Assembly: GCF_000023965.1 (NCBI RefSeq)
Contig: NC_013202.1
Coordinates: forward strand, 1,620,001 to 1,652,000
Source of the DNA: Halomicrobium mukohataei DSM 12286
Lineage (GTDB): Archaea > Halobacteriota > Halobacteria > Halobacteriales > Haloarculaceae
DNA: 32,000 bases
Direction: 5' to 3'
In this document: positions 1 to 32,000 of the stretch, one piece after another
Position numbering within the stretch: the stretch's first letter is position 1
Layout: each line of letters starts with the position of its first letter
Program-made: the position numbers and the translations under genes
The notes under the pieces: model-generated
The model's database searches: none
Told to the model about the DNA's origin: nothing
What the model saw: only the letters and a program-made list of their open reading frames with translations

Positions 1-30
1 ATTTCTCGACGTCTTCGAGTCGAAGTAGGC

Positions 31-747
31 TCATTCGTTGCCTCCTGGGATCGCGTAGCGGTCGTGTAGTCGATCGAGCGTCCGGTTTGTCGCGACGGTC
101 AACACGAAGTAGATCGCGGTGATCGTGAGGATGACCTCCATCACGGCGGTGCCCCGGCCGGGCTGGAGATAGAGGTTCTCGGCCCGAGTCAGGAGCTCCG
201 CCAGTCCGATCGCGAAGGCGACGCTGGTGTCTTTCAGCACGATCGTGAACTCGTTTTGAAAGCCGGGGATCGAGCGCCGGATCGCCTGCGGGAAGATCAC
301 GTGGCGGATGGCCTGGAGCTTGCTCATGCCGATCGAGCGGGCCCCCTCCATCTGACCTTCGCTGATCGACTGTATCGCGCCCCGGAACACTTGGCTCTGG
401 TAGGCCCCGCTACGGAGCCCGAGCGCCAGCGCCGCCGCGAGAAACGGCGTCACCTGGATGTCGAGCGCCGGCACGGTGCCAAGCTGTGGGATCGGGAGCC
501 CGAAGTACAGCACCACGACGAGCACGACGATCGGCGTACCACGGAAGACGACGCCGACGGTGCCGACCACCGACCGGAGCGAGTCCGGCCCGTACACCTC
601 GATCGCCCCCATCGGGAATCCGGCCAGAAACCCCAGCGAGAGACTGGTGATCGTCAGCAACACCGTGACGATCGTTCCCAGCAGCAGGAAGTCCGCGTTG
701 CTGGCGACGAAGAGCCAATCGCTGCTTTGCAACACGATCCCCGCCAT
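31..747 (-). CDS. Polar amino-acid ABC transporter permease (HisM/GlnP type)
   Basis: 238-aa multi-TM ORF. The segment GARSIGMSKLQAIRHVIFPQAIRRSIPGFQNEFTIVLKDTS matches the EAA-loop region of binding-protein-dependent amino-acid permeases. It starts 5 nt after the stop of the binding-protein gene. Confidence 0.85.
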   Translation of the reverse strand: MAGIVLQSSDWLFVASNADFLLLGTIVTVLLTITSLSLGFLAGFPMGAIEVYGPDSLRSVVGTVGVVFRGTPIVVLVVVLYFGLPIPQLGTVPALDIQVTPFLAAALALGLRSGAYQSQVFRGAIQSISEGQMEGARSIGMSKLQAIRHVIFPQAIRRSIPGFQNEFTIVLKDTSVAFAIGLAELLTRAENLYLQPGRGTAVMEVILTITAIYFVLTVATNRTLDRLHDRYAIPGGNE

Positions 748-752
748 CTATC

Positions 753-1529
753 TCACTCGAACCACTCGCCGACGAGCTCGTCGTATGTACCGTCGTCGCG
801 CAGTTCCGCGAGCGCGTCGTTCAGATCGCTCAGGCGCTCGTCGTCGGGACGCATCCCCATGCCGAACTGCTCGCCGGTGTCGATGACGAACGCGATCGCG
901 ACCGCACGGTCGCCCGCGAAGCTCCCGGCCACGGGCTCGTCGACGATCACGGCGTCGACGTTGCCGTTTTCGAGGTCCTGGGCTGCCAGCGTGTAGTTGT
1001 CGTAGCGCCGGAGGTCGTCTTCGGCGACGAGTCCGTCCTCGACGAGTGCCTCCGCCTCGCCCTCGCCCGTGGTGCCGCCCTGGGCACCGACGCGGACGCC
1101 TTCGAGATCCTCGACCGACTCCGGCTGGAACTCGCCGCCTTCCTGGACGAGGACGGCCTGGCTGGACTCCCAGTAGGGGTCGGTGAAGTCGATCTGCTCC
1201 TGGCGGTCCGGGCCGATCGTCATGCCGGCGGCGATCAGATCGATATCGCCGTCCAGCACCGACGGGATCAGCGACTCGAAGGCGATGTCCTGCCACTCGC
1301 CGACCTCGTAGCCGGCCCGGTCGATGACCGTCTCGGCCAGCTCGATGTCGAAGCCGACCAGTTCGCCGTCCTCGGTGTACTCGAACGGCGGGAACCCGGA
1401 GTTCGTCCCGGGAACGATCGTCTCCGTGTTCTCCTCGCTACTCGAACAGCCGGCGATCGCCGTCGTGGCTCCGAGAGCCCCGACGGTCTTCATGTACGCC
1501 CGCCGATCCATACTGTACGTACGAGCCAT
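753..1529 (-). CDS. Amino-acid ABC transporter substrate-binding lipoprotein (family 3 SBP)
   Basis: Twin-arginine/lipobox N-terminus MDRRAYMKTVGALGATTAIAGCSS. The body GFPPFEY...LVGFDIELA...DLIAAGMTI...IDFTDPYW is typical of polar amino-acid SBPs. The start is ambiguous: ATG at 1529 or 1511. The track start at 1610 is unlikely. Confidence 0.85.
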   Translation of the reverse strand: MARTYSMDRRAYMKTVGALGATTAIAGCSSSEENTETIVPGTNSGFPPFEYTEDGELVGFDIELAETVIDRAGYEVGEWQDIAFESLIPSVLDGDIDLIAAGMTIGPDRQEQIDFTDPYWESSQAVLVQEGGEFQPESVEDLEGVRVGAQGGTTGEGEAEALVEDGLVAEDDLRRYDNYTLAAQDLENGNVDAVIVDEPVAGSFAGDRAVAIAFVIDTGEQFGMGMRPDDERLSDLNDALAELRDDGTYDELVGEWFE

Positions 1530-1655
1530 ACCGATTGATCGGTAGAGCCACTGTTGAACGTTTCGGGCCTGTTCTGGATGGTCTATCATGCCGACGGCGG
1601 TGATCGGCATTTTTCGAGGGCGGGCGAGGGGGTAATCACTCGCGGCTCTGCTTCG

Positions 1656-1670
1656 TATCTGAACACCGCC
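1656..1670 (+). promoter_or_regulatory. Copy 1 of shared 15-nt motif TATCTGAACACCGCC, 63 nt upstream of the ATG at 1719
   Basis: Exact 15-mer also present at 3247-3261 with identical spacing to the ATG at 3310. Both copies lie in divergent intergenic regions and follow a pyrimidine-rich run. Confidence 0.3.
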
Positions 1671-1687
1671 GTCTCCGTGGCGGGACC

Positions 1688-1693
1688 ATTTAT
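1688..1693 (+). promoter_or_regulatory. TATA-like box (ATTTAT) for a leaderless transcript of the 1719 gene
   Basis: AT-rich hexamer 26-31 nt upstream of the ATG at 1719 in an otherwise GC-rich spacer. This is typical haloarchaeal leaderless geometry. Confidence 0.4.
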
Positions 1694-1718
1694 GTTCGCG
1701 CGTACCACACGGGTGAGC

Positions 1719-2564
1719 ATGGAACAGCTATCCTCGTGTTACTTCTGTGGAGCCGCCCTCGACGCCCAGATCGAGCCGTACCAGGTCGTGCCGGCGTCGC
1801 TGGAGCCGACCGACGACCAGCAGCGAGCCGTCTCGCTGTGTCCGAGCTGTCGCCAGAAGCTCGCACACGTCGTCGAGACCGTCGTCGAAGCCAGCGACGA
1901 CGGGGACGCCACCGCGGCCATGGACGACGTGTCGGATCTCGACCCCGATGGAACGCTCCTCGACGACGAGCCAGGCACCGCGACCGGAGTCGACGACTCC
2001 GTGGCCGACGGCCAGTCGACGGACGCGAGCAACGACACGAAACCGGAACCGGAACCGGAACCCGCACACGAGGGGCGATCCGACGACGGTAGTGAGCCGT
2101 CCCAGTCCGACGCCGACGGACAGGCCCAGCGCACGGGGTCGCGTCACTCTCACAACGGGACGGGCGACGAGCAGGGTGTCGATCGCCGCCGCGACGGCGA
2201 GACGCGAACGGACCGTGCCCCGGACGAACGTCGGGCCGAGAGCAGCGAGCGACGCGACGGTGCCGGTCCGCGACGAGACGGCCGGGGCGCAGCCGACGAC
2301 GCCGAGGCCGACCGGACACAGCAGACTCACAGTGCCGGCGACACGGGCGAGGACGACGACGGACCGTCGCTGACGGCACTGGAGTACAACAAGGTGATGC
2401 GACTCCTCCAGAACCGTGAGTTCCCGGTCGAACGCGCCGAGATCCACGACATCGCGACGAGCGCCTACGAGATCAGCGACCGGGAGTTCGACGCGATCAT
2501 CGACGCCGCGATCGAGCGCGGCCTCATCGACGAGGAGAACGGTACGCTCGTGAGCGGCGACTGA
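1719..2564 (+). CDS. Hypothetical acidic protein with N-terminal zinc ribbon and C-terminal wHTH-like domain
   Basis: MEQLSSCYFCG...CPSCRQK gives a CxxC..CxxC pattern. It is followed by a long D/E/P-rich linker containing PEPEPEP, encoded by (CCGGAA)3. The C-terminal helical domain reads LTALEYNKVMRLLQ...IERGLIDEENG. Start chosen at the ATG with an upstream TATA. Confidence 0.6.
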   Translation: MEQLSSCYFCGAALDAQIEPYQVVPASLEPTDDQQRAVSLCPSCRQKLAHVVETVVEASDDGDATAAMDDVSDLDPDGTLLDDEPGTATGVDDSVADGQSTDASNDTKPEPEPEPAHEGRSDDGSEPSQSDADGQAQRTGSRHSHNGTGDEQGVDRRRDGETRTDRAPDERRAESSERRDGAGPRRDGRGAADDAEADRTQQTHSAGDTGEDDDGPSLTALEYNKVMRLLQNREFPVERAEIHDIATSAYEISDREFDAIIDAAIERGLIDEENGTLVSGD

Positions 2565-2570
2565 TCGCGA

Positions 2571-3121
2571 TCACTCGACTCGCTGCGTGTAGGTCACCTG
2601 TTTCTCGGTGAAGCCGTTGTCCTCGTAGAAGCTGCGCGCCCCCTCGTTGGCCCACTCATACGGAAAGTTGTAGGTCTTTACCAGATCGACCGCACGACGG
2701 CGTGCGGTCGACTGGGTAAACGCCTACAACCGTCCGTATCACAGGAGACTTCCAGGTAGTCGACGCCGCGTTCGCGCGCGAGTCGCTCGACGCACTCGAT
2801 GGCCGCAGTACCGTAGCCTCGACTTCTGTGGCCCTGCTCGACGAACAGATCGACGATCTGGAGGTACCTGTCCAGTGCCCGCGAGGGGTGTTCCCCTTCG
2901 CGTACGAGCACCGAGCCGACCGTCCGGCCGTCGACTTCCAGCAGGAAGGCCGTGGTGTCGTCACCGTCGACGTGGTGCTGTGCAATGCCCTCGACGACGT
3001 CCGCCGGATCGTCGTGAGCCAGTTCGTTCAGCTCCGAGTACGGCTCCATCTCGCTGGCCAGCTGGAACCAGTACTCGGCGAGCAGTTCGGCGTCGTCTCG
3101 GGTCGCCTCGACGAGGTCCAT
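2571..3121 (-). pseudogene. GNAT-family N-acetyltransferase interrupted by an 80-bp MITE
   Basis: ORF 2678-3121 carries a GNAT motif-A-like segment, LFVEQGHRSRGYGTAAIECVERLARERG, but ends in nonsense inside the insert. The natural C-terminus EWANEGARSFYEDNGFTEKQVTYTQRVE* is readable at 2571-2655 in another frame. Deleting 83 bp (the element plus one TCA) restores a continuous 155-aa ORF reading ...VDYLEVSCEWANEG... Confidence 0.8.
2659..2738. mobile_element. 80-bp palindromic MITE-like element flanked by a 3-bp direct repeat TCA
   Basis: The two 40-nt halves are inverted repeats with 32/40 matches (TACGGAAAGTTGTAGGTCTTTACC... versus ...GGTAAACGCCTACAACCGTCCGTA). TCA occurs at 2656-2658 and 2739-2741. 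There is no coding capacity, and the element sits precisely inside a GNAT reading frame. Confidence 0.75.
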
Positions 3122-3246
3122 ACGCCGGTCACAGAGCCGTCGTCGATAGCTGTTCTGGTGGTCTGGGAACCGGTCACACGCCAGCCGAGGTAGTGTTCAG
3201 AGAAGCGACGCGAGGGCTTCGGTGCCTGAATGACGCTACTCTCTCT

Positions 3247-3261
3247 TATCTGAACACCGCC
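3247..3261 (+). promoter_or_regulatory. Copy 2 of shared 15-nt motif TATCTGAACACCGCC, 63 nt upstream of the ATG at 3310
   Basis: Identical sequence and identical distance to the start codon as copy 1 (1656-1670). Confidence 0.3.
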
Positions 3262-3309
3262 CAGCCGACTCCCCGAAGGCATACGGACGGGGCCGTCGAA
3301 GGGCCGGCC

Positions 3310-4077
3310 ATGGATCTGCAGACACTCACGGACCGACTGGACGAGCGACTCGACACGGCGGCCTACGCCGATCTGGACGCCAGCCCGAACGGACTCCAGG
3401 TCGAGACCCGCTCGACCGAGATCGAGCACGTCGCCGTCGCCGTCGACGCCGCCGAGGCGACCGTCGAGGCGGCCGCCGACGCCGGGGCCGATCTCCTGGT
3501 CACACACCACGGTATCGTCTGGGGCGGGATGGAGCGACTGACCGGGACCCACTACCGTCGGATGGCTCCCCTGATCGAGCACGGCCTGGGGCTGTACGTC
3601 TCCCACCTCCCTCTCGACGGCCATCCGGAGTTGGGCAACGCCGCCGGAGTCGCAGACCTGCTCGAACTGGACGACCGGGCTCCCTTCGGCGAGGTCGGCC
3701 CGGAGTACATCGGCCAGCGCGGACGGGCAGCCAGCAGCTACACCGCCGAGGACCTCCGATCGTCGCTGGCCGACGAACTCGACACCGCCGGCCAGCCCGT
3801 GCAGGTGCTCGACTTCGGCCCCGACGAGATCGAGGACATCGCGATTGTCACCGGCAGCGGCAGCGACTGGATCGGCGAAGCCGCCGAGGCCGGCGTGGAC
3901 GCGCTCGTGACCGGCGAAGGCAAACAGAAAGCCTACCACGAGGCCCGCGAAGCGGGGCTGACGGTCGTACTGGCCGGCCACTACGCCACGGAGACCGTTG
4001 GCGTCCGATCCCTCGCCGCGCTGCTCGAAGAGTGGGGCCTGACCACGACCTACGTCGACCACCCGACCGGACTGTAA
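3310..4077 (+). CDS. Nif3-like dinuclear metal centre protein (DUF34 / GTP cyclohydrolase 1 type 2 homologue)
   Basis: 255 aa. Motifs seen: SPNGLQVE, DLLVTHHG, LYVSHLPLDGHPELGN, LVTGE...LAGHYATE. This is the characteristic NIF3 pattern. The internal ATG at 3310 was chosen over the Arg-rich 5' extension of the track ORF. Confidence 0.85.
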   Translation: MDLQTLTDRLDERLDTAAYADLDASPNGLQVETRSTEIEHVAVAVDAAEATVEAAADAGADLLVTHHGIVWGGMERLTGTHYRRMAPLIEHGLGLYVSHLPLDGHPELGNAAGVADLLELDDRAPFGEVGPEYIGQRGRAASSYTAEDLRSSLADELDTAGQPVQVLDFGPDEIEDIAIVTGSGSDWIGEAAEAGVDALVTGEGKQKAYHEAREAGLTVVLAGHYATETVGVRSLAALLEEWGLTTTYVDHPTGL

Positions 4078-4129
4078 CGACCACGACGGACCGCATCCCT
4101 CAAGCGCCCTCGGCGGCCACTGTCCGCCG

Positions 4130-4705
4130 ATGGACGCGCCGGTCGAGTTCGACGCGATCGACGATCACGACGACCTGATCGCGTGGTCCCGTGCCTACTG
4201 CAAGCACGCTCGTCGCAAGTGGCTGGTGGACGTGCGCCTCGACCTCGTCGAGTGGACGGTCTCGACGCGGGCCCGCCGCCGCGCCGCCGCGGTCAGACAC
4301 CCCCAGATCGACGACGCCACCGTCGGCGACGCCCTGGACTGGGACGCCGTCCCCGACGCCGACGGCAGGCCGCTCCCCTGTACGCTGTCGCTGACCTGGG
4401 ACGCGTTCCGCGAGTTCTCGCAGGCGGAGTGGGCGTCGACGCTGCGCCACGAGCTGATCCACGTCGAACAGTACCAACACTGCGCCACGACCGGCCACGG
4501 CGCGGCGTTCCGGTGGCGCGCCGAGACACTCGACACCGAGGTCCACTGCCAGACGTTCGCCGACGCGCGCTGGACCTTCGAGTGTCGAACCTGTGGCACC
4601 GTCGTCGCCCGCCGCTACCGTGACTGCCCGTTCGTCCGCGAGTACGACCGCTACCGCTCGGACTGCTGTGGGGCACAGCTTCGATGCGTCGAACGATCGG
4701 AGTGA
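4130..4705 (+). CDS. SprT-like zinc metalloprotease-domain protein
   Basis: HExxH motif in LRHELIHVEQYQH, followed by a Cys-rich C-terminal zinc-ribbon-like region (CRTCG...C...CC...C). Confidence 0.7.
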   Translation: MDAPVEFDAIDDHDDLIAWSRAYCKHARRKWLVDVRLDLVEWTVSTRARRRAAAVRHPQIDDATVGDALDWDAVPDADGRPLPCTLSLTWDAFREFSQAEWASTLRHELIHVEQYQHCATTGHGAAFRWRAETLDTEVHCQTFADARWTFECRTCGTVVARRYRDCPFVREYDRYRSDCCGAQLRCVERSE

Positions 4706-4879
4706 ACCCTGTCGAGGACGAGCATCTACCGGCGTTGCTCCGCGAATCGTTCAGCCGATCTCTCGCGGTGTCCATCTACCGAATCTCCTGTACTGTCGGC
4801 CGTCCATCTGTGACCGATTTCGCCACACGGGGTGGCGAATGTCGTCACGAAGTTATAGCCAACAGTAGCAGGCGAGTTC

Positions 4880-5148
4880 GTTCTGTGGGCATGGTCCAGG
4901 ACCGTCTTCGGATCGTCCAAATGCGGAGCATCGGCCGTGACGAAACCGGGATTCGGCTAGCCGGGCAAATACGCTCACGGATCCGGTTTTCTGAATCCGT
5001 GGCCGAGATGTCGATACTACTGGCCGATAACCTTCGGCGGGGTCGAGCGAGGGGTTTAATCCTCGCGGTCGTGTCTGCTATCATGCTTCCGTGGTTAGGG
5101 CACGGAAGCCACAGCGGGCCGGTGTTGCAGCACCGGGCCCGCGTTTTC
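4880..5148 (+). ncRNA. Candidate structured small RNA (unclassified)
   Basis: Lies in a 590-bp gap where ORFs in any frame are basic and not protein-like. Possible TATA TTATAG at 4853-4858. Stacked hairpins at 4976-5001, 5047-5066 and 5085-5109 (9-bp stem). A further hairpin at 5116-5140 is GC-rich and followed by GCGTTTTCC, which is terminator-like. The boundaries are guesses. Confidence 0.2.
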
Positions 5149-5259
5149 CGAACTGTTGCAGCAGTCCGGGTGACCTCCGTGGCTAATTATTCTCCTACAT
5201 CACAATAATAGTTTCTAAACTTGTAATGTTCTCAATCACATTAACACAGGCAACCAGAG

Positions 5260-5266
5260 TTTATAT
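5260..5266 (+). promoter_or_regulatory. TATA-like box (TTTATAT) for the leaderless wHTH gene
   Basis: Located 27-33 nt upstream of the ATG at 5293. Confidence 0.4.
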
Positions 5267-5292
5267 GACCCACACAACCGATAGACGGCACA

Positions 5293-5502
5293 ATGGCGGG
5301 TCGAAAACCAGACGTAACCGATGAGGAGATCATCGCAGTACTGTCTCAGGCTTCTGATCCTGTTCTATCTACGAACGAAGTTGCCGAGCAGCTACCGATC
5401 AAATCAAATGCGACACAGATCCGACTGAAAGAGCTCCGTTCGGCGGGTCGTATCAGCGGAAAGCAGGCTGGTCGAAGCTGGGTCTGGTGGGTTGATAAAT
5501 AG
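5293..5502 (+). CDS. Small winged-helix DNA-binding protein (haloarchaeal mobile-element type)
   Basis: 69 aa. The pattern RKPDVTDEEIIAVL..SDPVLSTNEVAEQLPI...IRLKELRSAGRISGKQAGRSWVWWV is typical of small halobacterial HTH proteins. The gene is AT-rich and converges on the HEPN gene. Confidence 0.6.
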   Translation: MAGRKPDVTDEEIIAVLSQASDPVLSTNEVAEQLPIKSNATQIRLKELRSAGRISGKQAGRSWVWWVDK

Positions 5503-5522
5503 ATATGTATTAATGGCAGTAT

Positions 5523-7031
5523 TTATTCTATGTCTAAGTCACTCTTTAATATATCTTCTTCAGACAGTTCCTCTTTCATTAGCGAGTGAGCGAATCCTAT
5601 TATTTCACTGGACTCATTCTGGGAGACAGTTTCCATATCATGGACTACGTTATTGCGCTTTTTTCTCATTTTATTAAGCGAATCGTATTGGGTATTTGAT
5701 ATGGCGTTGCTCATTTCCAAAACCTCAATTTTATGCGTAGAAGTCCAATTTGCACTAGAGGTCACCTTCTTTCGCCGGTCGTGATTTACTCCAACTGTAT
5801 TTTTAAGATGAGAATCTAAAAATTGGTTAATATGTTGTTCTATAGCGATCCAAGTCAGGAGGTAAGATTGTCTAAATTCTCCATTTTTATGATGAGTGTA
5901 TGCCTGGAGTAGCGATTTTGCTTTTTCCTGCAAATCCTCATCGGCACATATCGACTCTGCCAAATCAACGACGGCTTCCAAAGTTTCGGTCTCAACTATA
6001 TCGCGAGATACCAGATCTCTTGAACGGAAATGATCTTCATTTTGGACATTATAATATGGTTCGATGATTTTCCGCTCAATTCGTTCAGGAGATCCAATAG
6101 GACGTATCTCAGTTGTATCGTCCTGGGATTCAATTCTGACTTCTACAAGATCATCAACTGTCGCAGCTAGGAATGGTTCAGTAGTGTATAGGGATGCTGA
6201 AAAGATAGAATTTAGTATATTTAATGCCTTCTGAGGATCAGACTCGTCGACACAAATAAATCCATCTTGTCGAATATATACATCTATTTCCTGTATATTT
6301 AAATTCAACTGAGCTTCCTTCTCACGATTTGGCTCATTTAGAATCTTATCTTTGAACGATTGCTCTGGTTCAGAGCCAACCCAAATCGGTTTGTAAAAAT
6401 ATGTACCCAACCCATCGCGGTCCCTCTCTGGAGGTGATGAATCCGGTTCTTCGGTCGATCTATCTTCATCAACCGAGTCAAATAAACCCTCTAATTGAAC
6501 AATAGAGATATCTGTTGGGTCTAATTCCAAAATGTCGCCTATTATCACATAGCCCCAGCCGAACCGCCCAAGATCGAGTTGGGTGTATGCACTTTTATCA
6601 TAGTCTTGGAATATTGAGTCTTCTACGGTTTCAACGAAAACTGAAAATAAGTCTCTTAACAGGCGGCGACGCTTCACTAAACCAGTACCATCGACGTCTC
6701 GTCTATGTGATATGCGGCTTTTTTCGACCGGTTGCTGCCACCGCGGAGATTCCAAGACTGAATCTGCCTCTTCTATAAAGTTTTTACCATCAAAGGGACC
6801 ATTTATGATGATTTCAAAATCATCCCGGTTGTCGTCATGAGTCTTGACAAGGGCGTAAGCGGGTATAGGGTCCTCAATATAGAATATCTCTAATTGGATT
6901 GGTTTCCGAAAATCCATCCCTCTATATGTTTTAAATATCCCATCCATTTCTTCGACATCTTCTGGATAATATTCTTCAAAATCACTTACTAGGTCCTCTA
7001 AATAATCCTCCAACTCAGACTCACTGGACAT
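5523..7031 (-). CDS. Large protein with C-terminal HEPN-like (Rx4H) module and an uncharacterised N-terminal region of about 370 aa
   Basis: 502-aa uninterrupted ORF in AT-rich DNA, where long ORFs rarely arise by chance. The C-terminal all-helical region reads FRQSYLLTWIAIEQHINQFL...YDSLNKMRKKRNNVVHDMETVSQNESSEIIGFAHSLM. It contains RNNVVH, which matches the HEPN Rx4-6H signature. Confidence 0.65.
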   Translation of the reverse strand: MSSESELEDYLEDLVSDFEEYYPEDVEEMDGIFKTYRGMDFRKPIQLEIFYIEDPIPAYALVKTHDDNRDDFEIIINGPFDGKNFIEEADSVLESPRWQQPVEKSRISHRRDVDGTGLVKRRRLLRDLFSVFVETVEDSIFQDYDKSAYTQLDLGRFGWGYVIIGDILELDPTDISIVQLEGLFDSVDEDRSTEEPDSSPPERDRDGLGTYFYKPIWVGSEPEQSFKDKILNEPNREKEAQLNLNIQEIDVYIRQDGFICVDESDPQKALNILNSIFSASLYTTEPFLAATVDDLVEVRIESQDDTTEIRPIGSPERIERKIIEPYYNVQNEDHFRSRDLVSRDIVETETLEAVVDLAESICADEDLQEKAKSLLQAYTHHKNGEFRQSYLLTWIAIEQHINQFLDSHLKNTVGVNHDRRKKVTSSANWTSTHKIEVLEMSNAISNTQYDSLNKMRKKRNNVVHDMETVSQNESSEIIGFAHSLMKEELSEEDILKSDLDIE

Positions 7032-7196
7032 ATAACCTTCAGATGAAACTTGACCGTATAGTATTTTCCATACAGTTAATATATTCTATGTTTTTATGAT
7101 GCTAACATCAGGCTGCACTGCGGCGAGGCCGGGATCGTCAAGGTCGTCTCACTGTCTCCAAACGTTGGGAGACTAGCTCTATAGAATATATCGGGT

Positions 7197-7586
7197 TTAT
7201 AAGAGTGAGAACGTGAGGATACTCACTACACTCACTCCGAATATCGTAATATCTGGGATGCCATCTAAAATTTTCTCGTGTAATGTCTTTCTCTCCGCAA
7301 TGAGCTCCGCTCGTTGCTTTTGTTTTATCTCAGAAGCTATCTCGTCAATCGTCTCCTCGACGCCCGGATCTAAAGCATCATATTGCTCTAATGTCTGGCG
7401 CTTGGATCTCAATTCTCGCGAAGCTGCACGGCATTGTTCCAGTTGCAGTTCTTGAGAGCTTGTTGGTGGTCTATCTCGAGACCGTCGTAATTCGGCTATT
7501 TCATCCTCAGAAAGGCCGATCTGCGACATACTCTCATCTATAATCCATGATCTAATAAGTCTGGCTTCAGGACTATATATCAGCAA
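7197..7586 (-). CDS. Coiled-coil protein with C-terminal transmembrane anchor
   Basis: The central region is rich in heptads of charged residues (ELQLEQCRAASRELRSKRQTLEQ...KQKQRAELIAERKTLHEKI). The C-terminus ITIFGVSVVSILTFSLL is hydrophobic. It is co-directional with and upstream of the HEPN gene. The start may instead be the internal MSQIGL at 7529. Confidence 0.5.
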   Translation of the reverse strand: MLIYSPEARLIRSWIIDESMSQIGLSEDEIAELRRSRDRPPTSSQELQLEQCRAASRELRSKRQTLEQYDALDPGVEETIDEIASEIKQKQRAELIAERKTLHEKILDGIPDITIFGVSVVSILTFSLL

Positions 7587-8135
7587 CCGGAGGATCTTTC
7601 TCCCGATCTACGACGGGTACGTCGTCATCGTCGTCGGCACAGTCCTCCACGGCTTCGAGGTCTTGCTGACCGTCGCCCAGCTCGTCGCTGGGGAAGTCCC
7701 AGTACGCATACGCACCAATGTAGTCGACGATACACCGGAATGTGGCTTCCTCGGGCAGCGTTGAACGCACCTGCGGCTGTTCCACGTCCGAGATTGCCCG
7801 CTCGACGGCGGCGTCGAGATCGTCGAGGTCGTCCCCTGCCGACGGGCGAGGTCGTCACGTATCTCGCCCTCGCTCCCCGCTTGTACGGAGTCGAGCGAAC
7901 ACCAGCGGACGGCTTCGCGAACGCCGGGGTCCTGCGTGCGGTCGTTCGGGTCGATCCCCTCGGTGATCGCTTCCGAGCAGGACCAGAACACCGGTTCGTC
8001 GCCCCGTACAGCGCGAGCTTCCACGTCGCCGCTGTGTCGGCGTCCGACTCTCTGTCGTCCTCGGACGCCACAAAGGACTCCGTGGCGTCGAGCAGCGAGC
8101 CAGCGGCTCGAGAGGAAATGCGACGCCGAAAACGG
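7573..8135 (-). pseudogene. Frameshifted acidic ORF abutting attL (unknown function)
   Basis: Three consecutive protein-like acidic segments lie in three different frames: ...SLLDATESFVASEDDRESDADTAATWKLALYGATN, then PVFWSCSEAITEGIDPNDRTQDPGVREAVRWCSLDSVQAGSEGEIRDDLARRQG, then DDLDDLDAAVERAISDVEQPQV...VADI*. The frame switches fall at about 7990 and at a GGGG run at about 7835. Outside these segments each frame becomes R/S/T/P-rich. Confidence 0.45.
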
Positions 8136-8138
8136 TGA

Positions 8139-8153
8139 AGTGGGACCGCCGAG
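8139..8153 (+). repeat. attL: 15-bp copy of the tRNA-Pro 3' end (AGTGGGACCGCCGAG)
   Basis: Exact match to 27545-27559, which covers the discriminator, the 3' acceptor strand and the start of the T-stem of tRNA-Pro. It lies 63 bp from the stop of a tyrosine integrase gene. Confidence 0.8.
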
Positions 8154-8216
8154 CCAAGCCACAAAATCGACAGACGGCGTTACGATGGTTCGATCTGCTG
8201 TGTGGATGTGGTGGGT

Positions 8217-9254
8217 TCATGATTCGCTTGGAGTGTCGAGTTGCAGGTCGGTGATGTAGGGGCGACGGCGCTGTTCCAACCGCTGGCGCTCCGTCGCCTG
8301 GTCGTAGTACTTCTCGATGACTTCGAGCGTGGCGTTCACCCGCTCGCCGACGATCTCCGCCGGCAGGCCGCAGTCGCGTTGCCACGTGATGCTCCCCGTC
8401 CTGATCCGGTGGGGAGAGAGCGACGACGGGCACTTGCTGGCGTGGTGAACGTGGACGTACTCGCAGGCGTCCCGCTCCTCCCCGTGGGGACAGGGACCGA
8501 ACAGGCACGGCTGCGTGGCCAGATACGTCCACACACGTAGCGTGTTCTCGGACGAGCGACCCTGCGTCGTCGTGAACAGCGGCTTCCGTCCGCTGCCGTC
8601 GTGAGAGGTCTCGCGATAGTGCTCGATGTAGTAGTCCAGCACCTCGCAGACCGATTCCGGTAGGCCGACCGCTCGCTCGCCGTCCGAATCGTTCTTGAGC
8701 GGCGTGCCATCGCGGTGGTGGAACGTCACGAAGCGCTCGGCGCTGTGGTAGTCTCGCAGGTCGAGACTCCGAGCTGCACCGACACGGCAGCCGGTGAACC
8801 ACAGCAGTTCGAGCACGGCGTGCTTCGCCGTCCCGTACCGCTCCGGCGTCTCACGGAACGACCGAATCAGGGCCGCGGCGTCGTCCGGGTCGAGCATCTC
8901 GTCGTTGGAGCCCTCGCCGTCGGGGATGCTGGGGACGTGGACCTTCTCCGGCAGCCCGTCGTCGACGACACCGATACGGGCCAGGTACTCCAGCCAGTTC
9001 TTGAGCGTCTGCATCTCGCCGTTCAGTGTCGACGCAGCGAGGTCCTGACCGCGTCGGTGGGTCTCGTACTCGTCGAGCGTCCACCCGGTCAGGTCGCTCA
9101 TCGCCTCGATCCCCTCCTTCTCCTCCGTCCAGTCGACGAAGATCTTCAGTCGGTACCGCCACGACTTGACGGACTCCGCTGCCGACTCCGTCTTGCGGTG
9201 GTTCAGGTACCTCTCCATCGCTTCGCGAGGGGACAGGTCCGGCGCGTCAGTCAT
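8217..9254 (-). CDS. Tyrosine-type site-specific integrase
   Basis: 345 aa. The N-terminal SAM-like core-binding region reads SPREAMERYLNHRK...SWRYRLKIFVDW. Catalytic residues appear in LLWFTGCRVGAARSL (Arg), SPHRIRTGSITW (HxxR) and EVIEKYY (Tyr). Confidence 0.9.
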   Translation of the reverse strand: MTDAPDLSPREAMERYLNHRKTESAAESVKSWRYRLKIFVDWTEEKEGIEAMSDLTGWTLDEYETHRRGQDLAASTLNGEMQTLKNWLEYLARIGVVDDGLPEKVHVPSIPDGEGSNDEMLDPDDAAALIRSFRETPERYGTAKHAVLELLWFTGCRVGAARSLDLRDYHSAERFVTFHHRDGTPLKNDSDGERAVGLPESVCEVLDYYIEHYRETSHDGSGRKPLFTTTQGRSSENTLRVWTYLATQPCLFGPCPHGEERDACEYVHVHHASKCPSSLSPHRIRTGSITWQRDCGLPAEIVGERVNATLEVIEKYYDQATERQRLEQRRRPYITDLQLDTPSES

Positions 9255-9783
9255 CGGCGACGACGGCTTTCCCGGCCCCGTCGTCGGGCTGCGCTCGGTC
9301 CAGGTCGTCGGCGTCGGCGACGCGCTTCCCCTTCACGTAGACGCGCTCTTCGTCGCTCTGGTCGTAGTGCTCGGTCCGCACTTCGCGGATACCGCCGATC
9401 CGATGAGGGGGAAGCTTGCCTTCTCGACCGCGCCACTCCGTGAACGAGACCCACCCGCTCGACAGCGTCTCGTAGTTGGCGACGTAGACCGGCCCCTGAC
9501 CGCGCACGTCGACGTAGGCCGGCGTGTAGGTGTCGGGCAGCCGCTCGGGGTCGACGCGGTCGCTCTCGGCGTCGATCTCGCCGCCGTCGGGTAGCACCCG
9601 CTGCTTGCGCTTGACGATCTTGCCGGCCCGCGAGATCAGCAGGTGCTCGCTCTCGTCCGTGTGGTGAGTCCATGTCTCGCCGCACTCGGAGCACTCGACG
9701 GCGGCCTCGTCCTGCTGGAGAGTCCCGTCACACAGCACGCGAGGGCAGTCGTCGCCGTCCCAGATCTGCTGGGTCACCGTCAT
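9247..9783 (-). CDS. Zinc-ribbon protein of unknown function
   Basis: N-terminal CPRVLC...CSEC motif. The ORF is acidic and overlaps the integrase start by 8 nt, which suggests an operon. Confidence 0.65.
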   Translation of the reverse strand: MTVTQQIWDGDDCPRVLCDGTLQQDEAAVECSECGETWTHHTDESEHLLISRAGKIVKRKQRVLPDGGEIDAESDRVDPERLPDTYTPAYVDVRGQGPVYVANYETLSSGWVSFTEWRGREGKLPPHRIGGIREVRTEHYDQSDEERVYVKGKRVADADDLDRAQPDDGAGKAVVADD

Positions 9784-9863
9784 GGGCCGCTCTCCTCGCT
9801 GTCGTCACGCTTTTCGTCGTCGCCGTCGTCGTCAAAATCAGGGGCCAGCCGGGCACTGGACAT
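9780..9863 (-). CDS. Tiny acidic ORF (27 aa), below the ORF-track cutoff
   Basis: MSSARLAPDFDDDGDDEKRDDSEESGP. Its ATG is 1 nt after the TAA of the upstream RHH gene, and its TGA overlaps the ATG of the 9783 gene (ATGA). Confidence 0.3.
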   Translation of the reverse strand: MSSARLAPDFDDDGDDEKRDDSEESGP

Positions 9864-9864
9864 G

Positions 9865-10071
9865 TTAGGCGGCCCCCGTTTCGGACTCGTCGATACTACC
9901 GTTCTCGTCCCGGCAGAGTACCGTTTCAGGCGTGTCGAAAGGTGAATCCGTAGCCTGTCGGATGCAGTGGCGGATGTACTCTGCTCGGCTCATATTGTGC
10001 CGATCCTTCTCTTCCTCGATCTGCATGAGCATGGCCGGTTCCATACCCACGGTCACATTTGCATGTGGCAT
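9865..10071 (-). CDS. Ribbon-helix-helix (CopG/Arc-like) DNA-binding protein
   Basis: MPHANVTVGMEPAMLMQIEEEKDRHNMSRAEYIRHCIRQA fits the beta-alpha-alpha RHH pattern. The internal ATG at 10071 is preferred. The track start at 10131 adds an AT-rich leader. Confidence 0.65.
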   Translation of the reverse strand: MPHANVTVGMEPAMLMQIEEEKDRHNMSRAEYIRHCIRQATDSPFDTPETVLCRDENGSIDESETGAA

Positions 10072-10188
10072 GCATGAATGACTGATTAGCTCCTGCAAGT
10101 TATAGTTTACGAGAGACCTAAAAACATTCAAAGACTATCGAGGCAAACATCCGAGAGCAATATCAGTCATGCATTCATTCACTCAGAC

Positions 10189-10512
10189 ATGCGCTATTCG
10201 GGCGACTGGATGGTACTCGCAGATGACCGGATTCTCGAATACATCCGCGAAAATGAATCTGGTCGCCCAACTGCGATGGCAGAAAGCGGGTACGTCCGGT
10301 ATTCACGTCAGTATGTCCACCAGAGATGCAAGAAGCTCACCAAGCACGGACTCCTGAAACATCTCGGCAATGGGGTCTACATCATCACAGAACGCGGAGA
10401 GGGTTATCTGAACGGCGAGATCGACACGTCCGAAGACGCACCGGACGAGGTGGAGCCAGTCTTCGACGAGGACAACGGACCAAGCGTCGGGGAGAACCAC
10501 GAGCAGGTCTAA
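10189..10512 (+). CDS. PhiH1-repressor-like winged-helix protein (paralogue 1)
   Basis: WMVLADDRILEYIRENESGRPTAMAESGYVRYSRQYVHQRCKKLTKHGLLKHLGNGVYIITERGEGYLNGEID matches the halobacterial PhiH1-repressor-homologue pattern W..DDRILE...GLL...G.Y.IT..G..YL.GE.D. Confidence 0.7.
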   Translation: MRYSGDWMVLADDRILEYIRENESGRPTAMAESGYVRYSRQYVHQRCKKLTKHGLLKHLGNGVYIITERGEGYLNGEIDTSEDAPDEVEPVFDEDNGPSVGENHEQV

Positions 10513-10515
10513 GAG

Positions 10516-10806
10516 ATGAACGAGAGAAAGTCGGCCCACTGGATGAAGCAGCTGGACGAACGAATCTTAGAGTACATCGACCGGGACGGAATGGCGACTC
10601 CCCGGATGATGGCCCGCGACAGGGCTTTCACAGCGTCGCCAAGTCACATCTGGGAACGGTGCCAGATGCTCTACTACATTCGGTTCGTCGAGCCGATCTA
10701 TAGCGACATGTACGACCTGACGACGGACGGGATGCTTTATCTTCAGGGGAAGATCGACGCCGATCACCGGCCAAAGCCGACTGTTGAGCGAGTCCTAGGA
10801 GGCTAA
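10516..10806 (+). CDS. PhiH1-repressor-like winged-helix protein (paralogue 2, divergent)
   Basis: HWMKQLDERILEYIDRDGMATPRMMA...YDLTTDGMLYLQGKIDA shows the same pattern. It starts 3 nt after paralogue 1. Confidence 0.65.
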   Translation: MNERKSAHWMKQLDERILEYIDRDGMATPRMMARDRAFTASPSHIWERCQMLYYIRFVEPIYSDMYDLTTDGMLYLQGKIDADHRPKPTVERVLGG

Positions 10807-10810
10807 ATGT

Positions 10811-11755
10811 ATGTTTATAAATAAAGTTTTCACTTGCCAAAAAATTGATTCTGGAGAGGAATCTGGGGAAGAGGAAGCTGAAGTTATGATTGACGACGAT
10901 AGTGGTAGTATCGATTTCCAGATGAGTCACTATGATGTTAGTGAAACTGGCAAAAGAGAGGCGCACGACGTAGAGGCCCAAGACATTCAAAGACGTACCC
11001 TTGAGCGAATGTTAACAGTAACGTCTGAATGGCTGGATTCGGACGTTAAAGGATCAGTCAGTGTCAATTTAGGAGAGGTATCGGGAGTATATGGTCAAAG
11101 AGGCCATGAAGTAGCGGTTGGAAGAGAAAGAATCAATTTTGACCTACATGTTTCAGTTAATGATCGAGGAGTTTGGTTTGGGGATCAAGATTTGGGGTTA
11201 TACAAGATCCCAGCAGGCCCAAAGAAAGACGTAAATAAAAACACATACAATAATCTATACAATATCCGTCAGTTCCGGGATTTATTGGAGGAGTTTCTCT
11301 ACAGCTACGGCAGAGAAAATAGAGATGATCAAGATGTTGGTAGTTTCAGCTACCCAACCTCTGAATTAGATGATGAACTCATTGAGCGTGTTCTCCCAAA
11401 GTATGATCGGGGAAATTTTGGCGACGCTGTTCAGACAGCGGGTAAAATTGTTGAAGAACGTGTTCGGCAAAAATCTCCGGAAGAACTCAAAGAGAAGGAT
11501 GGGAGCGAGCTTATTCAGGAAGCAACCAAGTCGGGTGGACCTCTCTCATTTGGAGAACGATCTGCGGAGGAACAGGGTGTAATGTTTCTGTATGCAGGCT
11601 CATATCAAGCAATCAGGAATCCGCTTAGCCATCGGTCTCCAGATCAGTCAAAAGAACGGTATTTAGATGATCTTGGGAAAGAAGAGGCCCACAATATAAT
11701 ATCATTCGTCAATCTTCAACTCCGGTTTTTAGACCAATATGCCAGTAGCCCCTGA
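10811..11755 (+). CDS. Ymh/TIGR02391-type HEPN-domain protein with an unknown N-terminal domain
   Basis: The C-terminus reads RGNFGDAVQTAGKIVEERVR...GSELIQEATKSGGPLSF...EEQGVMFLYAGSYQAIRNPLSHR...EEAHNIISFVNLQLRFLD. This fits the Hypoth_Ymh/TIGR02391 pattern, including the RNPxxH (Rx4H) motif. The gene is AT-rich and starts 4 nt after the preceding stop. The true start could be the internal MIDDD. Confidence 0.7.
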   Translation: MFINKVFTCQKIDSGEESGEEEAEVMIDDDSGSIDFQMSHYDVSETGKREAHDVEAQDIQRRTLERMLTVTSEWLDSDVKGSVSVNLGEVSGVYGQRGHEVAVGRERINFDLHVSVNDRGVWFGDQDLGLYKIPAGPKKDVNKNTYNNLYNIRQFRDLLEEFLYSYGRENRDDQDVGSFSYPTSELDDELIERVLPKYDRGNFGDAVQTAGKIVEERVRQKSPEELKEKDGSELIQEATKSGGPLSFGERSAEEQGVMFLYAGSYQAIRNPLSHRSPDQSKERYLDDLGKEEAHNIISFVNLQLRFLDQYASSP

Positions 11756-12017
11756 AGCAAGAGCTGAAAACATATTTGACGTAATCACACATGGGGTTGC
11801 GCGTCGAGAAAATGGCTTCCTCCAATATGAACACGAGACTGGGTGACTCCGTGTTCATATTCGCCGGTCGCCCTCGATCGTGACCACGAATCTCCTCGGC
11901 AGTTCAGCACTTCACCCCCAAATCGGGCCGAAATGACCCGTCCAGTGAGTCGAAAAACTAGGATTCTGTGGTCGTGTTCATAGATATCAGACACCGTTTA
12001 GCTTTCACGATTATTAT

Positions 12018-13015
12018 ACGCTCTTGTGAAGCACGTTGTTGATTTTCAGAGTGCGGCGTTGAGAGCATGTTTGAGTGCTTCGTCACCTGGTTTTCTGTAG
12101 AGTTCACGGCGGAGTTCGAAGGCTCTGAGATACGGCGTTAGCTTGTCTTTCGAGACGCCTCGATGGGGCGAGAGCCACCGTCGCGTCAGCGACGCGTGGC
12201 TCTCGCAGCCGTTGACGTGTACTTCGCCATCAGCGTATTCACCGTCGCTGTGGACGACGTATTTGCGGGTGAATGAGTCGTCGTCTTCTAGTGGGTCGTA
12301 GGCCCGAAATCCGTCCGTATAGACGGTCAGTGACTCCTCTTCGTGGTCAGCAAGCAGGAGTCGAACGGTCGATTCGTCAGCGGATTTCGCTGGCACGACG
12401 TACCGCTCGTCCGAACCACGATCGACGAGCGTGAACACCGGCGGTTTGTCGCCGTCGTACGATCCCCGTCCACGCGTGGACAGGCCACGCGAGCGCGACT
12501 CCTGGTCACGCTCGCGGCCTTTGAGACCAGCAGAGACGTACACTTCGTCGATTTCGACCGGTCCAGACAGCGTAATCGAAGGCGCGTCGAGAGTTCTGGC
12601 GAACTGCTCGACGTGCCGTCTCACCGTCCGGTAGGAACAATCAAGCTCTGCCTCGATTTGCCGAATACTCGTGTTGAACCGTAAGAACACGTAGATCGTG
12701 AAGTACCATTCTTTGAGCTTCAGCTTCGAGTGAGCGAAGATCGTGTCGGTCTTGTCGTTGAACGTGCGACCGCAATTCTTACACAGATACCGTTGATACA
12801 CCCGGTAGCTGCCGTTTCTGACCGTCAGGTCAGAACGGCAGCGGGGGCACTCGACGCCATCACGCCAGCGAACCTGTTCCAGCAGGTCCGCTGCAGCCGA
12901 TTCCGACACGAACCGGCTTATTGGGAACATATCGGGCACCGCTAGCGCGGTGCCCTTGCCCTCTTCGACTTTCAGCTCCAGCCATCGCTATCAACAATCT
13001 CCTTCGCAAGAGCGT
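12018..13015 (-). mobile_element. IS1595-family insertion sequence (ISH4-like), 998 bp
   Basis: Imperfect 26-bp terminal inverted repeats with 22/26 matches (ACGCTCTTGTGAAGCACGTTGTTGAT versus ACGCTCTTGCGAAGGAGATTGTTGAT). It has a single transposase ORF and is flanked by TATTAT on both sides (12012-12017 and 13016-13021). Confidence 0.8.
12046..12939 (-). CDS. IS1595-family DDE transposase
   Basis: N-terminal transposase zinc ribbon (CPRCRS...CKNCGRTF), then a DDE region (EIDEVYV...LTVYTDGFRAYD...VNGCESHASLTRRWL). This is the organisation typical of IS1595/ISH4-group transposases. Confidence 0.9.
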   Translation of the reverse strand: MPDMFPISRFVSESAAADLLEQVRWRDGVECPRCRSDLTVRNGSYRVYQRYLCKNCGRTFNDKTDTIFAHSKLKLKEWYFTIYVFLRFNTSIRQIEAELDCSYRTVRRHVEQFARTLDAPSITLSGPVEIDEVYVSAGLKGRERDQESRSRGLSTRGRGSYDGDKPPVFTLVDRGSDERYVVPAKSADESTVRLLLADHEEESLTVYTDGFRAYDPLEDDDSFTRKYVVHSDGEYADGEVHVNGCESHASLTRRWLSPHRGVSKDKLTPYLRAFELRRELYRKPGDEALKHALNAAL

Positions 13016-13156
13016 TATTATATGTCTGCCCGAATCATATACTATCAGATCAATATTTTAGTTAAATCTGTGAAGAATATACGGAGTTTGTATTCAAAGA
13101 GATTCGAAATCTATTGTTAGAGTCGATAAGAGTCATAATTTTGGTGTCCCGCCTTC

Positions 13157-13186
13157 AGGTCCAATGCCACAAGTGGCATTGGACCT
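13157..13186. repeat. Perfect 14-bp inverted repeat with a 2-nt spacer (AGGTCCAATGCCAC AA GTGGCATTGGACCT)
   Basis: Read directly from the sequence. It is located in AT-rich non-coding DNA between the IS and the RelE-like module. Confidence 0.7.
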
Positions 13187-13346
13187 ACAGACTACATAAA
13201 ACTTTCCTAGTCTCAGAACCGTAACGGAACTCGATATGTTGGTGGCTCTGAGCTACTGTTTAGACCTATCCGTGATCGTCTAGTAGCTGAGTAGCCTAGT
13301 GGCCTAGTAATTTATCAACTAGCAACCGCTTGTCCTAGACACGCTA

Positions 13347-13487
13347 ATGAGCACCTTCGACGAAGACAAGAAACACGAGCCGGAACTTGGAAACGGTGAT
13401 AGCCTCTCTGAGCGGCTCGATTCTATTGATCTCGATGAAGACGATACCTGCTCTACTGACGATCTTCGGGACAAACTCGATCTGTAG
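13347..13487 (+). CDS. Small acidic ORF (46 aa), possible antitoxin partner
   Basis: MSTFDEDKKHEPELGNGDSLSERLDSIDLDEDDTCSTDDLRDKLDL. TTTATC lies 31-36 nt upstream. The ORF ends 8 nt before the RelE-like gene and is below the track cutoff. Confidence 0.35.
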   Translation: MSTFDEDKKHEPELGNGDSLSERLDSIDLDEDDTCSTDDLRDKLDL

Positions 13488-13495
13488 CGGACTTA

Positions 13496-13834
13496 TTGAT
13501 GGGGGAGATAGAAGCCGTCGAGAATGTTGAGGAGTGGGTGTTGAGAGACCTCAAGAGTTCGAGTTTTAGTGATGAAGAACGGGAAGATGCAGTTGAGGGG
13601 ATAGAGAAGGTCGAAAAAGATCTTGTCACTTGGGGACGGCCGATTCTGAAAGTTCTAACAATCGTAGAGCACACGGGTGACAAGACGGTCTATCGGTATC
13701 GAGATGATCCGCTTAGGCTCTTCTTCATCCGAAAAGGAGAGACTATGTACTGTATCGGCGTCGGAAAACGGAAAACGACGTACGATCGGGACTTGGATCA
13801 GTTCAGTGATCGAGCAGACAACCATCCACCCTGA
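13496..13834 (+). CDS. RelE/ParE-like toxin-fold protein
   Basis: The C-terminal half HTGDKTVYRYRDDPLRLFFIRKGETMYCIGVGKRKTTY follows the RelE/ParE pattern G..lYR.R.gd.R.i........i....g.R...Y. It has an extra acidic N-terminal extension of about 40 aa. Confidence 0.5.
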   Translation: MMGEIEAVENVEEWVLRDLKSSSFSDEEREDAVEGIEKVEKDLVTWGRPILKVLTIVEHTGDKTVYRYRDDPLRLFFIRKGETMYCIGVGKRKTTYDRDLDQFSDRADNHPP

Positions 13835-14422
13835 TTACAGCCACTCGACTTTCTCCCGCTCCCGAAGCTGTGCCTCGGGGCTGTGCGTTCCCCGGTAGTG
13901 GTCCAGGAACGTCTCCAGGTCGTCCCAGCCGCCCCAGTCGCAGACGACCATCGCGTCAACGTCGGCCGACCGGAGGCTCGTCGCCCACGTTCGTCGGAGA
14001 TCGTGCATCCCGACATGTTTCCAGCCGGGTTCACTAGTCTCCTCAGCCAGTTGATCGCGTGCTCTGGATATCCAGCGACGTAGTGACCGTTTGCTGGACT
14101 GAATCACCGGTTCATCAGTCGGCTCCTCACGGATGTCTCCCACCGTTCGTATGGTTGTCGCTAAGTCGGAGGGAATCGGCGTCTCACGGTAGTGTCCAGT
14201 CTTCGCTGATTCCCACACCCGAAGCATCTTCCCAGCATCCGTATCTGCGACGTGATCGGGAGCGACACGCACAACTTCGTCGGTTCGAAGGCCACAGTGG
14301 GCCGCCAGTTGGATAGCTACGCGCCACTCGGTTTCATCGGAATGGTCCAGCAGTTGATTGACCTCTCGTTCAGATAACCATGCCTTCATTCCGTCTTGTT
14401 TTTCGTATTCTTCGAGGTTCAT
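13835..14422 (-). CDS. Short tyrosine recombinase (catalytic domain only)
   Basis: 195 aa. Motifs seen: LSEREVNQLL...LAAHCGLRTDEVVRV (Arg), HDLRRTWAT (HxxR) and FLDHYRG (Tyr). There is no N-terminal core-binding domain. Its stop abuts the stop of the RelE-like gene. Confidence 0.85.
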   Translation of the reverse strand: MNLEEYEKQDGMKAWLSEREVNQLLDHSDETEWRVAIQLAAHCGLRTDEVVRVAPDHVADTDAGKMLRVWESAKTGHYRETPIPSDLATTIRTVGDIREEPTDEPVIQSSKRSLRRWISRARDQLAEETSEPGWKHVGMHDLRRTWATSLRSADVDAMVVCDWGGWDDLETFLDHYRGTHSPEAQLREREKVEWL

Positions 14423-14581
14423 CTGTTGTCCGGTAATTCTCCTTTGCGGTCAGAAATCCTAGAAAGTTCCGGTCGTGGACCCCCAATCAGGGGCCAGATG
14501 GGGGTGATTCTGTCCGACTCTGTGCCGAGAGGCGGACACCAGAAGAGCAAAACTGTCGCAGAAAAGCTTGGGTGTGATCCT

Positions 14582-15007
14582 TCAGTAGGGGTTCACTGCG
14601 CTATTCAGGCGTGTGACGCCGTCGATCGAGTCGAAGTCGTCGTCGAAGCTATAGATATACTCGATGTTCTCAGACTCCATGAACGCAGTCTGCATACTGT
14701 CGCCGAAGTTCAGGCCGGGATAGCCACGAAACAGGGATCGACCGAGGCCGAAGTTCTTCTTCGGATTGTACTGCAGCTCGAAGTGTGCGCCCTGTACGAA
14801 GCGGTCGAGGAGGTCGACGGCGCGGTCATGGCCTTTTCGCTCCTCGACGAAATTCAGCGTCTCAAGCAACGCTTCGTTGGTGATGACGCCATCGGGCAAC
14901 TCTCCGTAGTCGATCCCGCGCAGAATCTCCAGTCCACGCTGGTGGTCAGCGTCGTCACGATCCGCCGCAGCAATGAGGGCAGTGGCATCTAAGAGTGCCC
15001 TGCTCAT
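14582..15007 (-). CDS. vapC: PIN-domain ribonuclease toxin VapC
   Basis: LLDATALIA..D.DD...(E)...D..SFDDDFD is a typical PIN acidic-residue layout. It overlaps the upstream antitoxin gene by 4 nt. Confidence 0.85.
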   Translation of the reverse strand: MSRALLDATALIAAADRDDADHQRGLEILRGIDYGELPDGVITNEALLETLNFVEERKGHDRAVDLLDRFVQGAHFELQYNPKKNFGLGRSLFRGYPGLNFGDSMQTAFMESENIEYIYSFDDDFDSIDGVTRLNSAVNPY

Positions 15008-15249
15008 CGCTCCTCTCCGCTCGTGTTGTGGGCGGTCCCGCCGTCTCCTCCCATCGACATGGGTTCGAAGTCATCGAAGACACCTTCGCGCTGGTGGACG
15101 ACCTCCACCATCACGTCGCCCTCTTCGACGGTCCAGCGGATCTTGTCTCCCGCTTCGATGCTGAGTGCCTCTCTGATCTCGGAGGGGATCGTGACGCCAC
15201 CACGTTCACTCACGGTCGTCTCGTCGCTGGTTCCCATATTGATAGCCAT
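15004..15249 (-). CDS. vapB: AbrB/SpoVT-type antitoxin VapB
   Basis: TVSERGGVTIPSEIREALSIEAGDKIRWTVEEGDVMVEV is a swapped-hairpin AbrB-like motif. It is the classic partner of VapC. Confidence 0.85.
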   Translation of the reverse strand: MAINMGTSDETTVSERGGVTIPSEIREALSIEAGDKIRWTVEEGDVMVEVVHQREGVFDDFEPMSMGGDGGTAHNTSGEER

Positions 15250-15315
15250 GTGCTGTGGTCAGTTAAGCCTCATGTGGTTTCTCATGTGCCACGCTGGGGA
15301 AAGAACACAGGAGCT

Positions 15316-15543
15316 TCACGACCTGCTCCGCTTCCTCTCGTCGCCGTCGACGGCGTCGGCCATCGCCTCCTGCTCGTCGGTCCCCGGCGGGGGCCGGTAC
15401 GGGAGCTTGCTGGCGACCGCTCGCCCGAACCCTTCGAGCCGCTCCATCCCGTAGCGGGTCGGGACGGCCATGCCACCGAGGAACATCAGCAGGCCGAACG
15501 CGACCGTCTGCGTGTCGGGGAGCGCAGGTAGGACTGCCTGCAT
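15316..15543 (-). CDS. Small membrane protein (75 aa)
   Basis: MQAVLPALPDTQTVAFGLLMFLGGMAV... contains one TM segment. Its ATG overlaps the TGA of the upstream gene. It is embedded in a longer spurious track ORF (15316-16128). Confidence 0.5.
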   Translation of the reverse strand: MQAVLPALPDTQTVAFGLLMFLGGMAVPTRYGMERLEGFGRAVASKLPYRPPPGTDEQEAMADAVDGDERKRSRS

Positions 15544-15752
15544 CACGATCCCTCCCCGATTGCGTCGGCGTCCACGTCGTAGGTCGGCCCCTCGTCGTGA
15601 ACGCCGAAGGCCCGCAGGAGCGCCCTGAGCCGCTTGCGGTTCGATCGCGACCGCTGGGCCGTCCGTCGCAGCACCTCCAACTGTGCGAGCTCGATAGCGA
15701 CCAGCACGGACAGCAGTGCCGCGACCGTCCCAAGACCGATGCTCATGCCCAT
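15543..15752 (-). CDS. Small membrane protein (69 aa)
   Basis: N-terminal TM segment (IGLGTVAALLSVLVAIELA) followed by a basic then acidic tail. The start overlaps the upstream TAA (TAATG). Confidence 0.5.
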   Translation of the reverse strand: MGMSIGLGTVAALLSVLVAIELAQLEVLRRTAQRSRSNRKRLRALLRAFGVHDEGPTYDVDADAIGEGS

Positions 15753-16204
15753 TAGAGCAACCCTCCGATGGCGTCCCCGGCGTCCTCGACCGTGTCGGCC
15801 GCGCCGCCGGTCGCCCAGCTAAAGCCGTTACCGGCCGCGTCACCAGCACCCTCGACCGTGTCGGCAGCGCCGCCAAGCCACCAGTCCATCCCGTCGCTGA
15901 CAACGTCGCCGGTGCCGTCGGCCACGTCCGTCGCACCGTCCCAGCTATCGCCAGCAGCGCCGCCCACGTCATCCGCGGCATCCTGTGCGCCGTCAGCCAC
16001 GTCGCTGCCGACGGTGACGGCAGTGTACACGTAGTACAGTAGCCCGAGACCGATAACCACCATGAGGATCTGCCCGCCGCGAGACTCCGCGACCTGACGG
16101 GCATCGGCGCTGCCCTGCTTGGCAACATCGGCCACCTCGTCGGCGTTATCGGCGAGCGCGCCGCCGGCCGCTGCTGCCGCTGGAGCCGGACTCACCGCGA
16201 CCAC
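15752..16204 (-). CDS. Gly/Ala/Asp-rich membrane-anchored repeat protein
   Basis: Central TM segment (ILMVVIGLGLLYYVYTAVTV). The C-terminal region has repeated GGAADTVE(G/D)AGDA units. GTG start. Confidence 0.5.
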   Translation of the reverse strand: MVAVSPAPAAAAAGGALADNADEVADVAKQGSADARQVAESRGGQILMVVIGLGLLYYVYTAVTVGSDVADGAQDAADDVGGAAGDSWDGATDVADGTGDVVSDGMDWWLGGAADTVEGAGDAAGNGFSWATGGAADTVEDAGDAIGGLL

Positions 16205-16755
16205 CCCCAGATCGCGACCAGTAGCGCGATCGCCCCGACTGCACCGACTGCCTCGATCGGCAGGCCGGCCGGACCGGTCGGTGATCTGTCTGAGGAATCC
16301 GACGTGTCGGTACCGGGCGTCCCGTCGCCCGGCCAGTCGGTCGAGCCATCCGGAGCGGTGGTCCCTCGATCCGCCTGACTGGAGTTCGGAGTGCCGTCAG
16401 TCCTGCTATCCGGTGTGGTCACCACCGCATCGGCAGATCCGTCGCCATCGGTGTCCTCGACGCCCTCAGACGGGCCAACAGTCGTGTCGCTGCTGCCCTC
16501 GTTGCGGCCGCTGATGATCGTGTGATCCGAGCCGTTCGTTCCTGAGCCCGAATCTGGGTTCGGGTCCGGGGGCGAATAACCGTCGTCGCGCGAGTCGTCA
16601 GTCTGCCGGTCGATGAGGTCCTGTGTCTGCTCCGATCCGCGACTCGACGACGAACTGCTCGGCGACGAGCCGGTGCTGTCGTCTGACTCGGAGATCGCCC
16701 CGTCGGGGCTGATATCCTTCCCGGTAGCCTGTTCCCATCTCTCGACTGCGTTCAT
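16192..16755 (-). CDS. Low-complexity Ser/Thr/Asp/Gly-rich surface protein with C-terminal TM anchor
   Basis: The body is probably extracellular and disordered. The C-terminus reads PAGLPIEAVGAVGAIALLVAIWGWSR. This resembles an archaeal C-terminal anchor and is PGF-CTERM-like but not canonical. Confidence 0.55.
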   Translation of the reverse strand: MNAVERWEQATGKDISPDGAISESDDSTGSSPSSSSSSRGSEQTQDLIDRQTDDSRDDGYSPPDPNPDSGSGTNGSDHTIISGRNEGSSDTTVGPSEGVEDTDGDGSADAVVTTPDSRTDGTPNSSQADRGTTAPDGSTDWPGDGTPGTDTSDSSDRSPTGPAGLPIEAVGAVGAIALLVAIWGWSR

Positions 16756-16828
16756 CGCTCGATACCTCTGCTCTGAGTGTTGCTGTCGTTCATAATTGTA
16801 TCACCATAGATTCGGTGCCGGTAGTCGG

Positions 16829-17476
16829 TCACGAGAGGGACCCTCCGAGATTACCCCCACGGCCGACGCTGAGCCCCTTGAGCTTCACCGGATCGAGGAC
16901 GATCTGCGCAGTATCGTCCAGCGGCCCGATGGGCTCTTGGAGAGGGTTGCCGTCGTCGTCGACGGCGGGATTGAACCACGTGTACCGGACACCGTCGGGG
17001 CCGTTGGCTCTCCGGGCCACGCCCATGAACGTGGTGTAGGTCGTCGACAGACAGGGCAGATCGCCCCGAGCGTCGTCGTCGATCGCGGCCGCCGTCGGGA
17101 ACACGCCGGCAGACATCACCCACTCGACTTCCGGCAGCGGGTTGCCGTCCGGATCGACTACCTCCACAGCGACGGGCCGGAAGGCTGCGGGAATGAGGAT
17201 CCCACTCTGGTCGGTGCTCTCGGCGTGATCTCGACGGCGGTGGGGCCGCGGTCGGACCGTGTCGGTCGTCGCCGCCCCAGCTGCATGGCCGGTGCGCTCT
17301 GGCCGCGGCCGCACTGTGTCAGCCGTGACAGCCCCCGACGGGGCTACCCTACGGGACGTGTCGGGCCGGTTCTGGCTCGACGTGGCTGCCGAGGCCGACG
17401 TGGCCGTCCGCGAGTCGTCGCTGTCGCTCAGCGATCGGGCACTCGCCGCCGTCGGTGCCTCTGTGAACGTCGCCAT
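16829..17476 (-). CDS. Virion-associated or hypothetical protein with an internal TxDTVRPRP repeat
   Basis: Starts at MATFTEAP, 4 nt after the upstream stop. It contains the tandem TADTVRPRPE / TTDTVRPRPH. The C-terminal half is acidic and beta-rich in appearance (DPDGNPLPEVEW...DDDGNPLQEP). Confidence 0.55.
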   Translation of the reverse strand: MATFTEAPTAASARSLSDSDDSRTATSASAATSSQNRPDTSRRVAPSGAVTADTVRPRPERTGHAAGAATTDTVRPRPHRRRDHAESTDQSGILIPAAFRPVAVEVVDPDGNPLPEVEWVMSAGVFPTAAAIDDDARGDLPCLSTTYTTFMGVARRANGPDGVRYTWFNPAVDDDGNPLQEPIGPLDDTAQIVLDPVKLKGLSVGRGGNLGGSLS

Positions 17477-17480
17477 CGGG

Positions 17481-18371
17481 TCACTCCATCGCGATGCCGA
17501 CCTGTGCCACGTTGTGTGCCTTGCACAGCTTGTACAGGTTGTTCGCGCTCTCGTCCTGGATCGTGTCTTCGTGGCTGGCGTCGTCGCCCGATTCTTCTCG
17601 AACCCACATCGAGTGCGTCCCGATGATGGCGTCATTCCCGTCGTTGTTCTGGTACTGGCCCGAACACACCACGTTGTCCGTCGTCGTGTAGTTCGCGAAG
17701 TTGTTGTCCGGGTTCACCTGCCCTCGACCGTGCTGGCTGCTGCCCGATTGCGTTCCGGGCATCGCGCTCAGGAAGTTCGTCCAGTTGCGTGAGTGGCGGT
17801 CATCGTAATCAGTGTCGTAACACTGTGCGTGCCAGAGAACTGCGTAATTGCTCTCTCGGTTGGCGGCCGCGTCGAAGTCCCAGGTCTCTGCGAGTCGGGC
17901 CATCCCGATCGCCATATCTTCGTCGTTGCCGTCTCCGACGTTCCGCTCGACGTAGAAGGCCCACCCGTCGGTGTCGGAGTAGTCGAGATAGTAGCTCACG
18001 CTGTCCCCTTCGTCGATGATCTCTCCGCCCCTATCGTCGGGCGCATATCCCATCGGATCATCATAATCGTCTCTGCCGGTCTCAGCAGCCACGTCGTGCG
18101 CGTAGCGATCGGCCCACGTCGAGTTTGCCGAGTCCCAACTGGGACCGTGTTCCATTCGGATCGCTCCAGCGTACCCATTGTCGAGTACGAAAATCTGGAA
18201 ACACTCGCCGTTCGGTGCGCTGATGACGAACCACTCCCCGTCGGCGATGCTCTCGGCGTCGCCGTTCGCTGAGGTGTCTTCGAGCGACCAGTTGGTCATC
18301 CCGGCGATGTTGTCTCTGAGTGCCGCCAGTGCTTTGCCCCACGTCGTCGCGATTGGTCCTTCGAAAGTCAT
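17481..18371 (-). CDS. Acidic protein, candidate spike or receptor-binding structural protein
   Basis: 296 aa, rich in D/N/G/W/Y (...GWAFYVERNVGDGNDED...NPDNNFANYTTTDNVVCSGQYQNNDGND...). The call rests on its position in the late-gene train downstream of the capsid-sized ORFs. Confidence 0.6.
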   Translation of the reverse strand: MTFEGPIATTWGKALAALRDNIAGMTNWSLEDTSANGDAESIADGEWFVISAPNGECFQIFVLDNGYAGAIRMEHGPSWDSANSTWADRYAHDVAAETGRDDYDDPMGYAPDDRGGEIIDEGDSVSYYLDYSDTDGWAFYVERNVGDGNDEDMAIGMARLAETWDFDAAANRESNYAVLWHAQCYDTDYDDRHSRNWTNFLSAMPGTQSGSSQHGRGQVNPDNNFANYTTTDNVVCSGQYQNNDGNDAIIGTHSMWVREESGDDASHEDTIQDESANNLYKLCKAHNVAQVGIAME

Positions 18372-18372
18372 G

Positions 18373-18828
18373 TTATCGTAGTGCCAACACTTTCAGAGTG
18401 GTGTCGGCGTCACTCTCGGTCATCTTTCGGTACCACAGCTTTGAGGCGTTGAGTCCACCGGGTGGGCTGAGCGAAAACGGCGCTTCCGAGGCCGTCAGCG
18501 GGATCTCGCGGTTGGTCCCGGTCTGCTGGAACGAGACCAGCACCGGCCCATCGAAGCCCCACACGGTGACCGTATCGGCGGGGAACCCCCAGTCGAGACT
18601 CTGCTGGCCGACGCCGTCGACGGCGACCGGCACCTCAGTCACGAAATACGTCGGCTCGTCGCTGGTGCTGGTCTCGCCGAGATACTGGTCGCCACGCTGG
18701 TCGAGCAACAGCGCGAGCAGGAGCCGGTCCGTGTCGCTCTCCAGCAGATCCTCGTGCCAGGAGTCGGCTCCGATACCGTACTCGGACAGCACCCGCTCGA
18801 TGACGCTGTCAGGGCCGACAGTGCTCAT
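18373..18828 (-). CDS. Hypothetical structural-module protein
   Basis: 151-aa acidic ORF whose stop is 1 nt upstream of the next gene's start. Confidence 0.6.
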   Translation of the reverse strand: MSTVGPDSVIERVLSEYGIGADSWHEDLLESDTDRLLLALLLDQRGDQYLGETSTSDEPTYFVTEVPVAVDGVGQQSLDWGFPADTVTVWGFDGPVLVSFQQTGTNREIPLTASEAPFSLSPPGGLNASKLWYRKMTESDADTTLKVLALR

Positions 18829-18859
18829 TGGCTCATCACCACGTCGTTGCTGTTGTGAA

Positions 18860-19123
18860 TCATATCGTACCGTCCTCCATCGCCGTGTACAGCAGCAGTA
18901 CGAGCATGCACAGGGTGCTGGCCAGCAGCAGGTCGTCTCGGTTGATCGGACGCCCCCGGAGGATCTCGTCCAGCGCCGAGTCGTCCGGTCCGTACTGTTG
19001 GCCGTCTCGCTGACCAGTGCTCGTCGTCGCTGCTGCGGTGCGTGGCTCTCCGGGTGGATTGCGACCGGTGCCAGATGCTTCTCGTCCGGTTACGTCTCGT
19101 GTAACAAGTCCGCCGGACGGCAC
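18860..19123 (-). CDS. Small membrane protein (C-terminal TM)
   Basis: The TM segment is LLLASTLCMLVLLLYTA. It starts 4 nt after the stop of the 242-aa ORF. Confidence 0.5.
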   Translation of the reverse strand: MPSGGLVTRDVTGREASGTGRNPPGEPRTAAATTSTGQRDGQQYGPDDSALDEILRGRPINRDDLLLASTLCMLVLLLYTAMEDGTI

Positions 19124-19127
19124 GGCT

Positions 19128-19856
19128 CTACCTCCGTGCCGCGTCAGTCGCCACTGCCTGCTTCAGCCCGTCGATAGGGCCTTCTGCTCCGCGGACAGGC
19201 AGGTCAGTGAGCGCGTTCGTTGCGACCACCTCAGTCCCCGATCCGTTCGCGTCCGTAGCGAACGCGACCGTGTACGGGGCCGTGATGGTGAGTGCGAGCG
19301 TGAAGTCCGCCGGAATGAACGGATGGAGCGGGGACTGATCGGCGTCGACGGTGATGGGCTCTTTGCCCTGGTCCCGACGGTGGATCATCCCCATGTCTGC
19401 CGAGAAGAGAACGTCCGGCGTCCCGTTGGGTGCGACCTTCTGAATCTCCACGAGCGCCTGCGCACCGCTCGTGTAGTAGATCGTGAGCGTGTTGTCCGTC
19501 CCGTCGTCCGTGTAGGTGATCTGGTCGGCGGCGTAATCGACCGAGTCCGGTTGAACGCGGTTGTCGCCCTTGTACATCACCACGGAGTCGGTGACCACGC
19601 TCGAATCGATCAGTTCGTGAGTCAGGGGGAACGTCTCGGCGTCTCCGGCGTTTCCGTCGGTCGTGAACGTCTCGCGAGCCACCAGCGACAGGTCGAACGG
19701 ACGGGTTGCGTCGACGGACAGCGCCCGCTTGGGCTGGTACTCCGCGACGGTCGTTGGCTGTCCGGGCGATCCCGTCGAGAAGCTGAAGTCACCGTTCGTG
19801 ATGTTGTCGCGGCTGGTGTTGGCCTCCCGAAGACGCTGCATGATCTGCTCGTTCAT
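19128..19856 (-). CDS. Candidate large major capsid protein (single jelly-roll, VP4-like by size and position)
   Basis: 242 aa, beta-rich in appearance and acidic. It lies immediately downstream of a 160-aa ORF and of the packaging ATPase. This mirrors the ATPase, small MCP, large MCP order of SH1/SNJ1-type viruses. No sequence match could be tested. Confidence 0.45.
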   Translation of the reverse strand: MNEQIMQRLREANTSRDNITNGDFSFSTGSPGQPTTVAEYQPKRALSVDATRPFDLSLVARETFTTDGNAGDAETFPLTHELIDSSVVTDSVVMYKGDNRVQPDSVDYAADQITYTDDGTDNTLTIYYTSGAQALVEIQKVAPNGTPDVLFSADMGMIHRRDQGKEPITVDADQSPLHPFIPADFTLALTITAPYTVAFATDANGSGTEVVATNALTDLPVRGAEGPIDGLKQAVATDAARR

Positions 19857-19860
19857 GCTG

Positions 19861-20343
19861 TTAGTCCTCCGCTCGGACGGTCACGGCCTTGCGGTCGATC
19901 TCCAGGCGCGAGTTGTCCCAGTCGATCTGCTTCGACGATCGGATGGCGACCTGTACCTCCTCGAAGTCGAGCACGACCAGGCCGTCCCCGTTCAGTTCGG
20001 TTCGAGTCTGTTCTCGGTACTCCTCGTTCTGCTGTTCCTTGAGCGAGAGCGTCCGGTACTGTCGGATGTTGCTCAGGCGTTCGCTCACGATCATCGGCTG
20101 ATCCCGACTCGGGGTGTCCCACCGCAGGAACACCTCGGTGTCGCGAGGCAGGTCGTTCCCGTCGGCGTCCTTCAGCTCGGCGTAGATGGGGACGCCAGAA
20201 CCGCCGTACACGTGATTGTCGATCTCGATGACGAGCCCGTCGACGGGCGACCACGTGAGGATCGTGCTGTCGGTGTCTGGGATGTTCGTCTCTTCCGTCG
20301 CGTCGACCTTCGCGCTGCCGAGGTTGGTCAGACTCTCCGACAT
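19861..20343 (-). CDS. Candidate small major capsid protein (VP7-like by size and position)
   Basis: 160-aa acidic, beta-rich-looking ORF. It has a 4-nt gap to the 242-aa ORF, and its start overlaps the upstream stop. Confidence 0.45.
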   Translation of the reverse strand: MSESLTNLGSAKVDATEETNIPDTDSTILTWSPVDGLVIEIDNHVYGGSGVPIYAELKDADGNDLPRDTEVFLRWDTPSRDQPMIVSERLSNIRQYRTLSLKEQQNEEYREQTRTELNGDGLVVLDFEEVQVAIRSSKQIDWDNSRLEIDRKAVTVRAED

Positions 20344-20606
20344 CAGTTACCCTCCGAGACCCGAGCGCGGAGTTCCTCCAGAACGTTGATGCCGCCGCCG
20401 ATGGCGACCTTCCGGCCAGCGCCACCGTAGAGCGCGCCGCCAGCGGCGACTGTCGCCCCGTAGGCTTCGTTCGGGAGGTCCCGTCCCATCTTGTTCTCGA
20501 CTGCGTACTGCACAAGTTCCGGTGCCATGTACCCGCCGCCGATGAGGGCCACGTCCATCACGTAGTCCTCCGAGGCGAGCGTGTCGATTGCATTACTAAA
20601 TTCCAT
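20343..20606 (-). CDS. Small Gly-rich protein, possibly membrane-associated and structural
   Basis: 87 aa with GGG/AAGG stretches (VALIGGGYMAP...ATVAAGGALYGGAGRKVAIGGG). Confidence 0.5.
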   Translation of the reverse strand: MEFSNAIDTLASEDYVMDVALIGGGYMAPELVQYAVENKMGRDLPNEAYGATVAAGGALYGGAGRKVAIGGGINVLEELRARVSEGN

Positions 20607-20698
20607 GCAATCCGGATGTGTGGGTGTAGAGCCTTCAACGAGCCACGAAACGAGGAATAACGGATACTGCCTCGTACAGCACCATGCTGTACACTACT

Positions 20699-20839
20699 TC
20701 AATACGGAGCAGCGTCCATCAACACGCGGACCACTTCGGCGTTGCTCGGCCGGCCCCCTGGCCGTTGCTGCTCGATCGTCTCGCGGAGCTGCTCGAAGTC
20801 CTGGCTGTCCGTCCCCTGGAGAGTGATTTGCGTTCTCAT
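20699..20839 (-). CDS. Small RHH-like ORF (46 aa), below the track cutoff
   Basis: MRTQITLQGTDSQDFEQLRETIEQQRPGGRPSNAEVVRVLMDAAPY fits a beta-helix-helix pattern. Its ATG overlaps the TGA of the ATPase gene (ATGA). Confidence 0.4.
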   Translation of the reverse strand: MRTQITLQGTDSQDFEQLRETIEQQRPGGRPSNAEVVRVLMDAAPY

Positions 20840-21666
20840 TCTGGCATCTTGATGCTCTTACCCGGCGCGCCGACGTGCTCGCTGTCCATGTCGACGTTGG
20901 CCGAGTTCATCCGTCGCACTGTGCCGCTGTCGTCCGAATAGATCCACTCCGAGCCGGTGACTATGTCGCCGTCCGTCCACTTCCGCACCGAGACCGGCCC
21001 TCCGTCGTCGGCGTGGAGGTCGTCGGGAAGGCCCGGCACGCGGTGGCCGCCCGACCGGTGAAGGTCCTGCGGGTAGTCCACTACACCGCCGATCTTTGAG
21101 AGGTCGCGGTCGCTCTCGAAGCCCCCGAGTTTCCGGGCGGTACACTGGGCGATGATCGTCTCTGCCAGCTCTGAGAGCCGTTGAGTTACCCAGATACTCG
21201 ACTGGCCCTCGCCGCGCCCGGTCGTCGCCAGCCCCTTGATGGGGTCGAGGAGCTTCGCCTGTTGCTGGGCAACGAAGTGGGCTTCGTCGATGACCCACAG
21301 CACCGATAGGGACGACCGCCGACCGGCACTGATCGCCTTCGCACAGACCGCTCGCCACTGTTCAGGCGACAGGTGCGAGTGGCGGGCCAGCACGACGTTG
21401 CCGTTCTGCTCGATCAGCTGCCGGAAGTGATCGGTCGACCACTGCTCGGCTTCGACGGGGCCGGCGATCCAGTGCTTGGCCTTCCCGGCCTTGACGAGAC
21501 CGCGGTACTCGTCCTTGTAGTCCAGCAGCACCACGCCGTCGTACTCCCCGAGGTTGCTTTCCGTGGTCGCCTGACAGACGTAGGACTTCCCCCATCCGCT
21601 CGCCGCTGCGAGGAGCAGATTCACGCCCCACACCCCGCGAGTCCGAGAGACGAACCAGCCAGCCAC
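20836..21666 (-). CDS. FtsK/HerA-type genome-packaging ATPase
   Basis: Walker A in LLLAAASGWGKSY and Walker B in LSVLWVIDEAH. At 276 aa it has the size of packaging ATPases of membrane-containing icosahedral viruses. Confidence 0.75.
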   Translation of the reverse strand: MAGWFVSRTRGVWGVNLLLAAASGWGKSYVCQATTESNLGEYDGVVLLDYKDEYRGLVKAGKAKHWIAGPVEAEQWSTDHFRQLIEQNGNVVLARHSHLSPEQWRAVCAKAISAGRRSSLSVLWVIDEAHFVAQQQAKLLDPIKGLATTGRGEGQSSIWVTQRLSELAETIIAQCTARKLGGFESDRDLSKIGGVVDYPQDLHRSGGHRVPGLPDDLHADDGGPVSVRKWTDGDIVTGSEWIYSDDSGTVRRMNSANVDMDSEHVGAPGKSIKMPE

Positions 21667-21699
21667 GCGATGGCACCAAGTAGGCCGATCAATTCGCCG

Positions 21700-21978
21700 T
21701 CACTCATCGTCGCCATTGCCCTCCTTGACGTGCTCGCCATCGAGCCGGAGCGTGTCGCCGCCGGAGGTCCTGATGCGCCGCTGCTCGCCGTCCTCGATCA
21801 CGTCGAGATCCAGGTCGGTCAGAACAGCGTGGTCCGGGTACTCGTCGGGATCGGCAGGCTGGTCGCTCCGAGCCTGCGAAACCAGCAGATCGAGCAGTAG
21901 CGCGACGATCAGCACCCACGCTACGGCTTCGGCCGTCTTCCTCACCTGTCTGGTCGTCGAGGGCAAGTTCACATTCAT
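21700..21978 (-). CDS. Small membrane protein
   Basis: N-terminal TM segment (AVAWVLIVALLLDLLV) with an acidic tail. It overlaps the upstream gene by 4 nt. Confidence 0.55.
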   Translation of the reverse strand: MNVNLPSTTRQVRKTAEAVAWVLIVALLLDLLVSQARSDQPADPDEYPDHAVLTDLDLDVIEDGEQRRIRTSGGDTLRLDGEHVKEGNGDDE

Positions 21979-22553
21979 GCCAGCGCCTCCGTGTTCGCGT
22001 AGATCGCCTGTTCTGTGGCCTCACTCGGGCCGGCCAGCAGGTCGGTAACGGCCCGCCGACGGTCCCACTCGACCACCGCCTCCTCGAACCGATCGAGCGA
22101 GACGCCCCACTGTGCGCTGACGTGTCGATCCGCCAGCGTCCGATCCGCTTGTCCTTCGATCCCCGCCTGGTGTCGCACCGCGTCGGCCCAGCGGGCGATC
22201 TGGTCCTGCCACTCGCCTGGCTCCATCTCCGCGTAGGTCGCCAGTATCGCCGGGTCACTCACGTCGAGATCGTCGGGAGCACACCGCGACAGCCAGATTT
22301 CGGCCAGCGAGGGGCCGCCGGGGGTCCGGGCGGCAATCACGTCGCAGAGTTCGGCCACGCGCTCCTCCACGTCGAGGTCGGTCACGCTGTCGTCGGGGTC
22401 GATCCCCAGCCGCTCGCGCTGGTCGAGCACGGCCGCCCGCTGCTGGGCTTCGATCTCGGCCAGTACTCGGGCGTGGGCCGTGATCCGCTCGGAGTTGTGA
22501 GGGTCGTTCAGGTCGCCTTTCATCTGCCGTAGCTGCTTCATTCGCTCCATCAT
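21975..22553 (-). CDS. Hypothetical acidic helical protein
   Basis: 192 aa with 4-nt overlaps at both ends. It has typical halophilic composition. Confidence 0.6.
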   Translation of the reverse strand: MMERMKQLRQMKGDLNDPHNSERITAHARVLAEIEAQQRAAVLDQRERLGIDPDDSVTDLDVEERVAELCDVIAARTPGGPSLAEIWLSRCAPDDLDVSDPAILATYAEMEPGEWQDQIARWADAVRHQAGIEGQADRTLADRHVSAQWGVSLDRFEEAVVEWDRRRAVTDLLAGPSEATEQAIYANTEALA

Positions 22554-23125
22554 AGCTGTAGGTTCAGGTCGTCGGTGAGGTCACTGATCGCGTCCTGTGC
22601 CACGTCGGTCTCGGTGAGTACGATCACCAGCGCGAGGCCGGCGGTCCCGATGGCCACCTGCTTGCCCGGCGAGAAGTCCATCTCCATACCGCTCTCCGCG
22701 AGCCACTGGTCGACCGCGTCGTCAAGCTCGACCGGCGGCGACCGGGCCAGTTCCTCGATCGCTTCGGCGTCCTTGCTGGTCTCTCCGTCGCTGGACTCCG
22801 CGATCTCCCCCAGCAGTAGAGAGAGCATCATCACGTACTGGTCGCCCCACGACTCGCCGTCTGGGACGGTCGGCTGTGCAGTGCTCTCAGTGTTCTCGTC
22901 GTCGCTGGTGTCGCCCTCGTCGTCATCCTGTTCGTCGGCCCCAGCGCCAGCTTCCTCCTCGATGGCGTCGGTATCGAGGTCGAGGTCGTCGAGGTCCACG
23001 TCGGCCCGCTCGTCGTCCTCAATCGCCGGCCGGTCATCTTCGGTCTCCTCCGGCTCCGGTTCGGGATCCGGAGCCTGCTCCTCGGGCTGCTCCTCCTCGA
23101 CGGCGTCAGCATCCGCGCTCATCAA
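22550..23125 (-). CDS. Highly acidic hypothetical protein with a hydrophobic C-terminal segment
   Basis: The N-terminal half is almost entirely D/E/P/A. The C-terminus includes QVAIGTAGLALVIVLTE. Translationally coupled. Confidence 0.6.
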   Translation of the reverse strand: MMSADADAVEEEQPEEQAPDPEPEPEETEDDRPAIEDDERADVDLDDLDLDTDAIEEEAGAGADEQDDDEGDTSDDENTESTAQPTVPDGESWGDQYVMMLSLLLGEIAESSDGETSKDAEAIEELARSPPVELDDAVDQWLAESGMEMDFSPGKQVAIGTAGLALVIVLTETDVAQDAISDLTDDLNLQL

Positions 23126-23703
23126 AACACCTCCTCGGGTGTTTCGCCGTCGTCTACGGGTTCGGCGGCCGTGCTCTCCACCTCGATCGGTTCCTGCTCG
23201 TCGTCACTGTCGGAGCTGGTCGCGAGCGCCACGACCACCGCGAGCAGCACGGTCCCGACGAGGATCACCGCCCCCGAGCGGCCGCTACCACCGCTTTGAG
23301 CGTGGTCGTCCTGATCGTCCGTCCCGCTGCCGTTGGTGCTTTCACCACTGCTCTCCCCGCTCGTTTGCTGTAGCTGTTGCTCGTACTCGTCGGATTGGTC
23401 CATCTCGTCGCCCTCCTCGGGCTGCTCGTTTCCCGCTTCTGTGCCGCTGTCAACACCCTCTACTGGTGCTTCGCCCTGCTCGTCGTCCTCGTCTTCCTCG
23501 GTAGCGGCCGCTCCACCGGTGCCGGGCGGGTCGTCGTCGCTGTCACCGCTCTCGTCGACGCCCATCAGCGCCGCTCGAAGTGCTTCCATGTCCTCGTGAG
23601 CGGCGTCTTTCTTCGCGTTGATGTGCCGCCGGACACTCTCTTTGCTCTTTTCGCCGTCTTCGTTGTAGTCGCACCCCTCTGCGGGGCAAATTGGTCCTGT
23701 CAT
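23122..23703 (-). CDS. Hypothetical acidic protein with a TM segment
   Basis: N-terminal CPAEGC motif and an acidic linker containing DEQGEAPVEGVDSGTEAGNEQ. The TM segment is AVILVGTVLLAVVVALA. Confidence 0.6.
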   Translation of the reverse strand: MTGPICPAEGCDYNEDGEKSKESVRRHINAKKDAAHEDMEALRAALMGVDESGDSDDDPPGTGGAAATEEDEDDEQGEAPVEGVDSGTEAGNEQPEEGDEMDQSDEYEQQLQQTSGESSGESTNGSGTDDQDDHAQSGGSGRSGAVILVGTVLLAVVVALATSSDSDDEQEPIEVESTAAEPVDDGETPEEVF

Positions 23704-24998
23704 AACTCACTGATCGTCCCCTGTTCGGGGTCGTGAAACTGCTGCTGGTCGGTGCTCTCGGTGCCGTTCTCTGCCCCCATCGAGGGGTCGTCTCGTTCGT
23801 CGGCGAGGAGACCGCCCCGGTTGACCGGTGCTTCAGCGGTGCTTTCTCGCCCCTGAGCGGTGCGGGTATCCGCTTCGACTGCCAGTGCCGTCTGCTGGTT
23901 TTGCTGCTCTCGCTCCCCGGACAGGTCGACCTGCGCGCTTTCGGCCCCCTGAAGCACCTGCTCGTTCTCCGCTTCTGTGCTGCTGTCAGCACCCTCTACT
24001 GGTGCTTCGCCCTGCTCGTCGCTGTCAGTGCCGGCGACCACCTGCCGAATGTGCTCGCGGTCCCCCTGAGTGACGGGGTGCGAGTGGTCGCTGTGGTCGG
24101 CGTGGCACTCGTAGCAGTCGGCGGCCATCTGCCGGGCCAGGTCCATCAGGTCGGCCTGTGATCCCTCCAGCTTCTCGAAGTGAAGGGGCTGCTGGCCGAC
24201 GGTCTCCCGAATCTCGTTGATTGTTCGGGCGGCCTGCTGTGCGTGGACCCATTCGTTGGCCAGCGTTTCGAGGGCGTCGTCGACGGCGTCGAGCGCCCCG
24301 AGGTAGCCGTTCCACGCCTGCTTGAGCGCGCCCTTCTGCTTGCCCGTCAACTCCTCGGACTTGACCGCCTCGCCCTGTTCTACCTCCTCGGGCTTCGAGG
24401 GAGCCGGGCGGTCGTCCGGTGCCCGCTGGGCCAGTAGCATCTCCTGCACGTCGTCGAAGTCGTACTGGCAGGTCTCGGTGAGGAACTCGCAGGCTTCGGG
24501 ATCACCTGCCTCGCAGTGGCCCCGTGCGTGGTCGCATCGCTCGCCCTTTGCCGTCTGGGCAGCGTCAGCGGCCTTCTCGTCGGCACTCTCCTGCTCGTCG
24601 GTGCGCTTGCCGCTCTCGCGGCTGGCGTCGGCCATCACCTCGCGGTGTTCGTCGACAGTCAGAGTGCCGTCGTAGTAGCTCACCCAGTCCTCGACACCCT
24701 CGGACCGAGCGATCCCCTTGACCGCCTTCGCGTGGGGAACCGAGGCGCGTGCCTTCCCGAAGTCGATCCGGTCACGCTCGCCGTCACTGAGCGGCACCTG
24801 ACCGGGACCGTCGCTCCCTTCGCCCCGACTGTCTTCTGCTTCGAGGCGCTCGGCGTCAAGCACATGGTCCGGCGTGTCGGCGTCGGAGTAGGCGACGGTC
24901 TTCAGCCGCCGGTCGTCGTCGGTACACAGATACTCCTCGTGTCGGTCTCTCGCGGCGTCTGCCGCGTCCTTGGTTCCATACTCGATACGTGTCGTCAC
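23700..24998 (-). CDS. Large hypothetical protein with Cys/His clusters
   Basis: 432 aa with clusters CDHARGHCEAGDPEACEFLTETC and CYECHADHSDHSH. It contains DEQGEAPVEGADSSTEAENEQ, duplicated from the downstream gene. No recognisable replicase motifs were seen. Confidence 0.65.
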   Translation of the reverse strand: MTTRIEYGTKDAADAARDRHEEYLCTDDDRRLKTVAYSDADTPDHVLDAERLEAEDSRGEGSDGPGQVPLSDGERDRIDFGKARASVPHAKAVKGIARSEGVEDWVSYYDGTLTVDEHREVMADASRESGKRTDEQESADEKAADAAQTAKGERCDHARGHCEAGDPEACEFLTETCQYDFDDVQEMLLAQRAPDDRPAPSKPEEVEQGEAVKSEELTGKQKGALKQAWNGYLGALDAVDDALETLANEWVHAQQAARTINEIRETVGQQPLHFEKLEGSQADLMDLARQMAADCYECHADHSDHSHPVTQGDREHIRQVVAGTDSDEQGEAPVEGADSSTEAENEQVLQGAESAQVDLSGEREQQNQQTALAVEADTRTAQGRESTAEAPVNRGGLLADERDDPSMGAENGTESTDQQQFHDPEQGTISEL

Positions 24999-25120
24999 GG
25001 GGGAGAAGTCACCACCATACCCCTAACCGGGACGTAGAACGTGTTGGGTGGCTGGACCACTCCGAGTACGAGTATATATTCGGATACAGACTTTTTACTA
25101 ATCAGATTCTAGAAGGTTCC

Positions 25121-25390
25121 ATGTCGCAGCGGCAAGTGAGATACAACGTTGGTCGGGCGCTGTCGGACAGTCCGGTGGTGCCCCTTGGTGATGCAAAAGC
25201 GCAGGAACAGGGCGGTTCTTCGGTCTACGTGCCATATCCGCAACCCCACGCCCGGAATCAGGGCATCGAGCAGAGTAGTGAAGTGGAGCTGGCACTGCTC
25301 GCTGGGACTGGGGTTATCATGGTCGCACCGTCTGGGTTCGACTGGGATACGCTCGAAAAGCAGGGTGAGCCGTTTACTGCCGGTCAGTAG
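25121..25390 (+). CDS. Small protein, possible AbrB/SpoVT-like regulator; the only plus-strand gene in the GC-rich viral part (about 14.6-27.5 kb)
   Basis: 89 aa. GSSVYVPYPQPHARNQGIEQSSEVELALLAGTGVIMVAP resembles a looped-hinge AbrB-type strand pattern. TTTTTAC lies 25-29 nt upstream of the ATG. The gene is divergent from the 24998 gene. Confidence 0.45.
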   Translation: MSQRQVRYNVGRALSDSPVVPLGDAKAQEQGGSSVYVPYPQPHARNQGIEQSSEVELALLAGTGVIMVAPSGFDWDTLEKQGEPFTAGQ

Positions 25391-26093
25391 CCGTGCTCAC
25401 GTCGCGGCTGTTCCCGCCGTCCGCAACCGCGAATAAAGTCTGCTGTTCTTGGCGGCCTTCAACGGCTCGAAGAATGCTTTCGGATAGCTCGTGTGGGACT
25501 TTCGCACGTTCCGCTGGGTCGCGTGGGTACGGGTCTTCTGTGTTCGCACAGCCGCCGTGCGTGTTGGATTCGTGGCAGTCGTCGGCGTAGCCGCACCACC
25601 GATACTCGAAGCCCTGTGGGTGGTCTCCCCACAGGTCGGTGGGTTTCATCACGTCCTCTCCGTACTGGCAGTAGCTGACGGTGCCGGCAGGCTGACCGAG
25701 TATCCAGCGCAGCCGGCCGACGGGGTTTTCGAGGAACCAGTAGTCGGGCGAGATCGCCTTGATGAGCCCGACGATGTGGTGCGTGAGTGTGATGTGCTTC
25801 CGGGTCTTCGGGTGGTCCGGTTCCTTCGTCTCCGGGTTCCAGTACTTCTCCGACGGGCACGCCTTCGAGAACGTAGTACACGGCGGGCTGGCGAGGACGA
25901 TGTCGGCGGCCGGCAGATCTGCCGGCCGGAGGTTGAGCACGTCCGCGCAGATGTCCGGCTCGAACTCCTCTTCTATCTCAACGGTGACGACTCGCCAGTT
26001 TTCGGCGTCCTCGAAGGCCGACGAGAACCCGCCCAGGCCAGCGCAGAGGTCCAGACAGATTCGTTCAGTCCCGCTTCCAGACTGCTCAGTCAT
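25374..26093 (-). CDS. DNA (cytosine-5)-methyltransferase, compact form
   Basis: Motif I in ICLDLCAGLGGFS, motif IV in LASPPCTTFS (PC dipeptide) and motif VI-like FLENPVG. The start at MTEQSG gives an 8-nt overlap with the upstream gene. The track start at 26129 is also possible. Confidence 0.8.
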   Translation of the reverse strand: MTEQSGSGTERICLDLCAGLGGFSSAFEDAENWRVVTVEIEEEFEPDICADVLNLRPADLPAADIVLASPPCTTFSKACPSEKYWNPETKEPDHPKTRKHITLTHHIVGLIKAISPDYWFLENPVGRLRWILGQPAGTVSYCQYGEDVMKPTDLWGDHPQGFEYRWCGYADDCHESNTHGGCANTEDPYPRDPAERAKVPHELSESILRAVEGRQEQQTLFAVADGGNSRDVSTATDRQ

Positions 26094-26553
26094 CGGCCGG
26101 CGCACCTCCCTCGATGCCGAACTCGTCACGGGCGGTCAGCGGACGCACAGCAACTTTCCCGTAGACGACTGAGAGAAACGGCGTGTCGTCGAGTGGTTCC
26201 AGCACTTCCTCACGGATGATCTGTTTCGGCGTGTTCGGGTGGGTCTCCTCGCAGAGGATCGACTTCACTCGCTCTACACTGATGACCCGCTTTTGATCGC
26301 CAGCGAGTGCGAGGTAGGCGTCGGCGAGCGTCGGGTCTTCGGGGAGGAGGTACCGCGAGTCTTGCGACGACGGCAGGAATTCGTCGAGAGCATCACGGAC
26401 CACATCGCTTTTCGTGGCTCCGTGCGCTTCGATGTACTCGTCGAAACGGGCAGCGAGAGCGCCGGAAAAACGTGCTTCGGCCCGTGCCTCTGCCTTGTGC
26501 CGGTCGGCGGTCTCGGAGTCGCCGGGCAGTCGACTTCCGCGGGACCCGCTCAT
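26086..26553 (-). CDS. RHH (CopG-like) domain protein with a C-terminal extension
   Basis: RFSGALAARFDEYIEAHGATKSDVVRDALDEFL fits the strand-helix-helix RHH pattern. Confidence 0.6.
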   Translation of the reverse strand: MSGSRGSRLPGDSETADRHKAEARAEARFSGALAARFDEYIEAHGATKSDVVRDALDEFLPSSQDSRYLLPEDPTLADAYLALAGDQKRVISVERVKSILCEETHPNTPKQIIREEVLEPLDDTPFLSVVYGKVAVRPLTARDEFGIEGGAPADD

Positions 26554-26723
26554 GGTTTCCTCCGATCCGCAGATCGGGGGTCGGTTGCGGAAGCACTCGA
26601 AACGAGGGTCGGGCTAGCCCGCATCCGGGGGGTGGCTAACCTCGGGTTCGTTTCGAGTCGAGTGTATGGTGGCGGACACCCCCCCCGCATCCGCCTGAGA
26701 GAGTGTAGTGGGTGGGTCCCCCG

Positions 26724-27275
26724 TCATCGCTGAACACCTCCGACCTTCTCGCGAGCAGCGTTCAGAAGGTTCCCGATCGTACCGAAGGCGCGGTCGGTTC
26801 GGCGGGCGAAGGGACGGACGCCCTCGTCGCCAACGTCACAGTGCAGGTAGGCGTCGAGTTCGGCAGGAGTGAGGTCGGTGAGTCGTGGCCGTGGTGGTGG
26901 ATCGAAGCGGAACCACGCTGGTGGCTCGTCGTACTCACGGCCGGTCGTGAGGTGTTGCACGGTGATCCGGCCCCGAGACCACCGCCACCACAGACTGGCG
27001 AGGTGGGCGCACCAGCCGCGATACTGGCCGCTTGCACAGTCGCACTCGGCGACGAGGTGCTGGCCGTCGAGGGCGAAGGTCACGCGGTGGGGGTCATCGC
27101 TCTCCTCAAGCCAGACCATCCGCTCGGCGTCGTTGATCGGGCCGCCTCGATCGCCCTCCGTCTGCGCTCGCTGCCAGCTCTCCGAGAGCGTCCAACCCTC
27201 GGGGAACCGGAGTTGAGACGGCTCGCCGAGGCGATCGTCGAAGGTGGTCGACGGCGTGAACGTGGCTCCGCTCAT
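26724..27275 (-). CDS. SWIM zinc-finger protein with a C-terminal HTH-like segment
   Basis: CDCASGQYRGWCAHLASLWW matches the CxCx(n)CxH SWIM signature. The C-terminus LTPAELDAYLH...FARRTDRAFGTIGNLLNAAREKV is HTH-like. The start at MSGATF overlaps the upstream TGA (ATGA). Confidence 0.6.
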   Translation of the reverse strand: MSGATFTPSTTFDDRLGEPSQLRFPEGWTLSESWQRAQTEGDRGGPINDAERMVWLEESDDPHRVTFALDGQHLVAECDCASGQYRGWCAHLASLWWRWSRGRITVQHLTTGREYDEPPAWFRFDPPPRPRLTDLTPAELDAYLHCDVGDEGVRPFARRTDRAFGTIGNLLNAAREKVGGVQR

Positions 27276-27376
27276 CGTCGCCCTCCGTGGCAGTTGGGAC
27301 ACCACTCGCTCGGGATCGACGAATCGCCGCGAGTCCCGCGTCTCAACCGATTACCACAGTCGGGACAGAACCTCAT
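27272..27376 (-). CDS. Tiny zinc-ribbon ORF (34 aa), below the track cutoff
   Basis: MRFCPDCGNRLRRGTRGDSSIPSEWCPNCHGGRR has a CxxC..CxxC pattern. It has ATGA overlaps with both neighbours. Confidence 0.4.
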   Translation of the reverse strand: MRFCPDCGNRLRRGTRGDSSIPSEWCPNCHGGRR

Positions 27377-27486
27377 GGGCGGCACACCCCCTTGTCCAGG
27401 GCAGGGCACCGCTTCAGTTCGCGGTCGATGGCGAAGCCGCAGAACTGACAGATTTCTTGGCTGTCAGCGTCGGGTGCACGGCTCAC
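27373..27486 (-). CDS. Tiny Cys-rich ORF (37 aa, GTG start), below the track cutoff
   Basis: (V/M)SRAPDADSQEICQFCGFAIDRELKRCPALDKGVCRP. Its stop overlaps the next ATG. It is the first ORF inside attR. Confidence 0.3.
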   Translation of the reverse strand: MSRAPDADSQEICQFCGFAIDRELKRCPALDKGVCRP

Positions 27487-27544
27487 GCTGACCACCTCGT
27501 TTCAGTGAGAAAGCGGCGAAGAAGGCCGCTATCCTTTATTTTGG

Positions 27545-27559
27545 AGTGGGACCGCCGAG
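27545..27559 (+). repeat. attR: 15-bp core within the tRNA-Pro 3' end
   Basis: AGTGGGACCGCCGAG, identical to 8139-8153. Confidence 0.8.
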
Positions 27560-27617
27560 ATTCGAACTCAGGTCCTACCGACCCCATCGGCAGAGGATAC
27601 CACTACCCCACGGTCCC
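27547..27617 (-). tRNA. tRNA-Pro (anticodon GGG)
   Basis: Folded by hand into a 71-nt cloverleaf. Acceptor GGGACCG/CGGTCCC plus discriminator A. D-arm GGGT-AGTGGTA-TCCT. Anticodon arm TGCCG-ATGGGGT-CGGTA, with U33, GGG and G37. Variable region GGAC. T-arm CTGAG-TTCGAAT-CTCGG. No encoded CCA. Confidence 0.9.
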
Positions 27618-27640
27618 GCACTCGGGATGAGGAGGGTCCA

Positions 27641-27650
27641 CTAATTAAGG
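27641..27650 (-). promoter_or_regulatory. TATA-like box (CCTTAATTAG on the minus strand) for tRNA-Pro
   Basis: An AT-rich decamer centred about 28 nt upstream of the tRNA 5' end in GC-rich surroundings. Confidence 0.45.
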
Positions 27651-27733
27651 GCTACGCTTCGGCGTTGTGTGTGGGAGTCATCGTCTCGGTCGGGCGCGTC
27701 GAGTCGCGGCGGGTGTCGCCGCCCACAGAAGCG

Positions 27734-28633
27734 TTAGACGAGGACGCGTTCGAGTTCGACGGCGACGCCGCTGTCGGCGTCGGGGTCGCCGACCAGTCTG
27801 CCCAGACACACCGCCGCGCCGTCGGGTGTCACGCAGCACACGTCGGCACCCTGCTCGGCGTCGGTCTCGATCACGCCGGGTGCGTAGACCGGTGCGCCGT
27901 GTGCCACTTCGCGGGCGGCGCTGGGTGCGATGGTCACCGTGGGATAGCCGGCCAGGGCGCGTTCCGCGGGTGCGACGGTCTCGTGGAGCCACGTCTCGTC
28001 GTCGTTGTCGGTCCACTCGGCCAGTGCGTCGACGAGGTCCTCCATGGTGACGAGGTCGCGATCGTCGAAGTCGCCGGTCGCGGTGCGTCGGAGTTCGCCC
28101 ATGTGTGCGCCGGTCCCGAGCGCGAGCCCGATGTCGTGACAGAGCTTTCGGACGTACGTTCCAGAGCCACAGCGGACGCGCAGGAGCGCCCGGCGATCGT
28201 GGCGTTCGAGGACGTCTAGCGCGTGGATCGTCCGGCTGCGGAGCCGTCGTTTCACGGCGCTCTTGCGCGGGGGCTTCTGGTAGATTTCGCCCTCGAACTC
28301 GGCGACGATCGAGTCGAAGTCCGGCGGGGCCTGGTCGTGGAGTTCGAGAATCGTGACGTACTCTTTGACTGCGTCGTCGAACACGCGTGCCGCGCGGGCG
28401 GCGTCGCCGAGCAAGATCGGGAGACAGCCCGTGACCTTCGGGTCGAGCGTTCCGCCGTGTGCGACGCGCCCGAGCGTCCGGTCGTCGCCGGCCGCGTCGA
28501 GCGCGTCGTCGACGGCGTCCCGGACCCAGGCGGCCACCTGGTGGGCGGAGGGGCCGGGTGGCTTGTCGAGGTTGACGACGCCGAAGGTGAGCAGATCGGC
28601 GGGCGACCGGTGTTCGGGCGAGTCGCGGACCAT
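27734..28633 (-). CDS. cbf5: H/ACA RNP pseudouridine synthase Cbf5 (TruB family) with PUA domain
   Basis: Motifs seen: GVVNLDKPPGPSAHQV, AHGGTLDPKVTGCLPILLG and GTYVRKLCHDIG. The C-terminal PUA-like region reads YPTVTIAPSAAREVAHGAPVYAPGV. The ATG at 28633 lies 1 nt after the cmk stop. Confidence 0.9.
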   Translation of the reverse strand: MVRDSPEHRSPADLLTFGVVNLDKPPGPSAHQVAAWVRDAVDDALDAAGDDRTLGRVAHGGTLDPKVTGCLPILLGDAARAARVFDDAVKEYVTILELHDQAPPDFDSIVAEFEGEIYQKPPRKSAVKRRLRSRTIHALDVLERHDRRALLRVRCGSGTYVRKLCHDIGLALGTGAHMGELRRTATGDFDDRDLVTMEDLVDALAEWTDNDDETWLHETVAPAERALAGYPTVTIAPSAAREVAHGAPVYAPGVIETDAEQGADVCCVTPDGAAVCLGRLVGDPDADSGVAVELERVLV

Positions 28634-28634
28634 C

Positions 28635-29213
28635 TCAGAACTCGTAGGTGACGCCGGCCGTCGGCGCTTTCCCCTCGTCACCGTCCGGTTCGTAGGCGTC
28701 GACGGCGGCGACGATGAGCTCCTGGACGCCGGTCTCGTCCCAGCGGGCGGTGTTGATCGAGAGGTCGTAGATCGATCGGTCGTCGATGTCGATGCCGTAG
28801 TACTCCTGGTAGCGCAGTCCTTCGCTCTCGGCGCGGGCCTGCGTCTCGTCTCTGGCTTCGGTGACGGACTTCTCCTCGCGGTCGGCGATACGTTCGGCTC
28901 GCACGTCCAGTGGTGCGTCGAGCCACAACTTCAGGTCGGCGTGGTCGCCGGCCATCCAGCCGGCCAGCCGGGATTCGAGGACGAGATCGTCTTCCTCGCG
29001 AGCGGTCGATCGCAGTCGCCGGTCGAGGTCGCGGTCGATCTGGTCGTCGGACTCGGCCTGCTGGTTCAGTTCGACCAGCGAGACGCCGCGTTCCTCGGCC
29101 AGCGAGCGAAAGATGTCGCCGCCGCTGACGTGGTCGTATCCGAGCTTCTCGGCGAGGTTCGCGGCGAGCGTGCTCTTGCCGCTACCCGCCGGTCCGGAAA
29201 CGGTGATCAACAT
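28635..29213 (-). CDS. cmk: Cytidylate kinase (archaeal type)
   Basis: P-loop in [15 protein letters not shown], and [10 protein letters not shown]...[16 protein letters not shown]. The conserved adk-DUF106-cmk-cbf5 neighbourhood supports the call. Confidence 0.9.
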
Positions 29214-29276
29214 GTATCGACTGGTGAGGGCGCGAATAAAGAGGCTGTCTGTTTCCGGTCGCGTTCGCGGTGTCGG

Positions 29277-30191
29277 CTACCCCGTCGGCGAGGTCTGGAC
29301 GTTCAGTGCCTTCCGGAGCAGCTGGCTGAACCCGAGCGAGCACAGGAAGTACCAGAGGATCCAGGCCTGGAGCGGCCCGAGGACACCCTGTTGCCAGTTC
29401 GAGACCTCGCCCACCAGCGGAAGCACCATCACGGTCTCTGCGGCCTCGATGTGACCGTCGCGGATCATCCAGTACATCCAGAGGAAGGCGGGGATCGTCA
29501 GTAGCATGATCCACACCATCGGGCGGAACTGGGCTTTGAACATGCCCAGCTGGTCGCCCATCGCCTCCATCTGCTCTTGCTGGATCTCGTCGAGGGCTTC
29601 GTCGTCGCCGCGCTCTTTGGCGGCCTCACGGCGGTCCTGCAGATCCTGCATCTTCTCTTGGTACTTCCCCATGACTTCCGAGTCCATGAGGTTGTCCTGG
29701 AGGAGTGTCGACCAGAGACCGGTCATGATCGCCAGCACGAGGATGACGACGTAGAACGGAACCACGTCGTTGAGCGGCCCCAGTACGATGTCGATCGTGC
29801 CGCCGACGAGTGCGCGCACGTCCTGTTGCATGTAGCCGGCGAACAGGCCCACGGTGACCAGGGCCGCGCCCTTGTCGTAACTGGTCCAGTTGACGCCCTC
29901 GTCGTCGCCGTCGCTGTCGCCGCTGGTGGCCGCGGCGGCCTCGACGCTGTCTTCGCCGAGCGCGTCGCGGATCCCGTCGGGGTCGCTGAGGACGAACCCT
30001 GCGCCGTCGGCGTCGACCAGCAGCCCCTTCTCGATGAGCCGGCCCCACTGACCGCTCGTGAGATCGTCGCTCACGTCGGCCCAGGAGACGGTTCCCTGCT
30101 CCTCGGCGACGGCGAGGACGGTCGCCAGTGCGTCGGTCATGTCCTCGCCCTCGCTGGCGAGCGACTCTACTTTCTGGGCGGTACGTGCCAT
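29277..30191 (-). CDS. DUF106 (EMC3/TMCO1-like, archaeal YidC/Oxa1-type) membrane protein with an N-terminal acidic extension
   Basis: TM-coiled coil-TM-TM layout (VVPFYVVILVLAIMTGLWSTLLQ...KYQEKMQDLQDRREAAKERGD...FRPMVWIMLLTIPAFLWMYW). Its position between adk and cmk is canonical. Confidence 0.75.
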   Translation of the reverse strand: MARTAQKVESLASEGEDMTDALATVLAVAEEQGTVSWADVSDDLTSGQWGRLIEKGLLVDADGAGFVLSDPDGIRDALGEDSVEAAAATSGDSDGDDEGVNWTSYDKGAALVTVGLFAGYMQQDVRALVGGTIDIVLGPLNDVVPFYVVILVLAIMTGLWSTLLQDNLMDSEVMGKYQEKMQDLQDRREAAKERGDDEALDEIQQEQMEAMGDQLGMFKAQFRPMVWIMLLTIPAFLWMYWMIRDGHIEAAETVMVLPLVGEVSNWQQGVLGPLQAWILWYFLCSLGFSQLLRKALNVQTSPTG

Positions 30192-30230
30192 TCGTGTACT
30201 ACTCTACAGCGGCGAGCCCTTATGAACGTT

Positions 30231-30881
30231 TTACTCGACGCGCGCGTCGATGGCGTCCTGGATGTCGGCCCAGACCTCGTCGGGGGTCTGCTCGCCGTCG
30301 ACGGCGACGAAGGCGTCGTCGCCCTCGTAGTGATCGATCACCGGTCGGGTGTTCTCGTCGAACACGTCCAGTCGGTTGCGCACGGACTCCTCGTTGTCGT
30401 CGTCGCGCTGGATCAGGTCGCCGCCACAGTCGTCACAGACGCCGTCTTCCGCGGGCGGACTGAACTCGACGTGGTAGTTCGTGCCACAGTCGTCACACAC
30501 CCGACGGCCGGTGAGTCGGTCGACCAGTTCCTCCCGAGCGACCGACAGCGAGAGGATCACGTCGAGGTCGGTCATGTCTGCCAGTTCCTCGGCCTGTTCG
30601 AGGTTGCGCGGGTAGCCGTCCAGGACGAAGCCGTCGGCCTGAGAGAGGGCCTCGTCGACGATGGCGTTGACGACTTTGTCCGGCACGAGGTCACCAGCGT
30701 CCATGTACGCGCCCGGCGTGTCGTACTCCGTGTCCATGTCGGAGATGTCCATCTCCTTGTTGCCACGGAGCGCGTCGCCGGTCGTGACGTGCTCGACGCC
30801 GTAGGTCTCGGCGATGTTGCTCGATTGCGTGCCCTTGCCCGCACCCGGCGGACCCAGAATCAGGATTCGTGGTGCTGCCAT
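30231..30881 (-). CDS. adk: Adenylate kinase (zinc-lid type)
   Basis: P-loop in [16 protein letters not shown], then GDLVPD, then a lid with CDDCGTNYH...CDDCGG. The internal ATG at 30881 was chosen. The track's 5' extension is not protein-like. Confidence 0.9.
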
Positions 30882-31027
30882 GCCCGACGATTCTGTGGCG
30901 TGCAATAAATGATTGTCCAAACGGTTCGACGGCTCGACCGACTGTCGCGCCTCTGTGGATCGGTACGGTAACTTCTTGCGTCCCCGGTGGTCGAAAGTAC
31001 TATCCCCGGTCATGTGTAGGGAGGGAT

Positions 31028-31618
31028 ATGAGCACTCCACCGGGGGAGTACTACACGGAGGAACGGTGGCAAAACTGGATCGATCGTCTCGACGAAGAGG
31101 AGATCGATCCGGAAGACGAAGATTCCGCTCGCCTGCTGTTGAATCTGCAGGACGATGCGGCGATCGCCGTCGCCAAGATCATCACCGATCACGACGACGA
31201 GTTGATCGATCGGGAGACCGCGCTCGAGGAGATCGCGGACATCCGCGCGATCGTCCTCGAAGAGATCGACCTCGACGACGAGGAGACCGTCATGCTGATC
31301 GACGGCGTCCAGACCTCCCTCGTCTGTGTCTTCTACGCCGCCGAGGAGTACATCGCCGAGGGGCCTGCCGAGGAAGGGACCGTCATCGACTACATCGAGG
31401 CCGCGGCCGACGCCGAGGCCGAGGAAGACCTCGACGCGGCGCTCGGTTACTGCGTCCAGGCCGGCACGCTGGTCATCGACGGCGAGGAACTCGACGTGGA
31501 CGCGGCCGCCGAACTCGAATACGGGCTGGTCTCGGAGTGGGCCAACGGACTCGATAGCCTCCAGACGGCAATGAGCGACCCCGAGGTCGTCGAAGAAGAC
31601 GAAGAGGGCGACGCGTAG
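31028..31618 (+). CDS. Conserved haloarchaeal acidic protein (DUF2150-like)
   Basis: 196-aa highly acidic helical ORF starting [25 protein letters not shown]. The family name comes from memory of similar halobacterial proteins and is unverified. Confidence 0.55.
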
Positions 31619-31680
31619 TCGTTATCGTTTGGATCATAGCTGCGGACAGCTTTTTTACCGGGTACTGACAAGGACGGGCA

Positions 31681-32000
31681 ATGGGACTCCGGGACGACGA
31701 CCGCGCCCAGTCGGTCCAGATCGGAGCGGTGTTGCTGTTCGCGATGCTCGTCGTCGCGTTTTCGAGCTATCAGGCGTTCGTCGTCCCGAACCAGAACCGC
31801 GCGGTCGAGTTCAACCACAACCAGGACGTCCGAGACCAGATGCAGGATCTGCGCAACGCACTGGTCTCGATCCACGGCGAGACGGCGACCAGGTCGGTGA
31901 CGCTGACACTCGGGACCCGCTATCCCGCCAGACTCGTCGCCGTCAACCCCGGCCCCGCCTCGGGGACGATTCGCACCAGCGAAACCGCGGAGTCAGGGGC
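31681..32000 (+). CDS. Archaeal type IV pilin-like protein with a class III signal peptide (partial, runs off the window)
   Basis: MGLRDDDRAQSVQIGAVLLFAMLVVAFSSYQAFVVP has a charged leader, an (R/K)(A/G)Q-type processing motif and a hydrophobic helix. The ORF is open to the end of the window and is not in the ORF track. Confidence 0.5.
   Translation, partial: MGLRDDDRAQSVQIGAVLLFAMLVVAFSSYQAFVVPNQNRAVEFNHNQDVRDQMQDLRNALVSIHGETATRSVTLTLGTRYPARLVAVNPGPASGTIRTSETAESG

Follow-up and report, generated by a model that had tools for sequence, protein, structure and literature searches.

A HEPN-domain gene of an unnamed, mostly archaeal family in a swappable cassette of Halomicrobium mukohataei, probably encoding a stand-alone antiviral RNase

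A stretch of 32,000 nucleotides from the GC-rich genome of Halomicrobium mukohataei DSM 12286 (NC_013202.1:1620001-1652000; hereafter, the window) contains a conspicuously AT-rich islet, and the question is what this islet is for. The original prediction described it as a horizontally acquired defence module of three genes: (i) a small winged-helix (wHTH) gene; (ii) a long gene whose product ends in a HEPN-like domain; and (iii) a gene for a coiled-coil protein with a membrane anchor. The analysis reported here leads to another answer. The feature of interest is a single gene (5523-7031, minus strand), and it is probably a stand-alone antiviral RNase rather than part of a three-gene module, since its relatives are often found inside restriction-modification (R-M) operons.

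The composition of the islet is as exceptional as had been claimed. Positions 5190-7600 have a GC content of 0.418, with single 300-nt windows down to 0.373, against 0.667 in the left flank (1-4845) and 0.657 in the right flank (7601-10000), that is, 41.8% versus about 66%; among all 2.4-kb stretches of the whole 32-kb window, it is the one with the lowest GC. The foreign signature extends to codon usage: GC3 is 0.358 in the HEPN gene, whereas the SprT and integrase genes nearby have 0.87-0.90 (about 0.88 for native genes). Comparison by blastn with the corresponding locus of H. katesii (L059) gave 97.7% identity over 3204-4845, 89.7% over 7584-8084 and no match at all in between, and a different cassette, 1.77 kb long, occupies the same position in H. 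katesii. The replaced segment (4846-7583) extends beyond the AT-rich core. The site is thus a cassette-swapping hot spot, at which the HEPN gene arrived as foreign AT-rich cargo. To its right, the shared flank carries a conserved acidic ORF of 70 aa (7573-7785, minus strand; 72 aa in the L059 counterpart) and, judging from six-frame translations, possibly also coding remnants with frameshifts.

The islet had also been placed next to a tRNA integration hot spot. Only part of this claim stands: tRNA-Pro, the sole tRNA gene, is 20 kb away, but a tRNA-derived att repeat does adjoin the islet. The 15-bp core occurs in two exact copies only, at 8139 and at 27545 (27545-27559, within tRNA-Pro), and the distal copy lies 64 bp from the stop codon of an integrase gene. 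The product of this gene has a weak Pfam Phage_integrase match and shares 34% identity with the integrase found at this site in H. katesii; in that genome, an identical 15-mer is found about 80 bp 3' of this different integrase. For SNJ2-type integrases, a short att core has been described which corresponds to a tRNA 3' end, lies some tens of base pairs beyond the 3' end of int and is repeated at the tRNA gene (PMC5861418), and the geometry observed here agrees with that description. The neighbouring provirus is SNJ1-like. As the distal core is its left border, the islet lies outside the provirus.

Table 1. Features of the AT-rich islet and its surroundings (positions within the window).
Feature	Position	Strand	Basis
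Variable cassette, 2.74 kb, GC 0.44, conserved flanks on both sides	4846-7583		blastn against H. katesii locus L059, junction sequences
Strongly structured non-coding stretch inside the cassette	4880-5190		Minimum free energy
69-aa winged-helix protein WP_015762655.1, gene convergent with the HEPN gene	5293-5502	+	Pfam HTH_24
502-aa protein WP_015762656.1, annotated "hypothetical"	5523-7031	-	ORF call, exact NCBI protein match
HEPN domain, residues 346-490, all-helical	5562-5996	-	Foldseek local matches, sub-threshold profile hits
RNNVVH, R459-H464, Rx4-6H catalytic motif of HEPN RNases	5640-5657	-	Translation, conservation
N-terminal region, residues 1-345, conserved, ~340-aa alpha/beta	5997-7031	-	AF2 secondary structure, conservation
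110-aa acidic ORF WP_126967180.1, C-terminal hydrophobic anchor	7197-7529	-	ORF call, hydropathy
Conserved GC-rich right flank, common to H. katesii	7584-8084		89.7% identity to L059 12488-12990
Distal att core AGTGGGACCGCCGAG, 15 bp, copy of tRNA-Pro 3' end, left border of provirus	8139-8153	+	Repeat search
Tyrosine integrase WP_015762657.1 of the neighbouring provirus	8217-9254	-	phrog_1 integrase, E 1.5e-25
tRNA-Pro (GGG) gene with proximal att core, right border of provirus	27545-27617	-	ARAGORN, 15-nt repeat

The long ORF announced for the islet is indeed present and codes for 502 aa. Its product belongs to a family, large, unnamed and found mostly in archaea, whose members are single polypeptide chains of about 480-510 aa: a search at E<=1e-3 yields at least 1,170 clusters (50% identity representatives), 226 of them at E<=1e-30, and among the best 150 relatives listed most can be aligned almost from end to end. 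The family is covered by no model of Pfam, NCBIfam, PADLOC or PHROGs and has no solved relative either, and searches of phage and plasmid collections gave no match to the protein. A confident match of the whole protein to a non-defence family was sought by profile and structure searches, and none was found. In a one-genome-per-species scan of 185,579 species no relative appeared; hence, the distribution of the family is patchy.

Such patchiness does not suit a housekeeping RNA-processing enzyme, nor do the foreign composition, the R-M operon and integrase contexts of the relatives, or the different cassette carried at this position by H. katesii, the one close relative compared. Many homologous loci do have housekeeping neighbours alone (e.g., exonuclease VII, TruD, PTH2, chorismate synthase). 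A decayed, non-functional gene, AT-rich by chance, would be the other version of this explanation. At position 19 the window protein has E where 74 of 76 relatives have R, so that this copy may be impaired; but its ORF is intact throughout and, apart from position 19, it keeps all the strongly conserved residues. Both versions, taken together, are highly improbable.

The C-terminal part of the protein had been proposed to be a HEPN nuclease domain with the motif RNNVVH, and a HEPN fold was expected at residues 380-480 or so. Both the AlphaFold (AF2) model (pLDDT 88.9, pTM 0.83) and its structural matches support this. Residues 348-488 are all-helical in the model (pLDDT 80-98), and its high-probability Foldseek matches, all of them local, are to solved HEPN domains only: 2hsb (probability 0.99, target-normalised TM 0.69, rmsd 3.1 Å), 2q00_B (0.99, TM 0.65) and the HepT chain 5yep_C (0.91). 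The Csm6 structures 8jbb and 5fsh follow at a probability of about 0.5. Foldseek E-values are all above 0.1 (0.1-1) because the query was the full 502-aa model, and the HEPN call relies on probability, TM-score and motif. Within this domain of about 145 residues, the R-N-x3-H pattern, with the polar residue after R that characterises the HEPN motif, is strongly conserved: in an alignment of 76 sequences (A2), R459 is present in 73, N460 in 69 and H464 in 75 (91-99%), and all 16 sequences checked, from the window and 15 other loci, have RN...H.

Profile searches point in the same direction from below their thresholds. Hits from four libraries converge on residues 357-486 (HepT-like, RiboL-PSP-HEPN, DUF4145, NCBIfam HepT_toxin, PADLOC CARF_HEPN and PDC-M05B), but no HEPN-clan profile reaches its curated threshold: HepT-like 17.8 versus 23.5 bits, RiboL-PSP 15.4 versus 28.4, DUF4145 15.5 versus 23.1 and HepT_toxin 21.8 versus 60. 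In consequence, the family falls outside existing models. Across the 76 members, the families matched by more than one sequence are exclusively HEPN-clan ones (DUF4145 in 17, RiboL-PSP in 14, Swt1 in 5, CARF_HEPN in 22, Csx1 in 10, Csx1/Csm6 in 8). The profile and structure searches that had been recommended thus recovered the HEPN C-terminus, by Foldseek, but no curated family above threshold; likewise, PADLOC returned weak CARF_HEPN and PDC-M05B matches on the HEPN part of the islet's long protein and no model that captures it.

The N-terminal region could not be assigned to any family from the start, and this has not changed: residues 1-345 have nothing credible in Pfam, NCBIfam, PADLOC, PHROGs or PDB sequences, and no credible Foldseek match in PDB or BFVD. 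An internal duplication was looked for in this region and not found. It comprises two conserved alpha/beta sub-regions (41-120 and 205-311) separated by variable linkers, with about 17 beta-strands in the AF2 model within residues 46-311. Conservation of these sub-regions equals that of the HEPN domain; Q46 and N274 are invariant, and D71, G257 and R320 are conserved at 95-99%. In this architecture, an N-terminal region of no recognisable fold is joined to a HEPN domain.

Invariant polar residues of this kind resemble those of ligand pockets, which invites comparison with Csm6 and Csx1. The gene could encode a signal-activated ancillary RNase of that type. The N-terminal region would then be a novel receptor, binding a second messenger that comes from a cyclase or type III CRISPR complex whose genes lie in another part of the genome. 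The PADLOC models most common among the members are those of CARF_HEPN, Csx1 and Csx1/Csm6, and Foldseek aligns the HEPN domain to Csm6 of T. thermophilus; overall length and the order of sensor (N-terminal) and HEPN (C-terminal) are similar too. But the window protein covers only positions 347-436 of the 482 in the CARF_HEPN model, which is the HEPN part, and the CARF domain of Csm6/Csx1 has no counterpart detected here: residues 1-345 match no CARF or SAVED family, nor any ATPase or P-loop family. Moreover, the gene is frequently solo or within R-M operons, and the 25 most frequent Pfam/PADLOC families displayed for 113 flanking genes include neither cas nor cyclase families. A receptor of this sort is therefore distinctly unlikely.

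The winged helix and the hydrophobic anchor attributed to the two small genes of the islet are both present. The wHTH ORF converges on the long one, their stop codons being 20 bp apart, and it exceeds the gathering score of Pfam HTH_24 (22.8 versus 21.9 bits, E 6.6e-5); it also matches phrog_18890, a transcriptional regulator. The upstream co-directional ORF of 110 aa, whose probable start is the ATG at 7529, in agreement with the NCBI annotation, ends in a hydrophobic stretch of 17 residues (ITIFGVSVVSILTFSLL, mean Kyte-Doolittle hydropathy 2.29), as expected for a C-terminal transmembrane anchor. In favour of a module composed of a wHTH regulator, a HEPN protein and a membrane-anchored, putatively coiled-coil partner or effector, all three ORFs are inside one 2.74-kb swapped cassette; at one relative's locus (L001), too, the gene is preceded by an ORF of the same direction that has a hydrophobic segment at its C-terminus.

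In spite of this, the relatives speak against the module. Co-occurrence of homologues with wHTH and membrane genes was checked at about 60 homologous loci, and neither recurs as a partner; in three of them (L002-L004) the gene is solo. The 110-aa ORF is an orphan, its single match among 5.8 billion protein clusters being itself; it has no plasmid match and no similarity to the analogous ORF of L001. The wHTH is part of an unrelated family from plasmids: it aligns to residues 8-74 of proteins of 204-232 aa on 43 haloarchaeal plasmids, and no plasmid record carries the HEPN gene. By its sequence, then, the wHTH appears to be the N-terminal domain of a longer protein of that family and an independent mobile-element gene, whose ORF is possibly truncated at the 3' end. 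A three-gene module is very unlikely, and the best reading of the wHTH and membrane-anchored ORFs is that they are unrelated passengers of the same cassette as the HEPN gene.

The original prediction expected homologues to be linked to mobile or defence contexts. This holds for type I R-M operons, type II R-M genes, integrases and the swappable hot spot itself, but many loci have housekeeping neighbours only. The family gene is embedded in type I R-M operons at four independent loci (L007, L008, L031 and L062, as a raw count). It overlaps hsdM by 4 nt in L007, abuts its neighbours in the order hsdS-X-hsdR in L031 (identical to L038) and overlaps them by 4 and 8 nt in the order hsdM-X-hsdS in L062, and the L007, L008 and L031 proteins are 28-42% identical to each other. 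Insertion among hsd genes, with junctions that are short or overlap, thus recurs in independent lineages of the family but does not apply to the window copy, which is neither within an R-M operon nor in a classical defence island. Within two genes on either side, neighbours include DpnII with a D12 methylase, and SacI; IetA-like AAA ATPases and an AbiTii-like protein are also found as neighbours. Integrases directly adjoin the family gene in Halovenus marina and at L056/L057. In addition, haloarchaeal homologues (L001, L002, L004 and L006) are AT-rich inside GC-richer surroundings, and the solo genes of L002-L004 are flanked by GC-rich genes.

A position at the edge of integrated elements, as seen in three genomes, would also suit a toxin-type addiction or stabilisation gene, which keeps the cassette or the provirus in the genome and has no antiviral role. 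HEPN domains are common toxins of toxin-antitoxin (TA) systems (PMC3710099), and the best NCBIfam match is the HepT toxin model. The toxin would be restrained in cis by the N-terminal region or in trans by an antitoxin (e.g., the wHTH or an RNA). The structured stretch of the cassette could be such an RNA, with minimum free energy z-scores of -3.4 (plus strand) and -4.9 (minus strand), but it has no copy in any homologous locus fetched; an Rfam search assigned it to no family (best E 0.92). A nucleotidyltransferase (MNT) gene is found neither in the cassette nor among the displayed recurrent neighbour families, and the homologous loci have no other conserved small neighbour. Furthermore, a conserved region of 340 aa far exceeds the size needed for a cis-inhibitor, and defence genes are the ones typically found tightly inserted in type I R-M operons. 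An addiction gene is accordingly unlikely.

With somewhat better than even confidence, the best explanation of the gene is a self-contained abortive-infection RNase which combines a sensor with a HEPN domain. The mechanism proposed is drawn by analogy with PrrC/RloC, ApeA, HepS, Tha, DARNA and Csm6. The protein would act alone, given that no neighbour family is conserved across about 48 loci and that the gene is solo in L002-L004 and L064. Two HEPN domains would come together in one composite RNase site, which would stay switched off as long as the N-terminal region senses no infection cue. Since this region is as conserved as the nuclease and has invariant polar residues, a small conserved ligand, a nucleic acid or an RNA of the host would be a likelier cue than a fast-evolving viral protein. 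Once activated, the RNase would cleave RNA of the cell (tRNA anticodon loops or mRNA being the most plausible targets) and arrest the infected cell. In any case, a strongly conserved sensor is unusual in proteins that directly recognise viral proteins, and this counts against the abortive-infection reading.

Among known systems, PrrC/RloC share with the 502-aa family a C-terminal HEPN RNase with the Rx4-6H motif, a gene position amid the hsd genes of a type I R-M operon (here at L007, L008, L031 and L062; PMC3710099) and, presumably, a latent RNase unleashed on infection. They differ in their N-terminal ABC-type ATPase, which is replaced here by a non-ATPase alpha/beta region, and in that the window copy is outside any R-M operon. 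HepS from the Gifsy-1 prophage (PMC13043305) and Tha from S. aureus prophages (PMC11087260) also bring about abortive infection with one HEPN protein each, which combines sensing with RNase activity and is encoded in the cargo of an integrated element. But they are bacterial and triggered by phage tail proteins, and the window gene, instead of being part of the provirus, lies a little beyond its att site; no sequence similarity was detected, and neither has an entry among the best 50 Foldseek matches listed. In DARNA/PD-T7-3, which defends as a stand-alone protein of some 456 aa (monomer ~55 kDa), a Csm6-like HEPN domain is fused to a large domain, its function previously unknown, by which a nucleic-acid cue is sensed (bioRxiv 10.64898/2026.02.22.705581). 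Its order is reversed (HEPN N-terminal), its sensor is all-helical and no sequence similarity to the 502-aa protein was found.

ApeA and AbiD/F had been offered as precedents and hold as analogies only, as no ApeA or Abi_2 model matches. ApeA is a single-gene HEPN defence protein, a tRNA anticodon nuclease activated by deoxydinucleotides (bioRxiv 10.64898/2026.01.26.701840). Like it, the 502-aa protein is one polypeptide, of comparable length, in which a HEPN domain at the C-terminus follows a long N-terminal part that is not catalytic; some ApeA members are within R-M operons (PMC3710099). In ApeA a conserved ligand pocket gates the RNase. But ApeA is mainly alpha-helical, with N, Mid and split HEPN parts with insertions (10.64898/2026.01.26.701840), whereas the 502-aa protein has its N-terminal beta-strands and a compact, uninterrupted HEPN domain in the AF2 model. 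Membership was rejected for both groups: the window protein and the 76 members have no HEPN_Apea, ApeA_NTD1 or PADLOC ApeA match, and Abi_2 and AbiD are missing from all their match lists. RiboL-PSP-HEPN, with its weak matches in the family, is distantly related to AbiD/F (PMC3710099). HepT-MntA (type VII TA) was also discarded, its adjacent minimal nucleotidyltransferase gene not being found in the cassette.

The Ymh/TIGR02391 family (PF09509) is another HEPN family tied to R-M loci (PMC3710099), but it is a separate one, and the 502-aa protein has no PF09509 match. A member of it lies 4 kb away in the window (10811-11755), with a similarly low GC3 of 0.36.

The stretch at 5190-7600 is AT-rich and carries three ORFs in the positions and orientations that had been claimed from the sequence alone. 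Its GC content is 0.418, with 300-nt windows as low as 0.373, against 0.63 outside the islet across the window and 0.66-0.67 in the immediate flanks; when the whole 32 kb is compared, it is the window's lowest-GC 2.4-kb stretch. Its longest ORF (hereafter the HEPN gene; see the table) has a GC3 of 0.358 (the SprT-like and integrase genes next to it have 0.87-0.90) and codes for an acidic 502-aa protein whose pI of 4.46 is what would be expected for function in a high-salt cytoplasm. A small wHTH gene converges on it (the stop codons are 20 bp apart), while the co-directional upstream ORF ends, at the C-terminus, in a 17-residue hydrophobic segment. A 13-nt direct repeat around the HEPN gene (5521 and 7079) was discarded because, roughly estimated, chance alone would yield it in AT-rich DNA.

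Coordinates of the features discussed (nucleotides of the window, unless stated otherwise)
Feature	Position	Strand	Details
HEPN gene	5523-7031	-	502-aa ORF; WP_015762656.1 / C7P3Z0, annotated "hypothetical" (exact-sequence match)
wHTH gene	5293-5502	+	69-aa ORF; WP_015762655.1 (exact-sequence match)
Upstream co-directional ORF	7197-7586	-	Most likely start, ATG at 7529, gives 110 aa; WP_126967180.1
15-mer, copy 1	27545-27559		3' end of minus-strand tRNA-Pro gene
15-mer, copy 2	8139-8153		64 bp beyond the stop codon of the tyrosine integrase
Tyrosine integrase	8217-9254		At distal provirus end; phrog_1, E 1.5e-25
IS1595-family transposase	12046-12939	-	Inside provirus; DDE_Tnp_IS1595, E 2.2e-20
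Second tyrosine-integrase ORF	13835-14422	-	Inside provirus; short, 195 aa; phrog_1, E 3e-23
141-aa protein	14582-15007	-	Inside provirus; phrog_35851, E 7.8e-35; PIN-like by eye
Alpha/beta sub-regions of the 502-aa protein	residues about 41-120 plus 148-191; 205-311		AlphaFold model

The 15-mer AGTGGGACCGCCGAG has exactly two copies in the window. An integrated SNJ1-like (sphaerolipovirus-type) provirus lies at 8139-27559, bordered on both sides by this 15-bp repeat of tRNA-Pro 3'-end sequence. The 19.4 kb between the copies include ORF 17481-18371, whose product (phrog_20439, E 2.7e-65) is 36% identical to an SNJ1 region annotated as structural protein PB1 plus a hypothetical protein. Two sphaerolipovirus-type proviruses of H. 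mukohataei, HaloMukP1 and HaloMukP2, have been published (PMC4958249), and the present one is probably one of them; the geometry of the window is likewise consistent with SNJ2-type integrases, whose att sites at tRNA-Pro are short and close to int (PMC5861418). Given att copies at 8139 and at the tRNA-Pro gene (27546-27617), the islet lies about 555 bp outside the provirus border and not, as had been proposed, beside the tRNA. The islet might be the remnant of an earlier tRNA-Pro element, but no support for this was found within 4700-5300, where a second, older att copy was sought and no match to the 15-mer with up to three mismatches is present.

The closest genome available for comparison was that of Halomicrobium katesii DSM 19301, with a SprT protein of 96% identity. 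Window positions up to 4845 have a counterpart in it at 97.7% identity, as do positions 7584-8084 at 89.7%; between those flanks (10718-12487 of the fetched locus, L059) it carries a different, likewise lower-GC, cassette of 1.77 kb, which codes for a ribbon-helix-helix protein of 66 aa and an orphan protein of 330 aa that neither Pfam nor PADLOC recognises. After this cassette comes the 15-bp att core known from the window, beside a different integrase (34% identical). Since the flanks are conserved and the cassettes differ, the exchanged unit is 4846-7583, and the site acts like a hot spot where cassettes are swapped, next to a provirus attachment site. No terminal repeats that would account for the exchange were found, and homologous recombination in the conserved flanks would be the simplest route. 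If the HEPN gene is a defence gene, this would be a haloarchaeal hot spot akin to the defence hot spots of bacterial prophages. Within the variable cassette, about 310 nt of non-coding DNA (4880-5190) contain several perfect hairpins and are, on either strand, much more stably folded than shuffled sequence (z -3.4 and -4.9); they match no Rfam family and have no copy among the fetched loci. An Rfam scan of the whole window at gathering thresholds returned zero matches despite the tRNA-Pro(GGG) called by ARAGORN, a silence that is probably a tool or filter effect. Beyond the cassette, the GC-rich segment 7573-8138, conserved with H. katesii, holds an acidic ORF of 70 aa that is intact (7573-7785, minus strand); farther upstream, the acidic frame seems to jump among the three minus-strand frames, like a frameshifted pseudogene.

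The C-terminus of the 502-aa protein had been read as HEPN-like for its helical character and its RNNVVH motif (residues 459-464, nt 5640-5657), and this reading is borne out by converging weak profile matches, the model fold and the conserved R, N and H. No library searched gave an above-threshold profile match for this domain. The weak matches from four independent libraries all fall within residues 357-486 and are all to HEPN families: (i) HepT-like, RiboL-PSP-HEPN and DUF4145 in Pfam; (ii) HepT_toxin in NCBIfam; and (iii) CARF_HEPN and PDC-M05B in PADLOC. Likewise, among 76 diverse members of the family of homologues, only HEPN-clan families were matched by more than one member (Pfam: DUF4145, n=17; RiboL-PSP, n=14; Swt1, n=5; PADLOC: CARF_HEPN, n=22; Csx1, n=10; Csx1/Csm6, n=8). 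The HEPN domain of the family lies closest to the DUF4145, RiboL-PSP, Swt1 and Csx1/Csm6 models, all below threshold.

An AlphaFold model built from six sequences was poor at the N-terminus and was rebuilt on the 76-sequence alignment, with a pLDDT of 88.9 and a pTM of 0.83. When this model was compared with the PDB by Foldseek, solved HEPN domains were the only high-probability matches: 2hsb (probability 0.99, TM 0.69 normalised to the target, rmsd 3.1 A), 2q00_B (0.99), 5yep_C, a HepT (0.91), and 7bxo_F (0.75), with Csm6 (8jbb, 5fsh) at about 0.5. The HEPN matches have unimpressive E-values (0.1-3), since the full-length model served as query; in consequence, fold and motif are taken jointly as the HEPN evidence. 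In the alignment, R459 is kept in 73 of the 76 sequences, N460 in 69 and H464 in 75; elsewhere in the domain, W394 never varies, and E398 (75/76) and E436 (72/76) hardly do. The superfamily's Rx4-6H motif has R-N-x3-H as its canonical form (PMC3710099). Judged by fold and motif together, the C-terminal domain is a HEPN domain with its catalytic motif intact and conserved.

The N-terminal part had been described as assignable to no family, and it stays so across profile, sequence and fold searches. Nothing credible matches residues 1-345 in Pfam, NCBIfam, PADLOC, PHROGs or PDB sequences (the latter searched with the single protein, a 6-sequence profile and a 76-sequence profile), nor by Foldseek in the PDB or BFVD; the full-length Foldseek matches to gyrase/topo IV, EpsL, Cas6, AcrB and TBP are noise (probability <0.35, TM <0.3), and an internal duplication was rejected (hhalign probabilities <2%). 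The model places here a helical arm followed by two alpha/beta sub-regions with about 17 strands. Sub-regions 41-120 and 205-311 are conserved on par with the HEPN domain (mean column identity of 0.43, 0.42 and 0.44, respectively), while linkers 121-204 and 312-345 are variable across the family. Two residues, Q46 and N274, never vary, and three more (D71, G257 and R320) are conserved at 95-99%. The window protein keeps all the strongly conserved family residues save position 19, where it has E and 74 of 76 relatives have R; this may reflect an alignment shift or a functional change in the H. mukohataei copy.

The HEPN gene had been proposed to form a three-gene module with the wHTH gene and the membrane-protein ORF, a proposal that the comparisons do not support. 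The 110-aa ORF has no homologue but itself among 5.8 billion clusters and none on plasmids; an ORF upstream of the family gene in one homologous locus (L001) resembles it in being helical with a C-terminal hydrophobic segment, but kinship was rejected, there being no sequence similarity. The wHTH passes the Pfam HTH_24 threshold and is 40-52% identical to residues 8-74 of proteins of 204-232 aa from 43 haloarchaeal plasmids; no plasmid record carries the HEPN gene. The wHTH belongs to an evolutionary unit distinct from that of the HEPN gene, and its window copy, which ends exactly at the domain end, may be what truncation has left of a longer gene. When 173 flanking proteins from the homologous loci were compared all against all, no neighbour family was shared outside closely related contigs. 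In three close haloarchaeal relatives (L002-L004) the family gene stands alone between GC-rich genes (GC 0.38 vs 0.65), with gaps of about 60 bp upstream and about 190 bp downstream. The wHTH and the 110-aa ORF do not belong to the HEPN gene.

A word-indexed search returned five relatives (31-40% identity), all singletons from read-archive assemblies, and the resulting reading of a tiny family was overturned by an exhaustive profile search, which gave at least 1,170 representative clusters (50% identity) at E<=1e-3 and 226 at E<=1e-30. Repeating the word-indexed search with the 76-sequence profile filled its candidate cap and brought nothing new. Of the best 150 clusters listed, most are 470-520 aa long and align over nearly their full length; the architecture of N-terminal region plus HEPN is thus an old and settled one, and no single-case fusion. 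JGI metagenomes, scanned in turn, added 48 further loci. The family profile found no relative in GTDB species-representative genomes or IMG/VR viral contigs, tblastn of the 502-aa protein found none in phage and plasmid collections, and the family is absent from the Pfam, NCBIfam, PADLOC and PHROGs models. When ten family proteins were looked up, two carried a source name, one being from Halovenus marina and both being labelled "hypothetical protein". Two rare long variants, P0137 (740 aa) and P0066 (741 aa), have C-terminal extensions of about 250 aa: that of P0137 has no match among PDB sequences and ends in C-x6-C-x2-C-x5-C, by eye the spacing of the endonuclease III iron-sulphur loop; that of P0066 contains a tandem repeat of about 110 aa.

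In four independent loci the family gene lies inside a type I R-M operon: (i) hsdM, family gene (4-nt overlap) and, further downstream, hsdR (L007); (ii) hsdM and family gene (L008); (iii) small HEPN protein, hsdS, family gene and hsdR, abutting (L031, the same locus as L038); and (iv) hsdR, 133-aa ORF, hsdM, family gene and hsdS, with 4- and 8-nt overlaps (L062). The proteins of the first three are 28-42% identical pairwise. PrrC, RloC and several other HEPN families are classically marked by insertion between hsd genes (PMC3710099), and the family resembles them in this respect. Neighbours at most two genes away include DpnII with a D12 methylase, SacI and a weak AbiTii match. In Halovenus marina, the family gene is divergent from a tyrosine integrase, in an element with Cdc6-like and HerA-like genes; in L056/L057 it abuts an integrase, with an SLFN/AlbA_2 gene near. 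Many other loci have housekeeping or archaeal marker neighbours only (e.g., TBP, TruD, PTH2, exonuclease VII), and the enrichment is qualitative. In one low-GC sub-clade (L027, L034, L035, L042, L045), an AAA+ ATPase (PADLOC IetA, E 4.6e-43) is nearby, as ORF or fragments directly upstream in four loci and three genes upstream in L045, and an unannotated 348-aa protein lies downstream of the family gene in four of them; this arrangement may be a lineage-specific multi-gene set or simple synteny.

The HEPN gene moves as a single gene of foreign composition, and the family is found in R-M operons, beside integrases and, in this window, in the hot spot. Established HEPN biology includes dimeric composite active sites and latent RNases that a fused sensor gates (PMC3710099, PMC13043305, PMC11087260), as in PrrC/RloC, Csm6, ApeA, HepS, Tha and DARNA (also 10.64898/2026.01.26.701840, 10.64898/2026.02.22.705581). 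By analogy, the 502-aa protein would be a self-contained sensor-effector, whose RNase would be released upon infection and arrest the cell. The cue might be a conserved small molecule, nucleic acid or host RNA, preferred over variable viral proteins because the sensor region, with polar residues that never vary, matches the nuclease in conservation; this preference is the argument's weakest step. Tentatively, and as something rather less than probable, the family would be a widespread, archaea-centred, single-protein immune system in which a new sensor fold of ~340 aa binds a conserved, infection-linked ligand or a nucleic acid and allosterically opens the HEPN RNase. It would work like the single-protein HEPN abortive-infection systems, yet it belongs to no named one, as no ApeA, Abi_2, PrrC-type ATPase, CARF or MNT feature was found in it.

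HEPN defence candidates are common. This family stands out for being large and unannotated, with largely archaeal-type contexts, a confident model, repeated embedding in type I R-M operons and a cultivable haloarchaeal host. If the immune-system reading is true, it would be among the few defence families centred in archaea, testable in haloarchaeal genetics: a sensor-plus-RNase system from archaea whose sensor domain is unrecognised, and with a cultivable, sequenced host, H. mukohataei, in which to search for the trigger. If not, a large uncharacterised family of putative RNases still deserves a name.

The provirus itself carries, in an AT-rich stretch at ~10650-12000, a second AT-rich cargo gene (10811-11755, plus strand; GC3 0.36), whose 314-aa product is a TIGR02391 / Hypoth_Ymh protein (PF09509, E 3.3e-23) that contains the motif RNPLSH and matches PADLOC PD-Lambda-3_B (E 9e-6). 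Ymh being a separate HEPN family, the window has two HEPN cargo genes that are unrelated to each other. Of the two small ORFs ahead of the Ymh gene, 10189-10512 was scanned and gave only weak wHTH-type matches. The transposase, the short integrase and the 141-aa protein within the provirus suggest a mosaic or decaying element. It also contains a 64-nt direct repeat (23422-23485 and 23958-24021), 94% identical, with copies 536 nt apart.

Follow-up and report, generated by a model that had tools for sequence, protein, structure and literature searches.

The integration and immunity module of the provirus SNJ2 offers the closest described counterpart to the locus presented here. Its repressor Orf4 has been shown experimentally to repress the integrase promoter PInt and to block SNJ2 infection (PMC10123103). 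Repression of the cognate integrase promoter was found for SNJ2 and five other proviruses, one of which is from H. mukohataei DSM 12286 and need not be the present locus, and a tandem repressor layout has already been reported for pleolipoviruses (PMC10123103). In SNJ2, the slot after the repressor holds a functional HicAB module that is dispensable for the lysogeny switch (PMC10123103). According to the literature, many SNJ2-type elements do without the accessory proteins Orf2 and Orf3, and one H. mukohataei element of this type integrates at an intergenic site.

The locus also carries a gene for a protein of the Ymh family, which is listed among the HEPN families and whose conserved motif is Rx4-6H (PMC3710099). 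Its members either stand alone or carry a fused N-terminal domain of variable type, and they are found in restriction-modification and Abi settings (PMC3710099). HEPN RNases serve both sides of virus-host conflicts (PMC3710099). Our literature search found no characterised member of the Ymh family and no experimental work on close relatives of the protein described below. PD-lambda-3 of E. coli, to which we compare it, behaves as an abortive-infection system (PMC13190303).

An SNJ2-type module in an SNJ1-like provirus

The window that we analysed is a stretch of 32,000 nucleotides from the genome of Halomicrobium mukohataei DSM 12286, and all positions given here refer to it. The module and the marker gene of the provirus body are laid out as follows.

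8217–9254, minus strand: tyrosine integrase of the SNJ2 type with 345 aa, at the end of the divergent operon, identified by homology to the SNJ2 integrase
9247–9783, minus strand: orf178, in the integrase operon between orf68 and the integrase, with Cys-X-X-Cys pairs; an ORF with homologues in related loci
9865–10071, minus strand: orf68, which heads the integrase operon; small (annotated with 68 aa in the public genome) and ribbon-helix-helix-like by eye
10070–10178, no strand: divergent control region with a candidate operator pair, a 17-nt inverted repeat with arms at 10070–10086 and 10162–10178
10189–10512, plus strand: wHTH1, a PhiH1-repressor-like winged-helix protein of 107 aa, the predicted lysogeny repressor (homology to 3B73, HHPV4 ORF3 and SNJ2 Orf4)
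10516–10806, plus strand: wHTH2, a second, more divergent PhiH1-repressor-like protein of 96 aa (homology to 3B73 and HHPV4 ORF4)
10811–11755, plus strand: the Ymh gene, encoding a protein of 314 aa
20836–21666, minus strand: SNJ1-like packaging ATPase, marker of the provirus body (homology to SNJ1, NVIV1 and HJIV1; phrog_2666)

The three plus-strand genes are separated by gaps of 3 nt (10513–10515) and 4 nt (10807–10810), and they diverge from the minus-strand operon of orf68, orf178 and the integrase. wHTH1 and wHTH2 are paralogues with 32% identity, and both match PDB entry 3B73, a "PhiH1 repressor-like protein" (E=1e-22 and E=1e-7, respectively). The pair is orthologous, gene for gene, to ORF3 and ORF4 of HHPV4, each named a "PhiH1-like repressor" (47% identity to wHTH1; 42% identity to wHTH2, E=3e-27), meaning that the same tandem layout was already known from that virus. 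wHTH1 is also related to the SNJ2 repressor Orf4 (33% identity, E=2e-13) and has 296 haloarchaeal homologues, most of them at 60–86% identity. Like SNJ2 Orf4 and the HHPV4 pair, wHTH1 and wHTH2 are winged-helix proteins of about 90–110 aa encoded divergently from an SNJ2-type integrase operon, and by homology we identify them as the tandem PhiH1-like repressors already known from SNJ2-type integration and immunity modules.

The integrase supports this assignment, with 36% identity to its SNJ2 counterpart across 97% of the sequence (E=1e-55), 52% to the integrase of Haloferax LSV-48N and 36% to that of HHPV4. The Pfam Phage_integrase and SAM-like domains gave weak matches, and the similarity to the SNJ2 integrase places the protein in the IntSNJ2 family that marks an SNJ2-type recombination module. 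It overlaps orf178 by 8 nt. Homologues of orf178 adjoin the integrase in six related loci (L004, L005, L008, L009, L012, and L020), and orf68 has homologues in nine related loci at 28–74% identity; neither protein matched a Pfam or PADLOC model. Whereas the integrase operon of SNJ2 includes the accessory proteins Orf2 and Orf3, the two small upstream genes here are not homologous to those, as BLASTP found no similarity of orf178 to Orf2 or Orf3, nor of orf68 to Orf3. Nor did we see an Orc1/Orf7 anti-repressor module adjoining the present locus.

The locus has an inverted repeat in the intergenic region shared by the two operons. Its 17-nt arms are 88% complementary, with one arm beside each of the divergently oriented start codons. 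L004, L005, L008, L010, and L013 have inverted repeats at the equivalent positions, though with other sequences, and SNJ2 Orf4 represses PInt via a palindrome at the same intergenic position (PMC10123103). The repeat is a candidate operator pair.

While SNJ2 and HHPV4 are pleolipoviral, the provirus body here resembles SNJ1, an icosahedral virus with a packaging ATPase. The ATPase is 40–44% identical to those of SNJ1, NVIV1, and HJIV1 over 96% of its length, and a homologue of another SNJ1 ORF lies at 17481–18371; scans of the provirus body with PHROGs and Pfam named little else. No candidate attachment site emerged from a search for direct repeats between 4000 and 29000 or from one for a repeat of the 3' half of tRNA-Pro. 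The element looks mosaic and contains an IS insertion, and a PIN/MazE-like pair lies nearby at about 14582–15237. These results bear out several claims of a first-pass annotation made from the sequence of the window, namely the gene coordinates with their 3- and 4-nt gaps, the PhiH1-repressor-like nature of the two small proteins, and the proviral setting.

The variable slot after wHTH2

The first-pass annotation had further proposed that the two wHTH genes and the Ymh gene form a cassette, and the genomic neighbourhoods of related genes speak against this. Among 21 related haloarchaeal loci, 16 contain the wHTH1-wHTH2 pair, with wHTH2 directly after wHTH1, and in 14 of these an integrase is encoded divergently. 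The Ymh gene is present in none of the 21. Homologues of the Ymh protein with a readable context never follow a wHTH pair, and none of the four loci recovered by full-length alignment scans, one viral and three from metagenomes, has such a pair. Haloarchaeal Ymh proteins elsewhere belong to unrelated plasmid clusters, for example one with an AAA ATPase followed further on by TIGR02391, an M48 protease, and a vWA protein. With the pair this frequent and the Ymh gene absent throughout, wHTH-wHTH-Ymh is not a conserved cassette. The Ymh gene lies outside the conserved module and is cargo of foreign composition in a variable, low-GC slot after wHTH2, the remainder of which contains the following features.

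12046–12939, minus strand: IS1595-family transposase in the cargo slot (PF12762, E=2e-20; PF12760, E=3e-9)
13496–13834, plus strand: orf112, a slot gene; an ORF with no Pfam or PADLOC match
13835–14422, minus strand: short tyrosine recombinase of 195 aa, a conserved backbone gene that closes the slot (PF00589, E=5e-17)

The junction between wHTH2 and the Ymh gene is an exact break in composition, with GC falling from 0.57 to 0.43 and GC3 from 0.75 to 0.36. All three genes had been described as AT-rich, which applies to the Ymh gene (GC 0.43, GC3 0.36) and not to the two wHTH genes (GC 0.56–0.57), and the integrase has a GC content of 0.66. Homologues of the short recombinase at the far end of the slot, with 40–75% identity, lie 0.7–4 kb downstream of wHTH2 in L004, L005, L008, L012, L016, and L021. 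No homologue of orf112 was found in the related loci.

The same position is occupied in other elements. Co-directional, low-GC cargo directly follows wHTH2 in at least seven of them, and this recurrence argues that the position is selected rather than accidental. The cargo includes predicted multi-pass membrane proteins in L004, L005, L007, and L024, a GHKL-type ATPase (HATPase_c_3 match) with a type II methyltransferase in L015, a type II restriction enzyme in L011, and, in L020, a protein matching the defence-associated PADLOC models PDC-M19A and DarG together with DUF7387.

This distribution bears directly on whether the locus could be a type II toxin-antitoxin or addiction system, in which wHTH2 (or wHTH1) would be the antitoxin, the Ymh HEPN protein the toxin, and the provirus would be kept by post-segregational killing. 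The layout is the classical one for such systems, with abutting co-directional genes that encode first a DNA-binding protein and then a predicted RNase; wHTH1 weakly matches the wHTH models of AbiEi antitoxins (E=9e-5), the same slot of SNJ2 carries the functional HicAB module (PMC10123103), and the PIN/MazE-like pair is close by. However, the wHTH pair is kept in 16 loci without any Ymh gene, Ymh homologues exist without a preceding wHTH gene, and the shift in composition between wHTH2 and the Ymh gene points to separate origins. Because each is found without the other, the pair and the HEPN protein have not evolved together as antitoxin and toxin, and we consider this explanation decidedly unlikely. 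We reject wHTH2 as a dedicated antitoxin, given that the pair persists in loci that lack the HEPN gene. No other immunity or antitoxin partner for the potentially toxic Ymh RNase was identified. The IS1595 element is inserted 290 nt downstream of the Ymh gene and could have removed a partner gene.

A different possibility is that the Ymh gene has no link to lysogeny at all, being a HEPN gene of a host-type defence or restriction-modification system that landed beside the repressors by chance (for example when an IS element carried it into an AT-rich island) and is either silent or driven by its own signals. Its foreign composition, the adjacent IS1595 element, and the unrelated plasmid clusters that house other haloarchaeal Ymh proteins are all compatible with this, as is the presence of another low-GC, HEPN-like gene 4 kb away and outside the operon. 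This second gene (5523–7031, minus strand) had been put forward in the first-pass annotation as a second HEPN protein; its support is weak, consisting of a HepT-like match below the cutoff (E=0.0027), a match to the PADLOC model CARF_HEPN (E=5e-4), and an RNNVVH motif near the C-terminus. Against independent cargo, the 4-nt gap before the Ymh gene is too short to accommodate an archaeal TATA/BRE promoter of its own, a GGAGG lies 8 nt upstream of its ATG, and low-GC, co-directional genes recur after wHTH2 in the other elements. We regard independent cargo as unlikely. From the short gap, the upstream GGAGG, and the lack of space for a promoter, the Ymh gene is probably on the repressor transcript and would be made in the lysogen, although we infer its co-transcription with wHTH1 and wHTH2 from spacing alone. 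An Rfam scan over the whole window gave no match.

The two domains of the 314-aa protein

The protein encoded by the Ymh gene divides into two parts.

10811–11314, plus strand: N-terminal domain, aa 1–168, undescribed, with a predicted beta4-alpha-beta5-alpha order (AlphaFold2 domain model)
11363–11731, plus strand: Ymh-type HEPN domain, aa 185–307 (PF09509), with the Rx4H motif R269..H274 at 11615–11632

The C-terminal part had been recognised from the outset as a Ymh/HEPN module, and the profile searches agree for one of the two models: PF09509 (Hypoth_Ymh) matches aa 185–307 at E=3.3e-23 with 82.2 bits against a gathering cutoff of 25, covering profile positions 2–119 of 119, while TIGR02391 narrowly misses its cutoff (38.0 bits against 39.45). 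The identical protein is still listed by NCBI under the name "TIGR02391 family protein [Halomicrobium]". The Rx4H motif is intact (R269-N-P-L-S-H274) and is kept in most homologues, which retain H274, R275, and the "NPLSHR" block. With its PF09509 match and its Rx4-6H motif, the domain falls within the Ymh family as defined by Anantharaman et al. 2013 (PMC3710099), and we predict it to be a metal-independent RNase. In two relatives, P0003 and the L030 protein, the catalytic R is replaced by W, indicating that RNase activity is not universal in the Ymh subfamily. AlphaFold2 predicts helices at residues 188–311, with poor confidence for the HEPN part (pLDDT about 40–78), and a sequence search of the full protein against the PDB returned only noise.

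There is also a weak similarity to PADLOC model PD-Lambda-3_B (E=9e-6), which joins the C-terminal 105 aa or so to the C-terminal part of the B model. The match to PD-lambda-3 is weak and partial, the N-terminal parts are unrelated, and none of seven neighbouring ORFs that we scanned matched a model of the A-component.

The N-terminal region had been noted as lacking a known family, and this held: no Pfam family was found for any of six sequences at E<=10, save a spurious DUF4031 match. The domain is very rare. We found about six relatives among 1.84e9 representative proteins (including P0126, P0002, P0003, P0127, and P0129, of which P0126, P0127, and P0129 each lie on a contig of 1.3–1.4 kb), and a profile search of a set of 5.8 billion proteins returned three members, all already known. 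In P0129, which the domain profile matches with 80 bits, it is joined to PF18742 (REase_DpnII-MboI) instead of HEPN. As this rare domain is paired with either HEPN or a DpnII/MboI-type nuclease, it looks like a sensor or adaptor with swappable nuclease effectors.

Structure prediction offers a lead on what such a module might bind. The AlphaFold2 model of the domain is confident (pLDDT 83, pTM 0.79), and the top PDB match in Foldseek for both models was PUR-alpha repeat I-II (probability 0.90–0.97), although the superposition is weak, with TM-scores of 0.36–0.46 (at best 0.45–0.46 when normalised to the target, and thus below 0.5), an rmsd of about 12 A, and E-values of 0.01–0.03. PUR-alpha, Whirly, and PC4 bind single-stranded nucleic acids through beta4-alpha repeats, and the modelled domain agrees with them in topology, as it consists of a beta4-alpha unit followed by a beta5-alpha unit. 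Its sequence shows no similarity to theirs, and hhalign detected no homology between the two halves that would point to an internal duplication. We take the match as a lead and not an assignment. A fold search of BFVD matched only unnamed phage proteins. Also against the PUR-like reading, the domain is acidic (pI 4.7), but so are haloarchaeal proteins in general. It may bind single-stranded nucleic acid in the manner of PUR or Whirly proteins.

The architecture of the protein, a variable N-terminal part followed by a C-terminal HEPN domain, is that of the Ymh fusions with AbiJ-NTD1, AbiTii, and paraMORC (PMC3710099). None of the described partners matches the present domain, however: AbiJ-NTD1 is helical whereas the domain here is beta-rich. 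AbiTii was rejected as its identity for lack of a Pfam match, and among the Pfam models no AbiJ-NTD match was found either. The 314-aa gene also belongs to the immunity operon of an archaeal provirus rather than to a restriction-modification operon. The novelty of the locus is the N-terminal ~170 aa; both the repressor pair and the design of an N-terminal domain joined to HEPN were already known.

The full protein is found at 100% identity only in Halomicrobium genomes, with identical copies in at least two assemblies, and it had no match among 50,697 phage records or in sequenced free haloviruses. Together with the mosaic appearance of the element and its IS insertion, the confinement to Halomicrobium would suit an inactive passenger, a gene that is intact by chance in a degraded provirus and has no current function. 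Yet an ORF of 314 codons in 43% GC DNA is far longer than chance leaves open, neither the catalytic nor the family-conserved residues have been lost, identical copies exist in more than one assembly, and the N-terminal domain is predicted to fold confidently, making a decaying gene very unlikely in our view. We give even less credence to a role in virus offence or the replication cycle, in which the RNase would be used after induction against host RNA or a host defence. The gene is indeed carried by a provirus, and HEPN RNases are known from both sides of virus-host conflicts (PMC3710099), but by analogy with SNJ2 the repressor operon would operate during lysogeny and be turned off or counteracted once the provirus is induced (PMC10123103). 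The gene is also absent from sequenced free haloviruses and all phage records and is not conserved among related elements.

A possible exclusion factor of the lysogen

The reading that we prefer has two layers, a conserved SNJ2-type repressor module and a cargo Ymh gene that would act as an exclusion or abortive-infection RNase expressed in the lysogen, and we give it an even chance of being correct. The most likely targets of wHTH1 and wHTH2 are the inverted repeats of the 117-bp intergenic region, where their binding would keep the integrase operon off and regulate their own operon. The Ymh gene would be a "moron", inserted in the variable slot right after wHTH2 and read from the repressor transcript. 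Its HEPN domain would act as a dimer with a composite Rx4H site, as in other HEPN RNases, while the N-terminal domain is predicted to do the sensing or to bind the substrate. When an incoming or competing virus is sensed, the 314-aa protein would cleave RNA, and the cleavage would block the invader or arrest the cell, to the benefit of the resident provirus. A role in superinfection exclusion or abortive infection, expressed together with the repressors, is plausible, with the RNase activity, trigger, and phenotype of the protein being ones that we infer. The first-pass annotation spoke of a repressor-controlled function, which should better be worded as "co-transcribed with the repressors", as no dedicated pair of regulator and effector is implied.

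A more ambitious proposal, which we put forward tentatively and think rather unlikely as a whole, is that the N-terminal domain founds a new, very rare family of archaeal antiviral nucleases that consist of a single polypeptide. Its members would combine a PUR/Whirly-like sensor of single-stranded nucleic acid with interchangeable effectors, Ymh-HEPN RNase or DpnII/MboI-type DNase, and temperate haloarchaeal viruses would load them into a cargo slot dedicated to this purpose in the immunity operon, behind their repressors, to exclude competitors. For an undescribed beta-rich domain to occur with either of two nuclease effectors is a hallmark of sensor or adaptor modules in conflict systems.

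No new kind of system comes to light here. Antiviral defence by archaeal proviruses has hardly been explored by experiment, however, and the locus is a small test case for it, with one gene, clear catalytic residues, and repressors whose relatives already have a record of study in haloarchaeal genetic systems. The position after the repressors in SNJ2-type modules is a recurrent slot for membrane, restriction-modification, and toxin-antitoxin-like genes, and it could be mined for archaeal exclusion factors.

Within this group of elements, the nearest parallel is SNJ2 itself, where a variable gene of the toxin or defence type, HicAB, follows the repressor in the place that the HEPN protein takes here. 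A more distant one is found in bacteriophage lambda, where rexAB, like other prophage "moron" exclusion genes, is co-transcribed with the repressor. The rexAB products are a membrane-depolarising pair, whereas the Ymh protein is archaeal and a predicted RNase, with no relationship to them in sequence or fold. What the two have in common is their arrangement, an accessory gene directly downstream of a lysogeny repressor, for which expression in the lysogen and an antiviral action would be expected.

Gene layout and the cargo slot

The first-pass annotation described three co-directional, nearly abutting ORFs divergent from an integrase operon. Our ORF coordinates agree with it exactly, with gaps of 3 nt between the two small PhiH1-repressor-like winged-helix genes (wHTH1 and wHTH2) and 4 nt between wHTH2 and the Ymh gene. 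The observation is thus confirmed, while the interpretation attached to it is supported only in part.

Features referred to in the text (window coordinates, strand, description)
5523-7031, minus, 502-aa gene of GC 0.40 with an RNNVVH (Rx4H) motif close to the C-terminus
8217-9254, minus, integrase, in a divergent operon with orf68 and orf178 (its ORF overlaps that of orf178 by 8 nt)
9247-9783, minus, orf178, divergent integrase operon
9865-10071, minus, orf68, divergent integrase operon
10189-10512, plus, wHTH1 (ORF call)
10516-10806, plus, wHTH2 (ORF call)
10811-11755, plus, 314-aa Ymh ORF (ORF call)
13835-14422, minus, short tyrosine recombinase of 195 aa, catalytic domain only, shared with related elements
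25374-26129, minus, C-5 cytosine DNA methylase ORF (PF00145, E=9e-11, N-terminal part only)
27546-27617, minus, tRNA-Pro(GGG) gene (ARAGORN)

A GGAGG lies 8 nt ahead of the Ymh ATG at 10811, and no AT-rich TATA-like element was found in the ~30 nt upstream of this codon. The window is part of a Halomicrobium chromosome. Its 314-aa protein matches the NCBI entry "TIGR02391 family protein [Halomicrobium]" at 100% identity, and the locus is also present in assemblies GCA_009217585.1 and GCA_003992375.1.

With wHTH1 as the query, a scan limited to one genome per species returned 21 loci from at least 15 haloarchaeal genera, which we compared by tblastn with all neighbouring proteins. wHTH2 lies directly behind wHTH1 in 16 of the 21 and a divergent integrase is present in 14; the Ymh protein is absent from all 21, so the proposed wHTH-wHTH-Ymh arrangement is not a conserved cassette. 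Other haloarchaeal Ymh proteins share the HEPN part alone and occur in unrelated gene contexts, and on the few contigs with relatives of the N-terminal domain no wHTH gene abuts upstream. There is a sharp break in composition where wHTH2 meets the Ymh gene: GC drops from 0.57 to 0.43 and GC3 from 0.75 to 0.36. Judged from sequence, the Ymh gene is cargo rather than part of the conserved repressor module. Reading wHTH2 as the antitoxin of a toxin-antitoxin or addiction module is disfavoured, since the wHTH genes and the Ymh gene do not co-occur; that the gene is independent cargo, unlinked to lysogeny, is a rival to the role proposed below.

The stretch directly after wHTH2 (the slot) is a recurrent cargo position. 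Homologues of the short recombinase lie 0.7-4 kb downstream in six loci (L004, L005, L008, L012, L016 and L021); in L021 it is on the repressors' strand, and it therefore bounds the variable slot in five of the six. This recombinase reaches 75% identity across related elements, a level of conservation above that of the main integrase. Slots in other loci carry genes of low GC, which frequently point the same way as the repressors. These include predicted multi-pass membrane proteins (L004, L005, L007 and L024), a 754-aa GHKL-type ATPase (weak HATPase_c_3 match) with a type II methyltransferase (PADLOC E=2.5e-111) in L015 (6807-10196), a type II restriction enzyme (PADLOC E=2e-33) in L011 (6620-7804), and, in L020, a protein matching defence-associated PADLOC models (PDC-M19A, DarG) plus DUF7387. 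The L015 and L011 genes are predicted to be of restriction-modification type. In the pleolipovirus SNJ2 this position is taken by HicB/HicA, a toxin-antitoxin module that is functional and dispensable for the lysogeny switch (PMC10123103). In the window, the Ymh gene shares the slot with an IS1595 transposase and an ORF of 112 aa.

The Ymh protein

Residues 185-307 match PF09509 (Hypoth_Ymh) end to end (E=3.3e-23, 82 bits, cutoff 25), and the TIGR02391 model scores 38.0 bits, below its cutoff of 39.45; the Ymh HEPN module first annotated at the C-terminus is thus borne out by the Pfam model. The Rx4H signature is R269-NPLS-H274, and relatives keep H274, R275 and the surrounding block; a rival reading takes the gene as a functionless remnant. 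Anantharaman et al. 2013 assigned Ymh to the HEPN superfamily; in their account its Rx4-6H motif is conserved, and the domain exists both alone and fused to paraMORC, AbiJ-NTD1 or AbiTii, frequently in restriction-modification neighbourhoods (PMC3710099). Our literature search turned up no experimental work on the family after that paper. PADLOC PD-Lambda-3_B gave a partial, weak match (E=9e-6); PMC13190303 describes PD-lambda-3 as acting by abortive infection.

The N-terminal domain was annotated as novel, and indeed has no match in Pfam, NCBIfam or PADLOC. When aa 1-190 were searched exhaustively with HMMER against 1.84 billion representative proteins, only P0126, P0002, P0003, P0127 and P0129 were recovered, apart from a single spurious match of low complexity; all five are acidic and lie on short low-GC metagenome contigs. 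The first four share the full N-domain and HEPN architecture. In P0129 the HEPN part is replaced: behind the same domain comes PF18742 REase_DpnII-MboI (E=6e-38). A profile built without P0129 matches it with 80 bits across the whole domain; the N-domain is therefore joined to either of two nuclease effectors that are unrelated to each other.

AlphaFold2 modelled the N-domain confidently (pLDDT 83, pTM 0.79) as four strands, a helix, five strands and a helix; in the full-length model it is good and the HEPN part poor. For both models Foldseek ranks PUR-alpha repeats I-II first in the PDB, at a probability of 0.90-0.97 and with TM-scores of just 0.36-0.46; a PC4-like and a Whirly protein come far down the list. 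A BFVD fold search returned unnamed phage proteins only, and no homology was detectable between the two halves of the domain. A PUR/Whirly-like binder of single-stranded nucleic acid is, on these models, a lead only.

Several further Ymh and HEPN proteins were observed. P0003 and a 393-aa protein of L030 (1235-2416), both members of this Ymh subfamily, read IWNPLHHR in place of IRNPLSHR, replacing the catalytic Arg with Trp and adding a His, by which RNase chemistry may be changed or lost. L030 is a 2.7-kb marine-metagenome contig on which a Rep-like protein (48-995) adjoins this protein, whose C-terminus is of the same Ymh subfamily (45% identity) and whose N-terminal region differs; it suggests that Ymh cargo also moves on small plasmid- or virus-like replicons. 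Plasmids of Natrinema (L034) and Halosimplex (L035) share a cluster of an AAA ATPase, two hypothetical genes, a TIGR02391 protein, an M48 metalloprotease and a vWA protein, which may be a separate multi-gene system containing Ymh. The 502-aa gene, previously called a second HEPN protein, has the Rx4H motif; its HEPN-type matches are weak (HepT-like E=0.0027, below cutoff; PADLOC CARF_HEPN E=5e-4), and its large N-terminal part matches no family.

Provirus body and flanks

The proviral setting first annotated was borne out by two markers among the minus-strand genes at ~14.4-25 kb: a packaging ATPase with 40-44% identity to those of SNJ1, NVIV1 and HJIV1, and a gene homologous to an SNJ1 ORF. 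These make the body SNJ1-like: icosahedral, with an internal membrane. The provirus looks chimeric, with this body (14400-25000, minus) set against a pleolipovirus (SNJ2/HHPV4)-type integrase and tandem repressors (8217-10806). Related loci have only scattered backbone genes in common, and the elements are therefore mosaic.

Directly after the small recombinase, ~14582-15237 (minus) carries a PIN-domain gene and a MazE/AbrB-type antitoxin gene, a putative VapBC-like pair according to precomputed Pfam matches on the public genome. A 64-nt direct repeat (94% identity; 23422-23485 and 23958-24021, 536 nt apart) lies in two adjacent minus-strand provirus genes, and the C-5 methylase ORF sits between the provirus body and the tRNA gene. 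Neither a direct-repeat search nor a search for a second tRNA-Pro 3' half found att repeats. The tRNA-Pro(GGG) gene is not an obvious att site because its 3' half has no second copy in the window; an Rfam scan of the window at gathering thresholds gave no hit to any family, this tRNA included.

The repressor pair and a proposed role for its cargo

Both wHTH proteins (32% identical to each other) match PDB 3B73, a "PhiH1 repressor-like protein" (E=1e-22 for wHTH1, E=1e-7 for wHTH2), in keeping with their annotation as tandem PhiH1-repressor-like genes. A 17-nt inverted repeat between the divergent operons has arms at 10070-10086 and 10162-10178, each abutting one start codon. Inverted repeats also sit at the corresponding positions of five related loci; they measure 10-13 nt, with one mismatch permitted, and their sequences differ. 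By our own estimate, a 13-mer inverted repeat with one mismatch is expected by chance ~0.01 times in 170 nt. Repeats matched in position and different in sequence fit what is expected of co-evolving candidate operators.

The best-supported reading is that a known repressor pair would control the integrase operon, with a cargo HEPN protein, a predicted RNase, alongside it. What the analysis itself shows is the gene layout, the homologies, the absence of co-conservation, the break in composition and the exchange of effectors. We infer the expression, activity and phenotype of the Ymh protein as follows: it is probably co-transcribed with the repressors and would therefore be present in lysogens, where it may act as an exclusion or abortive-infection effector, the rare N-domain supplying target or trigger recognition. 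A rival reading makes it an offence factor of the induction phase.

The preferred reading draws on characterized relatives. SNJ2 Orf4, to which wHTH1 is 33% identical along its full length, has been found in experiments to keep PInt, the integrase promoter, repressed via an intergenic palindrome; Orf4 maintains lysogeny, and its over-expression blocks SNJ2 infection (PMC10123103). In five proviruses, one of them from H. mukohataei DSM 12286, cognate repressors likewise repress their own integrase promoters (PMC10123103). The integrase here is 36% identical to that of SNJ2 and 52% to that of Haloferax LSV-48N; orf68 and orf178 have no detectable relationship to SNJ2 Orf2 or Orf3. The betapleolipovirus HHPV4 encodes ORF3 (47% identity to wHTH1) and ORF4 (42% to wHTH2), both annotated "PhiH1-like repressor", in tandem and with a divergent integrase, as here. 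The repressor pair and its arrangement are thus already known, and the HEPN protein is new in its architecture, as a variant on a known design.

Follow-up and report, generated by a model that had tools for sequence, protein, structure and literature searches.

The window analysed here, a stretch of 32,000 nt, contains a 19.4-kb element (8139-27559) bounded by exact 15-bp direct repeats of the 3' end of a tRNA-Pro(GGG) gene. An earlier note on this DNA had described, at 15316-21978, a train of fifteen or so minus-strand ORFs joined by gaps or overlaps of 1-4 nt. The train is real: 14 minus-strand ORFs were counted in that interval, and their GC3 (0.67-0.87) and acidic products (pI 4.1-6.0) fit haloarchaeal genes. 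Most junctions are as tight as claimed, with overlaps of 4 nt (21978/21975, 20839/20836) or 1 nt (at 20343, 15752 and 15543) and gaps of 1-4 nt (19856/19861, 19123/19128, 18371/18373, 17476/17481), but four gaps are wider (31-92 nt). Furthermore, the train continues beyond 21978 with four additional overlapping genes (21975-24998), and the full late operon, 15316-24998, reaches 3 kb past the right-hand limit given before. The ORFs of 46, 87 (Gly-rich), 160, 242 and 296 aa picked out previously are all there, and the small transmembrane (TM) proteins claimed are borne out by TM-like hydrophobic segments in seven module ORFs. Two mechanically listed ORFs, 15316-16128 and 16829-17635, were rejected as wrong or over-extended, their translations being Arg-rich and basic; the corrected genes are 15316-15543, 15543-15752, 15752-16204 and 16829-17476, the last coding for 215 aa with the N-terminus MATFT, as in SNJ1 VP1.

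SNJ1 (Yingchengvirus SNJ1, Simuloviridae, formerly Betasphaerolipovirus) is also plasmid pHH205 of Natrinema sp. J7-1. Using the proteins of SNJ1, NVIV1 and HJIV1 as tblastn queries on the window, together with profile and structure searches, we assigned the late operon as follows.

21700..24998, minus strand: five overlapping genes, a 92-aa TM protein (SNJ1 gp22 position) and homologues of SNJ1 VP5, VP4, VP3 and VP2 (tblastn)
20836..21666, minus strand: genome-packaging ATPase, FtsK/HerA-like P-loop, 262-276 aa by start codon choice (phrog_2666, E 5e-24; homology)
20699..20839, minus strand: small conserved 46-aa protein, SNJ1 gp24 position (41-59% identity in NVIV1 and three related loci)
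20343..20606, minus strand: homologue of SNJ1 structural protein VP6, 87 aa, Gly-rich (tblastn and relatives)
19861..20343, minus strand: small major capsid protein (MCP), 160 aa, single jelly-roll (weak PF22024 VP16-like match, homology, profile search, fold match)
19128..19856, minus strand: large MCP, 242 aa, upright single jelly-roll (beta-barrel) type (homology, profile search, AlphaFold model and fold match)
18373..19123, minus strand: 151-aa protein, homologue of NVIV1 ORF10, HJIV1 ORF27 and SNJ1 gp32, then an 87-aa TM protein (homology)
17481..18371, minus strand: homologue of SNJ1 structural protein PB1, 296 aa (phrog_20439, E 3e-65; 36% identity over 95%)
16829..17476, minus strand: homologue of SNJ1 structural protein VP1, 215 aa (C-terminal half 50% identical; full-length alignment)
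15316..16755, minus strand: four small genes of 75, 69, 150 and 187 aa (homology, TM prediction)

Late operon and capsid proteins

By tblastn, the genes of 15316-24998 match those of the SNJ1, NVIV1 and HJIV1 morphogenesis module one by one and in collinear order, and nearly every SNJ1 virion protein has a sequence homologue here, in the SNJ1 order. The common order runs VP2, VP3, VP4, VP5, a small TM protein, the ATPase, a tiny ORF, VP6, the small MCP, the large MCP, a small TM protein, and then PB1 and VP1; unlike in SNJ1, the gp32 homologue precedes PB1. An independent tblastn against a phage collection returned matches solely to these three viruses, apart from an additional match of the ATPase to that of HHIV-2 (28% identity). 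The VP2 homologue is 44% identical to SNJ1 VP2 (E 2e-64), the matches of VP3-VP5 being weaker, and TM segments are found in the VP3 and VP4 homologues and in the 92-aa protein. The label RHH-like, once given to the 46-aa ORF, finds no support in Pfam or PHROGs; a short NVIV1 ORF is its homologue. The 151-aa protein shows 52-54% identity by tblastn, and 42% to SNJ1 gp32, and the neighbouring 87-aa protein, NVIV1 ORF07-like and in the SNJ1 gp28 position, has a TM segment. The 296-aa ORF formerly called spike-like is the PB1 homologue, and the VP1 homologue is 87% identical to the Halomicrobium sp. IBSBa copy in full-length alignment. Among the four small genes, the 75-aa product is a homologue of HJIV1 ORF30, those of 69 and 150 aa have TM segments, and that of 187 aa is Ser/Asp/Thr-rich with a C-terminal TM anchor. 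Neither Pfam nor PHROGs revealed a tail, portal or HK97-type protein in the module, in agreement with the earlier statement on tail and portal genes.

Both capsid ORFs had been expected to resemble the jelly rolls of SH1, HHIV-2, SNJ1 or P23-77, and their models do so. The 242-aa ORF is 33-38% identical to the large MCPs of SNJ1, NVIV1 and HJIV1 (E 1e-35 to 1e-42), and the seven best PDB matches of its AlphaFold model (pLDDT 92) are solely large MCPs, P23-77 VP17 and VP4 of HHIV-2, SH1 and HCIV-1 (TM 0.62-0.72, E 4e-12 to 4e-9). The 160-aa ORF is 31-38% identical to the small MCPs of the same three viruses, and all of the best 20 structure matches of its model, which is only moderately confident (pLDDT 67), are VP7/VP16 small MCPs. 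PDB profile searches with both MCPs matched solely SH1 VP4 and VP16/VP7 proteins, at marginal values (E 0.005-0.3); BFVD gave no useful match. The MCP divergence of the element from SNJ1 (34%) is similar to that of NVIV1 and HJIV1 from SNJ1 (38-39%). A paralogue 96% identical to the small MCP (ACV46615) and a further one (ACV46614) are present on the H. mukohataei DSM 12286 chromosome. The 276-aa ORF carries both the Walker A (AAASGWGKS) and Walker B (VIDEAH) motifs reported for it, and in BLAST it groups with simulovirus packaging ATPases (40-44% identity, HHIV-2 coming next), not with conjugation or partition ATPases.

Integration module and accessory genes

The remaining features of the element are these.

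8139..8153, no strand assigned: attL core, AGTGGGACCGCCGAG, which repeats 15 bp of the tRNA-Pro 3' end without mismatch and lies 63 bp past the integrase stop codon
8217..9254, minus strand: SNJ2-type tyrosine integrase, 345 aa (alignment, weak Xer/Phage_integrase profile matches)
9247..9783, minus strand: Cys-rich (zinc-ribbon-like) 178-aa protein, overlapping the integrase start by 8 nt (phrog_23992; conserved in one related locus)
9865..10131, minus strand: small DNA-binding protein, 88 aa, putative repressor-like (weak VapB and transcriptional-repressor profile matches; conserved in three related loci)
10189..10806, plus strand: two tandem winged-helix-type regulators, 107 and 96 aa (phrog_2440, E 1.7e-33 and 1.6e-21; conserved in four related loci)
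10811..11755, plus strand: Hypoth_Ymh/TIGR02391 domain protein, 314 aa, low-GC cargo gene (profile match)
12018..13015, minus strand: IS1595-family insertion sequence, transposase 12046-12939 (NF033547, E 6e-44), 26-nt terminal inverted repeats
13835..14422, minus strand: second, short tyrosine recombinase, 195 aa, catalytic domain only (Phage_integrase, E 5e-17; integrase PHROGs)
14582..15249, minus strand: VapC (PIN) toxin and AbrB/MazE-type antitoxin pair, homologues of SNJ1 gp14 and gp15 (45% and 60% identity; PIN and MazE Pfam families)
25121..25390, plus strand: small divergent ORF, homologue of SNJ1 gp16 and NVIV1 ORF23 (tblastn and relatives)
25374..27305, minus strand: early/regulatory block, C5 DNA methyltransferase (251 aa), RHH-like 155-aa protein and 193-aa protein (tblastn, profiles)
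27545..27617, minus strand: attR core (27545-27559) overlapping the 3' end of tRNA-Pro(GGG) (27546-27617) (tRNA and repeat searches)

Two copies of the att core, and no more, occur in the window, a number that none of 100 shuffles attained. Since these repeats bound the element and host housekeeping genes lie on both flanks, the claim that the module is integrated holds. Close to attL, on its outer side, there is another low-GC island. The integrase of the element shares 36% identity with SNJ2 Int, over 97% of the latter, and 51% with LSV-48N Int, and in alignment the catalytic residues R157, K187, H282, R285 and Y317 are present. In Wang et al. 2018 (PMC5861418), SNJ2-type integrases are described with att cores of ~14 bp at tRNA 3' ends shortly downstream of int, one subgroup being directed to tRNA-Pro; with that pleolipovirus module the element has in common the R-K-HxxR-Y residues and a short att core at a tRNA 3' end, a few tens of bases downstream of int. 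It differs in having no recognisable homologue of the accessory Orf2, and, unlike in pleolipoviruses, the integration module is joined here to a simulovirus-type capsid module. The 178-aa protein is a possible recombination accessory factor; it shows no similarity to SNJ2 Orf2.

Whereas SNJ1 persists as a plasmid, the Halomicrobium element sits at tRNA-Pro via its SNJ2-type integrase. Besides the late operon, it has in common with the SNJ1 type the divergent small ORF upstream of that operon, the VapBC pair and a gp7-like HTH protein, the C-terminus of the 193-aa protein matching SNJ1 gp7 and NVIV1 ORF16. Its extras relative to SNJ1 are the second recombinase (40-75% identity in three related loci), the two winged-helix regulators, the methyltransferase, the IS1595 copy and the Ymh-domain gene, which is absent from the related proviruses compared and lineage-specific here. 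The early/regulatory block is 57-68% identical in three related loci. Related elements were found in Haloarcula salina (17.2 kb, structural module, two recombinases and regulators, 14-bp repeat at tRNA-Ala) and in Halodesulfurarchaeum (a degraded copy of about 20 kb, partial MCP, 21-bp repeat at tRNA-Pro), and Halosimplex and a Haloferacaceae MAG have parts of the same layout.

Nature of the element

We consider it very probable, from sequence comparison and structural models, that 8139-27559 is a 19.4-kb chromosomal provirus of the SNJ1 type (Simuloviridae), the virus being temperate and tailless, with an icosahedral particle, an internal membrane and a dsDNA genome. The previous wording, an SH1/SNJ1-type module, stands for SNJ1 by synteny; the SH1 link holds at the level of fold and weak profiles only.

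There is a sizeable, though minority, chance that the provirus is a defective, immobile remnant giving no infectious particles, its capsid genes kept only through recency or domestication. The IS1595 insertion and the foreign low-GC cargo inside the element could mark decay, the Halodesulfurarchaeum relative is clearly degraded, and relatives are very rare in virome collections (three IMG/VR loci, all HJIV1-like). No SNJ1 RepA, Orc1 or other replication initiator, and no polymerase, was found in the element by tblastn or Pfam/PHROGs profiles, and neither the RepA rolling-circle initiator nor the ORF4 regulator of SNJ1 has a detected homologue there. However, NVIV1 is likewise without RepA, so that replication modules vary within the SNJ1-type group. 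The 18 late genes all remain open, closely spaced and, by comparison with SNJ1, full length; the two att cores match exactly, and the integrase keeps its catalytic residues. The IS lies in variable sequence that separates the regulators from the second recombinase, where it hits no conserved gene.

It is improbable that the locus is a mosaic of the 'ViPRE' type, in which unrelated virus and plasmid cassettes accreted at a tRNA hotspot. Such a locus, 39 kb long, is described from H. mukohataei, where it lies at tRNA-Ala and contains SNJ1 homologues (PMC3622292), and the pairing of a pleolipovirus (SNJ2) type integration module with an SNJ1-type capsid module, as well as the low-GC island beyond attL, would suit accretion. 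Nevertheless, the att copies number just two, the size is near the 16.5-18.9 kb of isolated or episomal simuloviruses, and in other genera, too, tRNA-end repeats enclose integrase, regulators, second recombinase and SNJ1-like late operon as one conserved set.

A relative of SH1 (Sphaerolipoviridae, alphasphaerolipovirus) is very unlikely. The predicted MCP folds do match those of P23-77 (VP16/VP17) and of SH1, HHIV-2 and HCIV-1 (VP7/VP4), at TM about 0.6-0.7, and these viruses also have an FtsK/HerA-like ATPase followed by the small and then the large MCP, with the HHIV-2 ATPase match in addition. But their MCPs are just 13-23% identical to those of the element in structural alignments and are reached by marginal profile matches only, their genomes are of other types (linear with terminal proteins in the SH1 type) and show no synteny outside the core, and sequence-level homology with synteny is found solely with SNJ1, NVIV1 and HJIV1. 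Furthermore, the flanking att sites imply a circle rather than a linear, terminally repeated genome. Finally, a non-viral plasmid or conjugative element with a transfer or partition ATPase, suggested by weak matches between the ATPase and the generic Pfam families AAA, Zeta-toxin and HerA and by the listing of episomal relatives as plasmids in PLSDB, is effectively refuted by the MCP homology and folds; those PLSDB entries are SNJ1-type virus genomes, and no conjugation genes were found in the element by Pfam or PHROGs.

Proposed biology and identity

For the SNJ1-type provirus, the integrase would have recombined a circular viral genome into tRNA-Pro, and on induction would excise the same circle. 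The two MCPs would assemble into pseudo-hexameric capsomers like those of P23-77 and SH1, covering a membrane in which the small TM proteins sit. DNA would enter the procapsid at a special vertex, pumped by the ATPase, and PB1 and VP1 would act at the vertices or in host recognition. Accessory cargo would comprise the VapBC pair, the methyltransferase, the Ymh-domain gene and the IS1595 copy.

Along 20,729 bases the window matches Halomicrobium chromosome CP045142.1 without a difference. Two proviruses of H. mukohataei DSM 12286, HaloMukP1 and HaloMukP2, are described in PMC4284463 and PMC4958249 as having genes in common with SNJ1, both articles citing Jalasvuori et al. 2010 (J Bacteriol 192:3231). 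As far as those accounts go, they belong to the same species group, very likely the same chromosome, and have the same SNJ1-related core of ATPase and two MCPs, and the 19.4-kb element is most likely one of the two. The reading as an SNJ1-type provirus is supported, but ordinary and already known, such proviruses of H. mukohataei having been in the literature since 2010.

Virion genes of the late operon

The window is ~65% GC overall, and two islands of low GC occur, at 5-8 kb and at 10-14.5 kb. Between 15316 and 24998 we found 18 tightly packed minus-strand ORFs; their third-position GC is high and their predicted products are acidic, both of which one would expect in a haloarchaeon. The earlier note had described a minus-strand morphogenesis gene train at 15316-21978. 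This interval holds 14 ORFs, whose junctions are mostly overlaps or gaps of 1-4 nt, and the features named there were recovered: a 92-aa transmembrane (TM) protein, a 276-aa P-loop ATPase, ORFs of 46 aa, 87 aa (Gly-rich), 160 aa and 242 aa, small TM proteins, a 296-aa protein rich in Asp, Asn, Gly and Trp, and low-complexity proteins bearing C-terminal hydrophobic anchors. The module does lie in the proposed interval, but the right-hand limit had to be moved, as it extends 3 kb more. TM-like segments occur in seven of its small proteins. Two long ORFs from a mechanical listing, 15316-16128 and 16829-17635, were rejected as wrong or over-extended frames and are replaced by the real genes 15316-15543, 15543-15752, 15752-16204 and 16829-17476.

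When window proteins were searched by tblastn against 50,697 phage records, the 296-aa protein, the 242-aa protein and the ATPase matched only SNJ1, NVIV1 and HJIV1, viruses of the Simuloviridae (genus Yingchengvirus), and the ATPase also matched HHIV-2, more distantly. The 296-aa protein is 36% identical to the SNJ1 structural protein PB1 (tblastn). All annotated proteins of SNJ1, NVIV1 and HJIV1 were also searched against the window by tblastn, and collinear matches were obtained for VP2, VP3, VP4, VP5, VP6, PB1 and VP1. The resulting gene list includes the small and large major capsid proteins (MCPs).

Late operon and adjacent genes (window coordinates, strand, feature, search where applicable)
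25121-25390, plus: divergent small ORF 5' of the operon, SNJ1 gp16 match
23700-24998, minus: VP2 homologue, tblastn
23122-23703, minus: VP3 homologue, tblastn
22550-23125, minus: VP4 homologue, tblastn
21975-22553, minus: VP5 homologue, tblastn
20836-21666, minus: packaging ATPase homologue, tblastn
20343-20606, minus: VP6 homologue, tblastn
19861-20343, minus: small MCP homologue, tblastn
19128-19856, minus: large MCP homologue, tblastn
18860-19123, minus: NVIV1 ORF07-like TM protein, in the SNJ1 gp28 position
18373-18828, minus: NVIV1 ORF10 / SNJ1 gp32 homologue, tblastn
17481-18371, minus: PB1 homologue, tblastn
16829-17476, minus: VP1 homologue, tblastn
15316-15543, minus: HJIV1 ORF30 homologue, tblastn
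14582-15249, minus: VapBC pair (SNJ1 gp14 and gp15 homologues), tblastn

Two of these genes have particular features. The 215-aa VP1-homologue ORF (start MATFT, like SNJ1 VP1), which carries a near-repeat (TADTVRPRPER / TTDTVRPRPHR) within its N-terminal half, is 87% conserved in Halomicrobium sp. IBSBa and is annotated as 112 aa in CP045142.1 (12690-13028 of that locus, L004). The 87-aa TM protein at 18860-19123 is uncalled in the public annotation of CP045142.1.

The small and large MCP genes are adjacent and homologous to SNJ1 PB7 and PB2 (31-38% identity, E 1e-21 to 1e-42, tblastn), and among the phage records the large MCP is 33-38% identical to Simuloviridae large MCPs (E to 1e-38, tblastn). 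The large MCP was modelled confidently by AlphaFold2 (pLDDT 92.2, pTM 0.86). The seven best Foldseek matches of this model in the PDB are P23-77 VP17 and VP4 from HHIV-2, SH1 and HCIV-1 (E 4e-12 to 4e-9, TM 0.62-0.72), subsequent matches being noise; in BFVD no structure matched it at E <= 0.001. Confidence in the small-MCP model is moderate (pLDDT 66.7), and its twenty best Foldseek matches are all VP7/VP16 small MCPs (E 3e-6 to 4e-4, TM ~0.6). Top matches were exclusively VP17/VP4 for the one and VP16/VP7 for the other, in line with the jelly-roll folds predicted for both ORFs. PDB sequence-profile searches reached SH1 ORF25 (VP4) weakly with the large MCP (E 0.005), and P23-77 VP16 weakly (E 0.019), then VP7 of HHIV-2, SH1 and HCIV-1, with the small MCP. 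For the structural genes Pfam returned almost nothing beyond a sub-threshold VP16-like match for the 160-aa protein and generic AAA matches for the ATPase. The group was rightly called sparsely sampled: among 5.8 billion clustered proteins, only 23 proved homologous to the large MCP and 7 to the small one.

The ATPase gene lies just upstream of the MCP genes, and Walker A and B motifs (AAASGWGKS / VIDEAH) are visible in its translation. The protein is 40-44% identical to the proteins annotated as packaging ATPases in SNJ1, NVIV1 and HJIV1 (E to 1e-54) and 28% identical, over 68%, to the HHIV-2 ATPase; a PDB sequence search returned only noise and weak HerA matches. It matches phrog_2666 (E 5e-24), whose label 'terminase large subunit' is the RefSeq naming of the HHIV-2 ATPase. 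The order ATPase, small MCP, large MCP, by which viruses with a pair of single-jelly-roll capsid proteins can be recognised, is confirmed.

The viral interpretation is correct; the provirus it describes is already known, as is the family to which it belongs, the Simuloviridae. Viruses of this family are icosahedral and tailless, have an internal membrane and carry a circular dsDNA genome of ~16-19 kb. Large-MCP identity to SNJ1 is 34% for the window and 38-39% for NVIV1 and HJIV1; as judged from sequence, the provirus is within the known divergence of the family. Of the 'SH1/SNJ1-type' assignment, the SNJ1 part stands by homology and synteny and the SH1 part does not, SH1 VP4 and VP7 of the Sphaerolipoviridae being reached by marginal profile matches only (E 0.005-0.3). 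Furthermore, SH1-type viruses (SH1, HHIV-2, PH1, HCIV-1) have linear genomes with inverted terminal repeats, whereas the window element is flanked by att sites. As for Caudoviricetes, Pfam and PHROG searches of all provirus ORFs gave no HK97-fold capsid, portal, terminase or tail genes; the earlier note, too, had seen no tail, portal or terminase-like genes.

The homology and synteny of the virion genes and the MCP folds form the established part of the assembly mechanism. By analogy with P23-77, SH1 and HHIV-2, the capsid would surround an internal membrane and be built from dimers of the small MCP and monomers of the large one; from related systems, genome packaging would be driven by the ATPase, and PB1 and VP1 may be vertex or host-recognition proteins.

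Borders and integration module

A tRNA-Pro(GGG) gene (27546-27617, minus strand) lies at the right flank, with housekeeping genes to its right (Cbf5/TruB, cytidylate kinase, EMC3/YidC-like, adenylate kinase, DUF2150), and host genes occupy the left flank from window position 1 to 4.7 kb. The att core, 15 bases of the tRNA-Pro 3' end (27545-27559), has an exact second copy at 8139-8153; 0/100 shuffles gave two matches, and no third copy, a possible sign of tandem elements, was found in the window with up to 2 mismatches. Because of the att repeat, the tRNA-Pro gene, the position of the integrase and the flanking host genes, the provirus is delimited to 8139-27559 (19,421 bp). It is chromosomal, att-flanked at tRNA-Pro and has host genes on both sides, so that the description of an integrated element holds. 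An att-flanked element of this size implies a putative circle on excision.

The integrase gene (8217-9254) encodes a 345-aa tyrosine recombinase, and its stop codon is 63 bp from the left att copy. The protein is 51% identical to the integrase of Haloferax virus LSV-48N and 36.1% identical to the experimentally studied integrase of the pleolipovirus SNJ2 (97% coverage, E 9e-56), above the threshold of >30% identity and >90% coverage to the SNJ2 integrase that defines SNJ2-type membership (PMC5861418). When it is aligned with the integrases of SNJ2, LSV-48N and Haloarcula salina, the catalytic residues R157, K187, H282, R285 and Y317 show no variation. In the SNJ2-type family the att core is ~14 bp long, lies at a tRNA 3' end and follows int within a few tens of bases (PMC5861418; Wang et al. 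2018), and here too a short att core from a tRNA 3' end is found shortly downstream of int; integrase identity, catalytic residues and att layout are thus all shared with SNJ2-type integration. tRNA-Pro is the target of one SNJ2-type subgroup, and five SNJ2-type elements are recorded in H. mukohataei (PMC5861418). SNJ2 itself has the accessory proteins Orf2 and Orf3, whereas the 178-aa protein encoded upstream of int, considered as a homologue of the co-transcribed Orf2, was rejected since it has no similarity to it. Only 5 of 38 SNJ2-type elements have Orf2/Orf3-type accessory homologues (PMC5861418), so accessory proteins do not define the family. The att repeat, the integrase family and the catalytic residues are the established part of the integration mechanism, in which, by analogy with SNJ2, a circular genome would be integrated into and excised from tRNA-Pro by the integrase.

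Directly outside attL, a low-GC (41-53%) island (4900-8138) encodes a 502-aa protein (5523-7031, minus strand) with a weak C-terminal HEPN/HepT-like match, and has two small ORFs at 7197-7785. This stretch may represent an earlier integration at the tRNA hotspot, or else a defence island there; a search for additional att copies was negative.

Other genes of the provirus

The non-late genes comprise the integrase operon, two winged-helix regulators (phrog_2440), the VapBC pair, a C5 methyltransferase, an RHH-like protein and a gp7-like HTH protein. SNJ1, whose replication mode is influenced by salinity (cited in PMC4958249), is episomal and has a RepA rolling-circle initiator, whereas the window element is chromosomal and att-flanked: RepA of SNJ1 or HJIV1 has no tblastn match in the window, which speaks against RepA-type episomal maintenance, and no replication initiator (SNJ1/HJIV1 RepA, Orc1/Cdc6, primase or polymerase) is recognisable in 8139-27559. 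With regard to the lysis-lysogeny switch, no homologue of the SNJ1 regulator ORF4 was detected.

Two components are apparent late additions, a Ymh-domain gene of low GC and a copy of IS1595. The former (10811-11755, plus strand) encodes a 314-aa protein that contains a Hypoth_Ymh/TIGR02391 domain and weakly matches PADLOC PD-Lambda-3_B; it is absent from related proviruses and so may be a defence-type cargo gene. The IS1595-family insertion sequence (12018-13015; transposase 12046-12939; 26-nt imperfect terminal inverted repeats) sits in a variable region of the provirus.

A second tyrosine recombinase, of 195 aa and with the catalytic domain only (13835-14422, minus strand), is 40-75% identical to proteins of integrated SNJ1-like proviruses in other genera (L005 17803-18387, L007 3085-3630, L008 16242-16823) and is absent from SNJ1, NVIV1 and HJIV1; dimer resolution is one possibility for its role. 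Beside attR (26086-27305, minus strand), the 155-aa RHH-like and 193-aa gp7-like proteins are 57-68% identical in the Halosimplex and Haloarcula salina proviruses, a level of conservation above that of the capsid proteins (36-50%).

Relatives, prior knowledge and significance

Window 9128-29856 is identical to CP045142.1 2,272,234-2,292,962 (0 mismatches in 20,729 bases). H. mukohataei DSM 12286 has MCP paralogues (ACV46614 and ACV46615), the small-MCP paralogue being 96% identical, and two such MCP pairs very probably lie on its one chromosome. For this strain the literature names HaloMukP1 and HaloMukP2, and no other proviruses related to SNJ1; the window provirus is very probably one of the two. 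Both are traced to Jalasvuori et al. 2010, are described as sharing genes with betasphaerolipovirus SNJ1 (PMC4284463) and are included in MCP and ATPase trees (PMC4958249). SNJ1 homologues have also been placed in a 39-kb locus at tRNA-Ala of the H. mukohataei genome (PMC3622292), presumably the other provirus copy.

Species-representative genomes were scanned with an MCP profile and one peptide pattern, a scan that did not return the Halomicrobium genomes themselves and, being pattern-limited, gives a lower bound of at least 8 related loci. Five of the 8 are on large contigs of 0.6-4.8 Mb (two Halosimplex, Halobaculum, Haloarcula salina and a Halodesulfurarchaeum MAG); the other three are on MAG contigs of only 4-20 kb (Haloferacaceae, uncultured Halobacteriales and Haladaptatus). 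Several combine the late operon with an SNJ2-type integrase, two regulators and the short recombinase, and a tRNA gene (Pro, Ala or Met) was found in 6 of 7 loci scanned. The tRNA-Ala 3' end of Haloarcula salina is repeated, as a 14-bp copy, ~100 bp downstream of int, and the Halodesulfurarchaeum MAG has the same att layout with a 21-bp tRNA-Pro 3'-end copy. This independently validates the short att of the window, and the recurrence of the layout argues for one discrete mobile unit and not a mosaic heap. The Halodesulfurarchaeum provirus, in which the large MCP (residues 53-199), ATPase and VP2 are matched only in part, appears to be a decaying copy, still flanked by its tRNA-Pro repeat and with an extra 15-bp copy. 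The Halomicrobium sp. IBSBa locus (JADPQC010000005.1) has a large MCP 89% identical, yet its 360-aa integrase and its toxin-antitoxin set are not those of the window provirus, so integration and accessory modules appear to be exchanged even among close relatives. Episomal relatives in the plasmid collection are HJIV1, NVIV1 and an 18-kb Haloarcula marina plasmid. Related virome contigs in IMG/VR number just three, all HJIV1-like.

Little is added biologically, because SNJ1-related H. mukohataei proviruses have been cited since 2010 and used in sphaerolipovirus phylogenies. Mildly new are the exact borders with the 15-bp att core at tRNA-Pro, the SNJ2-family integration module on a simulovirus-like genome, the recurrence of this integrated architecture across several haloarchaeal genera, and the missing replication gene, none being nameable. 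These borders, integrase type, recurrence and lack of a nameable replication gene make the provirus a reasonable candidate for induction experiments. The case also confirms that a raw-sequence reading can recognise the gene signature of two-single-jelly-roll viruses.

To our knowledge, the classified simuloviruses are all episomal or plasmid-like, and lysogeny by chromosomal integration has not been formally described for the family. We give even chances to the proposal that the window element and its relatives (Halosimplex, Halobaculum, Haloarcula salina and others) form a chromosome-integrating simulovirus lineage, in which the plasmid-maintenance/RepA module was exchanged for an SNJ2-type integration module and a second short tyrosine recombinase. 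If true, this would be a cross-family module swap, bringing pleolipovirus-type integration into simuloviruses, and would represent a lysogeny strategy beyond those formally described for Simuloviridae.
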